Notes under the pieces: generated by a model
What the model was told of the DNA's origin: nothing
What the model saw: the letters and a program-made list of their open reading frames with translations, nothing else
The model's database searches: none
Assembly: GCA_003427395.1 (NCBI GenBank)
Contig: BFEA01000004.1
Location: 7,100,037-7,145,993, forward strand
Direction: 5' to 3'
Length of the DNA: 45,957 nt
Origin: Chara braunii
Lineage: Eukaryota; Plantae; Charophyceae
Shown: positions 1 to 45,957 of the stretch, in pieces
How the letters are laid out: each line of letters starts with the position of its first letter
How positions within the stretch are numbered: the stretch's first letter is position 1
Translations under genes and position numbers: made by a program

Positions 1-202
1 CCCCCCCCCCCAGGCCCCCCAAATCCTACATCAAACTTTCAAAGGGGGTGCAGGTGACCATTGACCCAGGGCTGTGACCCCTTTTTTTCTTGGGTGAATA
101 TTTCCCCTGTGCCCCGCACCATGTGGGTCAGCTCGCAACGCCTCGCGTGTTGCAGATGCGCGATTTTTTTCTGCACGGCGTGCAGTTGCATGTATATTTT
201 GA

Positions 203-2233
203 ATGGGGGGATGGTTAATTGGTGCTAATGCTGCCTTGCAGGGGTCCGGGGTTGCTGTGGAAGAGGAGCTGGAGGGAGGCAAGAGCTTGACAAGCACATG
301 TGGCGCAGGACTGGAGATTATGTCTCATTCCATGTCTAACAGTGGGAGTGGTGGGCTGGATGTTCAAGTTCCTCCTGGAACTGGGACTGGTACAAGTTCC
401 GGGAGAGGGACGAGGGCAGGGACAGGGACAGATGGTGAGAATGGGGTTGGACCTGGGTTCGAGCCAGGGTCACTACCAGAAAGCGAGACTGGGCTTGGTA
501 CTCGACTCAACATGGGACCGGGGATAGCGATGGGGAAAGACAGTGAGAGTGGGATTGCGACTGGGGCTTGTGCTATGGTGGACTACCCAGATGGTGGTTC
601 CCTGGATCTCCGGTCTTCCCCCGACAGTGCGGTGGCCGAGCCTGGGGCTGGGTTTGAGATTGAGGCTAGGGTTGAGAGTGCGCCTAGGATTGATACTGGG
701 ACACGAGTTGAGCATACGAGTGGCACGAAGAATGAATTTGGAACCAAGCATAGGACTGGGATTAGGACTGAGAGTAGGACCGGGAACGAACCTGCTGGGG
801 GCGGTATTAGTGTTGGAATGTGTCGTGGAACAGGAACTGGGACTTCCCGTGTCAGTGGCGACGGGGCAGAAAATAGGATGAGGACTGACCATGGCGGTGT
901 ACTGAGGCGGTCTAACAGGAAGATTACTCATTCTGCTATCGTGAGAGAGATTGTTCAAGACCAGTTGCAGTTTGGCTGCCTGCTCAACAAAAGGGACTGT
1001 CCGGGGCTGCCTGAAAGCAGTTTTTGCGAATTGGTGGACGCTGCCCTGGGTACAATCAGGGTCCCCGCCTCCAACCAACCTCACATTCAGAGATTGAAGG
1101 GCCTTGGTAAAGGAGAAAGTAGCCGCCGAAAGACAAAAGCCGATGGAACAGGGTGTGCGGAGAAGAAGATGGAAAGACAAAAGAAAGAGGCAACAAAGGA
1201 AAAGGATTCCCTGAAAGCGAAAGACATGGACATGCCAAACGTGACAAGAGATGGAGCAGGAGCAGCAGGAGCTGTAACATCAGCAGCACCAGCAGCACCA
1301 GCAGCACCAGTAGCACCAGCAGCAGAGCCATGTGCCATGGTTCCCTGTTTTGCTGGACATAGTACGGCCGCTCGCCTGCAGAAAGTTCGGAAGCGTGCTG
1401 GAAAGCTTCGTGCACATTCATTTGCACCCTCCTCGGGAGCTACAGACCCATCGATAACGGATAAATCTCAACCCCTGGCTACGGACTCGCAAGAGAATTC
1501 AGACATGAGGTTATGTGGTGTTGAAAGGTGTCAGCAGCAGCCTGTTGCTGAGCGGTCTGACTTTGGTGTTTCTGATCACCGCACTTGCGATTTGGACGAC
1601 AGGGAAAATGGTTCAGAAATAAAGGAAACTAGAGGAAGCAGAGAGAAACAGTCGATGGAGGGCAGTCCATCGACAGCAGTCGACCTCTTCTCCAATCAAA
1701 CATCGGCAGCAGGAGAACAGCAAGGGAAAACGATACCACCAGAGGGATTGGAAGCTAGAGAAGCGGGAAAAGGGGACTTCAGGGTATCATGTGGTCTGTT
1801 TGAGGAGGGGAAAGAAAACGTCCGTTGGGATTCGAGTGAGGCAAAGGGGAAGGGTGCGTTGGACGCGCAGCCGGTGTTTCGGATAAGAGAAATTTGCAGG
1901 ATGTTTGGGGGAGGAGAAGTTGGAGGGTTGTTTCGAGGAAGGGCCGAGAAGAGGCTCTTCGACGGGTCCTTCAAAGGAGGAGGCAAAGAAAGTGTACGAT
2001 GCGAAGAGGGTACCGATGGCAGGACTGCTAGAGAACACGCGCTTGACGCTGACGATGCATGCCCTCTGAACCATGCGGAGCTGCGTCCGCCCAATGATTT
2101 CTGTCCAATGCAAGGGCATGTCCTCCGGGCTATGGGGACAGACATCATGGCGGATGTGCCGATTGAAATTGGTGGGCTGTGCAGGAGAGTGCCGTCCAGA
2201 GGTCGCGTCATGCGCTCCGTATTGATGTGCTAA
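203..2233 (+). CDS. Long low-complexity G/S/T/E-rich ORF, probably a large internal exon of a host gene (possibly decaying); no recognisable domain
   Basis: 676-aa open frame. Branch-like GCTAAT plus CTTGCAG acceptor ending at 241, and a CAG|GTAAGC donor at 2733/2734. Stops and frame changes between 2233 and 2733. Confidence 0.35.
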   Translation: MGGWLIGANAALQGSGVAVEEELEGGKSLTSTCGAGLEIMSHSMSNSGSGGLDVQVPPGTGTGTSSGRGTRAGTGTDGENGVGPGFEPGSLPESETGLGTRLNMGPGIAMGKDSESGIATGACAMVDYPDGGSLDLRSSPDSAVAEPGAGFEIEARVESAPRIDTGTRVEHTSGTKNEFGTKHRTGIRTESRTGNEPAGGGISVGMCRGTGTGTSRVSGDGAENRMRTDHGGVLRRSNRKITHSAIVREIVQDQLQFGCLLNKRDCPGLPESSFCELVDAALGTIRVPASNQPHIQRLKGLGKGESSRRKTKADGTGCAEKKMERQKKEATKEKDSLKAKDMDMPNVTRDGAGAAGAVTSAAPAAPAAPVAPAAEPCAMVPCFAGHSTAARLQKVRKRAGKLRAHSFAPSSGATDPSITDKSQPLATDSQENSDMRLCGVERCQQQPVAERSDFGVSDHRTCDLDDRENGSEIKETRGSREKQSMEGSPSTAVDLFSNQTSAAGEQQGKTIPPEGLEAREAGKGDFRVSCGLFEEGKENVRWDSSEAKGKGALDAQPVFRIREICRMFGGGEVGGLFRGRAEKRLFDGSFKGGGKESVRCEEGTDGRTAREHALDADDACPLNHAELRPPNDFCPMQGHVLRAMGTDIMADVPIEIGGLCRRVPSRGRVMRSVLMC

Positions 2234-3234
2234 AAACTAACTACCACTTCACCCGAGCAGAGTGCTGCTCTTACTACCGGTTTACGCGAAACCGGTAAGA
2301 GCTTTTTGATTCGGGCCTGGGCCGGTGGCGAAAGCATTTGGCCACTTTGAGAAGGCCCAGTTGCTGGTTCCCGAGCCTTGGAACCGAGCCTTGGAAGGTA
2401 GCTTCGTCAACTTAGTGTTGTGTGAACTGGTGATTTAAAGTCCCCCACTCCACTTTGAATGATCAAGCGGAATCGGAGTTGAGAAGGGGATTGATCTGGG
2501 GATTTGGTCTTTGGCAGCCACGCCGTTTTTCTGTAAAGATGAATGTGGCTGGGTGTGGAGCCAACATGGCAGCTGTGAGTTCGCTAAACATTCTCGGTGA
2601 AAAAAGATTGGTATGCGGAGATTACTACTACGATTGCAGAACAAAGGAGTTCCTGTAATGGTTTTCCTGTAAGCTTTGTGTCCCCGTCACGGCAGTCACA
2701 TGCAGCTGTTTGTCATAGAGACCCTGGCAACAGGTAAGCGCCTTTTTACCAGCAATCGTAAATGGGAAAAAAAGGGGGAACGAAAAGTGGTCTCACCTCT
2801 TGTCATGGTAGCGATGTGAGGACAAGCAGCGATTGCGAAAACATCTCAATTCCACCTACCACAACTCTTGTCATGTACTTATTTCCTCTATAGTCATTGC
2901 TGATTTCGGACAACGGAATCAAAAAGGTGTTGGATTGGGATTGCGGCCAACTTCAAAGGTGCAACAGTGTAGCTGAAAAATAGAACCATATTCTTTTCTC
3001 TCCTGCTCGCTCCCAAGAACCTTGTGACAACGCCTTGTTGAGACGGGAAGCTCATAAAAGCCTCAAGTGAGGTGCACACTTTTACGGCTCGGAAAGTTTA
3101 TGCCGTACACAGTTTAGCGAGGGGAAGATTTGACAGTACGAGTCGAGTCGGGTTTCCCATGACACAGTCTGCTAGAGACTTCATAAGGAGACTTGAAAGC
3201 TTTGTTAGACTTAAAAAGTTGGGAAGGATATGCA

Positions 3235-3450
3235 GGGCGACCTAACCTAACCTGTCAGAGCTTGTCTTGTCAGGAGTGAGTGCAATGGACATGGAAGGGG
3301 GCGTGGAACACACTGAGAAGAGATTGGGAGTCGGGCGACCTAACCTGTGAGAGTTCGTCTTGTCAGGGGCGAGTCCGATGGACATAGCGGAGGGGAGGAG
3401 AGGCGGAGGGGGGGGAGGGGTGGCACTGAAACAAGCTGAGAAGAGAGTGG
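3235..3450. repeat. Diverged ~98-bp tandem duplication
   Basis: GGGCGACCTAACC...GTCTTGTCAGG...ATGGACAT...CTGAGAAGAGA recurs from 3235 and 3333. Confidence 0.7.
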
Positions 3451-4099
3451 GACACACAAATGGTTAAAGAGGGGAAGGCAACGGAGGAGATTTGGGCAGC
3501 AGGAGATAATTGGAGTGGCCAGTAGCTGAAGATAGATACGACTTGGCCCTGTTCCATGGGCCACCCAGAGTATGATCTTATACGGGGCACAAGTTCGTGC
3601 TTGTGGCGCTCGTGGAGGGCTTACGGTTTGTTGAAAAGTGGTTGGGATTAGGGAGCGTTGAGTATGGGGTCTTCCTTCTTCGTTGACCTCAACCAGATTC
3701 ACCGCCTTGGAGTCTTGGTCTCATTGCTTACCTGCTTCCTCCTTTCTTTGTACACCGTCCTTGATCAACCTCGTCATCATCTCTTCGTGCCACTTGTCAT
3801 CATCGTCATGTCAGCCAGCTTCGCTTTCCCTTCTCCCTCCTCTGCCCCCTTGAGTGACAGCCAGCCTTGCTTGTTGTTTACCTGATTCCACCTGTCCTTG
3901 TACACCGTCCTTGCGCGTCCTCGTCTTCTCTCCCTGTTGCTTGCCACCAGCATCAGTATTAGCCATTTTTGGTTCTTCTCCCTCGTGCCCCCTTAAGTTA
4001 CAGCCAGCCCTGCCCTGTTTCTCACCTCCCCCTCCATCCCACTTGTCTGTCGTCGATTTCTCTGTCGTTCACCTTATTATCAGTTGCTTGCTGATTTTA

Positions 4100-4225
4100 C
4101 ATATATATATAAACTCCGACGACACACAGCCCCTCGTTTGTTGTCCTCTTCTCCCTCTCTGCCTTCGGTTTACCGCGAAGATCTGTTTGACGATATTTAT
4201 ATAATATGTATATACTATATATGTA
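4100..4225 (+). mobile_element. (TA)n-flanked mini-element, internally deleted copy of the hammerhead-bearing element at 45215-45371
   Basis: AAACTCCGACGA...ACAGCCCCTCGTTTGTTGTCCTCTTCTC..TCTCTGCCT.CGGTTT.ACCG...CTGTTTG..ACGATAT matches the reverse complement of 45232-45327. TA runs on both sides. Confidence 0.7.
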
Positions 4226-4730
4226 CCCGTATGTATATACACACTTCGCTGTCTAGCTCATCCTCCTTGTTGCTCCTCCTTGATTATGCGCTGCGGCTTC
4301 ACAGGTGTTGTCATGGCTGTTGTCGTCTGCTCCCGTTCTTCCCTCTCTCCTGCCTTTCGGCAGAAAGCGTTTTCAGAACCTTTTTTTTGTCATGCTTGTC
4401 CTTTCCTTTTTTTTTTTCCGTGTTCGCTAGGACCTGGCACACTCCTCCGGACTACTTTTGTGCGGTATTTTCATTGCCCCCCTCCACCATTCCGACCGTC
4501 CTTGTATGGCGTTTTCATTGCCGTCCTCCTAAGCCTTTATGCTTTGTACATGTCTGTATTTATCAAATTCAATCAGAACACTGTATCGCCCTAACGGGAG
4601 ATTCTTGGCATGCTGTCGGGTGCACTGTTTCCGGAATACCTTTGTGATGATCGTCCGGGTCATGTCTCTTGGAAGCTGGGAAAGAGTGCTTGGTGTTTTT
4701 TTGTGCCTAATAGATATAGTTTATACTACT

Positions 4731-4940
4731 TTATAGCACTGCCCTTTGTGCCCTTTTTGAAGTTTTTTCTTTTTACTTTTTTTGCACGATCATATAGCAC
4801 TGCCCGTTGTATTTTGCACAATCACTGTGTGTTTTTTTTTTCCCTTTTTTCTCTTCTTGGATGACTTTATAGCACTGCCCTTTGTATTTGCACAATCACT
4901 GTGTGCTCTTTTTTTCCGCCCACTTTTTGCACGATCTGAC
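4731..4940. repeat. Three degenerate tandem units headed by TATAGCACTGCCC
   Basis: Motif at about 4732, 4793 and 4868; TTGCACAATCACTGTGTG and TTTTGCACGATC each occur twice. Confidence 0.65.
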
Positions 4941-5019
4941 GACCTATTCTCTGTTGTCTAGTGAAGTTGTCTCATTACTGTGAATACCGCCGGGGCGAAA
5001 AAAAACAAACAAACAAGAA

Positions 5020-5115
5020 CGCATGCGTTGACCAACGAGCGTATCTCAGTTGGCAAAAACAAACAAACAAACAAACATGAACTGTTGCACTGCAGACCCA
5101 AGTTTGAATCTTGAT
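5020..5115 (+). mobile_element. Degenerate tRNA-derived SINE-like unit
   Basis: A-box-like TATCTCAGTTGG and B-box-like CAGACCCAAGTTTGAATC; upstream GCGTTGACCAACGAG is shared with the copy at 18822-18925. Confidence 0.5.
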
Positions 5116-5253
5116 GAATGGAATGAAATAATTATGAATTATCTGGGGCTGGTCAGCTCGATGATGATATCTCAGGACCGTCGCCCGTTAAACCACCACT
5201 TCCCCTGACGTCAAGAAATAGGGGGGACTGGTAGGCTGGTAGCACAGGTTTAT

Positions 5254-5773
5254 TAGGGCTACCAGTAGCAAAGTGTGGAGAACCGACGGAGTGGCAAAAA
5301 ATGAAAATGTGTTGAATTGCCTGTGAGATTTATTTCGTGGTTTAAGCGTGTTTTTTTTTGTTTTTTTTTTTTAAATATTTTTCCTGGTCAGATGATGAGC
5401 AAATCTATGGGCCCTCCAATTTTCAGAGTCTCTGACTCGTTCTTCGGAGCGTGAAAAATCGCTGGAAGTTGGAGAACTTTTCCCGTTGGCCCACAAATGG
5501 CAGAGTGGCAAAACTGGAACATGAACCGAATCGGCGTGGCGGTCGTTTCACGGTGATTTTTTTTTATTTTTTATTTTTTTTTTTTCTGATATTTTTCCTC
5601 GAAAGATCACGACCTAATGTACCGATGCTCAGATTTTCAGAATTCTCTGTCAATTCTTCTGAGCGTGAAAAATTGCCAAAGTTGCTGCGTTGAAATTGCG
5701 GGACCAGGCCCGCCATTTCAGCCTCCGCTTGCCACCCTCCCTCAAAACCCGCCCGAGGTCACTGGGAGGGCTA
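5254..5773. mobile_element. Possible degenerate hAT-like MITE
   Basis: Starts TAGGGCTACCAG like the other MITE termini in the window. Right end CTGGGAGGGCTA is only a partial inverted match and no TSD was found. Confidence 0.35.
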
Positions 5774-5818
5774 TTTCCTGGTGGCGGAGGGAGTGGTGGT
5801 TTAAAAAGGAGAAAAGAA

Positions 5819-5924
5819 CTCGGGAGATATCCCGGGCGCCCGGGTCCCGATGCCACGCCCGGTTTAGCGACCGGGTGACCGGCCGGGCATGACCCCCGGG
5901 CATGGGGCCAGGCAGCCCCAGCGC

Positions 5925-5960
<36 letters not shown>

Positions 5961-6339
5961 AACTCCACAAAAAATCTGAAAAAAAATATGTTGTGCAGAA
6001 TTGCAATACAAACAACTTTTGGCTGAGCGTCACATCAGAATTCCTCACGGAACTGAAGATAAAAAAAAAAACAATCACATTAAGGCACCCCCCTTTAAAC
6101 CCCTTTAGCCCCTTTGAAATTCATTTATACTCCCCTTCCCCCCCTTTGACAGCCAACTCTCAAAAAAAGAAAAGGGCAAGGATTTGGGCTCCTCTTGGAG
6201 AGCGCAGAAAAACCCCACCGTCAAATTTTTTATTATTATTATTTTTTTTAATGTTTTTCCCCATGCCCGGGTATCCCGGTCGTCAGACCCACCCGGGCAT
6301 CACGCCCGGGTGACCGGCCGGTCATGGAAATCTTCCTAG
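5819..6339. mobile_element. Non-autonomous hAT-type MITE
   Basis: 8-bp TSD GAAAAGAA (5811-5818 and 6340-6347); imperfect 17-bp TIRs (CTCGGGAGATATCCCGG vs reverse complement CTAGGAAGATTTCCATG); clustered CCCGG subterminal repeats. Confidence 0.75.
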
Positions 6340-6699
6340 GAAAAGAAGAATAAGGAAAAAAGAAGAACGCTTGTGTTGTGCCGCATAGATAGGTAGTGGT
6401 ACTACCCTCTGTGCTCTTTTTTCTTCTTCTTTTCACACAAGTGCCTTGTGCTGTTTTTTCCTTTTTCCAACCGTCTTCACCCAAATACAATGTGTGGTCA
6501 TTATAGCTGTATGTGGGGTTAACTTTCAGCCCAGATAGAGTGATAATGACCAGGTGTTCTATTTTGGTGAAGACGGTACCGATTCTCTGTTGCCTATTGA
6601 ACTTGCGCATTCTGTCTGTCATCCAATCATGTACTGTGAACAGTGTGAAGTTTCCGCACAGCAGGCAGCGTATCTTGTTATTTCATCTCGTATAATTTG

Positions 6700-6765
6700 T
6701 CCATCTGGATTCGAACTCAGGTCTCTAATTCCACAGGTCACGGGTGTACCAACTGAGGTAGTCCA
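6700..6765 (-). pseudogene. tRNA-derived pseudogene or SINE head
   Basis: Reverse complement reads GGACTACCTCAGTTGGTACACCCGTGACCTGTGGAATTAGAGACCTGAGTTCGAATCCAGATGG, with A box and B box; stems do not pair well. Confidence 0.6.
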
Positions 6766-7391
6766 TTTGGTACAGACAGGCAGCCCAGCAGGGGCCAATG
6801 ATCTTCAATGCTCTTCTTTTTTTGTCCTTCGCCTCCAGTGGCCCTCATTTCATTTGGATTGGAAGTTTTCGAAAAGTCCTCTCAACTCCTTTCTACCCTT
6901 GCAGCTCTAGAACCCATATTGCAGTCAATCTGAAAATTTCAGGACATGAGGGGACTGCACCACAATGGCTGCTGGCGCCAACCAAAAAGGAAAAAACAAC
7001 GGTGTTGCTCATGGCTCAGTAAAATTTTGCACACAGTGCGAATCTGCCCCGACGCAAAGTGGCTTGAATACATTGATAATTTAATATTCCATGTCTTTCA
7101 GGGCTTGAAAAAAAAAAAAGAAAAAAAAAAGGCTTGACTTTACCGAAACAACAAAGCTGGCAACACCGACCCGACCAAAATATAGACTCGATCTTTGTCT
7201 ACCGAGGTTTAACAAAAATCGGCGTACACAAAAATCGGCGTACAACAGGAATCAACACTGGTAATAAAGAACGTCGAAAATAAGAGAAGGTTAAGGGTCC
7301 ACTAATATCTAATATTTACGGAGGTACCAAAATTTTGGACACCGTCCGCCCGCTAAGCAAAAGAAAACAGGGGAGGGGAAGGAGGGGTTCA

Positions 7392-8723
7392 AAATTTTCA
7401 GCATCTTCACCACTTCACGGTTTTCCGAATCTTCAGTGTTAATCTACATCTAAAGATTCTAAACTATGACAATTATCAAACATTTTTTTGAAATGGTGAA
7501 GATGATGCCAGAAATCATGAGCAGGGGGAGTGAGGGGTTGGGATGGTCTCTAGCTGCACAAGCCCCTACTACGAGGAGTGACGTGATTGAGTGCATTTCT
7601 GTCTCCAGACGTACACTCCTGATAAGGGACTCGAATCTAAAATTTCTGGCACACCTGACCCTACCGCAAGCAGGGCTGCCCTCAAACAACCCTGATACCC
7701 TCTCCGAAAAACTATCTTCGTCTTGTCTTTGTTCGGTTTCTGCTTACCAGTGAGTGATAAGCAACCAGACTGTCGCCAACTGTAATAGAAGGTGTATATG
7801 TGTTAAAAAAAGAAAAAAAAAGGAAGGCGAGAGAGGGCAAGGGGGAGGCGGTCATAATTTTTAGCATCTTCACCACTTCAGAAATTTCAAAACCTTCACA
7901 GTCAATGTGCATCCGGACACCAAGGGCGGCATGTTCAAAATTTTCGGCATCGTCACCACTTTTGAAGTTTTCCAAATCTTCAACATCAATATGCAAAATG
8001 CTTTTTTTTTTTTTTTTTTTTTTTTTTTNNNNNNNNNNNNNNNNNNNNNNNNNNNNNNNNNNNNNNNNNNNNNNNNNNNNNNNNNNNNNNNNNNNNNNNN
8101 NNNNNNNNNNNNNNNNNNNNNNNNNNNNNNNNNNNNNNNNNNNNNNNNNNNNNNNNNNNNNNNNNNNNNNNNNNNNNNNNNNNNNNNNNNNNNNNNNNNN
8201 NNNNNNNNNNNNNNNNNNNNNNNNNNNNNNNNNNNNNNNNNNNNNNNNNNNNNNNNNNNNNNNNNNNNNNNNNNNNNNNNNNNNNNNNNNNNNNNNNNNN
8301 NNNNNNNNNNNNNNNNNNNNNNNNNNNNNNNNNNNNNNNNNNNNNNNNNNNNNNNNNNNNNNNNNNNNNNNNNNNNNNNNNNNNNNNNNNNNNNNNNNNN
8401 NNNNNNNNNNNNNNNNNNNNNNNNNNNNNNNNNNNNNNNNNNNNNNNNNNNNNNNNNNNNNNNNNNNNNNNNNNNNNNNNNNNNNNNNNNNNNNNNNNNN
8501 NNNNNNNNNNNNNNNNNNNNNNNNNNNNNNNNNNNNNNNNNNNNNNNNNNNNNNNNNNNNNNNNNNNNNNNNNNNNNNNNNNNNNNNNNNNNNNNNNNNN
8601 NNNNNNNNNNNNNNNNNNNNNNNNNNNNNNNNNNNNNNNNNNNNNNNNNNNNNNNNNNNNNNNNNNNNNNNNNNNNNNNNNNNNNNNNNNNNNNNNNNNN
8701 NNNNNNNNNNNNNNNNNNNNNNN

Positions 8724-8758
<35 letters not shown>

Positions 8759-8830
8759 CCATTCCAACACAGATGGGGTATTAAGAGGATTCAAAATCTT
8801 CACCATTTCAGCATCTTTAAAGTCGTTGAA
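7392..8830. repeat. Dispersed repeat motif flanking an assembly gap, likely a non-autonomous DNA element
   Basis: AAAATTTTCAGCATCTTCACCACTT-like motif at about 7392, 7857, 7937 and 8794, with an inverted copy near 7490. Confidence 0.45.
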
Positions 8831-9428
8831 ACCCAATTTCAATAAACTTTATAGTTGCTGAATCATTTCCACTTCAGAATTACTTGCAACGACCTTCTCC
8901 CAACCAAGCCGCCCAGGGACCAAGCATAGGTACGTAGTACGTACTCGTCCTTCCCACGTCATATTCTAAGTACTTTCTGTGCGTCTAAGCGAGTGCCTCT
9001 AAAAAATGCCTAATATTTGATGTCCGTGTTTGGAGTGCCGGCAACACTATTAGGGTTCCCTATTTGTTCAGGATGTTTGTGGGTGCATGTTCCGTAGGTG
9101 ATGAAAGACATTTGTTGGAGTGGCTTCCTGGCTCCGAAGGTGGTGAGAACCAATAGTCCACGGGGTTCTGGTTGTGGTGAGTACGTGATGGATTGCTTTG
9201 GCGCTTGTTGAGTGTGTGGACTGCCTTTTCTGTGCCCCTCTGCTGCCTTAATGCCCACCTGCTTGGCATGTCTTTCCCTGCAGCTTGCTTGTTGACCGTG
9301 TAGTTTAGTTACTTTGTCAGTTTTGCATTGTATGTCAATGCATTGTTGCCCTGGCGCCCGTCTTTCTGCCTCATTTTTCCGTTTACTTCGCTTGTGTGCC
9401 GTGTAGTCTGGCTGCTTTTGTCAGCACT

Positions 9429-9518
9429 GCTTCGCTGTGTTGTTCCCTAGCTGCCCATCTGCTTGCGCTGCATGCAGTTATCTTTTGCGCTTCGCTGTGT
9501 TGTTCCCTAGCTGCCCAT
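9429..9518. repeat. 60-bp-period duplication
   Basis: GCTTCGCTGTGTTGTTCCCTAGCTGCCCAT at 9429 and 9489. Confidence 0.8.
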
Positions 9519-9673
9519 GTTAGCATTGCCTGCCAATGCTTGGTGCTTCCCTTAGTCGTTGCCATGCTCGCTTGATCCGCTGTTGCCTGCTGGCTGTCCA
9601 TTGTTGACAGGGGTTAAAAGAGCTCATGACTCAAAACATCGGTATGCAGATTCTGCAGATTGTTAAGGGTTCA

Positions 9674-9722
9674 GGCTCCTGATGAGTTGCTGCGAGTCCG
9701 ATGAAACAATCTGTCACTATCC
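9674..9722 (+). ncRNA. Type I hammerhead ribozyme-like motif (degenerate)
   Basis: CTGATGA-GTTG(CTGCGAGTC)CGAT-GAAA-C-AATCT-GTC: catalytic core boxes in the right order, short stems II and III, GUC cleavage triplet. Stem I pairs poorly. Confidence 0.55.
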
Positions 9723-9868
9723 GTATTGTTTTTCTGGTACTCCTTTATTTACATTTTTGCCGGTCTTTTAGTATCCGAGATGCGGGGCATTCTCTACTCC
9801 ATTAGTGCAGGTCACTGACTTTCTTCTTATGGGCCACAACTGTGTAACTCCATCGAAAGTAGGCTTCT

Positions 9869-9931
9869 AAGTCAAAGCATCATAAGCTTCGAAGTCAAAA
9901 CACCATAAGCTTCAAAGTCAAAACACCATAA
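9869..9931. repeat. ~23-bp tandem repeat x3
   Basis: AAGTCAAAACACCATAAGCTTC-like units. Confidence 0.75.
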
Positions 9932-11149
9932 ACACCATTTCAATTGTCAACCAAGATCTTCATATCCCTATGAAGGGTATAAATGTCAGACGTCCTTGGG
10001 GGTGTGAGCAATTACTTCCGTGGTGACCCGAACGCCTTGGTGTCCCCAACCTGAAATCAACGGAACCAAAGCACTGATGAGTCGGTGTACAGCAGAACCT
10101 TTGTGAGATTGTATTACAAAACGAGTTTGCGAAAGAAGTGTTTCCTGTGATTTCTTGGACGGAGCAACTCTGCTGATGAGCAACCATGTTTTAACTTTGA
10201 AAACAGGATCCGGAATCATCTGACACGCACAAGACTCATGAGTCTCATCAGTCTCAAGATTCTCACGAGTCTCATGAAGCTCATGAGTCTGCATGATTCT
10301 GAAGCATCTCAGGATGTACAAAAATCACATGAGCCACACAAGTCGGTGGATGGGTCAACCCCTGCAATTCAATTGATTGATCAAGTGGTCGATCTCACTG
10401 AAGACCTGCCAAACGGGGTAAGCCGGCAAGATGATGGTGTAACAATGAGCTCCCAAAGCCCGTCTCCTTCCCAAACACCAACCCTTGGTATAGATTCTGA
10501 GCTCGCAAGTAAGCGGCAAAGATTGAAATCCCGCCTTGCCAAGGGTCAGGGAGATTTATCGCCCAAGAAAGTCGGAATAGTTATTTTACAGGTAAGATTT
10601 CAGGGGGGAACTTGGGAGGTGGGTTTATCTGAACCCCCTGGTGCGGTCTATGAGGAAGTGTCTCTCTTTCCTCCATAACTGGTCGCTTGGCAGGGGTACC
10701 TCTCATCAAGCATGAGGTGACAAAGTTCATCAAGACAAACTACCATCCCGGGGCAATGACGTTCTTATCTGTAACTGAAGGGGTACATAGGCTGGCTGAA
10801 TGAGATGTATATCTTAAATATGAAGTCGGTACAAATACGAACCTCAGGTGGTTCAGTCAGGATTCCTTCTTCTCAAGCTCAAGGCAAACACGTTCTGGTC
10901 AGACACAGACGTTGGCACGCTGCTGGTCAGACTGTTGGGCCTAAAGATCCTGGTGGTTGGTGGCCTATTGGACTCTGGCCCGTGGCAAGACCTTTGACCC
11001 TCCTTTGCACTACAGTGCGCTGTATTTTGGATTGGTATTTAATTGTGATTAAGTGAAATGGAGAACAAAAGATAAAACATGGAAATTACTTAGAAGAAAT
11101 GCAGATTTAGAACTCGGCCAAGTACCAAAAGAAATCAGCTATTTACGAC

Positions 11150-11406
11150 CTAGGCTACCAGAGTGGCCCCGGGTCCACTTGCCCGGCCGGTTTAAAATTT
11201 TTATTTTAAAATTTGGTAAAGAATTTTGATGTGACCCTGAGGCAAAAGTTGTTCAGTTTATTTTTCTGCATAACATAGCTTTTTTTTTCCGGATTTTTTG
11301 GATTTTTTATTTTTTTATGTTTTTTGGCTGGGGCCTTCCCTAGTCCTTGCACGGCCGGGCCGCCCGGGAAAATAGGGTGACCCGGGCGGCCCGGCTGGTA
11401 GCCTAG
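11150..11406. mobile_element. hAT-type MITE inserted in the LINE endonuclease
   Basis: Perfect 12-bp TIR CTAGGCTACCAG/CTGGTAGCCTAG; 8-bp TSD TTTACGAC (11142-11149, 11407-11414). Excision restores the frame KKSAIYDQLKG. Confidence 0.92.
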
Positions 11407-12516
11407 TTTACGACCAATTAAAAGGAGTTGGTGGACAGGAATGGCCTGATGTGATTTGCGTCCAGAAAACACACCTCATGGACTTCGATCTACACAATCA
11501 TTGTCACAAACAAATTTGGCCCTATACTGCATTTAGAGCTCATGCCCCTCATCCAGGAAGCGTTGGTGTAGCCATTTGAGTTCCCCCAGGATCCAAGGTA
11601 GAACTTGTTTATTGGGAGATCGATAAAGTGGATGGTACGTAATATATCTTGGTAATGCTGGAACTTGTGATAGTCAGTATTCTATGTGTATACGGGTCCA
11701 ACGAGGCTGGCAAATGTCAACGTTTTTTTCAATCCCTCACCCCCCTTCTTCCAGTAGGAGTCCCGATGATTATAGCTGGTGATTTCAACGCTGCAACAGA
11801 TCGGTCTCTAGACCGCTGGAGTACTCCTATTCCCTGACTTATGTAGAATCAAACAAGATATTGATGGCTAATTTGTCTCAATCATTAAATCTTTTTGATT
11901 CTTTTAGAAGATTGAATCCGGCCCAACACACTTATTCATGTCTTAGGAAGAACCAAGCTAGAATGACTACCAAGTCTCGTGTAGACCTGATCTTACTTTC
12001 AAAGGAATTGGAAGGAGCTCTTCAAGTAGCTGAAATCTTTCCCGGTAGCCATCTCTTGAGTCTAGATCACGCGATGTGTGCGGTGATTCTTTCCTTTGAG
12101 AAGAAGTCGAATCAAGGTATCGGTTATTATAAACTTAACACAACTCACCTTAAAATAGAGATATTCAGATCTTTCCTAAAGGATGTGTGGACTTTCTGGA
12201 GAAACCAGAAGACCAGTATACAAAGTGACATCAAGTGGTTCAACAGCGGCCTAGTTTTTCTAGGACGTAAACGCAATGAATATTCAAAGTTATTAGCAGC
12301 CGATCGTTATTCTACTGAAATACGGTTATATCAACGTAGCCAACAATAACAACTCTTAGACATTGATGACAGTGAGTTGAAGAGGAATGAAGTAATAACT
12401 TAAGAATTACAAAAATTAGAATCTCAATTACTTTCTCATATGGAATATCGTTGGCAAGGTATGAGGATTCGAGGCAGAATTAGAAAACATCTAACAAAAG
12501 GAGCCATGGACATAAG

Positions 12517-13345
12517 CAGGGTTGCTGGCGTTCGGGACGGGCCGAACGCCCGAACCCGAACGCCCGAACGTGCGGGACCCCTTCGGAAGGCGTTCGACCG
12601 TTCGGACCGAACGCGGACCCAAAAAAAAAAAAAAAAAAAAAAAAAAAACGTTTTTGAAAATAAACTATGTTATGAAGAATAATAAACTAATATTTGTTTT
12701 TGTGTTTTGCATTGATTGACTTTGAGCTAATTATGACCATTAAAAAACTTGGTGGACAAACACAATTTATGCGAAGCTAAAGTAGCAGCCTGGGCAATGC
12801 ATCCAAATTCTTTACTAAATTTGAATTAAAAATCAAATACAAAAAATAAACACTATGATAAAAATAAGAAAAAAAAAAAAAAGAATTAAAATGAGTGATT
12901 GTGCCAGCACCTTTTCGACACCGCCATCTTTGCCGATTTTTAATTATTTCTTGGCATTGACAAATGCCCTGAAAATATACAGGTATGTAGTTTACATAAT
13001 CAATAACTCGTTAAAAAGTTTTCAAAAAATAATAAAATTGTTTAGGCCCCGAAATAAAGTGAAAACAAAAAGTGAAAAGTGAAAAAAAACAAAATAGTTG
13101 AGCACGTTTTGACACCCCCATTTTTTACGATTTTTAATGTTTTGTTTGCTTAGCAGAATGACTTCAAAATTTATAGTAGTGTAGGTTACATCATAGAGAA
13201 CTCCCAAAAAAAAATACAAAAAAGAACCTTATTTTTAGGCCCCGAAATATTTTTTGGCGGGGGCCGAACCCCGAACGGGACCCCGAACGCCCAAACGTTT
13301 GGGGGCCAGCCCGGGGGCCCCCGAACGTTCGGTCAGGTAACCCTG
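12517..13345. mobile_element. hAT-type MITE inserted in LINE ORF2
   Basis: TIR CAGGGTT(G/A)C; 8-bp TSD GACATAAG (12509-12516, 13346-13353); CCGAAC subterminal repeats at both ends. Confidence 0.92.
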
Positions 13346-13401
13346 GACATAAGAGTTTTTGCTATGACAAAACCCGTACTGAGAGGACAGTCAGAGAGGC
13401 G

Positions 13402-15125
13402 TTGGCCCATCCTCAAGATTTGAATGGTCCACTTGTCAATTCTACGACCGAGTGTACTAAAATTGCAAGGGATTTTTTCAATGATCTTTTTTTATCAGAG
13501 AATTGTGATATTCCCTTGAATCAATGTAGTGTGGAAATAGACGATTTCCTAACAACTACGACCAAAACTCTATCAATAGACCAGAGGGAACAACTAGATT
13601 TGTCCTTAACAAAAGATGAAGTGTGGACTGCACTTATGCTTATGAGGGAAGAAAAAATCCCAGACATTGATGGTTTACCTAAAGAACTTTGGGAGTCCTT
13701 GTGGGACTTTATCTCCCATGATCTTATGGATTTCTATCAAGTTGTATGGGGGTTAGGCCAGATGGGGGAGATTGTGGGGCAATGTGTTTTGTCGTTATTA
13801 TATAAACAGGGGGATAAATGCAATATTAGGAACTATTGCCTCATTACACCGCTAACAGTAGTGTATCAATTGATCTCTAAGGTCCTTACTAATCACCTCA
13901 ACAAGTATATTGCATACATAATTCACCCCTCCCAAACAGGGTTCATCCAAGAGAGAAATATCCAAGACAATATCTTGCTCATTTACAAACTCATCAAGCC
14001 TTCTCGTCGTCTCGGCATAAAGCCGCCTTTATTTTTATTGATTTTGGAAAAACTTATGGTCATGTTCATTGGTTTTTTTCTTTTTTTTTAACAAATACTC
14101 CAGTCTATTCGTCCCATATCGAATTGTACAGATAATTGAGAACATTTTAGATCATTTAGGATACCAGGGCCATTACCCGGCTTCGGCTGAGATCAGTGTG
14201 TGAATATCTAATGACCTGTTAAAGAACTACTCATGCAATAGGATGCCACAGATGTCCGACGAATGTACACAACCCTCAGGATCCCTAACAAGCCTTCTAA
14301 GACTTTCCAACACAGTCTTACTCCCCGCTGAGCTCTTCCAAGCCTCACGGCTCCACCCTGCTGGGTTACGGGGCAACACAATTCGTCCCAACTCCGACCA
14401 GCGTAGTCCCAGCAGCAAACCTTGGCTGTCCCTTGGGATGCCCACCCCAAAGCATCCCCAAATCTCTCTACCAGGCCTCGCACTCCTGCATGAGCAGGTT
14501 ACAGGACAACACCCCAGCACCGGTCAGCGTCGTTCTGGCATCGAACAGCCGCAGATCACTGAGTATAACCGTTTCAAAACCGCCTAGGATGGGTTGCTAA
14601 GACTCCCTAGACTCCTAAGACATTCATAAGAACCACCGACAATGTTTTTTTTAAGATAAATGTAAAGAGAAATTCAACTTTGGTCCACATTTCAGAAGAT
14701 TGATCAAAATTTTGCATACAAACGCTTCAAGGGTAATGGTTAATGAAAATGTGGCGCCACCTATTGTACTTCAAAGATCAGTGAGACAGGGTGCCGCGAT
14801 CGCTCTGCTCCTGTTTGTGATCATTATGGAAGCTTTAGCAACTAACTTAAGATATCACAACGACATTAGACGTACCCACGTTTCTTTTATCTCAGAGGAA
14901 GTTGTCATAGTCTGCTATCGTTTTGCAGACGATCTTTCTTTGATGGTTGAGGCATCACAAACGAATTTAGATGCAAGTAAAAAAATAATGAACATCTTCT
15001 GCAAACTTTATGATATGAAGGCAAATTGGGGTAATAAAACATTGGGATGGTGGATTCATTATCAAGGTATGAGACCCCCCGAACAACCTTATACCAAATG
15101 GATTCAGTCAGATGTACCAATCTGA
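13402..15125 (+). pseudogene. LINE reverse transcriptase domain, split by an insertion
   Basis: ORFs 13402-14091 and 14700-15125 carry the N- and C-terminal RT subdomains, including FADD. Confidence 0.9.
14081..14643 (-). mobile_element. Antisense A-tailed retroposed insert (5'-truncated retroelement 3' end) inside the LINE RT
   Basis: Interrupts RT between HVHWFF and RKFNFGPHF; T-run on the + strand at its left edge. Boundaries are approximate because they lie in T-rich sequence. Confidence 0.55.
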
Positions 15126-17679
15126 GTTCTGGGTGTGTCCGTTTCGGCTACAGGCAAACCAACAACCAATACTGAAGGGATTTTGCAACAAGTTCAGTTG
15201 AATCTAGGATGTTGTGGAAAGATAAACATATCTTTATTTGGAAGATCTTTGGTAATTAATAATGTGGTTGTGGTACTTCAATATCAACAGGTTTATTTGC
15301 TAAATGGCAATTAGCACAAACAATTCTTCCAGTAGCCTCACAAGGATTTTTATATGTTTGTTGTGCAGAGGCGAGATATGCTTCTATATAATTTGGATAA
15401 GTAGTTACCAAAATTCAAAAGAAAGTTGGAATACAAATTGATAAGTACATCAACTTTTGGTATAAATCTGCGATATGGGCCTTAGATAGAGTGACTCTCA
15501 AGATATTTCAGCGTCAGTTAGCAACTTTATTGTGGCGTGAGAACCATGAACGTGAAAATGTTATCAACAGACTGGCATGATTATCAATAATCCAACCTTA
15601 ATCTAAGGGTGGCTTTGGGATCATTGACCCTAAATCCAAGTCATAGCTATTTCCTTACAATGGATTAAACATCTTGTACTTCACCCCCTCACTCCTTGCT
15701 CCTGGACTTTTCCAAGGGGCTCCTCGGTGGAATTTCATCATCTAGACCCCTCTGATAGACAAGCTGCCAGGAGAGACCTCCGCAGGGACTCTTTTTGAAT
15801 CACATTGATAAAAAACTGGAGGAAACTGCCCCTTCCAGATAAAGTACCCCCTGCGAGATGGGAGGAGGTATGCCAACAACCCTTATTTAACAATATGTTT
15901 ATGAGAGATTCTCAAGGGTGTGTCCTTCATTTTATGGATGTCCCTTGGAAATGGTGGATTAGGAGAGGAATCATATGAATTAAGGATTTATGGAATCATG
16001 AGATTAGAGATTGTTCTCATCCTCAGACCTTCAGGAGCGTCTGCTTTATTGTCATCATCAAAGATTTGCCCTGGAACAAGTAATTGATATAATTTCCTTG
16101 GATTGGGTCAGAATCCTAAGAAAAGGTCCTAAGTTTCTCCATGGTGACTAGGTGGCAATCCAAAACCAAAAAGGGATAGTGGGGAATATAATTGAGACTC
16201 ATAATTCAAAAGATTTTCTTATATTTATCTTAGATATACAAGATGATGAATTCCTTAATCCCAAAGCACAAGATAATACTATATGGTGTACGGCTGAACA
16301 ACTCTTCTGGATTAGAGGGTTAAAAGTTGATGAGAAATGACTGTCCTTTAGACCGGAAACACCAATCTCTCACCTTTCATTAACCCGCAGAACTGGACCT
16401 GGTCTTGCCCAGGAAAACAGGGGCGTTCCTACTTTAGAACCTTACACACTCTGTCAGTTAAGTCCACTTACAGAATGCTCCGCCATAGGGTTAATTTGAG
16501 AGACCGCATTGAAGATCGTTGGTTGAAAAATCTTAATATAAGCAAATAAGATTTGAGAGGGATCAAATGGTTTCAAACCTGTAAATCTAAGCCAACTAAG
16601 CCAGTTAAGGTAACCTCCTTACAGCAGCAAATCGCTCACCGATGTCTTCCTACGAATGACTGGATTATTAACATAACCTCGTTGGAATAAAAAGGTATCG
16701 CTCAACCTTGGTGCAAGTTTTGTAGATTAACCTTCCCTTCCAAGTTCATACCTGAAACAATTGAGCATATTTTCCTCCAATGCCCAGGGTCGTTTTGACT
16801 CTGGCGGTGGTGGGATAGGATTTGGAATCAACTGGGAACCACTCTGCCTTGGCCCTGGGAATGGAAAACACTCCTCCTGGAATCCTGGTATCCGGATCAA
16901 GTGGATGTGTTCACAACAAACTTGTTCTCAATTGGTAGAAGAGCGATCATTTGGGCATTCTGGATAAGAAGGTGTACCCTAGATTACCTATATATTTCAC
17001 TGAAACTATCAAACATCATATTCAAACAGACCTTACTATTAAATAGGAGAACTTAAGAGGAAAAATTCAACATCTATCATTACAAAATGAGATCTGACAC
17101 CTCATCCAACAGTTCAATAGAGGGAGGGAGGTTGAGGCAGGTACTATGGGAAGCAGCACAAGAGAGTTCACAAGGTTTTTTTCAAAGGAATTACCGATTG
17201 ATCTTCAATGATTGGAGTGTTGTTGATCCTGCTATACAATTAAAACCATTAACTGACTTCCCTGATCCCCCCTACCAGGATATTGTCTAGTTCCCTCTTC
17301 GTAGTATGGATAAGATTGAAGTAAGGGGCATGAGATTGTTTCCTCTTGGTTCACAATGTCAAGGGTTATGGTTTAATCAAAAGTTTATGGCGCCCAGGAT
17401 GGGTGAAGAGGCACAAAGCTCCTATTCTTAGTAAGTTTCATCAATTTCATGAGGGACATTGCGCCCAGTTCGCAGCATACATGACTCATTTGTTTCATTT
17501 GTTTCAATTGTATCTGAGGGGACGTTGCACCCGCTTTCCAGCAGGTGTAGCTCCCCACCAATAGACTAGAGCCCCCCGTAACATAGGTAGAAGTGTATGC
17601 TCATACCATCACTCCTATCTGCTCATGTGGGCAAGATTCCTTAAAAAAAAAAAAAGTTACACAGTAATACACACACAAT

Positions 17680-18515
17680 TGTGTTGCATAAATAGCAAGT
17701 TAGCAACCCGTTGTCGAGCGCATCAACTCCCACTTCCTCGCAAAAGGTGAGAGCCCTCCCGACCACGTCACGCATGAGTAAAAGAAAAAACAACAAGAGA
17801 CAACTCGGGGACAACTCATAGACAACTTTCGCCAATCGTTGAGACAAACGAGGTCGCGTTGTCACCTTGCCGCTCTAGCCGCGTGCGCCAGCCGTACCTC
17901 TCATGGTCTCTTACGACAAGATAGGTTTCCGCGAGGTGCAACTTACCTTCCCTAAGAGGCAAGATTGGTTAAAACGTCGACTAGACCCAAACGCAATCCG
18001 TTACCTGATGCGCTGATCTTCTAGGTACGAACCGGGCGTGGACTGTGGTTATGGCTGTGCAACTCCACCTTCTTCCCCCTGAGCACCTTCAACTCCCTCA
18101 ACTTCTTGCAGAGCTCCCACCCCTCCAGCGGCTCCTCCTTCAGCTCCCTCAACATCCGACCCGCACTCAAGAATGAGTGTGGGCAGCACCTCACACAAAT
18201 ATGAGGCAGCTGGTCGGGCAGCCCAACTTTTATACTTGTTAGAGGGACTGTGGGAAGCACTTGAGCTCAACCCAAAATTCGAGCTCATGCCTGGGCCCTT
18301 GATCTAAACCCAAGATCAAGGGCCACAATCACTGATTTTTCCCTAGAGAAACTAGAACCCTTCAATTTTAATGTACTTGGCCTTTTCCCAGGCCACGTGC
18401 ATCGAGGATAGGTTGCACCGGACCTTTCATTATTGTGCTACTCCAAGCACAATAGCCCCCCCTTACTTTGTACCTTCCCCGGCTCACGGCCAGGTTCGTA
18501 CCCCTCCCCCTACAA
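17680..18515 (-). mobile_element. Solo-LTR-like remnant related to 19564-20024
   Basis: Shares GTTGTCGAGCGCATC, CCCTCCC..CC.CGTCACG and GCGAGGT.CAACTTACCT with 19620-19800; TATA-like TATAAAA on the minus strand at ~18227-18233. No clean TSD. Confidence 0.5.
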
Positions 18516-18651
18516 CTCCCTACTTGCTGCACATTCAGTGGAGGGCAGCCGATCTGGCTAAACACGAAGCCCGATTCCAAAAAAAATGAAAGTAGAGAAA
18601 TAAACTGAAAGAAAAGAAAAGAAGGGAAAAAAAAACCATACCTTGTTTCCA

Positions 18652-19488
18652 GTGCAGCTGTTGGTGTCCCACAAAGTGTTGAAACGCAGACCCAAGTTCG
18701 AATCCAGATGTAGCCGGGCGCGACCTCCCCACACATCGCGCATTGTGGCCTTTCAAAACAAAACAAACAAGAAAAAAAAAAAAAACAATAATAATAAAAT
18801 AAAATAAAACGAAGGCTGACCTGCATACGCGTTGCCAACGAGGCAGGGCAATTCGTGGGGGCCGTTAGGCACCCACAGACTGTTGGCATACACACTCAAG
18901 TTTGAATCCAGGTGCAGCCAGGGCACTGCCCCTAGCCACGCCGCGCCACGCAGTCTCGTGGTTCCTTAGCCCTCTCCTTTTCTTCTTTGTTTTTTTCCTT
19001 TTTTTTTTTTTTTTTTNNNNNNNNNNNNNNNNNNNNNNNNNNNNNNNNNNNNNNNNNNNNNNNNNNNNNNNNNNNNNNNNNNNNNNNNNNNNNNNNNNNN
19101 NNNNNNNNNNNNNNNNNNNNNTTTTTTTTTTTTTTTTTTTAGATGCCTGCTCGTTTTCCACTCCTTTCCTGAAACGAACGGGTAGGAACAAGGAAAAAAA
19201 CACAACAAAAAAAAGAAGAGGACAGAAAGCAGAAAAAAAAGAAGAAGGAAAAAAAAAACAAAAAAATTACTTGAAAAAGCGGCTACCCGTTTTCCAAGGC
19301 TCCTTGCACCTCTCTGGGAACTTATAGTTTCTAACTCCTTCAGAACGGTGTCATCTGCCATTGCAGGTTTACTTTTTTTTTTTTTTTCCCCTCCTTCCGT
19401 TGACTTATGCCAACGACCATTCTCGAATTTGTGGTACACCTACAAACAGTTGAAAGACAGACCCGAGTTCAATTCCGAACGAGGCATC
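18652..19488 (+). mobile_element. Cluster of at least three tRNA-derived SINE-like units spanning a gap
   Basis: GTTGAAA..CAGACCC.AGTTC.A.TCC at 18678-18705 and 19449-19476; CAAGTTTGAATCCAG at ~18897; A-rich tails. Confidence 0.6.
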
Positions 19489-19512
19489 GAAAAAAAAAGA
19501 TTTTTTTTTTTT

Positions 19513-19566
19513 ACCATTTCTCGATTCATGCGTATCATCCTTGCGCAGGGGTCATGCAATCTCTGT
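19513..19566 (-). pseudogene. U6: U6 snRNA 3'-half retrocopy with poly(A)
   Basis: Reverse complement ACAGAGATTGCATGACCCCTGCGCAAGGATGATACGCATGAATCGAGAAATGGT followed by A12 matches the plant U6 3' half. Confidence 0.88.
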
Positions 19567-20024
19567 CACTATGCGGCCAATCTCGGCCACCAGATCTCAG
19601 GATCATGCGATCGAGATTGACCGTTGTCGAGCGCATCGGTCCCTCAATGGGCGAGACCCTCCCAGCCGCGTCACGTAGGAGTTGGTCTTATCGCGATACA
19701 AATGGAGCTTCCATTGCCGCTCCGACCGAGTGTACCAACCATGTCTCTCGCCAGCCCCTACTACAGGATAGGGCTTATGCGAGGTACAACTTACCTCAAC
19801 TTGCGGGAACTGTCATCTCCCTTCGGTGGGCGTATCCCTGCCGAGCTACCAGTCCACACTACGAAAGTTAATCAGTTGCAACCGCAGAGGTGTGTCAGCC
19901 GAGGGCATTTCTCATACGCTGTAGCATAGGGGGTACACGCGGTCCCACGCCTCTATCGGGCCCGCATTTGGGGGCTGAAGTGCCGAGCGCTGTCGAGCGC
20001 ATCGGTCCCGCACGGGGACCCTCC
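19564..20024 (-). mobile_element. LTR 3' portion (U5-like) of the gypsy element, ending ...GTGACA at 19564
   Basis: Terminal CA abuts the unrelated U6 flank; internal direct repeat TGTCGAGCGCATCGGTCCC (~19625 and 19991); similar to the LTR remnant at 17.7 kb. Confidence 0.55.
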
Positions 20025-21676
20025 TTTATGGTGCCGGCCCTCAATCTCTGCTCAACCTCTTCACTTTCGCTTATCTCCTCTATCCTCACGCCCTGATGAT
20101 CTTCTACTTCCTGCCAAATACAGAAAGCGGCCGGGGGGGCTGGTGGAGCTGGGGCATTAGCACGCCGCAGAGCTTCTTCCCTTATCCCCCCTGGGATTCT
20201 CGGGTCTATGCACTCACCGTACATGTCGAAAAATCACCATCATAGCTTGAACTCATCAGGCAATCCTTTTCATCACTCTTCCGGACCTGACATAACTTAA
20301 TTGTGTGACCCTTTTGGCCACAATGCCAACAGATGGCATTTCTCCAATTTATCCTTCCTCTTCCATATCCTCCACCGCCTTGCTGGTCACTCTGATTCCC
20401 CGCACCGTTCCACCTGTCACTTCCTCCTCTCTGGGAGTTACTATTCGCGTTTCCTCTCCCATATCCCCCGCGGCCACCATTTCCTCGCCCTCGGCCTCAT
20501 CCTTGATTTTGTCTCCGTCCGGCGTCCACCACCTTGATTCCCTTGTGATCCTTGTGGGGCCGACTGCTGAGGTTGGCTTGGCGGTGGGTTCGAGTGACTC
20601 ACCTGTTGAGACTGGGGTCCCGACTGTTCACAGGAAGCAGTACTCATCCGCGCTCCGGCACATGATCCATGTGGCCCGCCCGTTGGCCATGGTGCATATG
20701 AATAGTGTCCACGCCAATGATTGGGAGGTCCACAACCTGGCCATGACCCATAGGGCGCTGGTGCGGCTTGACCGGACGACTCTGGGGGTGGCATCGCCAC
20801 AGCCGGCGCGGCTTGACCTTTTCCTGAGCCTTGCCCTCCTTGAGTCGTGTTCCTTGCCTTCCTTTGAGCCTTTGTCAACTTTTGTGGTTCAGGTTCCTCT
20901 TCTTCTTCTTCCTCCTCCTCTAGCACTGCCACCTTCTTTCCTTTCCCTTGGGCTTGTGGCGCCGTCATAGCCTTCTTTCTTGCCTCCTTTTCTGCATCGT
21001 GCTGGGTCACAGTCTCTTCTATCATTAGTTTGAAGTTGCCCCCATCACTAGCGATAGTATCCAAAGTCTTCCTTTTCTTCCTAGCCTGTTTCATCTGGAA
21101 GATGTCTACCTGGCCCAACTCTCCCTCTAGCACGCCTTCTTTTATGGCACCCCAAGTAAGTTTTTTTCCTGGCGCAGCTTTCTTGGTTAGCGACGAGGCT
21201 TCCCAATTCTTGAAGTGCCCCAGGAAAGTGGCACACTGTTCTTCTTCTGCCAGCCCTAGGACTTTTTTTGCCATCTTCTCAAATGCTGTGGCAAAGGCCC
21301 CTACCGTGGAGAACTCGTCCCGTCTCAACATTTCCACGTCTTCTTTTGTGAGAAGGACGTCCCCTAACTTGAAACGCCTCTGCATCTCTTCTTTAAACCT
21401 TGCCCACTCACCATTTGCGTCGGCCGCTACTTTCATTACCTCAGGTCTAAGCTCCCACCATAAGTACCTAGGCCTCAACTTGAATTTGTCTGCCTCTGAT
21501 GCCTCGCAAGTGACCTGCTCCAACAGCTCAAGCCACTCGGACACCCTATCCCCATTGAACTGGAAGATGTTAACCTTGGGCACCAGAAGCCGTGCCATCT
21601 CTCTCTTTTCCAAAGCCTTGACGAAGTCCTCCGGTGTAGCACCCGGGCCCTGCTCGATTCCATCGGAGTCCGGCAT
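20020..21676 (-). pseudogene. gag: Ty3/gypsy gag, N-terminal block (capsid-like region, Gly-rich linker, CCHC knuckle)
   Basis: MPDSDG...VPKVNIFQFNGDRVSEWL...; frameshift near 20520; CWHCGQKGHTIKLC (CX2CX4HX4C) at ~20293-20334; ends at AGTIKE. Confidence 0.88.
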
Positions 21677-22023
21677 CTTTGTCCTTTCTCAAAACCTGTT
21701 GCAAAAAAAACAATTTCGACAAACATCTTGCCGTCAAACCTCTAAACTCTCTAGTTCCATTATTCAATCGAACATACTTTTAATAACTAAGGTAGTCTAT
21801 CCGGCCTTTATATCGTAATTTCGACTCTATTATTTGAAACGAATACACACAAAGCACACTCTCAACCTTACTCGCAATCAAAAATAAATTTTGTTAGGCC
21901 ATCGAAGATAGCACAATACTCATATCATCATCAAACTTCTTCATCAAGGGTTGTTGTTTTGCCTGAATCATCAGCCTGCTCTTAACCTGGGTTCCTTCAC
22001 TGTGGACCCCGGTAGGCAGCCGA

Positions 22024-22043
22024 GATCCCCGGCAACGGCGCCA
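22024..22043 (-). promoter_or_regulatory. Primer-binding site complementary to tRNA-Asp, abnormally fused to pol instead of an LTR
   Basis: TGGCGCCGTTGCCGGGGATC is the complement of the plant tRNA-Asp(GUC) 3' end, the Athila-type PBS. Confidence 0.9.
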
Positions 22044-22740
22044 CCTCGTCTTGAAGTAGAGCATTGGCCAAGAGGTATATCCCACCTATCGACCTCTCGT
22101 GCCCTTCCACCTGTTGCGCCCCATTTTCCATCATGAGTAGGTCTTCGTGCAACTGGTATTTGTCTGCTAAGGCTAGATTCATCATCCACTGCACGTTTGA
22201 CACTCCCCATGAGTCTTCCTCAATGTAGGGCTTAAGAACTAGATCTGATCGTCGTACATGTCCTGGAGGCGCGAGCCACACAGGTTGTCCAGGAGTAACG
22301 TAGTTACCCACGGCCATCGACCAGGAGTTGATGTGAAGTCTCACATCCTCCTCACTGTCCAGAAACCCGTCGACTGGCGGAGTATCCTCGATCACTCCTT
22401 GATTATTTTTGTCCCAGTCGACTAGACTCAATCCGTCTGCTCTATTCTTATTTCCTGGAATTCGCTCTAATTCAAAATCGAACATCCAGATGTATGTTAA
22501 CCACCTGGCGATAGTCGGGTCTGATGGGGCGAAGTTCTTGAGAGAACCGGCTAGAGCAGTTGGGTCCACCCTCAACACGAACCTGTTGCCGAAGAGGTAG
22601 TTTCTAAAGATCCTTAAGCAATGGAGAACCGCCAAGGTCTCGCGCTTAAATTGAGAGTAATTTCTCTCAGTTGTGTTAAGCGTGCGACTTTCAAACCTTT
22701 GTGGCCGCTCTTCTCCGTTAAGGTCTTGCTGAATCAACAC
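22044..22740 (-). pseudogene. pol: Ty3/gypsy RNase H and linker (5' part deleted)
   Basis: RNYSQFKRETLA, LRVDPTAL, NRADGLS; ends at LLQDEVA. Confidence 0.9.
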
Positions 22741-24052
22741 ACATCCTAGCGCAGTTGGCCCTGCACAATTCCTTCTTTAGGCCCTTTATTACCAACTCCT
22801 GCTTATCTCCCCATTCCCAGTCTTGTCCTTGACGCACGAGCTTTCGAAGCTGTTCTGTCTTTGCCGCAAACCCTTTTATGAAGATCCTCCAGAACCCACA
22901 TGTCCCGAGGAAACTTCTCACCTCCGTAATAGTCTCGAATGGGGTTGGCCATTCGAGAATCTTATTGGTTTTCTTAGTGTCTGGTCGACGACCCCTCTCG
23001 TCGCACACAAACCCCAAGATGGTGGCCCCGCTCATGCAGTGTCTCGATTTAGACTCACTTGCAATGAGGTTATGCTCCTTTAGCAGGTTTAGGACTCTGC
23101 ACAGGTCTTGCACATGGTTCCAAACAAAGCGTCTAATCCCTGGCATTACCTCCTGCTCGTTCTTCTCTTTAGGCCCTTTTACGACTAAATCATCAATGTA
23201 AGGCTGAGTAATGTGAGGGCTTACTGACTGCATTGCCCTCACCATGTGCTTCTGTACCATGGCGACTGCATTTATCCACCCTTGTGGTGCGACGTTCATA
23301 TGAATTAACCCTCGAGGGGTATGCATTGTCGTCATCGGTCTGTCAGAGGGGTAAATAGGAAACTGGTCGTAACCAGAATATAAGTCTATGAGAGATATGA
23401 TGGCTCTCCCAGCGTATGCCTCTGAAAGCGCATCTGCGTTAGGGAGACTACCTGCATCTCTCATAGTTACAGCATTCAGGAGCTGCAAATCCTGTACCCA
23501 CCTCAAGGTCCCGTTTGGTTTGACGAAACAAAACCAAGGGGATGCATATGGTCCGCTCGAGTAGTCGGACACATGTGTGCGGATTTTCCCGTCAAGGTAG
23601 CTAACTACCTTTTTTTCGTCAGCCGGATTAGGGTACCGCGCGCCTCGCAAATTCCATGGCTCGTGGGGAACGGTATGTATCCTAATCATTGGGATTCTAT
23701 CCACGTCCAGACGGTCCCGTTCATCATCATTGAAGGCATATGCAGTATGCCTTCCTCTTATGGTCTCTACCATAAACCTCTCCTCTTGCGCCGTAAGGAA
23801 GCCGGGTTCCCCTATAATCAGCGTCTTTTCTGTCTCGGGAGTGATACGACATGACCCTATCTGTGCGTCCTCTCGCATTTGTCGTATCAATTCTCGTTCC
23901 CGCTCGTAATAAACTTTTTGCTCCTCAGTAACGAGTACGGGAACAGGGCGGCACTTCTGATCTACCCTCTTATACCGCCTTTGTGAACCCTGCTTGAGCT
24001 TACCCCTAAAAAGGCCGAGTTGCAGTTTGGGGCTGTGCTCCTGCGATTCCAC
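22741..24052 (-). pseudogene. pol: Ty3/gypsy reverse transcriptase
   Basis: YASPWFCFVKPNGTLRWVQD, IDLYSGYDQ, PQG, YIDD, VRSFLGTCGFWRIFI. Confidence 0.95.
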
Positions 24053-25139
24053 CTATCCTTCCAGGCACTCGATATACGAGTTCTGCCTCACCTTCACCTC
24101 TCCTCTCCATCACCTTTTCCCTGAGGGCTTCTACTGCCACAGGGTCTGCCATTCCATAGGTGGATACTATGTCCATAGCATCCCCTATATTAGTCAAGCT
24201 GAGGGAGAGGNCCTCNNATGGCTCTTCGCCTTCAAACACCTCACCCTCCAACCTCAACCTTTCTACCTCTGACTCTTCAATAGTAAAAGAGTCAGGGTTG
24301 GGCCGATTTCTTATGCTTCGTGGCCCTGTGTTCTTGCATGTGATTACCTCATAGCTCCCACACACAGGGTCACAAAGTACCAAAAACATGGTCCCATCAT
24401 GCTTATTCAGTATGACGGTCTTCCTTCAGCTCAAAAAGGATCGGCCCAATAGGATGGGATGGTCGAGATCGGTCATTACAAAAAAACAACTTCTCACTTT
24501 AACCTTGCCAATTTTTAAAACCACTCTCGATGCGGTCCCTATGAACACAGACCGACTATTTGCTCCCATTAAAACTCCATTATCCGAGCGATCAATCTCC
24601 ATCCCCAAGCGTAAAATATGTTCCTCTTTTATGAGGTTCATTTCCGCCCCAGTATCCATCATTGCCGTGCACATTTTTCCTTTTACTACTACGTCCAAGC
24701 ATCCACATGCGACGGACTTCCAATCCATCTTCGTGCCTGTCTCTGCCCATTCCGCTTCCCTGGGGATAATGGTTCCCAAGCGCACACTTGCCACTAACCT
24801 TCTGGACAATCGAGCCTTTAGCTCATCCCTCAATTTTAGAGCGGAGGCGAGGATATCTTTTAAGTTCATTAGGTCGTTATGGCCCTCAAGGAGTCAATTG
24901 ACCATTCCTTCCACGTCAAACCCCTCCTCCATTCTGACCTTATATTTTCTTCTCTTGCCCTCTTGTTCCTTACTAGCGCCGGCCTTTGCATCCCTCTTTT
25001 TGGCTATTTCTTCAGCCTTCTTGTCCTCTTCCGTCCTTAACCTTTCAACAGGTCCTCCATCTTCTCCATCGTATCTCTTGCCCTTACCAAATTATCATCT
25101 TCTCCTTCGCCGTCCGATTCAACCACTATGGGTTCCTCC
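24006..25139 (-). pseudogene. C-terminal block of the gag-protease ORF (aspartic protease)
   Basis: Starts EEPIVVESD; MDTGAEMNLI active site; ILLGRSFL; in-frame TGA stops (probably from CGA); ends ...TRPF*. Confidence 0.9.
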
Positions 25140-25871
25140 CCTTTGGGTCATCTCTGCAGTCTGCTCCTCTTTCCGTTGAGTCCTGCCAATATGCTGGTCC
25201 TCCCGTCTCTCCTGCCTCTGGGACCTGTGCTCTCTCCTCTGGCCATCCCTCTGAGCTCCTGAGGTCATGCCCTGCTCAGAGGTTCTCCTCTCTGCAGTTT
25301 CTGGCTCCTTCCTCTTTCTTCCCATACTCCTCTCGTCAGCCTGACGTGCCGGAGTATAGTGGTTCCAAAGCAATTTCTTGCAATGGCCCCAGTTCTGGGC
25401 AGGCTCCACAATAGATCTGACGAACGGCCTGAGGTATTTCCTCACAAACAGAATAAAACTCCTCACCCTCTGGCTTGGTGGCTCGTTGATGCTATCTGCA
25501 AACTCGTCGTAGCCCTTCAGGAACTCCCACAGGTTAGTGGCATCAAAACGAATGGGCCGTCCATCTCTGCCTAGCGGCGATGGGTGCAAGCCCTCCATCT
25601 TCTGCTCAAAATCCTGCCAGGTCAATGACTCCCTGACGAAGTTGGCAAGGGGCTGTGCCCACTCGCCTGCTCCTCGCACCTCCCGCAGCATCCTGCTACT
25701 ATCCCATCCAAACTCATGACCGTGCCTCCTGAACCCAACCATGAACAGCTCAACGTTGTCTCCTGTATAAATGGGTGGCCAGTCCTCTCTCCTGGCCCTC
25801 ACCTGCGCCCCCTGTCTGGTAACCCCCAGTGGGGTTTCCACTGGCCCTGCCCCTCCCCTCCCTCTTGGCAT
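25135..25871 (-). pseudogene. N-terminal block of an extra ORF (ORF3) downstream of integrase; Gag-capsid-like
   Basis: MPRGRGG...PPIYTGDNVELF...RFDATNLWEFLKGYDEF...W; preceded by a pyrimidine tract and TGCAG acceptor ending at 25897. Confidence 0.65.
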
Positions 25872-26136
25872 GGCTGCCCAAAAACTGGTGTCAAGCCTGC
25901 ACAACAAGGAAGAGACAGACAAAAGCACACAAAGGGTAAGTAGGTTCGACAAACAAAACAGGAGACAGACATTCCCCTCCCATATCTACCTTAACTACAT
26001 ATACATACATGTGTAAATACACGTATATAAATCTATCTTAATACTATACTCTATCACACCATTCTACTGAGAAACATACACAATTTTCCCATATATATAT
26101 ATATATATATCTAGTATTACTTAACAGAAAGGGATT

Positions 26137-27520
26137 CTAAATTGTGGGACCCATGCTCACCTCGTCTCGAGCGACAAACTTCTTCAATCTCGAGCCTGAC
26201 ACCCAATCTTTCCAGGCAGTCCCATTCAGCTCTTCAATCTGGTATGCCCCATGCTCTCCACTCCTCGTGACCATGTATGGTCCTAACCACCTCTTGTCCA
26301 ACTTTCGCGACCACTGCTTCTCTAAGGATGAATGGTATAGTAGCACAACGTCGCCCACCTTGAGAGGCTCCTTCCTTACCCTTGCCATCTTATCCCACCT
26401 GAACTTATCCCTCTGTCCGGTGTCAGCCACCTTACTCGCCGCACTTTCAATTTTGTCCTCTATGACATTAATCTGATGAACCCTTAAGTCTAGCAGTTTC
26501 TCAAATGACAAGTTTGTCTCGAGGTCCTGCCGCCTCCAAGTCTTTAGGAAACTTTCGATAGGGAAGGTCGCATGTCTGTCATACCACAACGTTGCTGGCG
26601 CGTAGTTGGTGCTTCTTCTGACAGTGATTTTATCCACGAAGAAGGCGACCCTTAGGAAGTTAGGCCACTGATTTGGCCTACCATTCGTCCACTTAGCGAG
26701 GAGATTCGTAATCGTACTATGACCCCTCTCCACAGGTGCATTAGCTTGAGGGTGCGCCGCAGTAGTATACTCTGCGATCACTCCATACCCTCTCAGCAGT
26801 TCTTTCACCTCAGCACAAGTGAATTCGGACTCTCTGTCCATTACGAATTTGGAGACAAAAGGGTAGCGGAGGTAATACTCCTCAATGCATCGAGCCAAGG
26901 TCTCACCAATTTTTGTGCGTATGGCTCTGCCATCTACAAAACCGGAGAGGTTGTCACGTGCATCGAAGATGAAGTTATACCCACCTACTCCCAGCGGCAT
27001 TGCCAATAAGTCCAAATGTACGACCGCCCCAACCTCACGTACGTACCTTGGGTGAAGCGGCTCCCTAGGTCTAATGGAAGACCGCTCCTGGCATGAAACA
27101 CATGACTTGCAATAATCGTTGATCATTCGTCCCATGCCATCCCAATAGTATAGCTCGTGTATTTTGAGGAAAGTTGTATCCTTACTCCTATGTCCACCTG
27201 CCTTACCATCATGTAGGGCAGTTATGACGTCGATCTGACGAGCGATGCCGCAGACTACCCTTCTTGGAGTCTTCCCTTTACTCTTCATAAATAGATGGTC
27301 ATCCCTTACTAAGAAGTTTGGTCGCATCTTGAGAACTTTCTCGCACGTATCTTTCTCTCATTTCGCACGAAAGGAGCATTCCTAATTCCAGATATATCCC
27401 GTTATACTCCTCCGTGCGAAAAACCTCTTTTATCTCTCCCTCTTCAAAATCGTGGTCCTCTCCTTCGTGAACTATATTCTCATTCTCGCCTTGCCGTTGA
27501 TCCCCGATCCTTGCCACCTC
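26137..27520 (-). pseudogene. pol: Ty3/gypsy integrase (HHCC, DDE, GPY; no chromodomain), with a frameshift near 27310
   Basis: LHDGKAGGH...CVSC; VHLDLL; FVMDRESEF; PVERGHST; WLGPY. The upstream linker starts EVARIGDQ. Confidence 0.93.
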
Positions 27521-28850
27521 CGCTGGCAAGTAGCATTACAACTGACAATCATTCATACGATGTCGCTCACAATCCCGTCTAGGCAATATCCTGCATCAGT
27601 ATCTGAAGTAGTAAACGACAGCTCCTAGAATTTGCAATTGCTGCTGCTAAAACCATCCTCTCTCAGCAGCAACGTCGCCGCACAAATTCAAACAACAGTT
27701 GTCGACAGGCTAAGTCTCAGTAGCAGACCCAATGATGACCTCCATCATAGTAGTACCTCATGCTTAACAACACCATCAATACTTCAAAAGAAAGAAAAAG
27801 GGAGACTCGCTGCTCTGTTGTGCTGCTGTAAATAAGACAACAATGTCGGAGAACTCAATCAACATAGCAGTTCGCAGACTTTCAGGGCATCAATAACCAC
27901 CAAAATAGCAGTTGCCGATCCACAGACCATGTGCATGACTCAAGAATACTTCAACTGTTGGTGTCGCAACTTAAGTAAGTCTGTTGCTGCGAAAATCCAA
28001 ATCAGGCCTCCAGGGGTCCGCTACAGCCTTCCAAAGGCCTGCTACAACGCCGTAACAGTAGCCAAACATCAATCCACTGCTGCTAGAAGTCCCTTCTTAT
28101 AGACAGATGTTTGCTGCAATACCAAAAAAAAAAGGTCCACAATGACTCAAATCTGGGTGAAGTAGCAACGGAGCAGGACCTAGACCAATCGTGAAGAGAA
28201 AAGTCCAACCCACTGCATTATTCATCAATGCACACAGTGGAACTGATTCCCCCACTAAAGTACGACCAGATACAATGTCAGATTTTGTACTGAGCTAAAC
28301 TGTGCAACTCAACACCTTGGTTCCTCTCGTATGGCGGCTGCTCCAACACTCATCATCTTGCAAAACAAAAGTAAATCTTCGGCTAGAACATGGGAAGATG
28401 CATGCCCTTCTTGCCTGATATCTTAACTTCCGTTCGTCCCGTATTACCGCCACTGCCAGCCAAGTACACCCTTCCCTCCATTTTCTTGTATTCCACTTCC
28501 TCCTCCTCTACCTATTTCCGATGTGCCGCCAAGCAAACTGCGGACCAGCCAGCAACCGTAGTGATACAATGTGAATGTATATGTGCTATTTTTCCGGTCC
28601 GGTACAACCTTCCCACACCTGTCTACATGACTACACCCACGCTCGCGCACACATGCACACACCTGCACACTCACCACCATGCTCACGCTCCAGCGCATAC
28701 GTGCTTGTGCCTACATGCTCACCCGTATGCACGCGTGATTACACCTTCCTGCTTCTCTTCTTCCCCTCTACCTCTATTCCTCCTCTAAAAGTTGTCATGT
28801 CCAAGGATATGCCGCGGCACATTCTTCAATAATCTACGAGCAAGTGCTTG

Positions 28851-28895
<45 letters not shown>

Positions 28896-31800
28896 TGTGC
28901 CTTCTCTCTCTCCAGGTACGGGCATACCTGGCCATTTCACCTAACAGGAGGGGGAGAATACTTAGCGTTCAAGGCATGATTATGGTCGAGATCCCCCTGA
29001 AAAGGCAAGCACGAGGATGAGCCTACTCACGAAGACATAGCTGAGTCACGATGGTGATGATGAGCCTGCTCCCGAAGACATAGCTGAATCACGATGGTGA
29101 CGATGAGCCTGCTCCCGAAGACATAGCTGAATCACGATGATGACGATGAGCCTACTCCCGAAGACATAGCTGAATCACGATGGTGGGCTCAAGCAACAGA
29201 ACCACGAAATCTGCAGCGTCAGAATCGGGATGAGGAGCACCAACCCGTCACACAGTCCCCCACCAGAAAATGCAGAATGAGAATGAATCTGATGCAAAAA
29301 CGCAGGAAAATACACCGCCGAAATTCCTTCCCTGCGTTTGCTTTCTGCCAAGCACAACGCAGCCTCTGACTCACACAACAGAAAAACGGCTACCCTATCG
29401 CAGAATCTAACCGCGCCAATCGATTCCTGGTGCCTCAAAACCCCAAGTTAGGCTCTTATTTCGCTCGAATCCGTAAAGAAACGAATGAGATAAGTGTTTT
29501 CTCCTCCTTGCCATATCCTCTTTCCCGTCACCTCCGNGCACTCTCTTCATCTCCTAACTTTAATCCAACTAACGTTTCACCAAAAGTGAACCCAAATTCG
29601 GGGTCGCCATAGTCAATAACCCTGAAATAGACTCTTCTTCGGCCCCATTTCATCAAGTAACGGCCTATATCTCATCTCTTCACCCCCTGTTTCCCATTCT
29701 TCTTGTTCTCCTATTTTGAATGCACCTTGCTCATACCCACGTCCAGATCCATTTGCCCTCCTTGGTTCTTTAGTCAGGCCAGCGCAATCTCCATCTCCGT
29801 TCTCTCTCTAGGCCGGCCAGCGCAGTCTCCTTTGTCCCCCTCGAAGTGGGAATCTGCCTCGTCTCCCTCGAAGTGGGAATCTGCCTTGTCTCCCTTCATA
29901 CCTGCTCTCCCTCGACACCATCTTTCCCTTCTTCTTCCCCGTAGCCCATTACTCCATGAGCCTCTCCCGCCAGCCAAAGTACGCCCAGATGATAGCGCAC
30001 GGTCCAACAATCTTGAGCACCTTAATGGAAGTGAAATCCTGATCGCCGGACCTCGCTGTCCTATATAGCCTAGAATGGCATATTTGCATAGCTTACTCGT
30101 GCCACACTCAAGGAATGAATCNGGCCAAATCTAGGCACTAGGTCCATTCANCCCAAGAAAAANTGTAGTGCAGCTCCTCAAAAGGAGAAGAGGGGCTGAG
30201 AAAAGAAATACAAATAAAATAAAAATAAAAGTTGGGCTTGGTGAAATGCCTAAACGATGGGGTCGTGGCCCACCTAGGTGCCTTCTCCGGATCGGACTCT
30301 GATCTATATTTCAACAGTCTGTGAGTATGCCAATCGAGCTAGGCTTGTTGGTACTTGCTAGCATTGCTGCAGCCCCCACCAAAATCCCTCTGGTCCGCTG
30401 TTCCCAGGCGTAGCTCCCCTACTACCGCCCCCAACAGGCATGCTCACATCCACTCCTCACAGCGGATCGTGGGCAGCGGACGTAGCCTCCCTCTGGCTGC
30501 GTCCTGCTTCGAGGCCTGTAGCATGAGCCTAGGCGGGACGGATCCCAACACGGATCTTGGTGGTCATTATTCAAATGAGAATTTTTGAAGATGGAAGTGG
30601 GGAGGGGCTCTATGTGACCGCAGCTGCAGCCGGCGGCCTCCGCCCTGGTGTGCCCGCCCCATTGTGCCCAAGCGCAGTCTACCATCTTTCTGGTCTCAAC
30701 GGGAATGCTCACACTGCGGTCCCAAATCTGCAAAATGTGCAGATTTTGGAACAGACTAGTTCGGGGTTTTGAGCATGGTTCAGGTCACACTACTGTACCT
30801 TTTCAGGTTGGATAGAGCCCTGGCTGTCTGGAGCATTGGCGAACCGATACTTTGCTGGTCACCCGGCGCCATCCACATATTGTGCAAAAAAATCCAGGTC
30901 CCGAAATAAATAAATAAAAATAAATAGGGCATTTCCCTTGCCCCGCGGCTCCACAGGCCGCTGACAAAATGGGCACACCAATGGTGCATCCGGGACTTTG
31001 GCAAAAATCTGCGTGACCAGTCTTGTCCCTCATGGGCCCCAACGGGCATGCTCCCACTCAGTTCCTACTGCAGATCGTGGTTGGCGGACACCGCACTTGC
31101 AGAGAGGCGCCCAATGCTCAACTTTTCCTCCGTCTCGCGGTCAGTCACCCATCAGTTGTCATGCACGTTGACTTTCTCCGTCTGCATTTCAACAATTCAT
31201 GGGCGTCAATCGAGCTACGCTCGCTGGACTCCTCAAACAACTCCGATACCGGCATTGTCACCGCATCCCAGAAACGGGACCGACAACAAAAAAAAATAAT
31301 TAGATAAAAATAAAATAAATAAAAAAATAAAAACACAAGCTTCAGGAACTCGCGCTTTGGGGAAGAGAGATTGTCAGTACCACTCTTAGTTCCGCCAACC
31401 GGGCCTACGGATGGGCCGACAACAAAACCAAGGGGGATAGCCCTGCCGGGCCCTCAACCCCTCGATATCTTCAGGAAATGCTCCTCCGCTCTTGTAATGC
31501 TGGGTGCTGGCCTCCATCCCGAGATCTGCTGGCTGAAAGTTCAGTACGTTAACCAATAGGGCTAAGCCCAAGCCTGACCTTAGCATACGCGAATTCGTAT
31601 ATCAGTAGTATTCGCAGCCTGTCTGGGCCTGTAGTTAATGCACTGAGGCCGCCGCTTGCTCCGCCTTCGAGCCTAAGGCCTCGCAATGCCGTGCTTGGCT
31701 GCTTGGGAGGAAAGTTATCGCTCAGATCACCATGCCCACTGCCCCGCCACACTGCGGCCGCGGCCGAGGCTTTCATAGCCCTCTACACCCGTCAAACGAG

Positions 31801-33521
31801 CGCGCTCTTACCCCCCTTCGGTTGGAAAGACCCCGACTTTTGCTCATGCCGTACCAAGTTAAGCTTTCCTCGGCTCCCACTGTNNNNNNNNNNNNNNNNN
31901 NNNNNNNNNNNNNNNNNNNNNNNNNNNNNNNNNNNNNNNNNNNNNNNNNNNNNNNNNNNNNNNNNNNNNNNNNNNNNNNNNNNNNNNNNNNNNNNNNNNN
32001 NNNNNNNNNNNNNNNNNNNNNNNNNNNNNNNNNNNNNNNNNNNNNNNNNNNNNNNNNNNNNNNNNNNNNNNNNNNNNNNNNNNNNNNNNNNNNNNNNNNN
32101 NNNNNNNNNNNNNNNNNNNNNNNNNNNNNNNNNNNNNNNNNNNNNNNNNNNNNNNNNNNNNNNNNNNNNNNNNNNNNNNNNNNNNNNNNNNNNNNNNNNN
32201 NNNNNNNNNNNNNNNNNNNNNNNNNNNNNNNNNNNNNNNNNNNNNNNNNNNNNNNNNNCTATCCAACCCTCTAGCTTATTTCTAACTGGGACCGCCGAGC
32301 GGTCTGTTTTATTCACACTAGTCAAACATTTAGCTAACGCGTGCCCACAAAGTGCATGCCCGCACACACTCCCTGAATTAACCATGCGTGCGCTCGCCAT
32401 TTCCTGAATTCCGAGAGTCAGTCGCGACCGAGCGAAAAACACGCCGCTCTCTCAAATACCATCAAGTGTGCTCCCGCTGCGGGGTGCAAAAATGCGCACA
32501 ATTACCCTTGTAAGGGTAATGGTGTCGACAGTTTTTCCGGACCCTATTAAGCGACGTCCCCGTCGCGTCGAACAATCAAAGGCTATAAGCACTCCAAATC
32601 CCATCTGCTGACGAGGTAGTAACCATTCCGACTAGCCGGCTCGACTCCGTTAGAGGCATCTTGTCAATCTACCCCAGTCACGACGTTCCACTGCCACGGT
32701 TTTAACCTGGGTCTCCCACATCTTGGCCTAGGAGTTAGGGTGTACTGTCATCCGTACTACAGCGTAATACCTGCTTCCAAGTAGTAGATTGGTAGCCCTC
32801 CTCCCTTCGTCGTAGACATCTGCCGGTTTATCGTTGGGTGTCCTAATGAGTCATCGTCCCGCATACGGGGTCATAACTCAGGACGCGGGCCCTAACCGAG
32901 ACCTCTCTAAAAAACCAGGGCACCTTTAGTCCCCAAAATGGTAATTTTTACCATCTCAAATATTTCTCATAATAACTGTCCACCCTGGTGTCTACACAGG
33001 AGGTTTCAGGTCTCCATCTTGGCCCACCGCAGAATGGTCGATCACACCGTATCCACGGCTTATCACGCTGTTATATAGCGATGATGCCCTCGTTGGTTGC
33101 GCAACGATAGGCGTACTTACCAACTCTTAGACTCATTCAACCCCACTGACCCCCCCCCTAGCTATCCCTCTCCGGGCGGCCGACCCTTCAAGATTTAACC
33201 ATTGGTGAGTCGTGGTCTCGCTGCCAAGTTGCGCCGGTCAGCGGCCCTCGCTGGGAGTTAGGTTCTATAGTTCCAACGATGCTAAGTATAGCCCCTTAGC
33301 TTGGCCTCACAAAATATGTCCCCCTAGACTAACCATTGTGGTCTGACAAATAGCTCTGGACAACCTCTAGATTCACATACCCTCCCAACCTCGGACCATG
33401 TGGGGGATAGTGTCTCTTTCTCTTTGTGTTCCAGCAACTTTCTCTCTTATCCACAAGGTCGTGCCCCCCCTTTACTTTGATCAGAACAGGCGGCGGTCAC
33501 ACGTCTTAGGGACACCTCACA
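27521..33521 (-). mobile_element. Long non-coding LTR-like region (may include nested pieces; contains a gap)
   Basis: Candidate LTR start TGTGAGGTGTC at 33521, just after purine-rich GATGGGAGA and downstream of the ORF3 3' UTR; TATA-like TATATAG at ~30061-30067; no real ORFs. Confidence 0.4.
29016..29185. repeat. 43-bp tandem repeat x4
   Basis: GATGAGCCT.CTC.CGAAGACATAGCTGA.TCACGATG.TGA. starts at 29016, 29059, 29102 and 29145. Confidence 0.92.
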
Positions 33522-34577
33522 AAAGTCTCCCATCATGATTGCCAGAAAATTTCCATCCATAATTCTCACAAAGATTTTGGTCTGCCCTCGCCAGACTTTC
33601 ACTCATACATACAATTTCCTCATCATTATAGCAACTCATTTGAGTGCGCCCTCATAGTTCCACTCTTATATATATGTGGAGAACCTAACGGTCATTGAGT
33701 CTCCTTCTCTCGTTTTCTTATGAACCATACAAAAGACACAACTTTTAGTTGTGACCTCTCCATTTATCATCACTCAAATTCTTTTGAACTCAACACATAA
33801 TCCCTTCTTCCAAACAAACGTGAGGTGCACTCTCTTTCACTGTACTTATGACTTTGTCTGTTCTAATGACAGATATGCTTAAGTACAGAGGAAAATAGTG
33901 CAGGTCAGGTCATTTCCACAACATTTATTCTCGTCACAATAATCATTCATATGGGCAAGTCAACAACTGAGAGTGAGCGTGACACACCACACAAAAAAGA
34001 AAAAAAATCTGAGATTCGCACAAATACACAGAACGCGGGGACCTTGCAAATAAGCAAAGGTTCCTGTTAATATCGAAAGGATCAAAATATCGTACAAAAG
34101 AAATAAAATATCGTACAAATTACCGGGGTATCGTACCAAGTGCCACAGTATCCAACCAAAGATCAAGGTACCTGAAAAAAGTCAAAATATCCGAGAAAGT
34201 CAAAAAACAAAAGAGAGTCAGAGTATCCACACCTCACATCACTCACACACTGTCCGACTCACCCTGCTCTGAAAGAGAAAGAATCATAAAATCACACAAA
34301 AGCACTACCTAGAAGCTAGAAACACTCCACACCACACTAAAAAAAGAGAAAGGAAAACCGAAGTAGTTACTGTCATACACAATACTATCCTATGTACACT
34401 AAGTCTGAAAGTCTATATGCGAAAGTAAACATCTTTGTAATGACTCAATTAACTGATGTACATGGGCGTGATCCAATCCTCCATGTGTTCTCCTATATAC
34501 AGTCATCCATCAGTAGTGAGTCAGAGATGTTCTACACATGTCAGAATCTAGACTTTTTCGGACTCTATTCGTAAATC

Positions 34578-36155
34578 CTACTCCTGATCACTCATGTCCT
34601 CCTGCAGTTGCCTATACAACTGTGCCCGTATCCCATCACGAGTCTTCAGGATCAGGTTTCCATCTCCGTCCCTGCGCACGCCAGATGGATCCCATGAAAA
34701 CAAACCATCGGCCTCATCCTTGAGGCTTTTGGAACAGGTTTTCTGTGGGTGCTTGCCTTTCTTGCAGTAGAAGCATCTTCCAAACTTCTTCTGCTCCATC
34801 TTATCAGCTGCATGGGAGGGTACAAATGAGGGGTTTGCTGTGGCCTCACTGGTGACCTCCTGCTGTGGGTGCTCTGGGGGAATGGGGCATGCTGCTCTGT
34901 CATCTGTTTGCGCCATCTGCTCACTCACTCGCTCCTCTGCCCCGGATCCAGTGGCCCAAGATCCCAGTGCATCCTCCAGACCTGCAACCAGAGGCATATC
35001 CTGAGGTGGTGGGGTCTTCTAAGAGACCTCCCGCTCCTCCCTCTCCTCAGCCTCCGCCATGGCCTGTCCCACACTCTCCTGAACCTTCTGTCGCCCCACA
35101 GTCTCCCCCTGAGTCATGGGAAGTGCAGCCTCATCCATCGCATCCTCTGCTGGTGGCCTCGCCTCATGTGCCAAGACTGTGGGCATCCTCCACTCAAACC
35201 CCCCAGTCTCTGACCCCGTCCCTGCTAGAGCCTCCTTAGGCTGTAACATCTCCTTATCTAGCAGGGGGATTTCCTCATCCTTCTGCTCGTTTGCCCTCTC
35301 TTCCACCTTCTGACACTTGAAGGCCTCCTCTGCAGGCTGCTTCCTGATCTTAAGCCCCTGGACCTCTGTCCAATCCACCACCGTAGTCGGCGTCTGTTGT
35401 ACACATTTGGCCTCAAGATCCTCTATCCTTTTCTCCCACTTGGCTTCCTTTGCCTGAAAAATATTACGTTGTACCTGCAAGTAGGTCCTCAGGGTGTCAT
35501 TGACTTTGTTGAGGGTCTGGTTGACCTGTCTGATGGCCTCGTTGCCTGCCCACGCCTTCTCCACCTCAGTCTTTATGGCTTCCATCTTCTTGTCCTGTCC
35601 CTCAAACTCCTTCTTGAGATCACCAATTTCTTTCTGCCAGTCCATTTTCTGCTCATGAGACGCCCGCGCCACCCTTGTCAACCTCTTCTCCATCTTTTCA
35701 TCAGAAGTCTTGGCCGTCGCAAAGCCCTCCTTCATAAGGCCCTTCAGGCTAATCAAGTCTGTAGACACCAGCTTAACCCCCATCTCTTGATGCTGCTCCC
35801 TGGACCTCCCTGTTGCCTCCAACAACTTATCAAAGTTGTCCCAAGCCTCCGTGAAAAAAGGAGTCTCATCGTCTTGAGTGGGTGAGCCATTCCCCTCTCT
35901 GTCTTCTAGTACCACAGGCTGCTCTCCCTGCTCAACTTTCTCGTGCAGCTCCGCCATGTTCTTGAGTCTGATTTGGACTCTGATTTCTCTCTCTATTGCT
36001 GCTCTCTCTTCCTTGTCCTGTTCCTTCTCTCTCGCAGCCTGATCCTCATCCTGTCCCTGACCCTGTGTCCTATGAGACGTCTCTGGCTGCATGCCTGGCC
36101 TAGGAGTGGCCTCAGGTATCTGAGCAGGTTGAGGAGGTACATCTGATCCCTCTGA
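34578..36155 (-). pseudogene. C-terminal block of ORF3 (coiled coil plus CCHC zinc knuckle)
   Basis: Frame is open from 36155; E/K/Q-rich heptad region; CFYCKKGKHPQKTC (CX2CX4HX4C); disruption near 35010. Linking it to ORF3N is inferred. Confidence 0.65.
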
Positions 36156-39100
36156 ATGCCTTCAATGATGATGAACGGGGCCGTCTAGACGTGGATAAAA
36201 TCCCGATGATTAGGATACATACCGTTCCCCACGAGCCATGGAATTTGCGAGGCGCGCGGTACCCTAATCCGGCTGATGAAGAAAAGGTAGTTAGCTACCT
36301 TGACGGAAAAATCCGCACACATATGTCCGACTACTCGAGCGGACCGTATGCATCCCCTTGGTTTTGTTTCGTCAAACCAAACGGGACCTTGAGGTGGGTA
36401 CAGGATTTGGAGCGCCTGAATGCTGTAACTATGAGAGATGCAGATAGTCTCCCTAACGCAGATGCGCTTTCAGAGGCATGCGCTGGGAGAGCCATCATAT
36501 CTCTCATAGACTTATATTCTGGTTACGACCAGTTTCCTGTTTACCCCTCTGATAGACCGATGACGACAATGCATACCCCTCGAGGGTTAATTCATATGAA
36601 CATCGCACCGCGAGGGTGGACAAATGCAGTCGCCATGGTCCAGAGGCACATGGTGAGGGCAATGTAGTCAGTAAGCCCTCACATTACTCAGCCTTACATT
36701 GATGATTTAGCCGTAAAAGGGCCTAAAGAGAAGAACGAGCAGGAGGTAATGTCACGGATTAGACGCTTTGTTTGGAACCATGTGCAAGACCTGTGCAGGG
36801 TCCTAGACCAGCTAAAGGAGCATAACCTCACTGCAAGTGGGTCTAAATCGAGACACTGCATGAGCGGGGCCACCATCTTGGGGTTTGTGTGTGACGAGAG
36901 GGGTCGTCCACCAGACACTAAGAAACCCAATAAGATTCTCGAATGGCCAACCCCATTCAAGACTATTATGGAGGTGAGAAATTCTCGAATGGCCAACCCC
37001 ATTCAAGACTATTATGGAGGTGAGAAGTTTCCTCGGGACATGTGGGTTCTGGAGGATCTTCATAAAAGGGTTTGCGGCAAAGACGGAACAACTTCGAAAG
37101 CTCGTGCGCCAAGGACAAGACTGGGAATGGGGAGATAAGCAGGAGTTGGTAATAAAGGGCCTAAGGAAGGAATTTGAATAAGGGGGTCTAGTACTGGGAG
37201 TACCAGACCACTCGACAGTAATGACACGACCTTTTATTGTAGAAACTGATGCAGGGTCAACTGCACTACGAGGTGTGTTGATTCGGCAAGACCTTAACGG
37301 AGAAGAGCGGCCACTAAGGTTTGAAAGTCCCACACTAAACATAACTGAGAGAAATTACTCTCAGTTTAAGCGCGAGACTTGGCGGTTCTCCATTGCTTAA
37401 GGATCTTTAGAAACTACCTCTTCGGCAGCAGGTTCGTGTTGAGGGTGGACCCAACTGCTCTAGCCAGTTCTCTCAAGAATTTTGCCCCATCAGACCCGAC
37501 TATCGCCAGGTGGTTAACATACATCTGGATGTTCGATTTTGAATTAGAGCGAATTCCAGGAAATAAGAATAGAGCAGACGGATTGAGTTGAGTCGACTGG
37601 GACAAAAAAAATCAAGGAGTGATCGAGGATACTCCGTCAGTCGACGGGTTTCTGGAAAGTGAGGAGGATGTGAGACTTCACATCAACTCCTGGTCGATGG
37701 TCGTGGGTAACTACGTTACTCCTGGACAACCTGTGTGGCTCGCGCCTCCAGGACATGTACGACGATCAGATCTAGTTCTTAAGCCCTACATTGAGGAAGA
37801 CTCATGGGGAATGCCAAACGTGCAGTGGATGATGAATCTGGTCGTAACAGACAAATACCAGTTGCACGAAGACCTACTCACGATGGAAAATGGGGCGCAA
37901 CAGGTGGAAGGGCACGAGAGGTCGATAGGTGGGATATACTTCTTGGCCAATGCTCTACTTCAAGACGAGGTGGCGCCGTTGTTGGGGATCTCGGCTGCCT
38001 ACCGGGGTCCATAGTGAACGAACCCAGGTTAACAGCAGGCTGATGATTCAGGCAAAACGACAACCCTTGATGAAGAAGTTTGATGATGATATGAGTATTG
38101 TGCTATCTTCGATGGCTTAACAAAATTTATTTTTGATTGCGAGTAAGGTTGAGAGTGTGCTTTGTGTGTATTCGTTCCAAATAATAGAGTCGGAAATACG
38201 ATATAAAGGCCGGATAGACTACCTTAGTTATTAAAAGTCTGTTCGATTGAATAATGGAACTAGAGAGTTTAGAGGTTTGACGGCAAGATGTTTGTCGAAA
38301 TTGTTTTTTTTGCAACAGGTTTTGAGAAAGGACAAAGATGCCGGACTCCGATGGAATCGAGCAGGGCCCGGGTGCTACACCGGAGGACTTCGTCAAGGCT
38401 TTGGAAAAGAGAGAGATGGCACGGCTTCAGGTGCCCAAGGTTAACATCTTCCAGTTCAATGGGGATAGGATGTTGAGTGGCTTGAGCTGTTGGAGCAGGT
38501 CACTTGCGAGGCATCAGAGGCAGACAAATTCAAGTTGACGCCTAGGTACGTATGGTGGGAGCTTAGACCTGAGGTAATGAAAGTAGCGGCCGACGCAAAT
38601 GGTGAGTAAGCAAGGTTTAAAGAAGAGATGCAGAGGCGTTTCAAGTTAGGGGACGTCCTGCTCACAAAAGAAGACGTGGAAATGTGGAGACGGGACGAGT
38701 TTTCCACGGTAGGGGCCTTTGCCACAGCATTTGAGAAGATGGCAAAGAAAGTCCCAGGGCTGGCAGAAGAAGAACAGTGTGCCACTTTCCTGGGGCACTT
38801 CAAGAATTGGGAAGCCTCGTCACTAACCAAGAAAACTGCGCCAGGAAAAAACCTTACTTGGGGTGCCATAAAAAAAGGCGTGCTAGAGGGAGAGTTGGAC
38901 CAGGTAGACATCTTCCAGATGAAACAGGCTAGGAAGAAAAGGAAGACTTCGGATACTATCGCTAGTGATAGGGGCAACTTCAAGCTAATGATAGAAGAGG
39001 CTGTGGCCCAGCACGATGCAGAAAAGGAGGCAAGAAAGAAGGCTATGGCGGCGCCACAAGCCCAAGGGAAAGGAAAGAAGGTGGCAGTGCTAGAGGAGGA

Positions 39101-40020
39101 GGAAGAAGAAGAAGATGAACCTGAACCACAAAAGTTGACAAAGGCTCAAAGGAAGGCAAGGAACACAACTCAAGGAGGGCAAGGCTCAGGAAAAGGTCAA
39201 GCCCCGCAGGCTGTGGCGATGCCACCCCTAGAGTCGTCCGGTCAAGCCGCACCAGCGCCCTATGGGTCATGGCCAGGTTGTGGACCTCCCAATCATTGGC
39301 ATGGGCATTGTTCATATGCACCATGGCCAACGGGCGGGCCGCATGAATCATGTGCTGGAGCGCCGATGGGTACTGCTTCCTGTGGACGGCCGGGACCCCA
39401 GTCTCAACAGGTGAGTCACTTGAACCCACCGCCAAGCCAACCTCAGCAGTCGGCCCCACAAGGATCACAAGGGAATCAAGGTGGTGGACGAGGACAAAAT
39501 CAAGGATGGGGCCGAGGGCGAGGAAATGGTGGTCGCGGGGGATATGGGAGAGGAAACGCGAATAGTAACTCCCAGAGAGGAGGAAGTGACAGGTGGAACG
39601 GTGCGGGGAATCAGAGTGACCAGCAAGGCGGTGGAGGATATGGAAGAGGAAGGATAAATTGGAGAAATGCCATCTGTTGGCATTGTGGCTAGAAGAGTCA
39701 CACAATTAAGTTATGTCAGGTCCGGAAGAGTGATGAAAAGGATGGCCTGATGAGTTCAAGCTATGATGGTGATTTTTTCGACATGTACGGTAAGTGCATA
39801 GACCCGAGAATCCCAGGGGGTATAAGGGAAGAAGCTCTGCGGCGTGCTAATGCCCCAGCTCCACCAGCCCCCCCGGCCGCTTTCCGTATGTGGTAGGAAG
39901 TAGAAGATCATCAGGGCGTGAGGATAGAGAAGATAAGCGAAAGTGAAGAGGTTGAGCAGAGATTGAAGGCCGGCACCATAAAGGAGGGTCCCCGTGCGGG
40001 ACCGATGCGCTCGACAGCGC
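36156..40020 (+). mobile_element. Inverted duplicate of 19987-23739 (RT-RNaseH-PBS-gagN-LTR stub)
   Basis: Collinear reverse-complement match from ATGCCTTCAATG to CGACAGCGC; PBS at 37971-37990 with two C>T changes; independent indels and stops. Confidence 0.95.
36935..37026 (+). repeat. Perfect 46-bp tandem duplication that frameshifts the RT copy
   Basis: ATTCTCGAATGGCCAACCCCATTCAAGACTATTATGGAGGTGAGAA twice. Confidence 0.95.
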
Positions 40021-43000
40021 GACTCGTCGTCGGTCGACTAGGACGCATCCTACTCACCACGCGTTACGTTATGCTTTAAAACATAAAATTAAAAATACAC
40101 TCAAACAAACATAAGAAAACACTCTTATTCCCTTCAGTATCCTACGCATAACCTTCCAATGCAGAAATCGGTTAAGCGACACGTGCGAGACTTAGTATAA
40201 AACTGCACGACGCAGGGTCTTCTCATGTCGACTAGCAATGCAAGCATACGTAAGCAGTCGCAATGACGACGTACCATGTAGTACTCATAATCACGCGGTC
40301 CTCGATAGGTTCGAGAGTCGCGTTCGACACCCAAGTGTCGGTTGACACGCACCTTGAGGGGTTAATCTCTCGACGCTAGACAACCGCAAAGGCGGTTGAG
40401 AATCCCAACTTCTTATGGGCCTTGCGGAGAGTGGGTGGTACACTGGTTCATACCTGTGCAGGTTCATACATGTGGTGTCAGTCGTCTCTCGAGGCTTTGG
40501 AAGCAAGTTCCATCATCCAGGGTCTGGAGAGAGATCAAGGGGTTTAAACTTTAACGGCTGCCACAAACTCCAACGTCCAGCTATATTAATTATAAAAAAC
40601 AGAAGGGTAAAAGAGAATCTCCCTAGACATAATTCGTTTAACCCTTACGCACTGTCACAGCAGGTCGCGTGGACACTCAAGACATATGTATATATATATA
40701 AATAAAGGAGGATAAATATGAGACGACCACTTCTTACAATCATAGTGAGACTCCTTTCAACCATATATGTATGTAATCGCCGACAGTCATATCATGAGTC
40801 CGAACCACAAACATATTTGCAATCACATCAAAGATTCAACCAAAGTCCATACACTACACGAGGTCAACTTCAACCATTCTCTACACTCACACCCCTCAAT
40901 TTAGCCATACAAACTCCAACCTTTGTCCAACCTTCCATAAATAAAGCACTCAATATCTTTGTTAAATGGTCATTCAATAAAGTCCGGTGAAAACCCAACA
41001 AAACAATTCAAACCACAGGGTTACGTTGGCGAGAGTGAATTGGAGTTGAATTGTAAACCGACGAATCGACAACCAACATATTATCAGTGATATCAGAAGA
41101 TGATCCCCATGGGATCAAGTTGAATCTAGTCCAATCCCGAATCGAATAAATCAAGAGGACCTGTAACATAAGACAGACCAATTCCCAAGGCTAAACTATT
41201 AATGTATGAGGAATGAATTTCAATAACACATTCTCACTCTAGATTCTCATGCTAACTAAGTCAAAGTCTACCACTAAACCATTGTCCAAAGAAAGGTAGA
41301 CCTTTGGCAGAATCTCACCTTTTGCAGGGTGGATTGTCATAATTGCTACTTGTCAAAATATAATCTAATTCCTTCAAACTAAGAAAATTTCGACAGTGTT
41401 TTCCGTAAGAAAAATGCCTTCTCATAATTTATACTTAGTTCGAGTATGAAAACGGAAATAATCTCTAACTCTTGGAAAATCAAAATTTGTCTATCTCTCT
41501 GAATTAGAAAAAAAATTGGCAGCATCTCCTTTAGAAAAGTAGACTTCCCAGATTTATACTAACTCGGATATGAACTCAAACATAACAATTGAGTTTTATC
41601 AAGACAAATATTAACTAACTTTTTAGTTTTGTAGAAATTCCGGCAGCGCTTCCCATAGGAGAAGTAATTTTCGAAAATTTATACAAAGCTAAGTTCAGAA
41701 TGTGAAATAATCTTCATTTTCCAAAGTTAAATTTTGTCTAACTCCTTGAATTAGCAAAAATTCGGGTAACACTTTCCCTATAAAAAAAAAATTCCAAATT
41801 TTTACCAAGTTAAATATATAACTTAGACAAAAAAGTTGAACTTTGAAAGTCAGATTGGACTAACTTCTTGGTTTTGTAGAAATTTCGACAGTGCTTCCCG
41901 TAGGAGAAATACCTTTGCAAGATTTATACAAAGCCAAGTATAACAAATGATCTTAGAAAACACTCTTTGTGAGGAAGTCAACAGGTGGAAAGGAGAGTTA
42001 CCATTAGTAATAACACAACCCCGTGCTTTATTTGAAGTGCAGGGAAGATGTAGTTGCACTCAAAGGAATTTTTGCGCATTCAACAACTGCGCACAGCATC
42101 ACGACATGATAGCTATGCACGACTCTACGCCCAGTAAGCCAGTAAAGGCACAATCCCCGACATAGGAACACACGATGTGCATAGGAACGCAACAGCGGTA
42201 CGCACAACATTTAGCGCAATCTCCTTGTTATGACAACCACTCATGCCTGCGGCGACAGACTGAAAACCCAAATGTAGTCTTGATTTCATAGCACTAGCTA
42301 CAGTTGCGAGGGTACTACGTAGCAACAGTCTTAATCTTCATAATTGTGCTCAGATACATTGCCAGCACAACTGCTCTCAGCAGAAGTGGTCCCGTAGCAC
42401 ATAACTAACAATTTGCCTCACGTGATGACAACGCCCCGACTGACAACTAACAACTAAACCTGCCATCGCGCAGCTGACCTCACTCCATCTGTTGACAATC
42501 GGTGGGCGAGCGACACATCGAACCTCAAGTAAGCCTCTAACCTTCGCGGCCCGCTCCTTGCTATGTCAATCGTTTGGCTGAGCGAAAATAAGAATGACTT
42601 TCCTGTTAGAACGCAGAAAGGTACACGCAGATATTGGACAGAGCCATCAACACGACGTAAGCCCGCCCGCTGCTATTCTGTTGCCTCCCCCTCTCTATAT
42701 TCTTCCTTCTTTTTCCGTTTATTTTACTCTCACCCCTTACTCATCTCCTCTCCGACCGACACCTGGTCACCCTCGACGGTAAAGAGGATGATCACTGCGC
42801 CGCCTCGTTCGTAATGGTCAGTCTCTCTCTTCCTCTTCTCGTCCCGACCCTTTCTCGATGTGCTTGGCCCGTAATAGCGGTTGGGCTTGTTCCGTTTCGC
42901 ACTCTACAAAGACGGGCATAACCATGCATTTTGTCGCCTCTGACTCCTCAACAGGCCTTCTTCTTAAACACAAGTCGACTTGATCAGGTAAGTATGACTT

Positions 43001-43867
43001 ATTTTCATCAATAAAATGAGCAAAATCGGAATGAGAAAATGCGGGTAGGTTCATTCTGTATTTATGCAACAACAGACTACTTCCCTGTGCGCAGCCTATA
43101 CTCACTGTAGCACAAAATCTACCACCCCTCTCCCAAATCGAACTTCGGCAACCCGATCGAAGCGTCCCAAAACCTCTGAAACGCCTCTTCGTTCGCCCGT
43201 TTCCATGAAGAAATGGTGAGCTAGTGATCTCTACTCCCACCATAACCACTCTCCCGACATCACCGCACACTCGTTTTCTCCTACACCAACCAACTTACTG
43301 ACCTACTGCCAAGTCTAACTCTGCTATCGTATTCGCCCGCCCTTCAAACCATATTTCGTCCGTCAATTTGTCGAAATTCGTCTGGAAACGCGCGGGACAT
43401 GCAATTTCCCAGCCGCTTCCTTCCTTGCTCGTTGTCATCTCCACGCCCGACTTTCCTTATCTCCACGCTCGACTTTCCTTACTAACCTCTAACCTACTAA
43501 CTCTCTAGTAAAACCAGCGTAATATTTCGTTCCATCCGACCGAAAACGCTCAAATGGCGACTTCCCCAGCCCATTTTCACTAAGTAGTCGGTCGAGCTCA
43601 TCATCTTTTTCGCTTCTCCCTACCTCCTCTCTCTCCCGCTATAGCTTATTCCTAGCCTCCAGCCCAACTTCGTAGTCTAGTGTTGTTCCGCTAACCTTGA
43701 TACGACATCGGTGTTGACCGATACAAATAGTAGAACACTAGTCGTAGAAACCGAAATGCGCTACGGAGTAAGTAACACTCTCCCGACGGCTCGATCAGTT
43801 CGAAAGTCGATAGTGCCGCGGTATATGACCCGCGCTCGACTGCCACAACGGTTCCGACACCTTCACA
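40021..43867 (-). mobile_element. LTR-like non-coding remnant
   Basis: Candidate start TGTGAAGGTGTC at 43867 resembles TGTGAGGTGTC at 33521; no credible ORFs. Confidence 0.3.
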
Positions 43868-43877
43868 AGGGGGGGGG

Positions 43878-45170
43878 TGGCACCGAGTAACAGGTAAGTC
43901 TCCAACTCCGCAGGCGGGCTCAGGTTACCCTATCAATCGGATGTGCAAAATCAAGGTGAATCTTCCTACTGAAAATAGGAGGATTCACCCGCCAATAGCT
44001 AAGTTCCCTTCACCACGTCCGTGCTCACGTTACCTCCGCCGGTAGGACGGTCAGCCCATCTGTCATTGGGTAACCTTTGTGCTCGTGGCCGCCTCAATGG
44101 TCCAACTATTAGAGGGAAGTTTCGGATGGAACGAGCAGCCTAGACAGTTCGAGCCATTATGCCCCTACACCCAAAGTCCAAAGCACGTATTGTACGTTAG
44201 TGCCGCTGCGGGCGTCCACTCCCTGCCCCTCCCTCAGGCCTCACCCTGCTTAGGGCATACTCACACTCAACTTATCACAACATGCCGTTGTGGGCGAGCA
44301 ACGAGCTTTGCTGCAAAAAGCTCCTGCAACCCATGTCCTATTCCTCCTTGTGGATCAAACTGCCCACTGGTTTGGATGTGCGTTGACTATTGCCGTCCCG
44401 GTGCCGCGCTCGACAACAAACGGTAGTATCCGAGGGTAAAGGTAATACTAATATTAATAACTATAATAAGGATAAAACAATGCTCACAAAAGATACGAAT
44501 AACGCCATAAGGCACAAAAAAAGTTTCGATCCCTGCAACAACAAAAACCTTAGGGATAACCTCGCGGGCCCTCAACCCCATAGTTCCTTCGTGCTGTTCC
44601 GACGCTCTTACTCCGCCACTCGTTGGTTTCGATTCCTGAATCGACTTGTTAACAGTCCAATACCGTAACCAACAGTGCTAGGCCCAAGGCTGACCCTAAT
44701 ACCAGCGGACACCTATATAAGCGGGTATTGCGCGACGCGCGGACCTACTGAAACGTGGACCTACAAAAACATTTCCAAAAATTGTATTGTTGCCGATGCC
44801 GCTCTCCGTACGAGCGCACATGCCACGGTAAAGCGTACCAATCAAAGAAAATATATCATTTTAACCCTTAGTTTAATTAGAAAAATAAAAAACTTGGTCG
44901 ACAACCACGCCAGTTTGACAATCATCAATAAGAAGAGAGATCACGCGCGCCTTAAATCTGCACGACCACACACTCTCTACTCCAGTGAACCATTCAGTCA
45001 ACGTAAACAACAAACACAACCGCGACTCGCGCGGTGAGCGGATACCCTTGTAAGGGTATTCGCGCCGACACCGCGCCAGTAGCCCTGGTCCGCAGGGTGC
45101 CCCAAAATGGAGCAAGGCCAATCGGTCGTTGATAGATTCAATCCCTGCACCCATAGCATGACGAACTCTT
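43878..45170. mobile_element. Diverged relative of the 30300-32600 LTR-like sequence
   Basis: Shared, collinear motifs: GGCAT.CTC.CA, CGGGCCCTCAACCCC and TACCCTTGTAAGGGTA. Confidence 0.5.
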
Positions 45171-45214
45171 GTAGAATACCAGAGTGGCCCGATGGCACTT
45201 ACCCTGTCGGGCCA

Positions 45215-45335
45215 ATATATATATATATATATATCGTCACAAACAGAACTGCCCGGTAAAACCGTAGGCAGAGAGAGAGAAGAGGACAACAAACGAGGGG
45301 CTGTAACAAACTGTTTCGTCGGAGTTTCACCGACT

Positions 45336-45371
<36 letters not shown>
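45215..45371 (-). mobile_element. (TA)n-flanked mini-element beginning with a hammerhead-like core
   Basis: Reverse complement reads (TA)n-TGATGA-GTCGG(TGAAACT)CCGAC-GAAA-CAGTTTGTT-ACAGCC...GTGACG-(AT)n. Confidence 0.65.
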
Positions 45372-45373
<2 letters not shown>

Positions 45374-45957
45374 GGGTCACCAGCCCGTACGTACAGGCGT
45401 TAGGGGTCCCGTACGGGGTCCAAACTTGACAGCGTTCGGCCCCCGCCAAAAATTATTTCGGGGCCTAAAAATAACTCTTTTTTCTGAATTTTGTTTTGTG
45501 AGTTCTCTATGACATGAGGTACACGCCTATAAAGTTTCAAGTCATTTGGCTCAACCAAATCAGAATAAAAAATCGCCAAAGATGGCGGTCTCAAAACGTG
45601 CTCACCCACGTTTTTTTCCACCTTTTTCTTTTTGTTTTCACTTTAGTTCAGGTTCTAAACAATTTTATTATTTTTTGAAACTTTCTTAGTGGGTTTTGCA
45701 TTATGTGAAGTACACATCTGTAAATTTTCAGGGCATTTAGCTATGCCAAAAAAACATGAAAAATCGCCAAAGATGGCGGTGTCGAAAACGTGCTCGCGCA
45801 CTGAGTCTCGCTAAATTTAAATTCTTTTTTATTTTTTGTTATTTTTATTATTAGAATTTGTTTTTCATATTTTATTTTTATTTCAAATTTGGTAAGGAAT
45901 TTGGATGCAATGCTCAAGAAAATCTTGTTTAATTTATTTTTCTTCATAACATATATT
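45372..45957 (-). mobile_element. hAT-type MITE related to 12517-13345, inverted and truncated by the window edge
   Basis: Terminus TAGGGTCACCAG; body matches the reverse complement of ~12660-13290. Confidence 0.85.

What the first reader, a model, noticed from the sequence alone, without database searches (positions are those of the whole stretch)
19564..36155. Block-scrambled Ty3/gypsy element with exactly complementary junctions: possible fossil of serial RT template jumps on one RNase H-consumed RNA
Seen: along the + strand (equivalent to minus-strand cDNA, 5'->3') the order is LTR end TG (19564), then gagN back to the PBS (20020-22043), then RH-RT-PR-gagC (22044-25139), then ORF3N-INT (25135-27520), then LTR-like region, 3' UTR and ORF3C (27521-36155). 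The gag break overlaps by GGAGG (20020-20024 and 25135-25139) and rejoins in frame as GTIK-EEPIVVESD. The pol break overlaps by GAGGTGGC (22040-22047 and 27513-27520) and rejoins in frame as LLQD-EVA-RIGDQ. Established: the native gypsy order is gag-PR-RT-RH-INT, and RNase H destroys RNA that has already been copied. Inference: strong-stop DNA jumped into gag rather than R, and each time RT reached the 5' end of remaining template it jumped further downstream. This predicts exactly this loss-free reversed block order, which random nesting or deletion would not produce.
Basis: partly seen in the sequence, partly recalled or inferred. Interest (0 to 1): 0.9.

Follow-up and report, generated by a model that had tools for sequence, protein, structure and literature searches.

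The report
Retrotransposon copied backwards in pieces
A 20-kb dead jumping gene in an algal genome has its four gene blocks in reverse order with almost nothing lost, the same end at both sides and one insertion scar, and was likely made when its copying enzyme hopped four times along one RNA, folded back on its own product and was inserted anyway.

Summary
The scrambling is real, and the unit is larger than reported. Relatives from Chara braunii keep the order A(PBS-gagN)-B(gagC-PR-RT-RH)-C(INT-ORF3N)-D(ORF3C) in 123 of 127 proteins; none has the window's joins. The window reads D-LTRpart|C|B|A|U5. Two breaks lose nothing and the third about one codon. Three joins sit on 5-7 nt microhomologies. 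Corrections: the element's terminus is 19991, not 19564, and only 34 bp of U5 belong to it. An inverted arm (36156-40016) repeats both left-hand joins and supplies a second U5 end. The 20,026-bp unit is flanked by GCGC on both sides, and 110 contigs show that the host LTR is continuous across the site, so this was one insertion. The arms differ by 3.75% with pN/pS 1.09, as expected if they were identical when inserted. Best reading (0.75): forced microhomology jumps on one RNase H-consumed RNA, then fold-back self-priming, then integrase joining of two U5 ends. Three single-copy joins have no direct read support here. It is a new variant of known template-switch products, non-functional but mechanistically informative.

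The parts
19625..19986 (-). Host LTR (related subfamily), 3'-terminal part; the insertion target
   Evidence: LTR-end motif at 19625; contigs join a PBS to 19625 (table 5c); high summed depth at 19802-19971
19987..19990 (.). Left copy of the 4-bp target-site duplication GCGC
   Evidence: sequence; continuity of the empty site
19991..20024 (-). Terminal 34 bp of the family's U5, ending in CA; left integrase end; inferred first cDNA piece
   Evidence: 60-65 loose ends with unlike flanks before 19991 and 73-80 loose ends with native LTR behind 20024, in each of 3 runs of one sample
20020..22043 (-). Block A: PBS (22026-22043), leader and N-terminal gag, to the GGAGG site
   Evidence: tblastn of relatives; native U5-PBS joint
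22040..25139 (-). Block B: gag C-terminus, protease, RT, RNase H
   Evidence: Pfam; relatives; lacks 74 bp at 22767 that arm 2 holds
25135..27520 (-). Block C: RH-INT linker, integrase, N-terminal part of ORF3
   Evidence: Pfam; relatives
27521..33400 (-). LTR-derived stretch without the U5 terminus (right boundary approximate, about 33270-33520); contains single Ns and a 375-N gap
   Evidence: collinear matches of about 65% to the host LTR at 42587-45070; depth rises left of about 33470; no family U5-end motif
33401..34577 (-). 3' untranslated region with polypurine-tract candidates (boundaries approximate)
   Evidence: sequence; internal-level depth; PPT not pinned down
34578..36155 (-). Block D: C-terminal part of ORF3 (coiled-coil-like stretch, CCHC motif)
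   Evidence: relatives P0001, P0011, P0012, P0123 run from block C into 36155
36156..40016 (+). Inverted arm: copy of 23739-19991 (part of RT, RH, block A, 34-bp U5) with the same B|A and A|U5 joins; supplies the right integrase end
   Evidence: 64 loose ends with unlike flanks behind 40016
40017..40020 (.). Right copy of the target-site duplication GCGC
40021..45070 (-). Continuation of the host LTR (right boundary not determined)
   Evidence: 110 contigs whose loose end before 40016 matches the left flank; collinear similarity to 29276-32530

Best explanation
The 20,026-bp unit 19991-40016 is one dead Ty3/gypsy insertion whose blocks lie in reversed order between two U5 ends, and it was likely made by one reverse-transcription reaction that jumped four times on a single RNA, then folded back on its own cDNA, and was likely joined to the chromosome by integrase. 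Inferred sequence of events, read along the + strand (= minus-strand cDNA): (1) tRNA primes at the PBS and RT copies only the 2-nt spacer and 34 nt of U5, probably because the RNA was broken or began there and had no usable R. (2) The cDNA end pairs with GGAGG in gag and RT copies back to the PBS. (3) RNase H has removed what was copied, so RT is at a template end again; it pairs through AGGTGGC in pol and copies back to the gag site. (4) It pairs through GGAGG in ORF3 and copies back to the pol site. (5) It jumps into the LTR part near the RNA's 3' end and copies back to the ORF3 site, which uses up the RNA. (6) The free 3' end primes on its own cDNA at 23739 and copies back to the cDNA's start, giving the inverted arm and a second U5 end. 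(7) Second-strand completion (PPT priming with strand displacement, plus a second priming at the copied PBS or host fill-in) gives a linear duplex with U5 at both ends, which is inserted into a relative's LTR with a 4-bp duplication. SHOWN: block order, near loss-free breaks, three microhomologies, two U5 termini, duplication and flank continuity, neutral divergence of the arms. INFERRED: that RT rather than DNA repair made the joins, the single template, the fold-back, step 7.
For: Native order A-B-C-D in 123 of 127 relatives; window-type joins in 0 of 127. Breaks are complementary: A|B and B|C lose nothing, C|D about one codon. Microhomologies read against other copies: 5 nt at U5/gag (loose ends), 7 nt at PBS/pol (joint 40015-37968), at least 5 nt at gag/ORF3. 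Random site pairs of this element share 5 or more nt in 0.62% and 7 or more in 0.062% of draws. The 7-mer occurs only twice in the template left at that step. One break lies exactly at the PBS, a template end made by RT itself. Both termini are the family's exact U5 end with the 2-nt spacer absent. GCGC flanks both; 110 contigs carry, before 40016, a consensus whose last 19 letters match 19967-19985 at 16 places without a gap (compared by eye), so the flanks were adjacent. Family flanks begin or end with the palindrome ACGT, compatible with a 4-bp RCGY target. The arms differ at 136 of 3737 columns, evenly spread, K2P 0.0375; 31 synonymous and 84 nonsynonymous changes, 4 to stop, pN/pS 1.09, as for arms that were identical at insertion.
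Against: No listed contig bridges any window junction, though only 24 of about 15,460 and 8 of 8,348 pieces were shown. The microhomology of the fourth jump is unknown, because the native continuation of 27521 was not seen. The fold-back join shows no clear microhomology. TSS and poly(A) site are unmapped, so it is not shown that 27521 lies inside the transcript. The first 11 of the 30 letters of the flank consensus do not match the left flank. An A shared by the host site and the LTR's CA leaves a 1-bp ambiguity (a 5-bp duplication if the right end lacked its A), and the family's TSD length was not measured directly. GCGC is a palindrome, so a DNA-level inverted copy ending on it is formally possible. 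The pN/pS value has no proper control from active copies. Non-homologous switching is reported to be at least 1000-fold rarer than homologous switching (PMC3187697, passage), so five such events require that no second RNA was usable. The DNA runs are one sample and may be the source of the assembly.
Confidence: 0.75

Rival explanations
1. Still one RT reaction, but the RNA was cut into pieces beforehand (nuclease or small-RNA slicing) and RT jumped end to end between the pieces; RNase H did not set the borders.
For: Also loss-free, also gives a U5 stub, fold-back and TSD. All break sites contain AGG. RT can clamp very short end pairings in vitro (PMC3035444, abstract start in the search listing).
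Against: Fixed fragment ends would match the cDNA end over 5-7 nt only by chance (0.6% and 0.06% per join). The strictly progressive order A,B,C,D would arise 1 time in 6 once A is first. Each donor end keeps the word that the earlier jump paired with, as expected if RNase H cut just inside the new hybrid.
Confidence: 0.1
2. A normal element was rearranged as DNA after insertion (circle excision and reinsertion at microhomologies, or break-and-rejoin), then an inverted duplication by replication template switching ended on the palindromic TSD.
For: Three break sites share GGAGG and two share AGGTGGC, which would allow crossovers. Reciprocal exchange is loss-free. GCGC is its own reverse complement.
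Against: The reciprocal products are absent: block D is preceded by the inverted arm, not by upstream U5, and the U5 stub runs straight into the host flank. There is no U3 terminus at either end, and the unit holds LTR sequence upstream of U5 only once. The arm begins exactly where D begins. At least five separate events would have to keep every block in the same orientation.
Confidence: 0.08
3. Two independent tRNA-primed cDNAs, each with the same first two jumps, annealed at their 3' ends and filled each other in.
For: Gives two U5 ends directly, without a second priming step.
Against: Needs identical non-homologous jumps twice. No relative shows these joins (0 of 127). With two RNAs present, homologous transfer should have won. 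The arms diverge neutrally.
Confidence: 0.03
4. Misassembly of a high-copy family.
For: Short-read scaffold with gaps; no bridging contig listed.
Against: Two joins occur in two arms that differ by 3.75% and have private indels. Assemblers misjoin at long repeats, not at 5-7 nt words (established knowledge). An error would not give complementary breaks, two exact U5 ends and a TSD in a continuous host LTR.
Confidence: 0.04

Closest known systems
Template-switching complex LTR retrotransposon insertions of grasses (Sabot & Schulman 2007, PMC1950507; whole text read, supplements not seen)
   Same: An abnormal structure made during reverse transcription and inserted in one step, diagnosed by one flanking TSD and outer ends of common origin.
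   Different: Those are head-to-tail dimers with three LTRs, made by a homologous R-to-R switch between two RNAs. This one has reversed internal blocks joined at 5-7 nt microhomologies, one template's worth of sequence, no R transfer, and inverted U5/U5 ends.
Non-homologous intramolecular template switching in retroviruses: deletions, deletions with insertions, duplications (review PMC3187697, passages read; the primary papers PMC54464 and PMC189744 were not held and are known to me from the reference list and recall only)
   Same: RT leaves an RNase H-exposed cDNA end and re-anneals on the same RNA; the dynamic and forced copy-choice logic applies.
   Different: The products named there lose or duplicate sequence and keep normal LTRs. 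Here the jumps go downstream each time and tile the RNA with about one codon lost inside the coding region.
Self-priming (fold-back) of minus-strand DNA in HIV-1 assays (review PMC6088434, passages read)
   Same: After RNase H removes the template, the cDNA 3' end primes on itself and is extended into a hairpin.
   Different: Described there as a dead-end in vitro product of short strong-stop DNA, not detected in endogenous reactions. Here it would be a 3.86-kb stem with a 12.4-kb loop that reached the chromosome.
Autointegration and rearranged ecDNA of LTR retrotransposons (PMC12951756, passages read)
   Same: Rearranged by-products of LTR-element replication.
   Different: Autointegration joins an LTR end to internal sequence and gives circles. 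The internal joins here are not LTR termini, and the product is a linear chromosomal insertion.
DIRS elements with inverted LTRs (search listing only) and LINE twin-priming inversions (abstract start)
   Same: Inverted terminal or internal segments in a retroelement.
   Different: This family encodes a DDE integrase with an H2C2 domain and has a PBS. Inverted ends and reversed order are not native to it.

Membership tests
Ty3/gypsy LTR retrotransposon (source family) | Native domain order gag-PR-RT-RH-INT | tested here: met
   Relatives map A-B-C-D in 123 of 127; Pfam PR, RVT_1, RT_RNaseH, H2C2, rve. The window copy itself is out of order.
Ty3/gypsy LTR retrotransposon (source family) | LTR ending in CA, short spacer, tRNA PBS | tested here: met
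   Native joint of the LTR end to the PBS with a 2-nt spacer. That the PBS matches tRNA-Asp is recalled, from no call.
Canonical intact LTR element (this copy) | Two direct LTRs with a U3 end and a U5 end | tested here: not met
   Both termini are U5, inverted
Integrase-made insertion | TG...CA termini without the spacer bases, and a short TSD in a continuous target | tested here: met
   19991 and 40016; GCGC twice; 110 contigs link the flanks
Integrase-made insertion | TSD length equals the family's usual length | tested here: inconclusive
   Flank consensus ACGT suggests 4 bp; no intact copy with both flanks was available
Template-switching complex (Sabot & Schulman) | Single TSD and outer ends from one RT cycle | tested here: met
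Template-switching complex (Sabot & Schulman) | Three direct LTRs and two complete internal domains | tested here: not met
   One internal domain in reversed blocks plus a partial inverted arm
Autointegration product | Internal joins formed by LTR termini | tested here: not met
   The internal joins are microhomology sites; the A|U5 join is 34 bp inside the LTR end
Propagating family with native permuted order | The same joins at other loci | tested here: inconclusive
Env-bearing (errantivirus-like) element | ORF3 is an envelope protein | tested here: inconclusive
   No Pfam hit for either ORF3 part; it ends in a CCHC motif in 3 of 5 relatives checked; no BLASTP similarity to the element's gag; atlas search unanswered

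The most novel reading that the evidence does not exclude
This is a complete in vivo trace of reverse transcription on a lone, R-less RNA: an LTR-retrotransposon particle can rescue such a template by a chain of forced microhomology jumps and a fold-back, and its integrase accepts two U5 ends. 'Reversed blocks, no loss, inverted U5 ends, one TSD' would then be an unrecognised, searchable class of insertion, whose overlaps record where RNase H first cuts in vivo and which shuffles retroelement domains in one step.
Probability: 0.4. Interest if true: 0.78.

Novelty: new variant of a known kind. Interest (0 to 1): 0.62.

Why it matters
The element is dead, so it is not a new biological system. 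Its value is as a record. A loss-free, progressively reversed block order is what RNase H consumption of a single template predicts and is hard to obtain otherwise. If the reading is right, (i) an LTR-retrotransposon particle completed cDNA without a usable second RNA, which bears on how strictly two packaged genomes are needed; (ii) fold-back products, treated as dead ends in vitro, can be integrated; (iii) a gypsy integrase can use U5/U5 ends in vivo; (iv) the 5-8 nt overlaps between blocks estimate the first RNase H cut after a jump. The signature can be screened for in any long-read genome, where such loci are probably dismissed as nested fragments, and the two arms date the event as a pair of LTRs would.

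Tried and rejected
No whole genome was held, so junction k-mers could not be counted genome-wide. A metagenome scan with the 19-nt LTR end gave 28 loci, none with a window match of 40 bp or more: chance hits. Aligning the distant LTR at 17712 to the right flank scored 88.5, within the shuffle range (maximum 95 of 30), so it gave no support for flank continuity; one search settled that instead. Test for letters shared by both arms against other copies: 18 of 39 and 5 of 13 listed places shared, taken from tables that showed 40 of 264 and 40 of 204 rows; inconclusive. Synonymous share among shared places 6 of 15 and among arm-1-private places 3 of 19: too few to test. No RNA holder listed; one RNA run laid 33 reads, mostly on the left flank: not used as evidence. 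ORF3N against gag by BLASTP: nothing. No tRNA gene in the window. Two look-ups of earlier findings returned nothing. Ten literature searches listed no paper on a loss-free reversed-block or U5/U5 insertion; the library lacks most older virology papers (two wanted ones were not held), so this is weak evidence of novelty. Rejected: 19564 as the LTR end; back-splicing (joins resemble AG|GT, but only 2 of 4 have GT and it explains neither the ends nor the TSD); simple nesting (no internal LTR termini or internal TSDs at the joins); native permuted order.
Full report
Source. All 120 listed hits of the RNase H region and all 14 hits of ORF3N are Chara braunii predicted proteins, up to 93% identical, so the window is very likely from this alga or a close relative. 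It is a gapped scaffold.

Anatomy. On the minus strand the window carries protease, RT, RNase H and integrase domains. I use A = PBS-leader-gagN (20020-22043), B = gagC-PR-RT-RH (22040-25139), C = INT-ORF3N (25135-27520), D = ORF3C (34578-36155). In sense direction the window reads D, 3'UTR, LTR part | C | B | A | U5 stub. All blocks are on the same strand, in reverse of the expected order.

Native order. I mapped 127 relatives block by block with tblastn, without joining anything. 123 follow A-B-C-D or a sub-order of it; 4 do not, and they look like gene models over two adjacent elements or carry weak stray hits. Direct passage across the native joins was seen in 2 of 127 (A-B), 81 of 127 (B-C) and 4 of 127 (C-D), and across the window's B-A or C-B joins in 0 of 127. 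P0001 passes all three at 88-93% identity in most blocks. At residue level A-B and B-C lose nothing. At C-D, relatives have one Pro between the end of C and the start of D, so about 3-4 nt are unaccounted for. These are gene models with predicted introns, a biased sample.

The ends. Laying contigs of three DNA runs (one sample) on 19122-24210 showed 60-65 loose ends per run, with unlike flanks, before 19991; 73-80 loose ends with one shared sequence behind 20024; and joints from the PBS (22043/4) back to 19990. 19625-19986 is the end of a related LTR. The self-comparison shows an inverted arm, 36156-40020 against 23739-19987, which starts at the base after D and repeats the B|A and A|U5 joins exactly. 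Laying one run on 32259-41300 showed 64 loose ends with unlike flanks behind 40016 (a second U5 end) and 110 contigs with a loose end before 40016 whose consensus matches 19967-19985 at 16 of its last 19 letters; its first 11 letters do not match (by eye). The left and right flanks were therefore adjacent in the host LTR, with GCGC present once there and twice here. The right flank is also collinear, at about 65% in short stretches, with the unit's own LTR part. The unit is 19991-40016, 20,026 bp, one insertion with a U5 end on each side. An A shared by host and LTR leaves a 1-bp ambiguity. The family's flanks show the palindrome ACGT, in keeping with a 4-bp target, but the TSD length was not measured on an intact copy.

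The joins. U5/gag share GGAGG (native U5 context). PBS/pol share AGGTGGC, since the family has a GG spacer (joint 40015 to 37968). Gag/ORF3 share at least GGAGG. Random site pairs in this element share 5 or more letters in 0.62% of draws and 7 or more in 0.062%; the 7-mer occurs twice in B+C+LTR+D, once at the join. The native context of 27521 was not seen, and the fold-back join has no clear microhomology.

The arms. 136 substitutions in 3737 columns, K2P 0.0375, spread evenly, with private indels in each arm. In 1009 codons there are 31 synonymous and 84 nonsynonymous changes, 4 to stop; codon positions 37/41/37; pN/pS 1.09. This fits arms that were identical at insertion and decayed neutrally, but I had no proper control from active copies, and the shared-letter test was inconclusive. 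Two diverged arms with the same joins also argue against misassembly of those joins.

Mechanism. Established knowledge: RT starts on a tRNA at the PBS, RNase H destroys copied RNA, and the cDNA must switch template at an RNA end (PMC3187697, passages). Inference: without a usable R, each template end forces a jump to any short match in the RNA that remains, which is always the downstream part. RT then copies back to the previous landing site, where the RNA now ends. This gives same-strand blocks in reversed order, each ending on the word used by the earlier jump, with one border at the PBS: the pattern seen. Self-priming of this kind is known in HIV-1 assays as a dead end (PMC6088434, passages). 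How the second strand of the right end was completed is the least certain step; a second priming at the copied PBS, with PPT-primed displacement synthesis, would do it. Because homologous switching is far more efficient, the chain implies that no second RNA was usable.

Rivals. Pre-cut RNA with end-to-end jumps (0.10) explains the tiling but not the 5-7 nt matches or the progressive order. DNA-level rearrangement (0.08) predicts reciprocal joins and a U3 end, which are absent, though the palindromic TSD keeps it formally possible. Two cDNAs with identical jumps (0.03) and misassembly (0.04) are weak.

Limits. TSS, poly(A) site and LTR start are unmapped. No nucleotide-level comparison with an intact copy was made, which leaves the exact bases at the ORF3 break and at 27521 open.

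Comparison. The nearest genomic precedent is the three-LTR template-switching complex (PMC1950507, whole text; supplements not seen): same diagnosis by one TSD, different product. Retroviral non-homologous switches give deletions, insertions and duplications. Autointegration gives circles joined at LTR ends (PMC12951756, passages). Ten searches of an incomplete library listed nothing with loss-free reversed blocks or U5/U5 ends. Verdict: real, a new variant of a known kind, interest 0.62.

Noticed in passing
window 25119-25985 and 34578-36155 (-): This Chara family carries a long third ORF after integrase on the sense strand, with no Pfam match, a coiled-coil-like middle and a terminal CCHC motif in 3 of 5 relatives checked. 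It could be a second gag-like or RNA-binding protein; BLASTP to the element's own gag found nothing.
   Followed up: partly
window 19625-19986, 40021-45070 and 17712: The LTRs of this group appear to be very long (over 5 kb) and nest in each other. A third, more distant LTR end lies at 17712; both it and 19625 are preceded by CCGT.
   Followed up: partly
family flanks: Flanks of the family's LTR ends have the consensus ACGT next to the terminus in all three DNA runs, suggesting a palindromic, CpG-centred target preference.
   Followed up: partly
window 36935-37026 and 22767: Arm 2 has an exact 46-bp tandem duplication; arm 1 lacks 74 bp that arm 2 holds. Both are probably later than the insertion.
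   Followed up: yes
window 29016-29185 and 28854-28881: Four 43-bp tandem repeats and a (TC)14 run inside the LTR-derived stretch.
   Followed up: no
window 11783-15125 (+): Broken LINE-like element (RVT_1 hit at 14655-15125, E 2e-7), interrupted by a repeat at 12791-13269 that recurs inverted at 45434-45916 (80%).
   Followed up: no
window 41356-41942: Degenerate AT-rich repeats with a period of about 245 bp inside the host LTR.
   Followed up: no
window 203-2233 (+): A 676-codon stop-free frame of low complexity with no Pfam match.
   Followed up: no

Follow-up and report, generated by a model that had tools for sequence, protein, structure and literature searches.

Plant retrotransposons commonly carry extra open reading frames (ORFs) behind pol, and the literature describes the origin of these frames as mostly unknown (PMC7264820). 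One such frame, ORF3, in a 45,957-nt stretch of Chara braunii DNA (the window) raises the question of whether a second Gag-type gene can occupy the env position of an LTR retrotransposon, and what it would do there. Within the window lies a scrambled and no longer functional Ty3/gypsy LTR retrotransposon, one copy of a high-copy family (hundreds-fold DNA depth), whose relatives, where they carry a species name, are from Chara braunii. Pfam identified gag followed by protease, reverse transcriptase (RT), RNase H, and integrase, the order being read in relatives and scrambled in the window copy. The features of this copy are as follows.

19987..19990, no strand: GCGC target duplication, left copy (right copy at 40017-40020)
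19991..20020, minus strand: final ~30 nt of the LTR (CA end), left end of the integrated block
20015..21676, minus strand: gag, with two-lobed capsid, G/R-rich stretch, CCHC knuckle (20331-20290), and tail; frameshifted
22025..22043, minus strand: primer binding site (PBS), tRNA-Asp type; 19/19 letters match the FIDEL PBS (PMC2844528 Table 1)
22039..25137, minus strand: gag-pol linker, protease, RT, and RNase H (Pfam)
25137..25871, minus strand: N-terminal third of ORF3 (ORF3N), starting at its own ATG and truncated after 245 aa by a rearrangement junction
25347..25562, minus strand: lobe 2 of the ORF3 capsid region, aa 104-175, predicted to be of N-lobe type and repeating lobe 1 internally
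25581..25787, minus strand: lobe 1 of the ORF3 capsid region, aa 29-97, predicted to be of N-lobe type
25897..25945, minus strand: pyrimidine tract plus AG, splice acceptor predicted from sequence, 25 nt 5' of the ORF3 ATG
26137..27520, minus strand: integrase and the linker between RNase H and integrase, with a change of frame near 27360 (Pfam Integrase_H2C2, rve, SH3_Tf2-1)
27521..34577, minus strand: 3' non-coding region, probably with nested repeats, N gap inside (DNA depth 37-8700)
34578..36155, minus strand: C-terminal two thirds of ORF3 (ORF3C), 525 codons, assigned through a contig bridge
34581..34775, minus strand: CCHC knuckle and Gag-type tail of ORF3
35391..35708, minus strand: predicted coiled coil of ORF3 (heptad count only)
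36156..40016, plus strand: inverted copy of 23739-19991 (partial RT, RNase H, PBS, gag, LTR end), right block end

The integrated block, 19991-40016, has TG...CA ends with GCGC on both sides; both ends are LTR right ends, and the sequences flanking the duplication, when joined, form a single high-copy repeat (loose ends at 40016). The PBS directly adjoins the LTR end, DNA contigs connecting 40014-40015 to 37968. About 110 aa of the gag-pol linker are absent at 25046, the gag of relatives scores under the curated cutoff for Pfam Retrotrans_gag, and 27521..34577 has no match to any protein of the relatives. The tRNA-Asp PBS is shared with Athila and FIDEL, but Athila makes 5-bp target duplications, compared to 4 bp at the single site seen here. 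The non-chromoviruses Phygy and Selgy also make 4-bp duplications, and GCGC fits the Phygy NCGN preference at this one site. However, their PBS is of the tRNA-Trp or tRNA-Ala type and they have no extra ORF.

The two halves of ORF3 lie 9 kb apart and in reversed order in the window copy, with ORF3C upstream of integrase and ORF3N and carrying a single in-frame stop (35021-35019). The reversed block order is most likely due to serial RT jumps on one RNA: the enzyme would have made four jumps on that molecule and afterwards turned back onto the strand it was making, all ahead of integration. A literature search on such scrambles found nothing relevant. If read rightly, the copy is a rare fossil of serial template jumps in reverse transcription. 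An assembly artifact as the main cause was rejected in view of the target duplication and of the inverted arms (36156..40016 versus 23739-19991), which differ at 136 of 3,740 aligned letters, 103 of them transitions, while having two junctions in common. However, among the listed read pieces none spans a junction, and one N gap (31884-32258) lies within the block, between ORF3N and ORF3C.

We examined whether the separated halves constitute one gene. Integrase ends at 26137, and 265 nt further the ATG at 25871 starts ORF3N on the minus strand, with no LTR or PBS in between. Both motifs that the first-pass annotation had quoted for a sense ORF after integrase, PIYTGDNVELF and FDATNLWEFL, are present in ORF3N, and the C-X2-C-X4-H-X4-C knuckle (34775-34734) and tail that it had described for the other block were found at 36155-34578, also on the minus strand. 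The exact border between the halves is crossed without a break by 18 of 64 relatives. These relatives are predicted gene models, with skipped introns that may not be real, rather than DNA of intact copies. A single 573-nt contig also maps to 25135-25289 plus 35742-36149. ORF3N and ORF3C are therefore one ORF of ~770 aa after integrase in relatives, as had been proposed. ORF3N was followed by ORF3C in 13 of 15 first matches. Matches to a gag query continued into ORF3 in 31 of 49 cases, always with ORF3 behind gag, and among 82 distant matches pol lay upstream of ORF3 in 58 and downstream in 2. One apparently spurious match from the wide search (P0144) was left out of later counts, from the 76-row HHalign comparison onward.

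ORF3 is thus not in the usual place of Gag, 5' of pol and leading into protease, but is a sense ORF between pol and the 3' LTR. It holds this place in two subfamilies, with no pol behind it. The env-like ORFs of Athila, Calypso, and Bagy2 are similar in being extra sense ORFs from pol to the 3' end with a predicted spliced mRNA; ORF3 differs in being Gag-derived and in having no membrane segment. The best 19-residue hydropathy was 0.64 in the window, and none of 96 relatives exceeded 1.6. None of 12 domain rows for plant extra ORFs in PMC6317226 (additional file 4) is a Gag or capsid domain, in a list of domains found in at least 5 elements at E<=1e-10 from which elements with repeated domains had been removed. 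No description of a second Gag-type gene of this kind was found in the literature searched, and a metagenome scan with one of the alignments gave 88 pattern matches, none of which was confirmed.

The capsid fold that the first-pass annotation had suspected is supported by modeling. An AlphaFold2 model of the start of ORF3 (pLDDT 80) has two capsid lobes, both nearest to the N-lobes of Arc and Ty3; a single-sequence fold (pLDDT 43.5) was discarded. Lobe 1 matched the dArc1 N-lobe (Z 9.2, rmsd 2.1, 69 aligned) and lobe 2 the human Arc N-lobe (Z 8.4, rmsd 2.0, 67 aligned). N-lobes superposed at rmsd 1.9-2.6 and C-lobes at 3.0-4.9, the PEG10 C-lobe still reaching Z 7.7 at rmsd 4.4. Values of Z 8-9 are modest for helical bundles. 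In a wide structure search, retroelement capsids filled the first 22 of the 50 rows. However, Foldseek against PDB and BFVD returned nothing at E<=0.001, capsids heading the weak rows. A PDB sequence search with ORF3 gave no matches, and no Pfam family reached its cutoff on ORF3 (zf-CCHC_5 at E 0.056 only; DUF4100 absent). In profile comparisons (HHalign), lobe 2 matched lobe 1 (P92) and lobe 1 of the element's own Gag (P74). Lobe 1 had no match to Gag lobe 1 (P1.5), neither ORF3 lobe matched Gag lobe 2 (P0.3-0.8, with shallow profiles), and the ORF3 and Gag capsids had zero BLASTP similarity. The predicted build leans toward an N-lobe twice with no C-lobe, in contrast to the Arc, PNMA2, and Ty3 capsids, which are the best structural matches of both lobes but consist of an N-lobe and a C-lobe.

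The tail connects ORF3 to Gag at the profile level. The ORF3 tail matched the element's own Gag tail with HHalign probability 94.5 (E 7.7e-8, 69 columns), compared to 0.1-1.3 for all four control profiles; 18 close rows had given P0.2, the signal emerging with 76 rows. An ORF3-tail HMM scored a median of 27.5 bits on 14 gag tails and -0.35 on reversed sequences. The similarity of the tails that had first been noticed by eye is thus beyond chance. HHalign of two whole-protein alignments was uninformative because both contain the same polyproteins. The gag tail originally quoted (KSDEKDGL) comes from near 39700-39850, in the inverted copy; at 20330-20130 the other copy has KDCL and shifts frame. 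The long coiled coil that had been claimed amounts to no more than a crude heptad pattern in a charged helical stretch within 36155-34578; the best a/d register is 57% hydrophobic and the other six are 10-47%. Relatives also have basic patches after the lobes and before the knuckle. The capsid fold, CCHC knuckle, and Gag-type tail together support a Gag-derived ORF3. The same tail type occurs in fungal and other streptophyte Gags bearing DUF4100 (TM 0.67-0.73), so capture is a possible origin; a search on DUF4100 found nothing relevant in the literature. The proposal of an anciently duplicated gag paralogue is supported as to Gag derivation and age; ORF3 may stem from duplication of the element's own gag or from capture of a related one.

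This age is indicated by co-divergence with Gag and Pol, that is, by inheritance with the element. ORF3 is retained across subfamilies that are only ~31% alike, and relatives show conserved columns. At 30-40% ORF3 capsid likeness, the Gag capsid is 45%, RNase H 56%, and integrase 66% alike. Rank correlations of ORF3 divergence with Gag/Pol were 0.68-0.78, and none of 500 permutations was as high for integrase and RNase H. Where relatives have a start Met ahead of the capsid domain, it lies 29-32 residues ahead in 56 of 57. None of the three outcomes set beforehand as refuting came up: halves from different elements, the gag of a nested element, or no capsid fold.

Relatives of the dead window copy transcribe ORF3. 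Sense poly(A) reads fell on ORF3 in two of three raw RNA runs, picked by species label, with gag/pol near silent; RNA depth was low, the reads derive from other copies, and oligo-dT is biased to 3' ends. In run X13 the depth on ORF3C was 1.4-4.3, in the sense direction only, compared to 0 in 11 of 11 RT/RH/gag bins; run X12 had ORF3 depths of 1.1-4.9, and in run X11 the whole stretch received 2 reads, with ORF3N receiving none. DNA depth, the control for this contrast, was not lower on pol. Splice acceptors are predicted ahead of both gag (21697) and ORF3 (25898), the one at ORF3 being conserved, and 52 of 57 gene models join ORF3 through a fixed leader of 7-8 codons with varied upstream pieces. 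No spliced reads joining to the ORF3 acceptor were seen in the raw RNA runs. ORF3 is likely, judging from the gene models and acceptor, made from its own spliced mRNA.

ORF3 is very probably a functional, Gag-derived accessory gene. We tentatively favor a positive adaptor for assembly, linking element RNA to assembling Gag. ORF3 N-lobes would enter the N-lobe rings of Gag in the manner of RTL8 with PEG10; the coiled coil would render the protein multivalent, and the knuckle would grip genomic RNA. The net effect may be to favor packaging or to shape the particle for a large genome. A separate 2.3-kb gene purely harmful to its carrier should vanish by deletion, in line with a positive role, but ORF3 RNA with gag/pol quiet suits an inhibitor at least equally.

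As a self-encoded inhibitor, one of the roles first proposed and one that we consider doubtful, ORF3 would insert N-lobes lacking a C-lobe into Gag rings and keep the lattice from closing, which would restrict copy number or keep the family silent in vegetative tissue. Its predicted N-lobe-only build would suit this role, as would ORF3 RNA where gag/pol RNA is missing, and RTL8 is reported to bind the PEG10 N-lobe and to reduce particle release (PMC11684626). However, copies that delete a pure inhibitor should outcompete others, and ORF3 is kept as its own gene in such divergent subfamilies of a family at hundreds-fold depth. The conserved knuckle, tail, and coiled coil would also be superfluous for simple poisoning. 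Such an inhibitor would be RTL8-like, not p22-like. Like Ty1 p22/p18, ORF3 is element-encoded, Gag-related, and without attached Pol, and may likewise come from a subgenomic mRNA; the earlier suggestion of an analogy to p22 failed in build, ORF3 having no profile match to a C-lobe and being a separate gene without BLASTP similarity to the Gag capsid. RTL8 (FAM127), which acts on PEG10, is a Gag relative resembling a capsid N-lobe. It is, however, encoded by the host, is 113 aa long, and lacks a zinc finger, whereas ORF3 lies in the element and measures ~770 aa, with a knuckle and a coiled coil besides its two lobes. The atlas lead was FAM127A-like at 0.76, a lead only.

It is unlikely that ORF3 is a minor capsid protein of a two-component capsid, its tandem N-lobes tethered to RNA and made from spliced mRNA, setting shell size or curvature for a genome well over 10 kb.

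Quite unlikely is a regulator resembling Rev or CERV, the first product of spliced mRNA, that would bind intron-containing genomic RNA in the nucleus, export it, and pass it to Gag. The acceptors predicted before both gag and ORF3 imply that genomic RNA would retain introns, and the basic patches beside the lobes and knuckle in relatives would fit. The LTR retrotransposon Cer1 of C. elegans also has an accessory protein, CERV, which is translated from a spliced mRNA (predicted for ORF3) and is required for export; PMC10309623 describes CERV as novel rather than as a Gag paralogue, which would set it apart from ORF3. However, export alone leaves two conserved capsid lobes unexplained.

Caulimoviruses have a coiled-coil virion-associated protein, a model for a movement or targeting adaptor that would coat particles for passage via plasmodesmata or across giant algal cells. 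For 3' ORFs of plants, a function at plasmodesmata or as chaperones has been suggested (PMC7264820), and the env position, predicted splice, and soluble, coiled-coil protein with capsid-type lobes would agree with it; the lack of a movement-protein family match in Pfam and of a membrane segment makes this role highly unlikely. That ORF3 is a functionless passenger, merely a gag that belongs to a nested element or was captured with one, is the least probable, since, although the shared tail type makes capture possible and the relatives are gene models, only 265 nt without LTR or PBS precede its ATG, its place is identical in two subfamilies with no pol behind, and co-divergence, conserved columns, and expression largely refute the functionless part.

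In ORF3 the origin of an extra ORF is readable: an entire Gag retained as an additional gene, with a predicted doubling of its N-lobe, and probably switched on separately. These results suggest that surveys based on Pfam, or discarding elements with repeated domains, would overlook such genes. Beside p22 and RTL8, ORF3 offers a soluble, small, and testable system for an element regulating or reshaping its own capsid.

ORF3, an open reading frame of ~770 aa that follows integrase in relatives of the element, is split in the dead window copy into two minus-strand halves, ORF3N (25137..25871) and ORF3C (34578..36155). The sequence features around its start are as follows:

26137, minus strand: end of integrase
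25 nt before the ORF3 ATG, minus strand: pyrimidine tract and AG (predicted splice acceptor)
25871, minus strand: start ATG of ORF3N, 265 nt after the integrase end

Both capsid-like motifs quoted in the first-pass annotation are present in ORF3N, opened by this ATG. The interval 36155-34578 (minus strand) comprises 525 codons with one in-frame stop, and its translation has a charged helical middle followed by the quoted CCHC knuckle and tail. In the window copy, ORF3C is found upstream of integrase as well as of ORF3N; the two halves are 9 kb apart, and the intervening DNA contains an N gap. The gene order in relatives mapped on the window is gag, protease, RT, RNase H, integrase, ORF3N, and ORF3C; these relatives are gene models, which leave out stretches freely and are therefore evidence of order, not of splicing. 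ORF3N matches continued into ORF3C in 13 of 15 cases, and the exact border was spanned by 18 of 64 proteins. Among the 49 proteins found by gag alone, 31 extended into ORF3, all with gag first. The first set of ORF3 relatives (15/15) and the gag relatives (49/49) are named Chara braunii predicted proteins. A wide search added 83 proteins; 9 of 10 checked were from Chara braunii, and the tenth, a spurious match, was dropped. In the remaining 82, a second group whose ORF3 capsid part is only ~31% alike, pol domains preceded ORF3 in 58 and followed it in 2. Evidence independent of gene models comes from a 573-nt contig of sequencing run X5, whose letters 1-155 match 25135-25289 and whose letters 166-573 match 35742-36149. 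The border-spanning relatives and this contig indicate that ORF3N and ORF3C are one ORF after integrase and part of the element. ORF3 as the gag of a nested element fails, as no LTR or PBS lies between integrase and the ORF3 ATG, where there is no room for one, and its position downstream of pol is fixed.

The AlphaFold2 model of ORF3 (69-row alignment; residues 30-175 at pLDDT ~81-95, mean 79.8) has two helical lobes. A structure search against 48,161 solved chains placed retroelement capsids in all of the top 22 rows. For lobe 1, the fit to the N-lobe of dArc1 had Z 9.2 and rmsd 2.1 over 69 residues, and for lobe 2, that to the N-lobe of human Arc had Z 8.4 and rmsd 2.0 over 67/67, Z values that are modest; C-lobe fits were poorer (Z 7.7 and rmsd 4.4 for PEG10, Z 7.0 and rmsd 4.2 for Arc, Z 5.7 and rmsd 4.9 for Ty1 p22). 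The capsid fold proposed earlier is thus borne out by the predicted model, which best fits retroelement capsid N-lobes. Foldseek with this model gave no match at E<=0.001, and BLASTP found no similarity between the ORF3 and Gag capsids. Profile comparison matched lobe 1 to lobe 2 (P92) and lobe 2 to lobe 1 of the element's own Gag (P74, E 2.8e-5). Lobe 1 against own Gag lobe 1 gave only P1.5, and lobe 2 of own Gag was matched by neither ORF3 lobe (P0.3-0.8); no control profile (integrase, RNase H, or coiled coil) exceeded P2.8. These results agree with the structural fits for the ORF3 lobes. The ORF3 knuckle and tail matched those of Gag at P94.5. In Atlas searches with stored relatives as queries, the lobes led to gag-type families alone, as leads (0.76), and the tail to fungal and streptophyte DUF4100-bearing proteins (TM 0.67-0.73).

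Judged by profiles and predicted structure, ORF3 is Gag-derived. Of the earlier proposal of an anciently duplicated gag paralogue, the Gag origin stands (knuckle and tail match, lobe fold), but duplication is no better placed than capture. Because fungal and streptophyte DUF4100 proteins share the tail type, it is wider than the element family, and a related gag may therefore have been captured just as well as the element's own duplicated. Atlas also has a 158-member streptophyte cluster (752 aa, 54% with DUF4100) aligned over both ORF3 lobes at TM 0.38, under the bar, which may be the wider ORF3 family. A more distant 146-aa protein, P0148, has one and a half ORF3-type lobes; its gene number differs by two from that of P0067, an ORF3 protein, and the scaffolds of the two are equal in length. 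It is possibly a third Gag-like ORF or another family.

In a tree, the tails of 17 gag and 35 ORF3 sequences (67 columns; gag rows chosen by motif, few from the second subfamily) separated into two groups at 100/100. Pairwise identity of the ORF3 capsid tracked that of integrase (rho 0.71, 17 proteins), RNase H (rho 0.78, 27), Gag capsid (rho 0.76, 30), and protease (rho 0.68, 24); in permutations for integrase and RNase H alone, the observed value was reached in 0/500. Since kin share identity, the correlation indicates joint descent only. The ancient origin claimed for ORF3 is supported by the tail separation and this tracking. Gag capsid identity is 45% where ORF3 identity is 30-40%, and ORF3 therefore evolves slightly faster, with 36 columns retained at 75% or more. 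A metagenome scan for ORF3 found no locus.

The element is of the Ty3/gypsy class, its PBS is of the tRNA-Asp type (PMC2844528), and the 4-bp NCGN-type duplication is common to the element and Phygy (PMC6317226). Known plant extra ORFs are described as env-like or antisense, or their origin is unknown (PMC7264820), and the extra-ORF domain rows have Gag in 0/12, in a survey that discarded elements with repeated domains (PMC6317226). CERV is not described as Gag-like in the abstract of PMC10309623, whereas ORF3 is Gag-derived. Among the entries listed by a literature search, none concerned an element that carries another gag behind integrase. The Chara genome paper was absent from these entries, and its supplements may describe the ORF3-bearing family. 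The second gag-derived ORF after integrase is real.

A start Met was shown by 57 of 96 proteins carrying the ORF3 domain. Entry was via a fixed 7-8 codon leader in 52 of these, with 43 different pieces upstream of it; another 2 start at Met, and the other 3 differ. The gene predictor sees the same putative splice acceptor in both subfamilies. A 1-nt indel within the leader among DNA contigs suggests that it is untranslated. In the oligo-dT raw reads of run X13, ORF3C and its 3' flank had a depth of 1.4-4.3, in the sense direction only, and 0/11 RT/RH/gag bins were covered, figures that apply to these regions. Run X12, also oligo-dT raw reads, gave sense depths of 1.1-4.9 on ORF3C and 1.0-2.5 on ORF3N, with 0-1.7 on pol and gag, both strands. 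X5 contigs, whose RNA origin is a guess, had depths of 4-36 on ORF3 and 0 on integrase; DNA depth on pol was no lower. In X11, of which 6% was read, 2 reads fell on the stretch. These depths are low, derive from reads of other copies, take strand from the usual library convention, and come from oligo-dT libraries favouring 3' ends. Spliced reads were absent among those listed, the likely donor lying beyond the stretch compared. Upstream of gag, in the 21695-21872 region, a second acceptor is predicted 19 nt from the ATG; paired with a possible donor near 21871, it would define a 5' leader intron.

The scrambled block 19991-40016 has the same LTR right end at both termini, inverted and flanked by GCGC copies; in DNA contigs, this end is joined to the PBS in other copies, and both flanks together read as one repeat. 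On the plus strand, which corresponds in direction to first-strand synthesis, 30 nt of LTR end are followed by gag as far back as the PBS, RNase H as far back as the gag start point, mid-ORF3 as far back as the RNase H start point, and the 3' region as far back as mid-ORF3; the sequence closes by repeating its initial 3.7 kb as a copy. Every block ends at the start of the earlier one, borders abut exactly in relatives, and junctions mostly share 4-6 nt words (GGAGG; TGGC). This order probably reflects RT jumps on one RNA: RT would jump serially, used parts having already been removed by RNase H, and a fold-back at 23739 would follow. The rival is repair-type template switching in the genome. 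Mis-assembly is opposed by the arms (19991-23739 and 36156-40016), which share two junctions yet differ at 136/3740 letters (103 transitions), evenly spread; among the read pieces listed, none bridged a junction. The two arms could be used like an LTR pair for dating the insertion.

The target (19960-19990 and 40017-40070) is a transcribed repeat of very high copy number, other copies of which carry an A-rich tail, and 148 DNA contigs and 127 RNA reads continue from 40016. At 19625-19643, 350 nt outside the block, the LTR right-end motif occurs a third time as an exact copy. A 50-nt scrap at 41959-42009 matches the gag-pol linker part absent at 25046, and the 3' non-coding region has a four-copy 43-nt tandem repeat (29013-29185). 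Elsewhere are a 676-codon open frame without Pfam match (203-2233, plus strand), an inverted pair with internal repeats, 80% alike and 32 kb apart (12791-13269 and 45434-45916), and a degraded RT frame (13180-14091).

Retroelement capsid N-lobes make rings and C-lobes connect them (PMC11684626). On its predicted architecture, which combines two N-lobes with a coiled coil and a knuckle for RNA binding and apparently lacks a C-lobe, and with no Pol attached, ORF3 alone should not form a normal shell and would bind Gag rings and RNA. Such binding could make ORF3 an inhibitor, a doubtful reading. Ty1 p22 arises from within gag as an internal product (PMC8458377; PMC4599808); ORF3, by contrast, is a separate ORF after integrase. 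Deletion should remove an inhibitor that is encoded as a gene of its own, whereas ORF3 was retained. A part in export is unlikely, one in movement quite improbable, and a functionless ORF3 slightly more so. An env role is ruled out because 0/96 relatives have a membrane segment. Since ORF3 has been retained through deep divergence in a high-copy family, we tentatively prefer, on the modelled architecture, a positive accessory role for it in the element.

Follow-up and report, generated by a model that had tools for sequence, protein, structure and literature searches.

The stretch of Chara braunii DNA analyzed here (45,957 nucleotides, in the following called the window) harbors a unit of about 20 kb (19991-40016) in which the parts of a retrotransposon are arranged in reversed block order. 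The fusion of the RNase H (RH) end of pol to the primer binding site (PBS), which a first-pass annotation had pointed out, is one of at least five joints of this unit; the block-reversed arrangement as such had been missed. The unit is a derivative of a Ty3/gypsy element and not an intact member of this group. With moderate confidence, it can be regarded as stemming from one round of reverse transcription that derailed and whose product was integrated; in its course, the reverse transcriptase (RT) jumped repeatedly along its RNA.

Pfam analysis revealed the native polyprotein order protease (PR), RT, RH and integrase (INT), which is that of Ty3/gypsy elements. A tRNA PBS is present, but in this copy it is joined to pol and not located directly behind a 5′ LTR. 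Two direct flanking LTRs were not found; the like ends of the unit are inverted and a partial LTR is situated internally. In relatives, the native order of the blocks is A (gag), B (PR/RT/RH), C (INT/extra ORF) and D, while in the window the order on one strand (minus) is D, a non-coding stretch, repeat U, C, B and A (Table 1). Mapping to P0002 demonstrated that all three native joints are split with an overlap of two to three residues and that nothing was lost at them. Within block B, about 110 codons are absent at ~25046 and 74 bp at ~22766. For the extra ORF, no Pfam family above the cut-off was detected. Ahead of it and behind INT, a pyrimidine tract followed by AG (25880-25985, minus strand) resembles a splice acceptor. 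The 22 RNA reads that aligned did so at less than 90% identity and were uninformative on expression.

Table 1. Features of the rearranged unit and its borders (positions within the window)
Feature	Position	Strand	Remarks
PBS-like site in the RH-INT linker of pol	27499..27520	-	codons EVARIGD; marks the 5′ end of block C; core GAGG at 27517-27520; native RH continuation in relatives
PBS, tRNA-Asp/Asn type	22024..22043	-	block A starts here; no LTR between it and the RH end to which it is fused
Block A: PBS, leader, 5′ part of gag	20020..22043	-	P0002 1-327; terminates in GGAGG 20020-20024
Block B: gag end, PR, RT, RH	22044..25139	-	Pfam; P0002 325-800
Block C: RH-INT linker, INT, spacer, 5′ part of extra forward ORF	25135..27520	-	Pfam; P0002 798-1510
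Block D: rest of extra ORF	34578..36155	-	P0002 1508-1915, P0003, P0028
Likely 3′ UTR and purine tract, non-coding, following D	32531..34577	-	inferred from position
Repeat U, likely 5′ part of a long LTR	27517..32530	-	TGTCG and a 16-nt hairpin at its start; gap of N at 31884-32258; adjoins block C
LTR-type 3′ end, last ~34 nt, ends CGACA	19991..20024	-	left border of unit; GGAGG links it to gag
GCGC, likely left target-site duplication (NCGN)	19987..19990	.	flank comparison
Inverted arm: part of RT, RH, second RH-PBS fusion, gag, LTR-type end	36156..40016	+	PBS 37971-37990
GCGC, likely right target-site duplication	40017..40020	.	flank comparison

The joints have short cores in common, namely GAGG (U/C), GGAGG at 25135-25139 (C/B), TGGC (B/A) and GGAGG (A/LTR-type end). 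Record 18 of run X5 departs from the window at 25135. Block A begins exactly at the first base of the PBS, and the claim that pol is fused to this base without any LTR sequence was borne out, as pol codons run right up to it. By contrast with these joints, the one between D and the inverted arm (36155/36156) is a blunt strand switch with no bases in common. An 88% relative (X2 record 13) tracks repeat U up to 27515 and then diverges; it has GAGGTG at its U end, and if it carries the native bases, the match at the U/C joint amounts to 6 nt (GAGGTG). For the gag/LTR-end and ORF/gag joints, an extended homology was rejected since all of 1500 random sites were as good. Upstream of the joint into block C, a similarity was detected that 29 of 1500 random sites equaled; it lies on the uncopied side. 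As a toy figure, random religation would result in the same-strand reverse order of four blocks in 1 of 48 cases.

Scrambling at the DNA level, by which an inserted element would have been broken, mended by end joining at microhomologies or by template switching during replication and later subjected to an inverted duplication, is unlikely. It agrees with the joint cores of 0-6 nt, three joints having a GGAGG core, and PMC4806543 describes rearrangements with 5-nt microhomology in retrotransposons of maize centromere 10. Moreover, a displaced gag-pol scrap of 16 codons is situated at 41962-42009 (plus strand). It is identical to P0002 residues 367-382, stems from the ~110 codons absent in block B and is inverted relative to its neighbor; its position outside the unit hints at a DNA-level rearrangement nearby. 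However, scrambling accounts neither for the strict reverse order and the break at the first PBS base nor for the loss-free joints and the two like LTR ends with NCGN flanks. A reciprocal exchange between PBS and pol site, which would free a gag-RT circle to be reinserted via two GGAGG sites and yield the order LTR-C-B-A-D, is highly improbable. It would explain C-B-A with two reciprocal-looking joint pairs, but C should then be preceded by an LTR end and A followed by D, whereas C follows repeat U without an end motif and A is followed by the LTR-type end. Furthermore, the relative of repeat U diverges two bases short of the PBS-type TGGC. A reciprocal LTR-PBS-INT product, which had been envisaged in the first-pass annotation, was not found, the DNA before INT having no LTR-end motif at its end.

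The possibility of an assembly artefact in this repeat-rich draft was considered as well and is quite improbable. The window contains N gaps, two of the joints are single-copy, and none of the scrambled joints was bridged by 31 letters on each side by the best 24 of about 2900 contig pieces. On the other hand, the RH-PBS and gag-LTR joints each exist in two copies, whose surroundings carry different substitutions (8 of 200 bases differ), and the contig of another sample (X5 record 17) matches 24949-25145 without a difference, reaching 10 nt past the C/B joint, which is below the 31-letter rule. Cores of 4-6 nt are also too short for joining assembly paths.

On the minus strand, the pol site in the linker (27516-27499) reads TGGC-AAGGAT-CGGGGATC and the PBS (22043-22024) TGGC-GCCGTTGC-CGGGGATC. 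The resemblance that had been noticed between them was confirmed: they have 4+8 nt in common and both are preceded by GAGG (27520-27517 and 22047-22044). A further match of 4 nt exists between the pol site and the leader right behind the PBS, giving a total of 4+8+4 pairs. As pol codons take the place of the native bases between LTR and PBS in this copy, the common core of both sites may exceed 4 nt. The first 13 nt of the PBS are identical to the tRNA-Asp/Asn PBS motif given in bioRxiv 10.64898/2026.03.20.713144. Within the window, no tRNA gene was found. The match of the PBS to the tRNA presumably extends to 18-20 nt.

The two-site pattern, which was derived from these same two sites, occurs twice in the window compared to 0.04 matches expected (100 shuffles). 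In simulations, 54 of 40000 sites had an 8-nt block no farther than 20 nt away, and the block of the pol site is the sole one within the coding blocks. Gapped anchored scoring was less favorable, the pol site being equaled by 41 of 1500 random element sites in one test and by 81 of 3000 in another. Hence, by these counts, the likeness of this mimic to the PBS is probably real, above chance but modest (P 0.001-0.03). Among 68 sites sharing the first 4 nt, the mimic ranked 20, 2, 1, 1 and 2 when minus-strand ends of 18, 20, 25, 30 and 40 nt were assumed, five lengths being tried with DNA:DNA energy rules as a stand-in; its unanchored rank was 301 of 15654 overlapping segments. As the top ranks were reached at 25-30 nt and rank 20 at 18 nt, the mimic probably suits a DNA end better than a primer of tRNA length. 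In addition, the extra homology sits on the already-copied side, reaches into the leader and can be paired by the 3′ end of the minus strand. Another site, located in repeat U (30871, minus strand), has 8 nt of the PBS start and, when 18-20 nt are considered, gives a stronger short duplex than the mimic does, but no joint was formed there.

Internal tRNA priming, also put forward in the first-pass annotation, is less favored by these data and appears rather improbable. It would imply that tRNA-Asp/Asn primes a second minus strand at the pol site and that the plus strand copies the tRNA end and transfers to the true PBS complement. This predicts an identical RH-PBS joint sequence, and C starts at the mimic as A does at the PBS, as if both had been shielded by a primer. 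Under RNA rules, the mimic even held rank 3 of 207 anchored sites at 20 nt. The usual length of a tRNA primer is 18 nt, however, and at this length the rank was 20 of 207, as it was 20 of 68 under DNA rules, with a duplex energy of -16.9 compared to -42.4 kcal/mol for the PBS. Furthermore, the 4-nt match in the leader is usable by DNA only.

The protein relatives of the element are nearly all named Chara braunii gene models. In the five closest ones, LLQDEV runs directly into ARI[G/R]DQ; by this comparison, the two pol halves (the 27499-27520 site and the RH end at the PBS) are one native pol position. The linker is present in 169 of 189 relatives, 145 of which read from RH straight through. 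Conservation of the mimic across the family was checked at the protein level, and the IGDQ motif was detected in only four of the 189 proteins, all of them among the five closest; in a first set of relatives, the motif had been found in one of 93 linkers. Judged by these alignments, the mimic is a subfamily-specific chance feature of a hypervariable linker and not a conserved signal. No variant inside it occurred among the matches listed in the table of differing letters. A peptide reading through the PBS was found in none of the 189 proteins, which is a weak test because gene models splice and searches favor intact copies. Of the 24 models without read-through, eight rejoin within two codons of the site, in forward order with earlier pol parts. 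These eight do not contain the mimic codons and the gaps may be predicted introns.

A second RH-PBS fusion, absent from the first-pass annotation, is located at 37971 (plus strand). Since it lies in an arm of the inverted duplication, it was rejected as an independent event and is likely a copy of the first. The 3.7-kb arms differ at 136 of 3744 aligned bases (3.6%; K2P 0.037). The proposal of a recurrent hotspot for aberrant transfer could thus not be upheld: both fusions in the window belong to one inverted duplication, the linker is hypervariable and PBS read-through was not seen. The RT part of the right arm also contains a perfect 46-bp duplication (36935-37026).

In both arms, the ~34 nt following gag are homologous to the CGACA-ending repeat end at 19625, a score which none of 1000 shuffles reached. 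This repeat end also closes a copy at 17712, and the TG...CA-type end of the unit thus recurs at two other repeats of the window. The start of repeat U at 32530 (TGTCG and hairpin) is matched by a collinear 65% relative at 45070, which belongs to a copy at 42-45 kb. As both begin with TGTCG and the hairpin, TGTCG...CGACA likely represents the LTR termini. The LTR-end motif was never found adjoining the PBS of the element family, so that the CGACA-ending motif is its putative U5 end. A comparison of the end of repeat U with the end of the 42-45 kb relative was discarded because 51 of 200 shuffles were as good, and a coding role of repeat U was rejected. Within repeat U, a 43-bp tandem array is present at 29016-29185.

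On both sides, the unit has TG...CA ends and the palindromic sequence GCGC, while the remaining three free ends border on ACGG (two of them) and GCGG (one). NCGN is therefore found at four of four independent ends (19987-19990, 19621-19624, 17708-17711 and 45071-45074), compared to a window background of 0.039 per site. The start at 32530, which is inside the unit, is preceded by purines and not by NCGN. The motifs suggest that CpG targets are preferred, as by Phygy, although the family has an extra ORF and its PBS is of the Asp/Asn type. Alternatively, the self-complementary GCGC could represent the tip of the inverted arm and not a duplication, and ACGG at two of the ends could be conserved sequence. 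When the outer flanks were compared across the unit, only a T-rich match was obtained, and for this reason the idea that the right flank continues another LTR-type copy was rejected. The 42-45 kb relative and the 19625 end may be halves of one older solo LTR (flanks GCGG/ACGG) into which the unit was inserted. A protein search of metagenome and viral contigs yielded no relatives. A 19-nt LTR-end pattern hit 28 metagenome loci, all of which were dismissed as chance matches of high GC content, lacking both further similarity and a relative of pol.

Several other features were recorded in the window. A U6 snRNA-like copy with an A tail (19503-19590, minus strand), likely a retro-copy, is located 35 bases from an LTR-type end; it matched Rfam RF00026 with 35.4 bits, which is under the gathering score of 44. 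A small repeat between (AT)n runs occurs at 45225-45340 (minus) and 4126-4213 (plus) and gave no Rfam match; its end at 45340, inspected by eye, presumably resembles a hammerhead core. An AT-rich repeat with a period of ~245 bp spans 41385-41939, and an open frame of 676 codons without a Pfam match is present at 203-2233 (plus).

The plus strand, which corresponds to the order of minus-strand synthesis, reads: U5 end, A to the PBS, B to the first landing, C to the second landing, the LTR part and D to the third, and finally a fold-back through B, A and U5. From the observed block order, split joints, homologies, like ends, flanks and inverted arm, the following steps of derailed reverse transcription may be reconstructed. 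The minus strand would start at the PBS and, after ~30 nt, quit U5 for gag by means of a 5-nt match. It would be copied back to the PBS, where the RNA ends and where plus strong-stop DNA would be absent because the purine tract had been skipped. In a second jump, the free PBS-complement end would pair with the pol site (4+8+4 bp), whereupon block B would be copied back to the first landing, at which RNase H had cut. Similar jumps would lead to the extra ORF (block C) and then to the LTR region (block D). Fold-back onto its own RT copy would create the inverted arm and the second U5 end, and integrase would insert the product with a 4-bp duplication.

That the minus-strand 3′ end annealed to the mimic had already been proposed. 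The geometry of this transfer is likely right, the homology lying on the pairable side with rank 1 of 68 at 25-30 nt, while the supposed recurrence found no support. The gag/LTR-end joint has no homology beyond 5 nt, and for the other jumps 0-6 nt were enough; a single jump in a single subfamily would have been directed by the mimic. Some observations count against reverse transcription as the origin of the unit. Block C retains the mimic in full, although cutting by RNase H within the 8-bp hybrid should have removed part of it; this is more in keeping with a site shielded by a tRNA. Besides, the fold-back joint is blunt, and completion of the second strand would require additional, hypothetical steps. 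The full sequence of events, namely that the genome fixed the record of one particle in which RT, deprived of its plus strong-stop partner, walked an RNase-H-cut RNA, used the PBS look-alike as a surrogate acceptor for the second transfer, folded back and was integrated with two U5 ends, is put forward only tentatively.

Scrambled LTR elements are usually ascribed to nesting or DNA repair. If the unit is indeed one reverse transcript, a PBS-complement end that lacks its partner is able to turn to the closest look-alike in what is left of the RNA, and such a product can be completed and integrated with two U5 ends. Genomes would then keep traces from which RNase H cut points and the rules of transfer in vivo can be read; loss-free blocks in reverse order would be their general signature, to be expected in other LTR-rich genomes. 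It can be searched for as a PBS joined to an internal site, reverse block order and inverted like ends. The mimic by itself is of little weight, being subfamily-specific and seen in use once. Aberrant strand transfer is a known kind of event, but for a block-reversed, loss-free, genome-fixed product with two U5 ends no published match was found; the literature search, to which most subscription and older retrovirology papers were out of reach, yielded no report of such a structure.

For HIV-1, PMC12657518 describes proviruses from aberrant strand transfer, which may affect the first strand (prematurely), the minus strand or the second strand. A junction in U5 due to premature transfer of the first strand was found there in 7 of 395 proviruses; according to the paper, integration of such products is not demonstrated. 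These proviruses resemble the unit in the junction of U5 to an internal site, the jumps over short homologies and errors at the PBS step. However, they are single forward-order deletions, whereas the unit possesses at least five joints, loss-free reverse blocks, a fold-back arm and two like ends. With maize centromere 10, the unit has in common joints of ~5 nt inside retrotransposons, but the deletions, duplications and chimeras reported in PMC4806543 are ascribed to break repair, while here contiguous blocks follow one another in reverse order from the PBS. As to its class, the element, judged by its features, is a non-chromovirus-like Ty3/gypsy element that mixes traits of Athila, Tat and Phygy, as these are characterized in PMC6317226. 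The PR-RT-RH-INT order and long non-coding parts are shared with Athila, TatII and Phygy, an extra ORF also belonging to this mix. The Asp/Asn-type PBS is reminiscent of Athila (72% Asp) and of TatII (37% Asp). By contrast, 95% of Athila elements have 5-bp duplications, and the flanks of the unit agree over 4 bp only. Tat elements contain an aRH domain, while no second RNase H family was detected in Pfam scans of the window ORFs, P0002 and P0003 with general profiles. What the element has in common with Phygy of mosses is the 4-bp NCGN target motif, and what separates it from Phygy, described there with a tRNA-Trp PBS and no extra ORF, is its Asp/Asn-type PBS together with a long extra ORF.

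Follow-up and report, generated by a model that had tools for sequence, protein, structure and literature searches.

In the window, that is, the whole stretch of 45,957 nucleotides of Chara braunii DNA analyzed here, a 20,026-bp insert (19991-40016) lies inside one high-copy LTR (Table 1). The insert begins with TG and ends with CA, with GCGC on either side (GCGC/TGTCGAG at 19987-19997 on the left; CTCGACA/GCGC at 40010-40020 on the right), and reads on the + strand, in this order, an antisense LTR stub (34 nt), piece B (PBS-gag; 2,027 nt), piece C (PR-RT-RH; 3,100 nt), piece D (INT-ORF3a; 2,387 nt), X+E (8,641 nt), and an arm in sense orientation (3,861 nt). The latter is made up of the last 1.8 kb of C (36156-37974), B (37968-39987), and the U5 stub (39983-40016). 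A scaffold gap of 375 Ns (31884-32258), whose true size may differ, falls inside E+X, between the arms, and we therefore infer the continuity of E+X, in which no clear PPT-LTR start was found.

Table 1. Coordinates of the insert, its pieces, and the interrupted target LTR in the window.
Feature	Positions	Strand	Basis
3' part of target LTR (very high-copy, related family)	19625..19986	-	ends CTCGACA at 19625, then ACGG
Left target-site duplication GCGC, NCGN type	19987..19990	.	sequence
LTR 3' (U5) stub, 34 nt, left terminus; putative first minus-strand cDNA	19991..20024	-	joint 40015 to 37968
Piece B: PBS (22043-22026, begins TGGCGCCG), leader, gag	20020..22046	-	sequence comparison
Piece C: gag-PR linker, protease, RT, RNase H, linker	22040..25139	-	Pfam
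Piece D: RH-INT linker, integrase, first half of extra ORF3	25134..27520	-	Pfam
Piece E+X: ORF3 second half (36155-34578) and long non-coding 3' region	27515..36155	-	sequence comparison
Fold-back arm, right terminus, ends CA	36156..40016	+	self-blastn, arm alignment
Right target-site duplication GCGC	40017..40020	.	sequence
5' part of target LTR	40021..41200	-	contig depth; high depth continues to end of stretch examined

Outside the insert, a relic at 42300-45300 is colinear with the 3' region of the insert (65-67% identity in two stretches of about 200 bp, and two weaker anchors) and may represent the 3' internal part that goes with the target LTR; against E+X, its anchors are colinear, that to the right of the gap being weak (E=0.077). 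The window further contains a broken reverse transcriptase on the + strand (13180-15125; PF00078 at 14655-15122), judged to be of LINE type from its translation, a 500-bp repeat in two copies of opposite orientation (12791-13289 and 45410-45916; 79-80% identical), a 676-codon open frame without a Pfam match (203-2233, + strand), and short tandem arrays at 29013-29185 and 41356-41939 (87-bp offset at 92%; about 250-bp offset at 68-72%).

The donor of the insert is a Ty3/gypsy element, as assigned by Pfam matches to protease (PF13975/PF13650), RT (PF00078), RNase H (PF17917), and integrase (PF17921), with no chromodomain or aRH match in the element. Among the matches listed, all 120 relatives of the RH linker were C. 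braunii proteins, as were all 38 relatives of gag, and in the Atlas the RT of a homologue had mainly fungal clusters as neighbours, which is a lead only. The gag-PR linker (24799-25047) differs from a contig of the abundant family at 27 of 251 letters, compared with about 2-3% for several other listed contigs, so that the donor may be a mosaic of subfamilies. The PBS is presumably of the tRNA-Asp type; no tRNA matching it was found in the viral-contig scan, and Rfam gave 0 matches in 17000-45957. Behind the integrase lies a long extra ORF (25985-25135 plus 36155-34578, minus strand), without a Pfam match, which ends in a C-x2-C-x4-H-x4-C knuckle; its product might be a second Gag-like protein, but no significant match between ORF3a and gag was found by BLASTP.

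The normal order of these pieces was taken from gene models of other copies. Among 142 of the 146 proteins matching at least two pieces of the window element, 245 of 247 piece-to-piece steps ran B>C>D>E (gag, PR-RT-RH, INT-ORF3a, ORF3b), and the two exceptional steps fell away from the window junctions; such models fix the normal order and are a weak test for rearranged copies. Relative to the GAG-PR-RT-RH-INT order of these other copies the window copy is itself permuted, in an order that is one of 24 for four same-strand pieces and one of 1,920 for five signed pieces. Moreover, each inner breakpoint is used twice, with 0, 0, and 1 codon lost between normally adjacent pieces. Thus, B ends in TIKE and C starts with EPIVV, with no residue lost (compare TIKEEPIIV of protein P0015); C ends in LQDEVA and D starts with EVARI, an overlap, as in P0003; and D ends in TQRGG and E starts with SEGSD, one residue (P) short of P0002. 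Piece B, in turn, starts at the LTR/PBS boundary.

Four of the junctions show short homologies, namely GGAGG at stub/gag (5 nt), AGGTGGC at PBS/RH (7 nt), GGAGG, possibly plus one base, at ORF3a/linker (5-6 nt), and GAGGTG at X/D (6 nt, based on one 599-bp contig that is 88% identical), the probability that a random join reaches at least 5 nt being 0.007 per join. These homologies form two chains, (stub, p1, p3) and (PBS, p2, p4), as expected if each landing site later became a template end. At the fold-back junction the homology is 0-1 nt. No contig or read bridging any abnormal junction was present among the matches listed, where contigs drop rare paths, nor was any loose end or joint at the D/C junction; the case for the junctions therefore rests on the assembly, on the fact that two of them recur to the left and right of the gap, and on the recovery of the empty target described below.

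For the ends of the insert, contigs of three DNA runs (X1-X3), from one sample that is possibly the source of the assembly, were compared with positions 33000-41200. Among the matches listed, other copies joined 40015 directly to 37968 in 5, 2, and 7 contigs of X1-X3, this joint reading LTR end CA, 2 nt, and then TGGCGCCG, so that the PBS stands directly behind the LTR 3' end; the stub is therefore the LTR 3' end, which in a normal element stands just ahead of the PBS, and both termini of the insert are the same LTR 3' (U5) end. Behind 40016, 78 contigs each in X1 and X3 diverged (agreement 0.35-0.36, consensus starting with ACGT, among the matches listed); as other copies continue there with unrelated letters, 40016 is an element boundary, with an NCGN bias. 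Furthermore, among the matches listed, 180, 138, and 176 contigs of X1-X3 matched from 40016 onward and carried sequence like the left flank before it, their loose-end consensus agreeing with the left flank of the window at 21 of 24 letters. With the stub being an LTR end and the flanks rejoining, 19991-40016 interrupts one high-copy LTR, whose empty form exists in other copies, the target being restored exactly. The summed contig depth at the target LTR was 8,000-95,000, vs. about 9-10 for exact single-copy contigs.

The LTR-end motif occurs in the window at 17712, 19625, 19991, and 40016 only, and self-comparison showed no direct LTR pair, the ends of the insert being two inverted 34-nt U5 stubs. 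GCGC fits the NCGN form and is also palindromic, and its length as a target duplication (4 bp) was measured at this locus only. The 4-mers behind the neighbouring LTR ends at 17712 and 19625 are both ACGG, with no upstream ACGG+TG found for either of them, and CG makes up 4-5% of the dinucleotides in the region. NCGN appears to be the preferred target of these Chara elements (GCGC, ACGG, and ACGG here; the ACGT consensus in other copies). A single metagenome match to the LTR end, in a contig of 69% GC without other similarity, was taken as chance.

The original prediction described 36156-40020 as the reverse complement of 19987-23739, including the RH-PBS and gag-LTR stub junctions, and this was confirmed: self-blastn found it as one long inverted repeat in the window (19987-22765 vs. 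40020-37250, 96.2%; 22767-23739 vs. 37174-36156), and both junctions were located in both arms (RH-PBS at 22046-22040 and 37968-37974; gag-LTR stub at 20024-20020 and 39983-39987). The GCGC target-site duplication accounts for the last 4 bp at the outer end of either arm, and the duplicate proper is therefore 36156-40016. The distance between the arms, predicted as about 12.4 kb, measures 12,416 bp. In a global alignment the arms differ by 136 mismatches in 3,744 columns (3.63%, SE 0.31%; K2P 0.037), of which 103 are transitions and 33 transversions, so that both the divergence and the transition bias proposed as checks are now available. The substitutions and the 46-bp tandem duplication of the right arm stand as predicted, and the deletion in the left arm (after 22767), given before as about 77 bp, is 74 bp; the left arm also has a 7-bp insertion, and three 1-bp indels further separate the arms. 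Likewise, the right arm does adjoin an open frame at 36155/36156, which is the minus-strand 5' start of the ORF3b piece (the ORF3C of the prediction) and not its end.

The divergence of the arms is neutral, without a purifying component. Mismatches are spread evenly along the length (p=0.19), 31 of 106 single-base codon differences are synonymous (30.8 +/- 4.6 expected without selection), and amino-acid changes private to one arm number 25 on the left and 34 on the right (p=0.30); a signal of purifying selection in the raw dN/dS of 0.72 was gone once transition bias was modelled. As predicted, the arms were sisters in the RT tree (SH 0.99) and the gag tree (0.91); in the RH tree they did not resolve as sisters, the left arm grouping with P0002 at 0.74. 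These protein trees (FastTree) were built from the closer sequences, keeping 22 of 62, 29 of 71, and 25 of 33 matching proteins, sets that may miss the youngest copies. In the best 40 of 449 rows, 24 listed right-arm sites differ from other contigs, 13 being private, 10 common with the left arm, and 1 in the deletion; at 2 of those 10 the letter shared by both arms opposes at least 97% of the other depth. Land-plant substitution rates are 1.3e-8 or 6.5e-9 per site and year, none being known to us for Chara, and under them the arm divergence would place the insert at 1.4 or 2.9 Myr.

Taken together, we consider that the insert is probably the product of one aberrant reverse transcription, with four jumps on an RNA shortened by RNase H, a fold-back onto its own cDNA, and integration of a molecule with two U5 ends. 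Minus-strand synthesis starts beside the PBS and RNase H destroys the copied RNA, as is established (PMC3187697). An RT that jumps downstream on the same RNA therefore runs out of template where its previous pass ended, and a new jump is needed; such repeated jumping predicts pieces in reverse order, of one orientation and with shared breakpoints, with the U5 stub first.

In this scheme, the steps of which we infer, tRNA-primed minus-strand synthesis would have copied only 34 nt of U5 and jumped, at GGAGG, to the end of gag. The RT would then have copied back to the PBS, a template end left by RNase H, and jumped at AGGTGGC to the RH end; from there it would have reached the first landing site and jumped at GGAGG into ORF3, and then the second landing site, jumping at GAGGTG into the 3' region. 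At the third landing site, reached in the same way but with the upstream RNA gone, it would have switched onto its own cDNA inside RT (0-1 nt homology) and copied this to its 5' end, so that RT-RH, gag, and the U5 end arose a second time as a mirror image. Self-priming on its own cDNA has been seen in vitro for HIV strong-stop DNA (PMC4668388). Second-strand synthesis, possibly, as we propose, from a second tRNA on the regenerated PBS, would have given a duplex with two U5 ends, which the integrase of the element would have inserted with a 4-bp duplication. The idea that the fold-back belonged to the same event, so that the arms can be dated like an LTR pair, is thus supported by the same U5 at both ends, the 4-bp duplication, and the empty site. 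Because it has no second LTR-end motif inside and both arms are broken, the insert was probably dead on arrival. Autointegration was discarded, as no internal junction carries the LTR CA end.

The closest alternative is an unlikely one, in which the same scrambled cDNA integrated by one end only and host repair folded the free end onto the left arm, the copy running through the stub into GCGC and rejoining the target by this palindrome. In its favour, GCGC is palindromic, which fits both readings and could serve as microhomology; besides, no second priming step would be needed, and homology of 5-7 nt, present at the other four junctions, is missing from the fold-back. However, copying would have to end precisely 4 nt beyond CA, with no base lost on rejoining; the target comes back intact in its empty form, and the duplicated 4-mer is of the NCGN type that also follows other LTR ends. 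Less plausible still, and in our view improbable, is that the site first received a normal element, which chromosomal repair (MMBIR/FoSTeS or break-and-rejoin) afterwards scrambled and in part duplicated. Microhomologies and breakpoint reuse are also given by chromosomal repair, as is generally known, but such events would have to swap the outer U3 end for a U5 copy exactly at the duplication with the flanks untouched, keep the 34-nt stub abutting the primer site, and arrive at the very order expected from minus-strand synthesis, one of 1,920. A later MMBIR/FoSTeS duplication, the other option of the original prediction, fails to explain why the homology ends exactly at the LTR ends while the flanks rejoin.

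Two further explanations are, to our judgement, very improbable. Were the scrambled unit a mobile rearranged subfamily, with the arms as two independent insertions, the fact that a subfamily carries the same letter at 8 of the 10 listed both-arm sites would be accounted for; against this, the D>C step occurs in 0 of 142 multi-piece gene models and the sole C>B case lies away from the junction, the divergence has no purifying component, and the flanks rejoin into one target. An assembly artefact, given equally little credence, would be in keeping with a short-read scaffold with gaps, one of them between the arms, and with the presence of only 29-42% of the sampled words of the arm in the contigs of the DNA runs. 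Nevertheless, the 136 substitutions and private indels between the arms bear out the earlier view that a simple collapsed artefact is unlikely; in addition, both junctions are present on either side of the gap, junction homologies of 0-7 nt lack the length needed to mislead an assembler, an exact 145-bp contig of single-copy depth matches the right arm, and the flanks rejoin in the assembled orientation.

Template-switching complexes of Triticeae, rice, and maize are oversized products of one aberrant reverse transcription that were inserted by integrase (Sabot and Schulman, 2007; PMC1950507), and the Chara insert shares with them a flanking duplication and similar outer ends. Those complexes, however, have three direct LTRs, two intact internal regions, and one switch at R, whereas the Chara insert shows five switches, a reversed order, an inverted arm, and two U5 stub ends, with neither a third internal LTR nor two complete direct internal regions. 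For retroviral RT, the portions consulted of two sources describe non-homologous switches giving deletions, deletions with insertions, duplications, and self-primed abortive cDNA (PMC3187697; PMC4668388), and those of a third describe HIV proviruses with inversions and asymmetric LTRs (PMC9278108). As far as these excerpts go, the likeness lies in RNase H-dependent switching, the sufficiency of very short complementarity, self-priming by cDNA, and the integration of such products; the ordered jumps reusing each breakpoint and the two-U5 integrant are unlike the retroviral cases they cover. Neither reverse-ordered pieces nor a two-U5 insert was found in our literature search, the scope of which did not include the 1990 and 1995 retrovirus papers and the Chara genome paper.

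In moss, 4-bp NCGN duplications flank 100% of the Phygy gypsy insertions (PMC6317226, Additional file 5), and, in the part of that work consulted, NCGN targets are reported only for moss Phygy among the lineages surveyed (PMC6317226). Phygy, a lineage of non-chromovirus elements, resembles the Chara family in the 4-bp NCGN duplication and the GAG-PR-RT-RH-INT order, and the Chara element likewise gave no chromodomain or aRH match. Phygy has mostly tRNA-Trp and no extra ORF, in contrast to the Chara family, with its long extra 3' ORF and a PBS that we take to be of tRNA-Asp type. Inverted termini are also found in DIRS elements and TIR DNA transposons; unlike these, the inverted ends in Chara consist of duplicated internal gypsy sequence and a U5 stub, and no tyrosine recombinase or transposase was detected in the ORFs scanned with Pfam.

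A further comparison is Mu killer of maize, a transposon-derived inverted duplication of ~4 kb (PMC3440606). As with this locus, a hairpin would be possible at the Chara insert by read-through from a flanking promoter; Mu killer differs in its DNA-transposon origin and in having been shown to silence, the Chara loop being 12.4 kb and its hairpin transcript putative. In one poly(A) RNA run, about 6% of which was read, 0 of 51 reads on the right arm were 99% identical to the window, and bins 36288-39849 were without depth, a result that is weak either way. It is accordingly a doubtful and rather improbable extension that Chara gypsy elements repeatedly make scrambled two-U5 fold-back cDNAs, which integrase inserts as large inverted-repeat loci, and that those loci that landed in an LTR, and so gained a promoter, act as hairpin silencers like Mu killer, directed at their own family and generated by the retrotransposon.

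In brief, the chemistry is known, the product is unusual and well documented, and it is one dead copy. Read as proposed, the + strand of 19991-40016 would be a cDNA in its order of synthesis, that is, a stepwise record of one failed reverse transcription. If true, four non-homologous jumps set by RNase H can take a gypsy RT through its RNA, and a 20-kb molecule with two U5 ends can serve as an in vivo substrate for insertion by gypsy integrase. Other such loci could be sought by two inverted LTR 3' ends together with an NCGN duplication, a pattern that LTR finders based on direct repeats would miss. Retrotransposition would thereby offer a route to multi-kilobase inverted repeats, a structure able to start RNA silencing.
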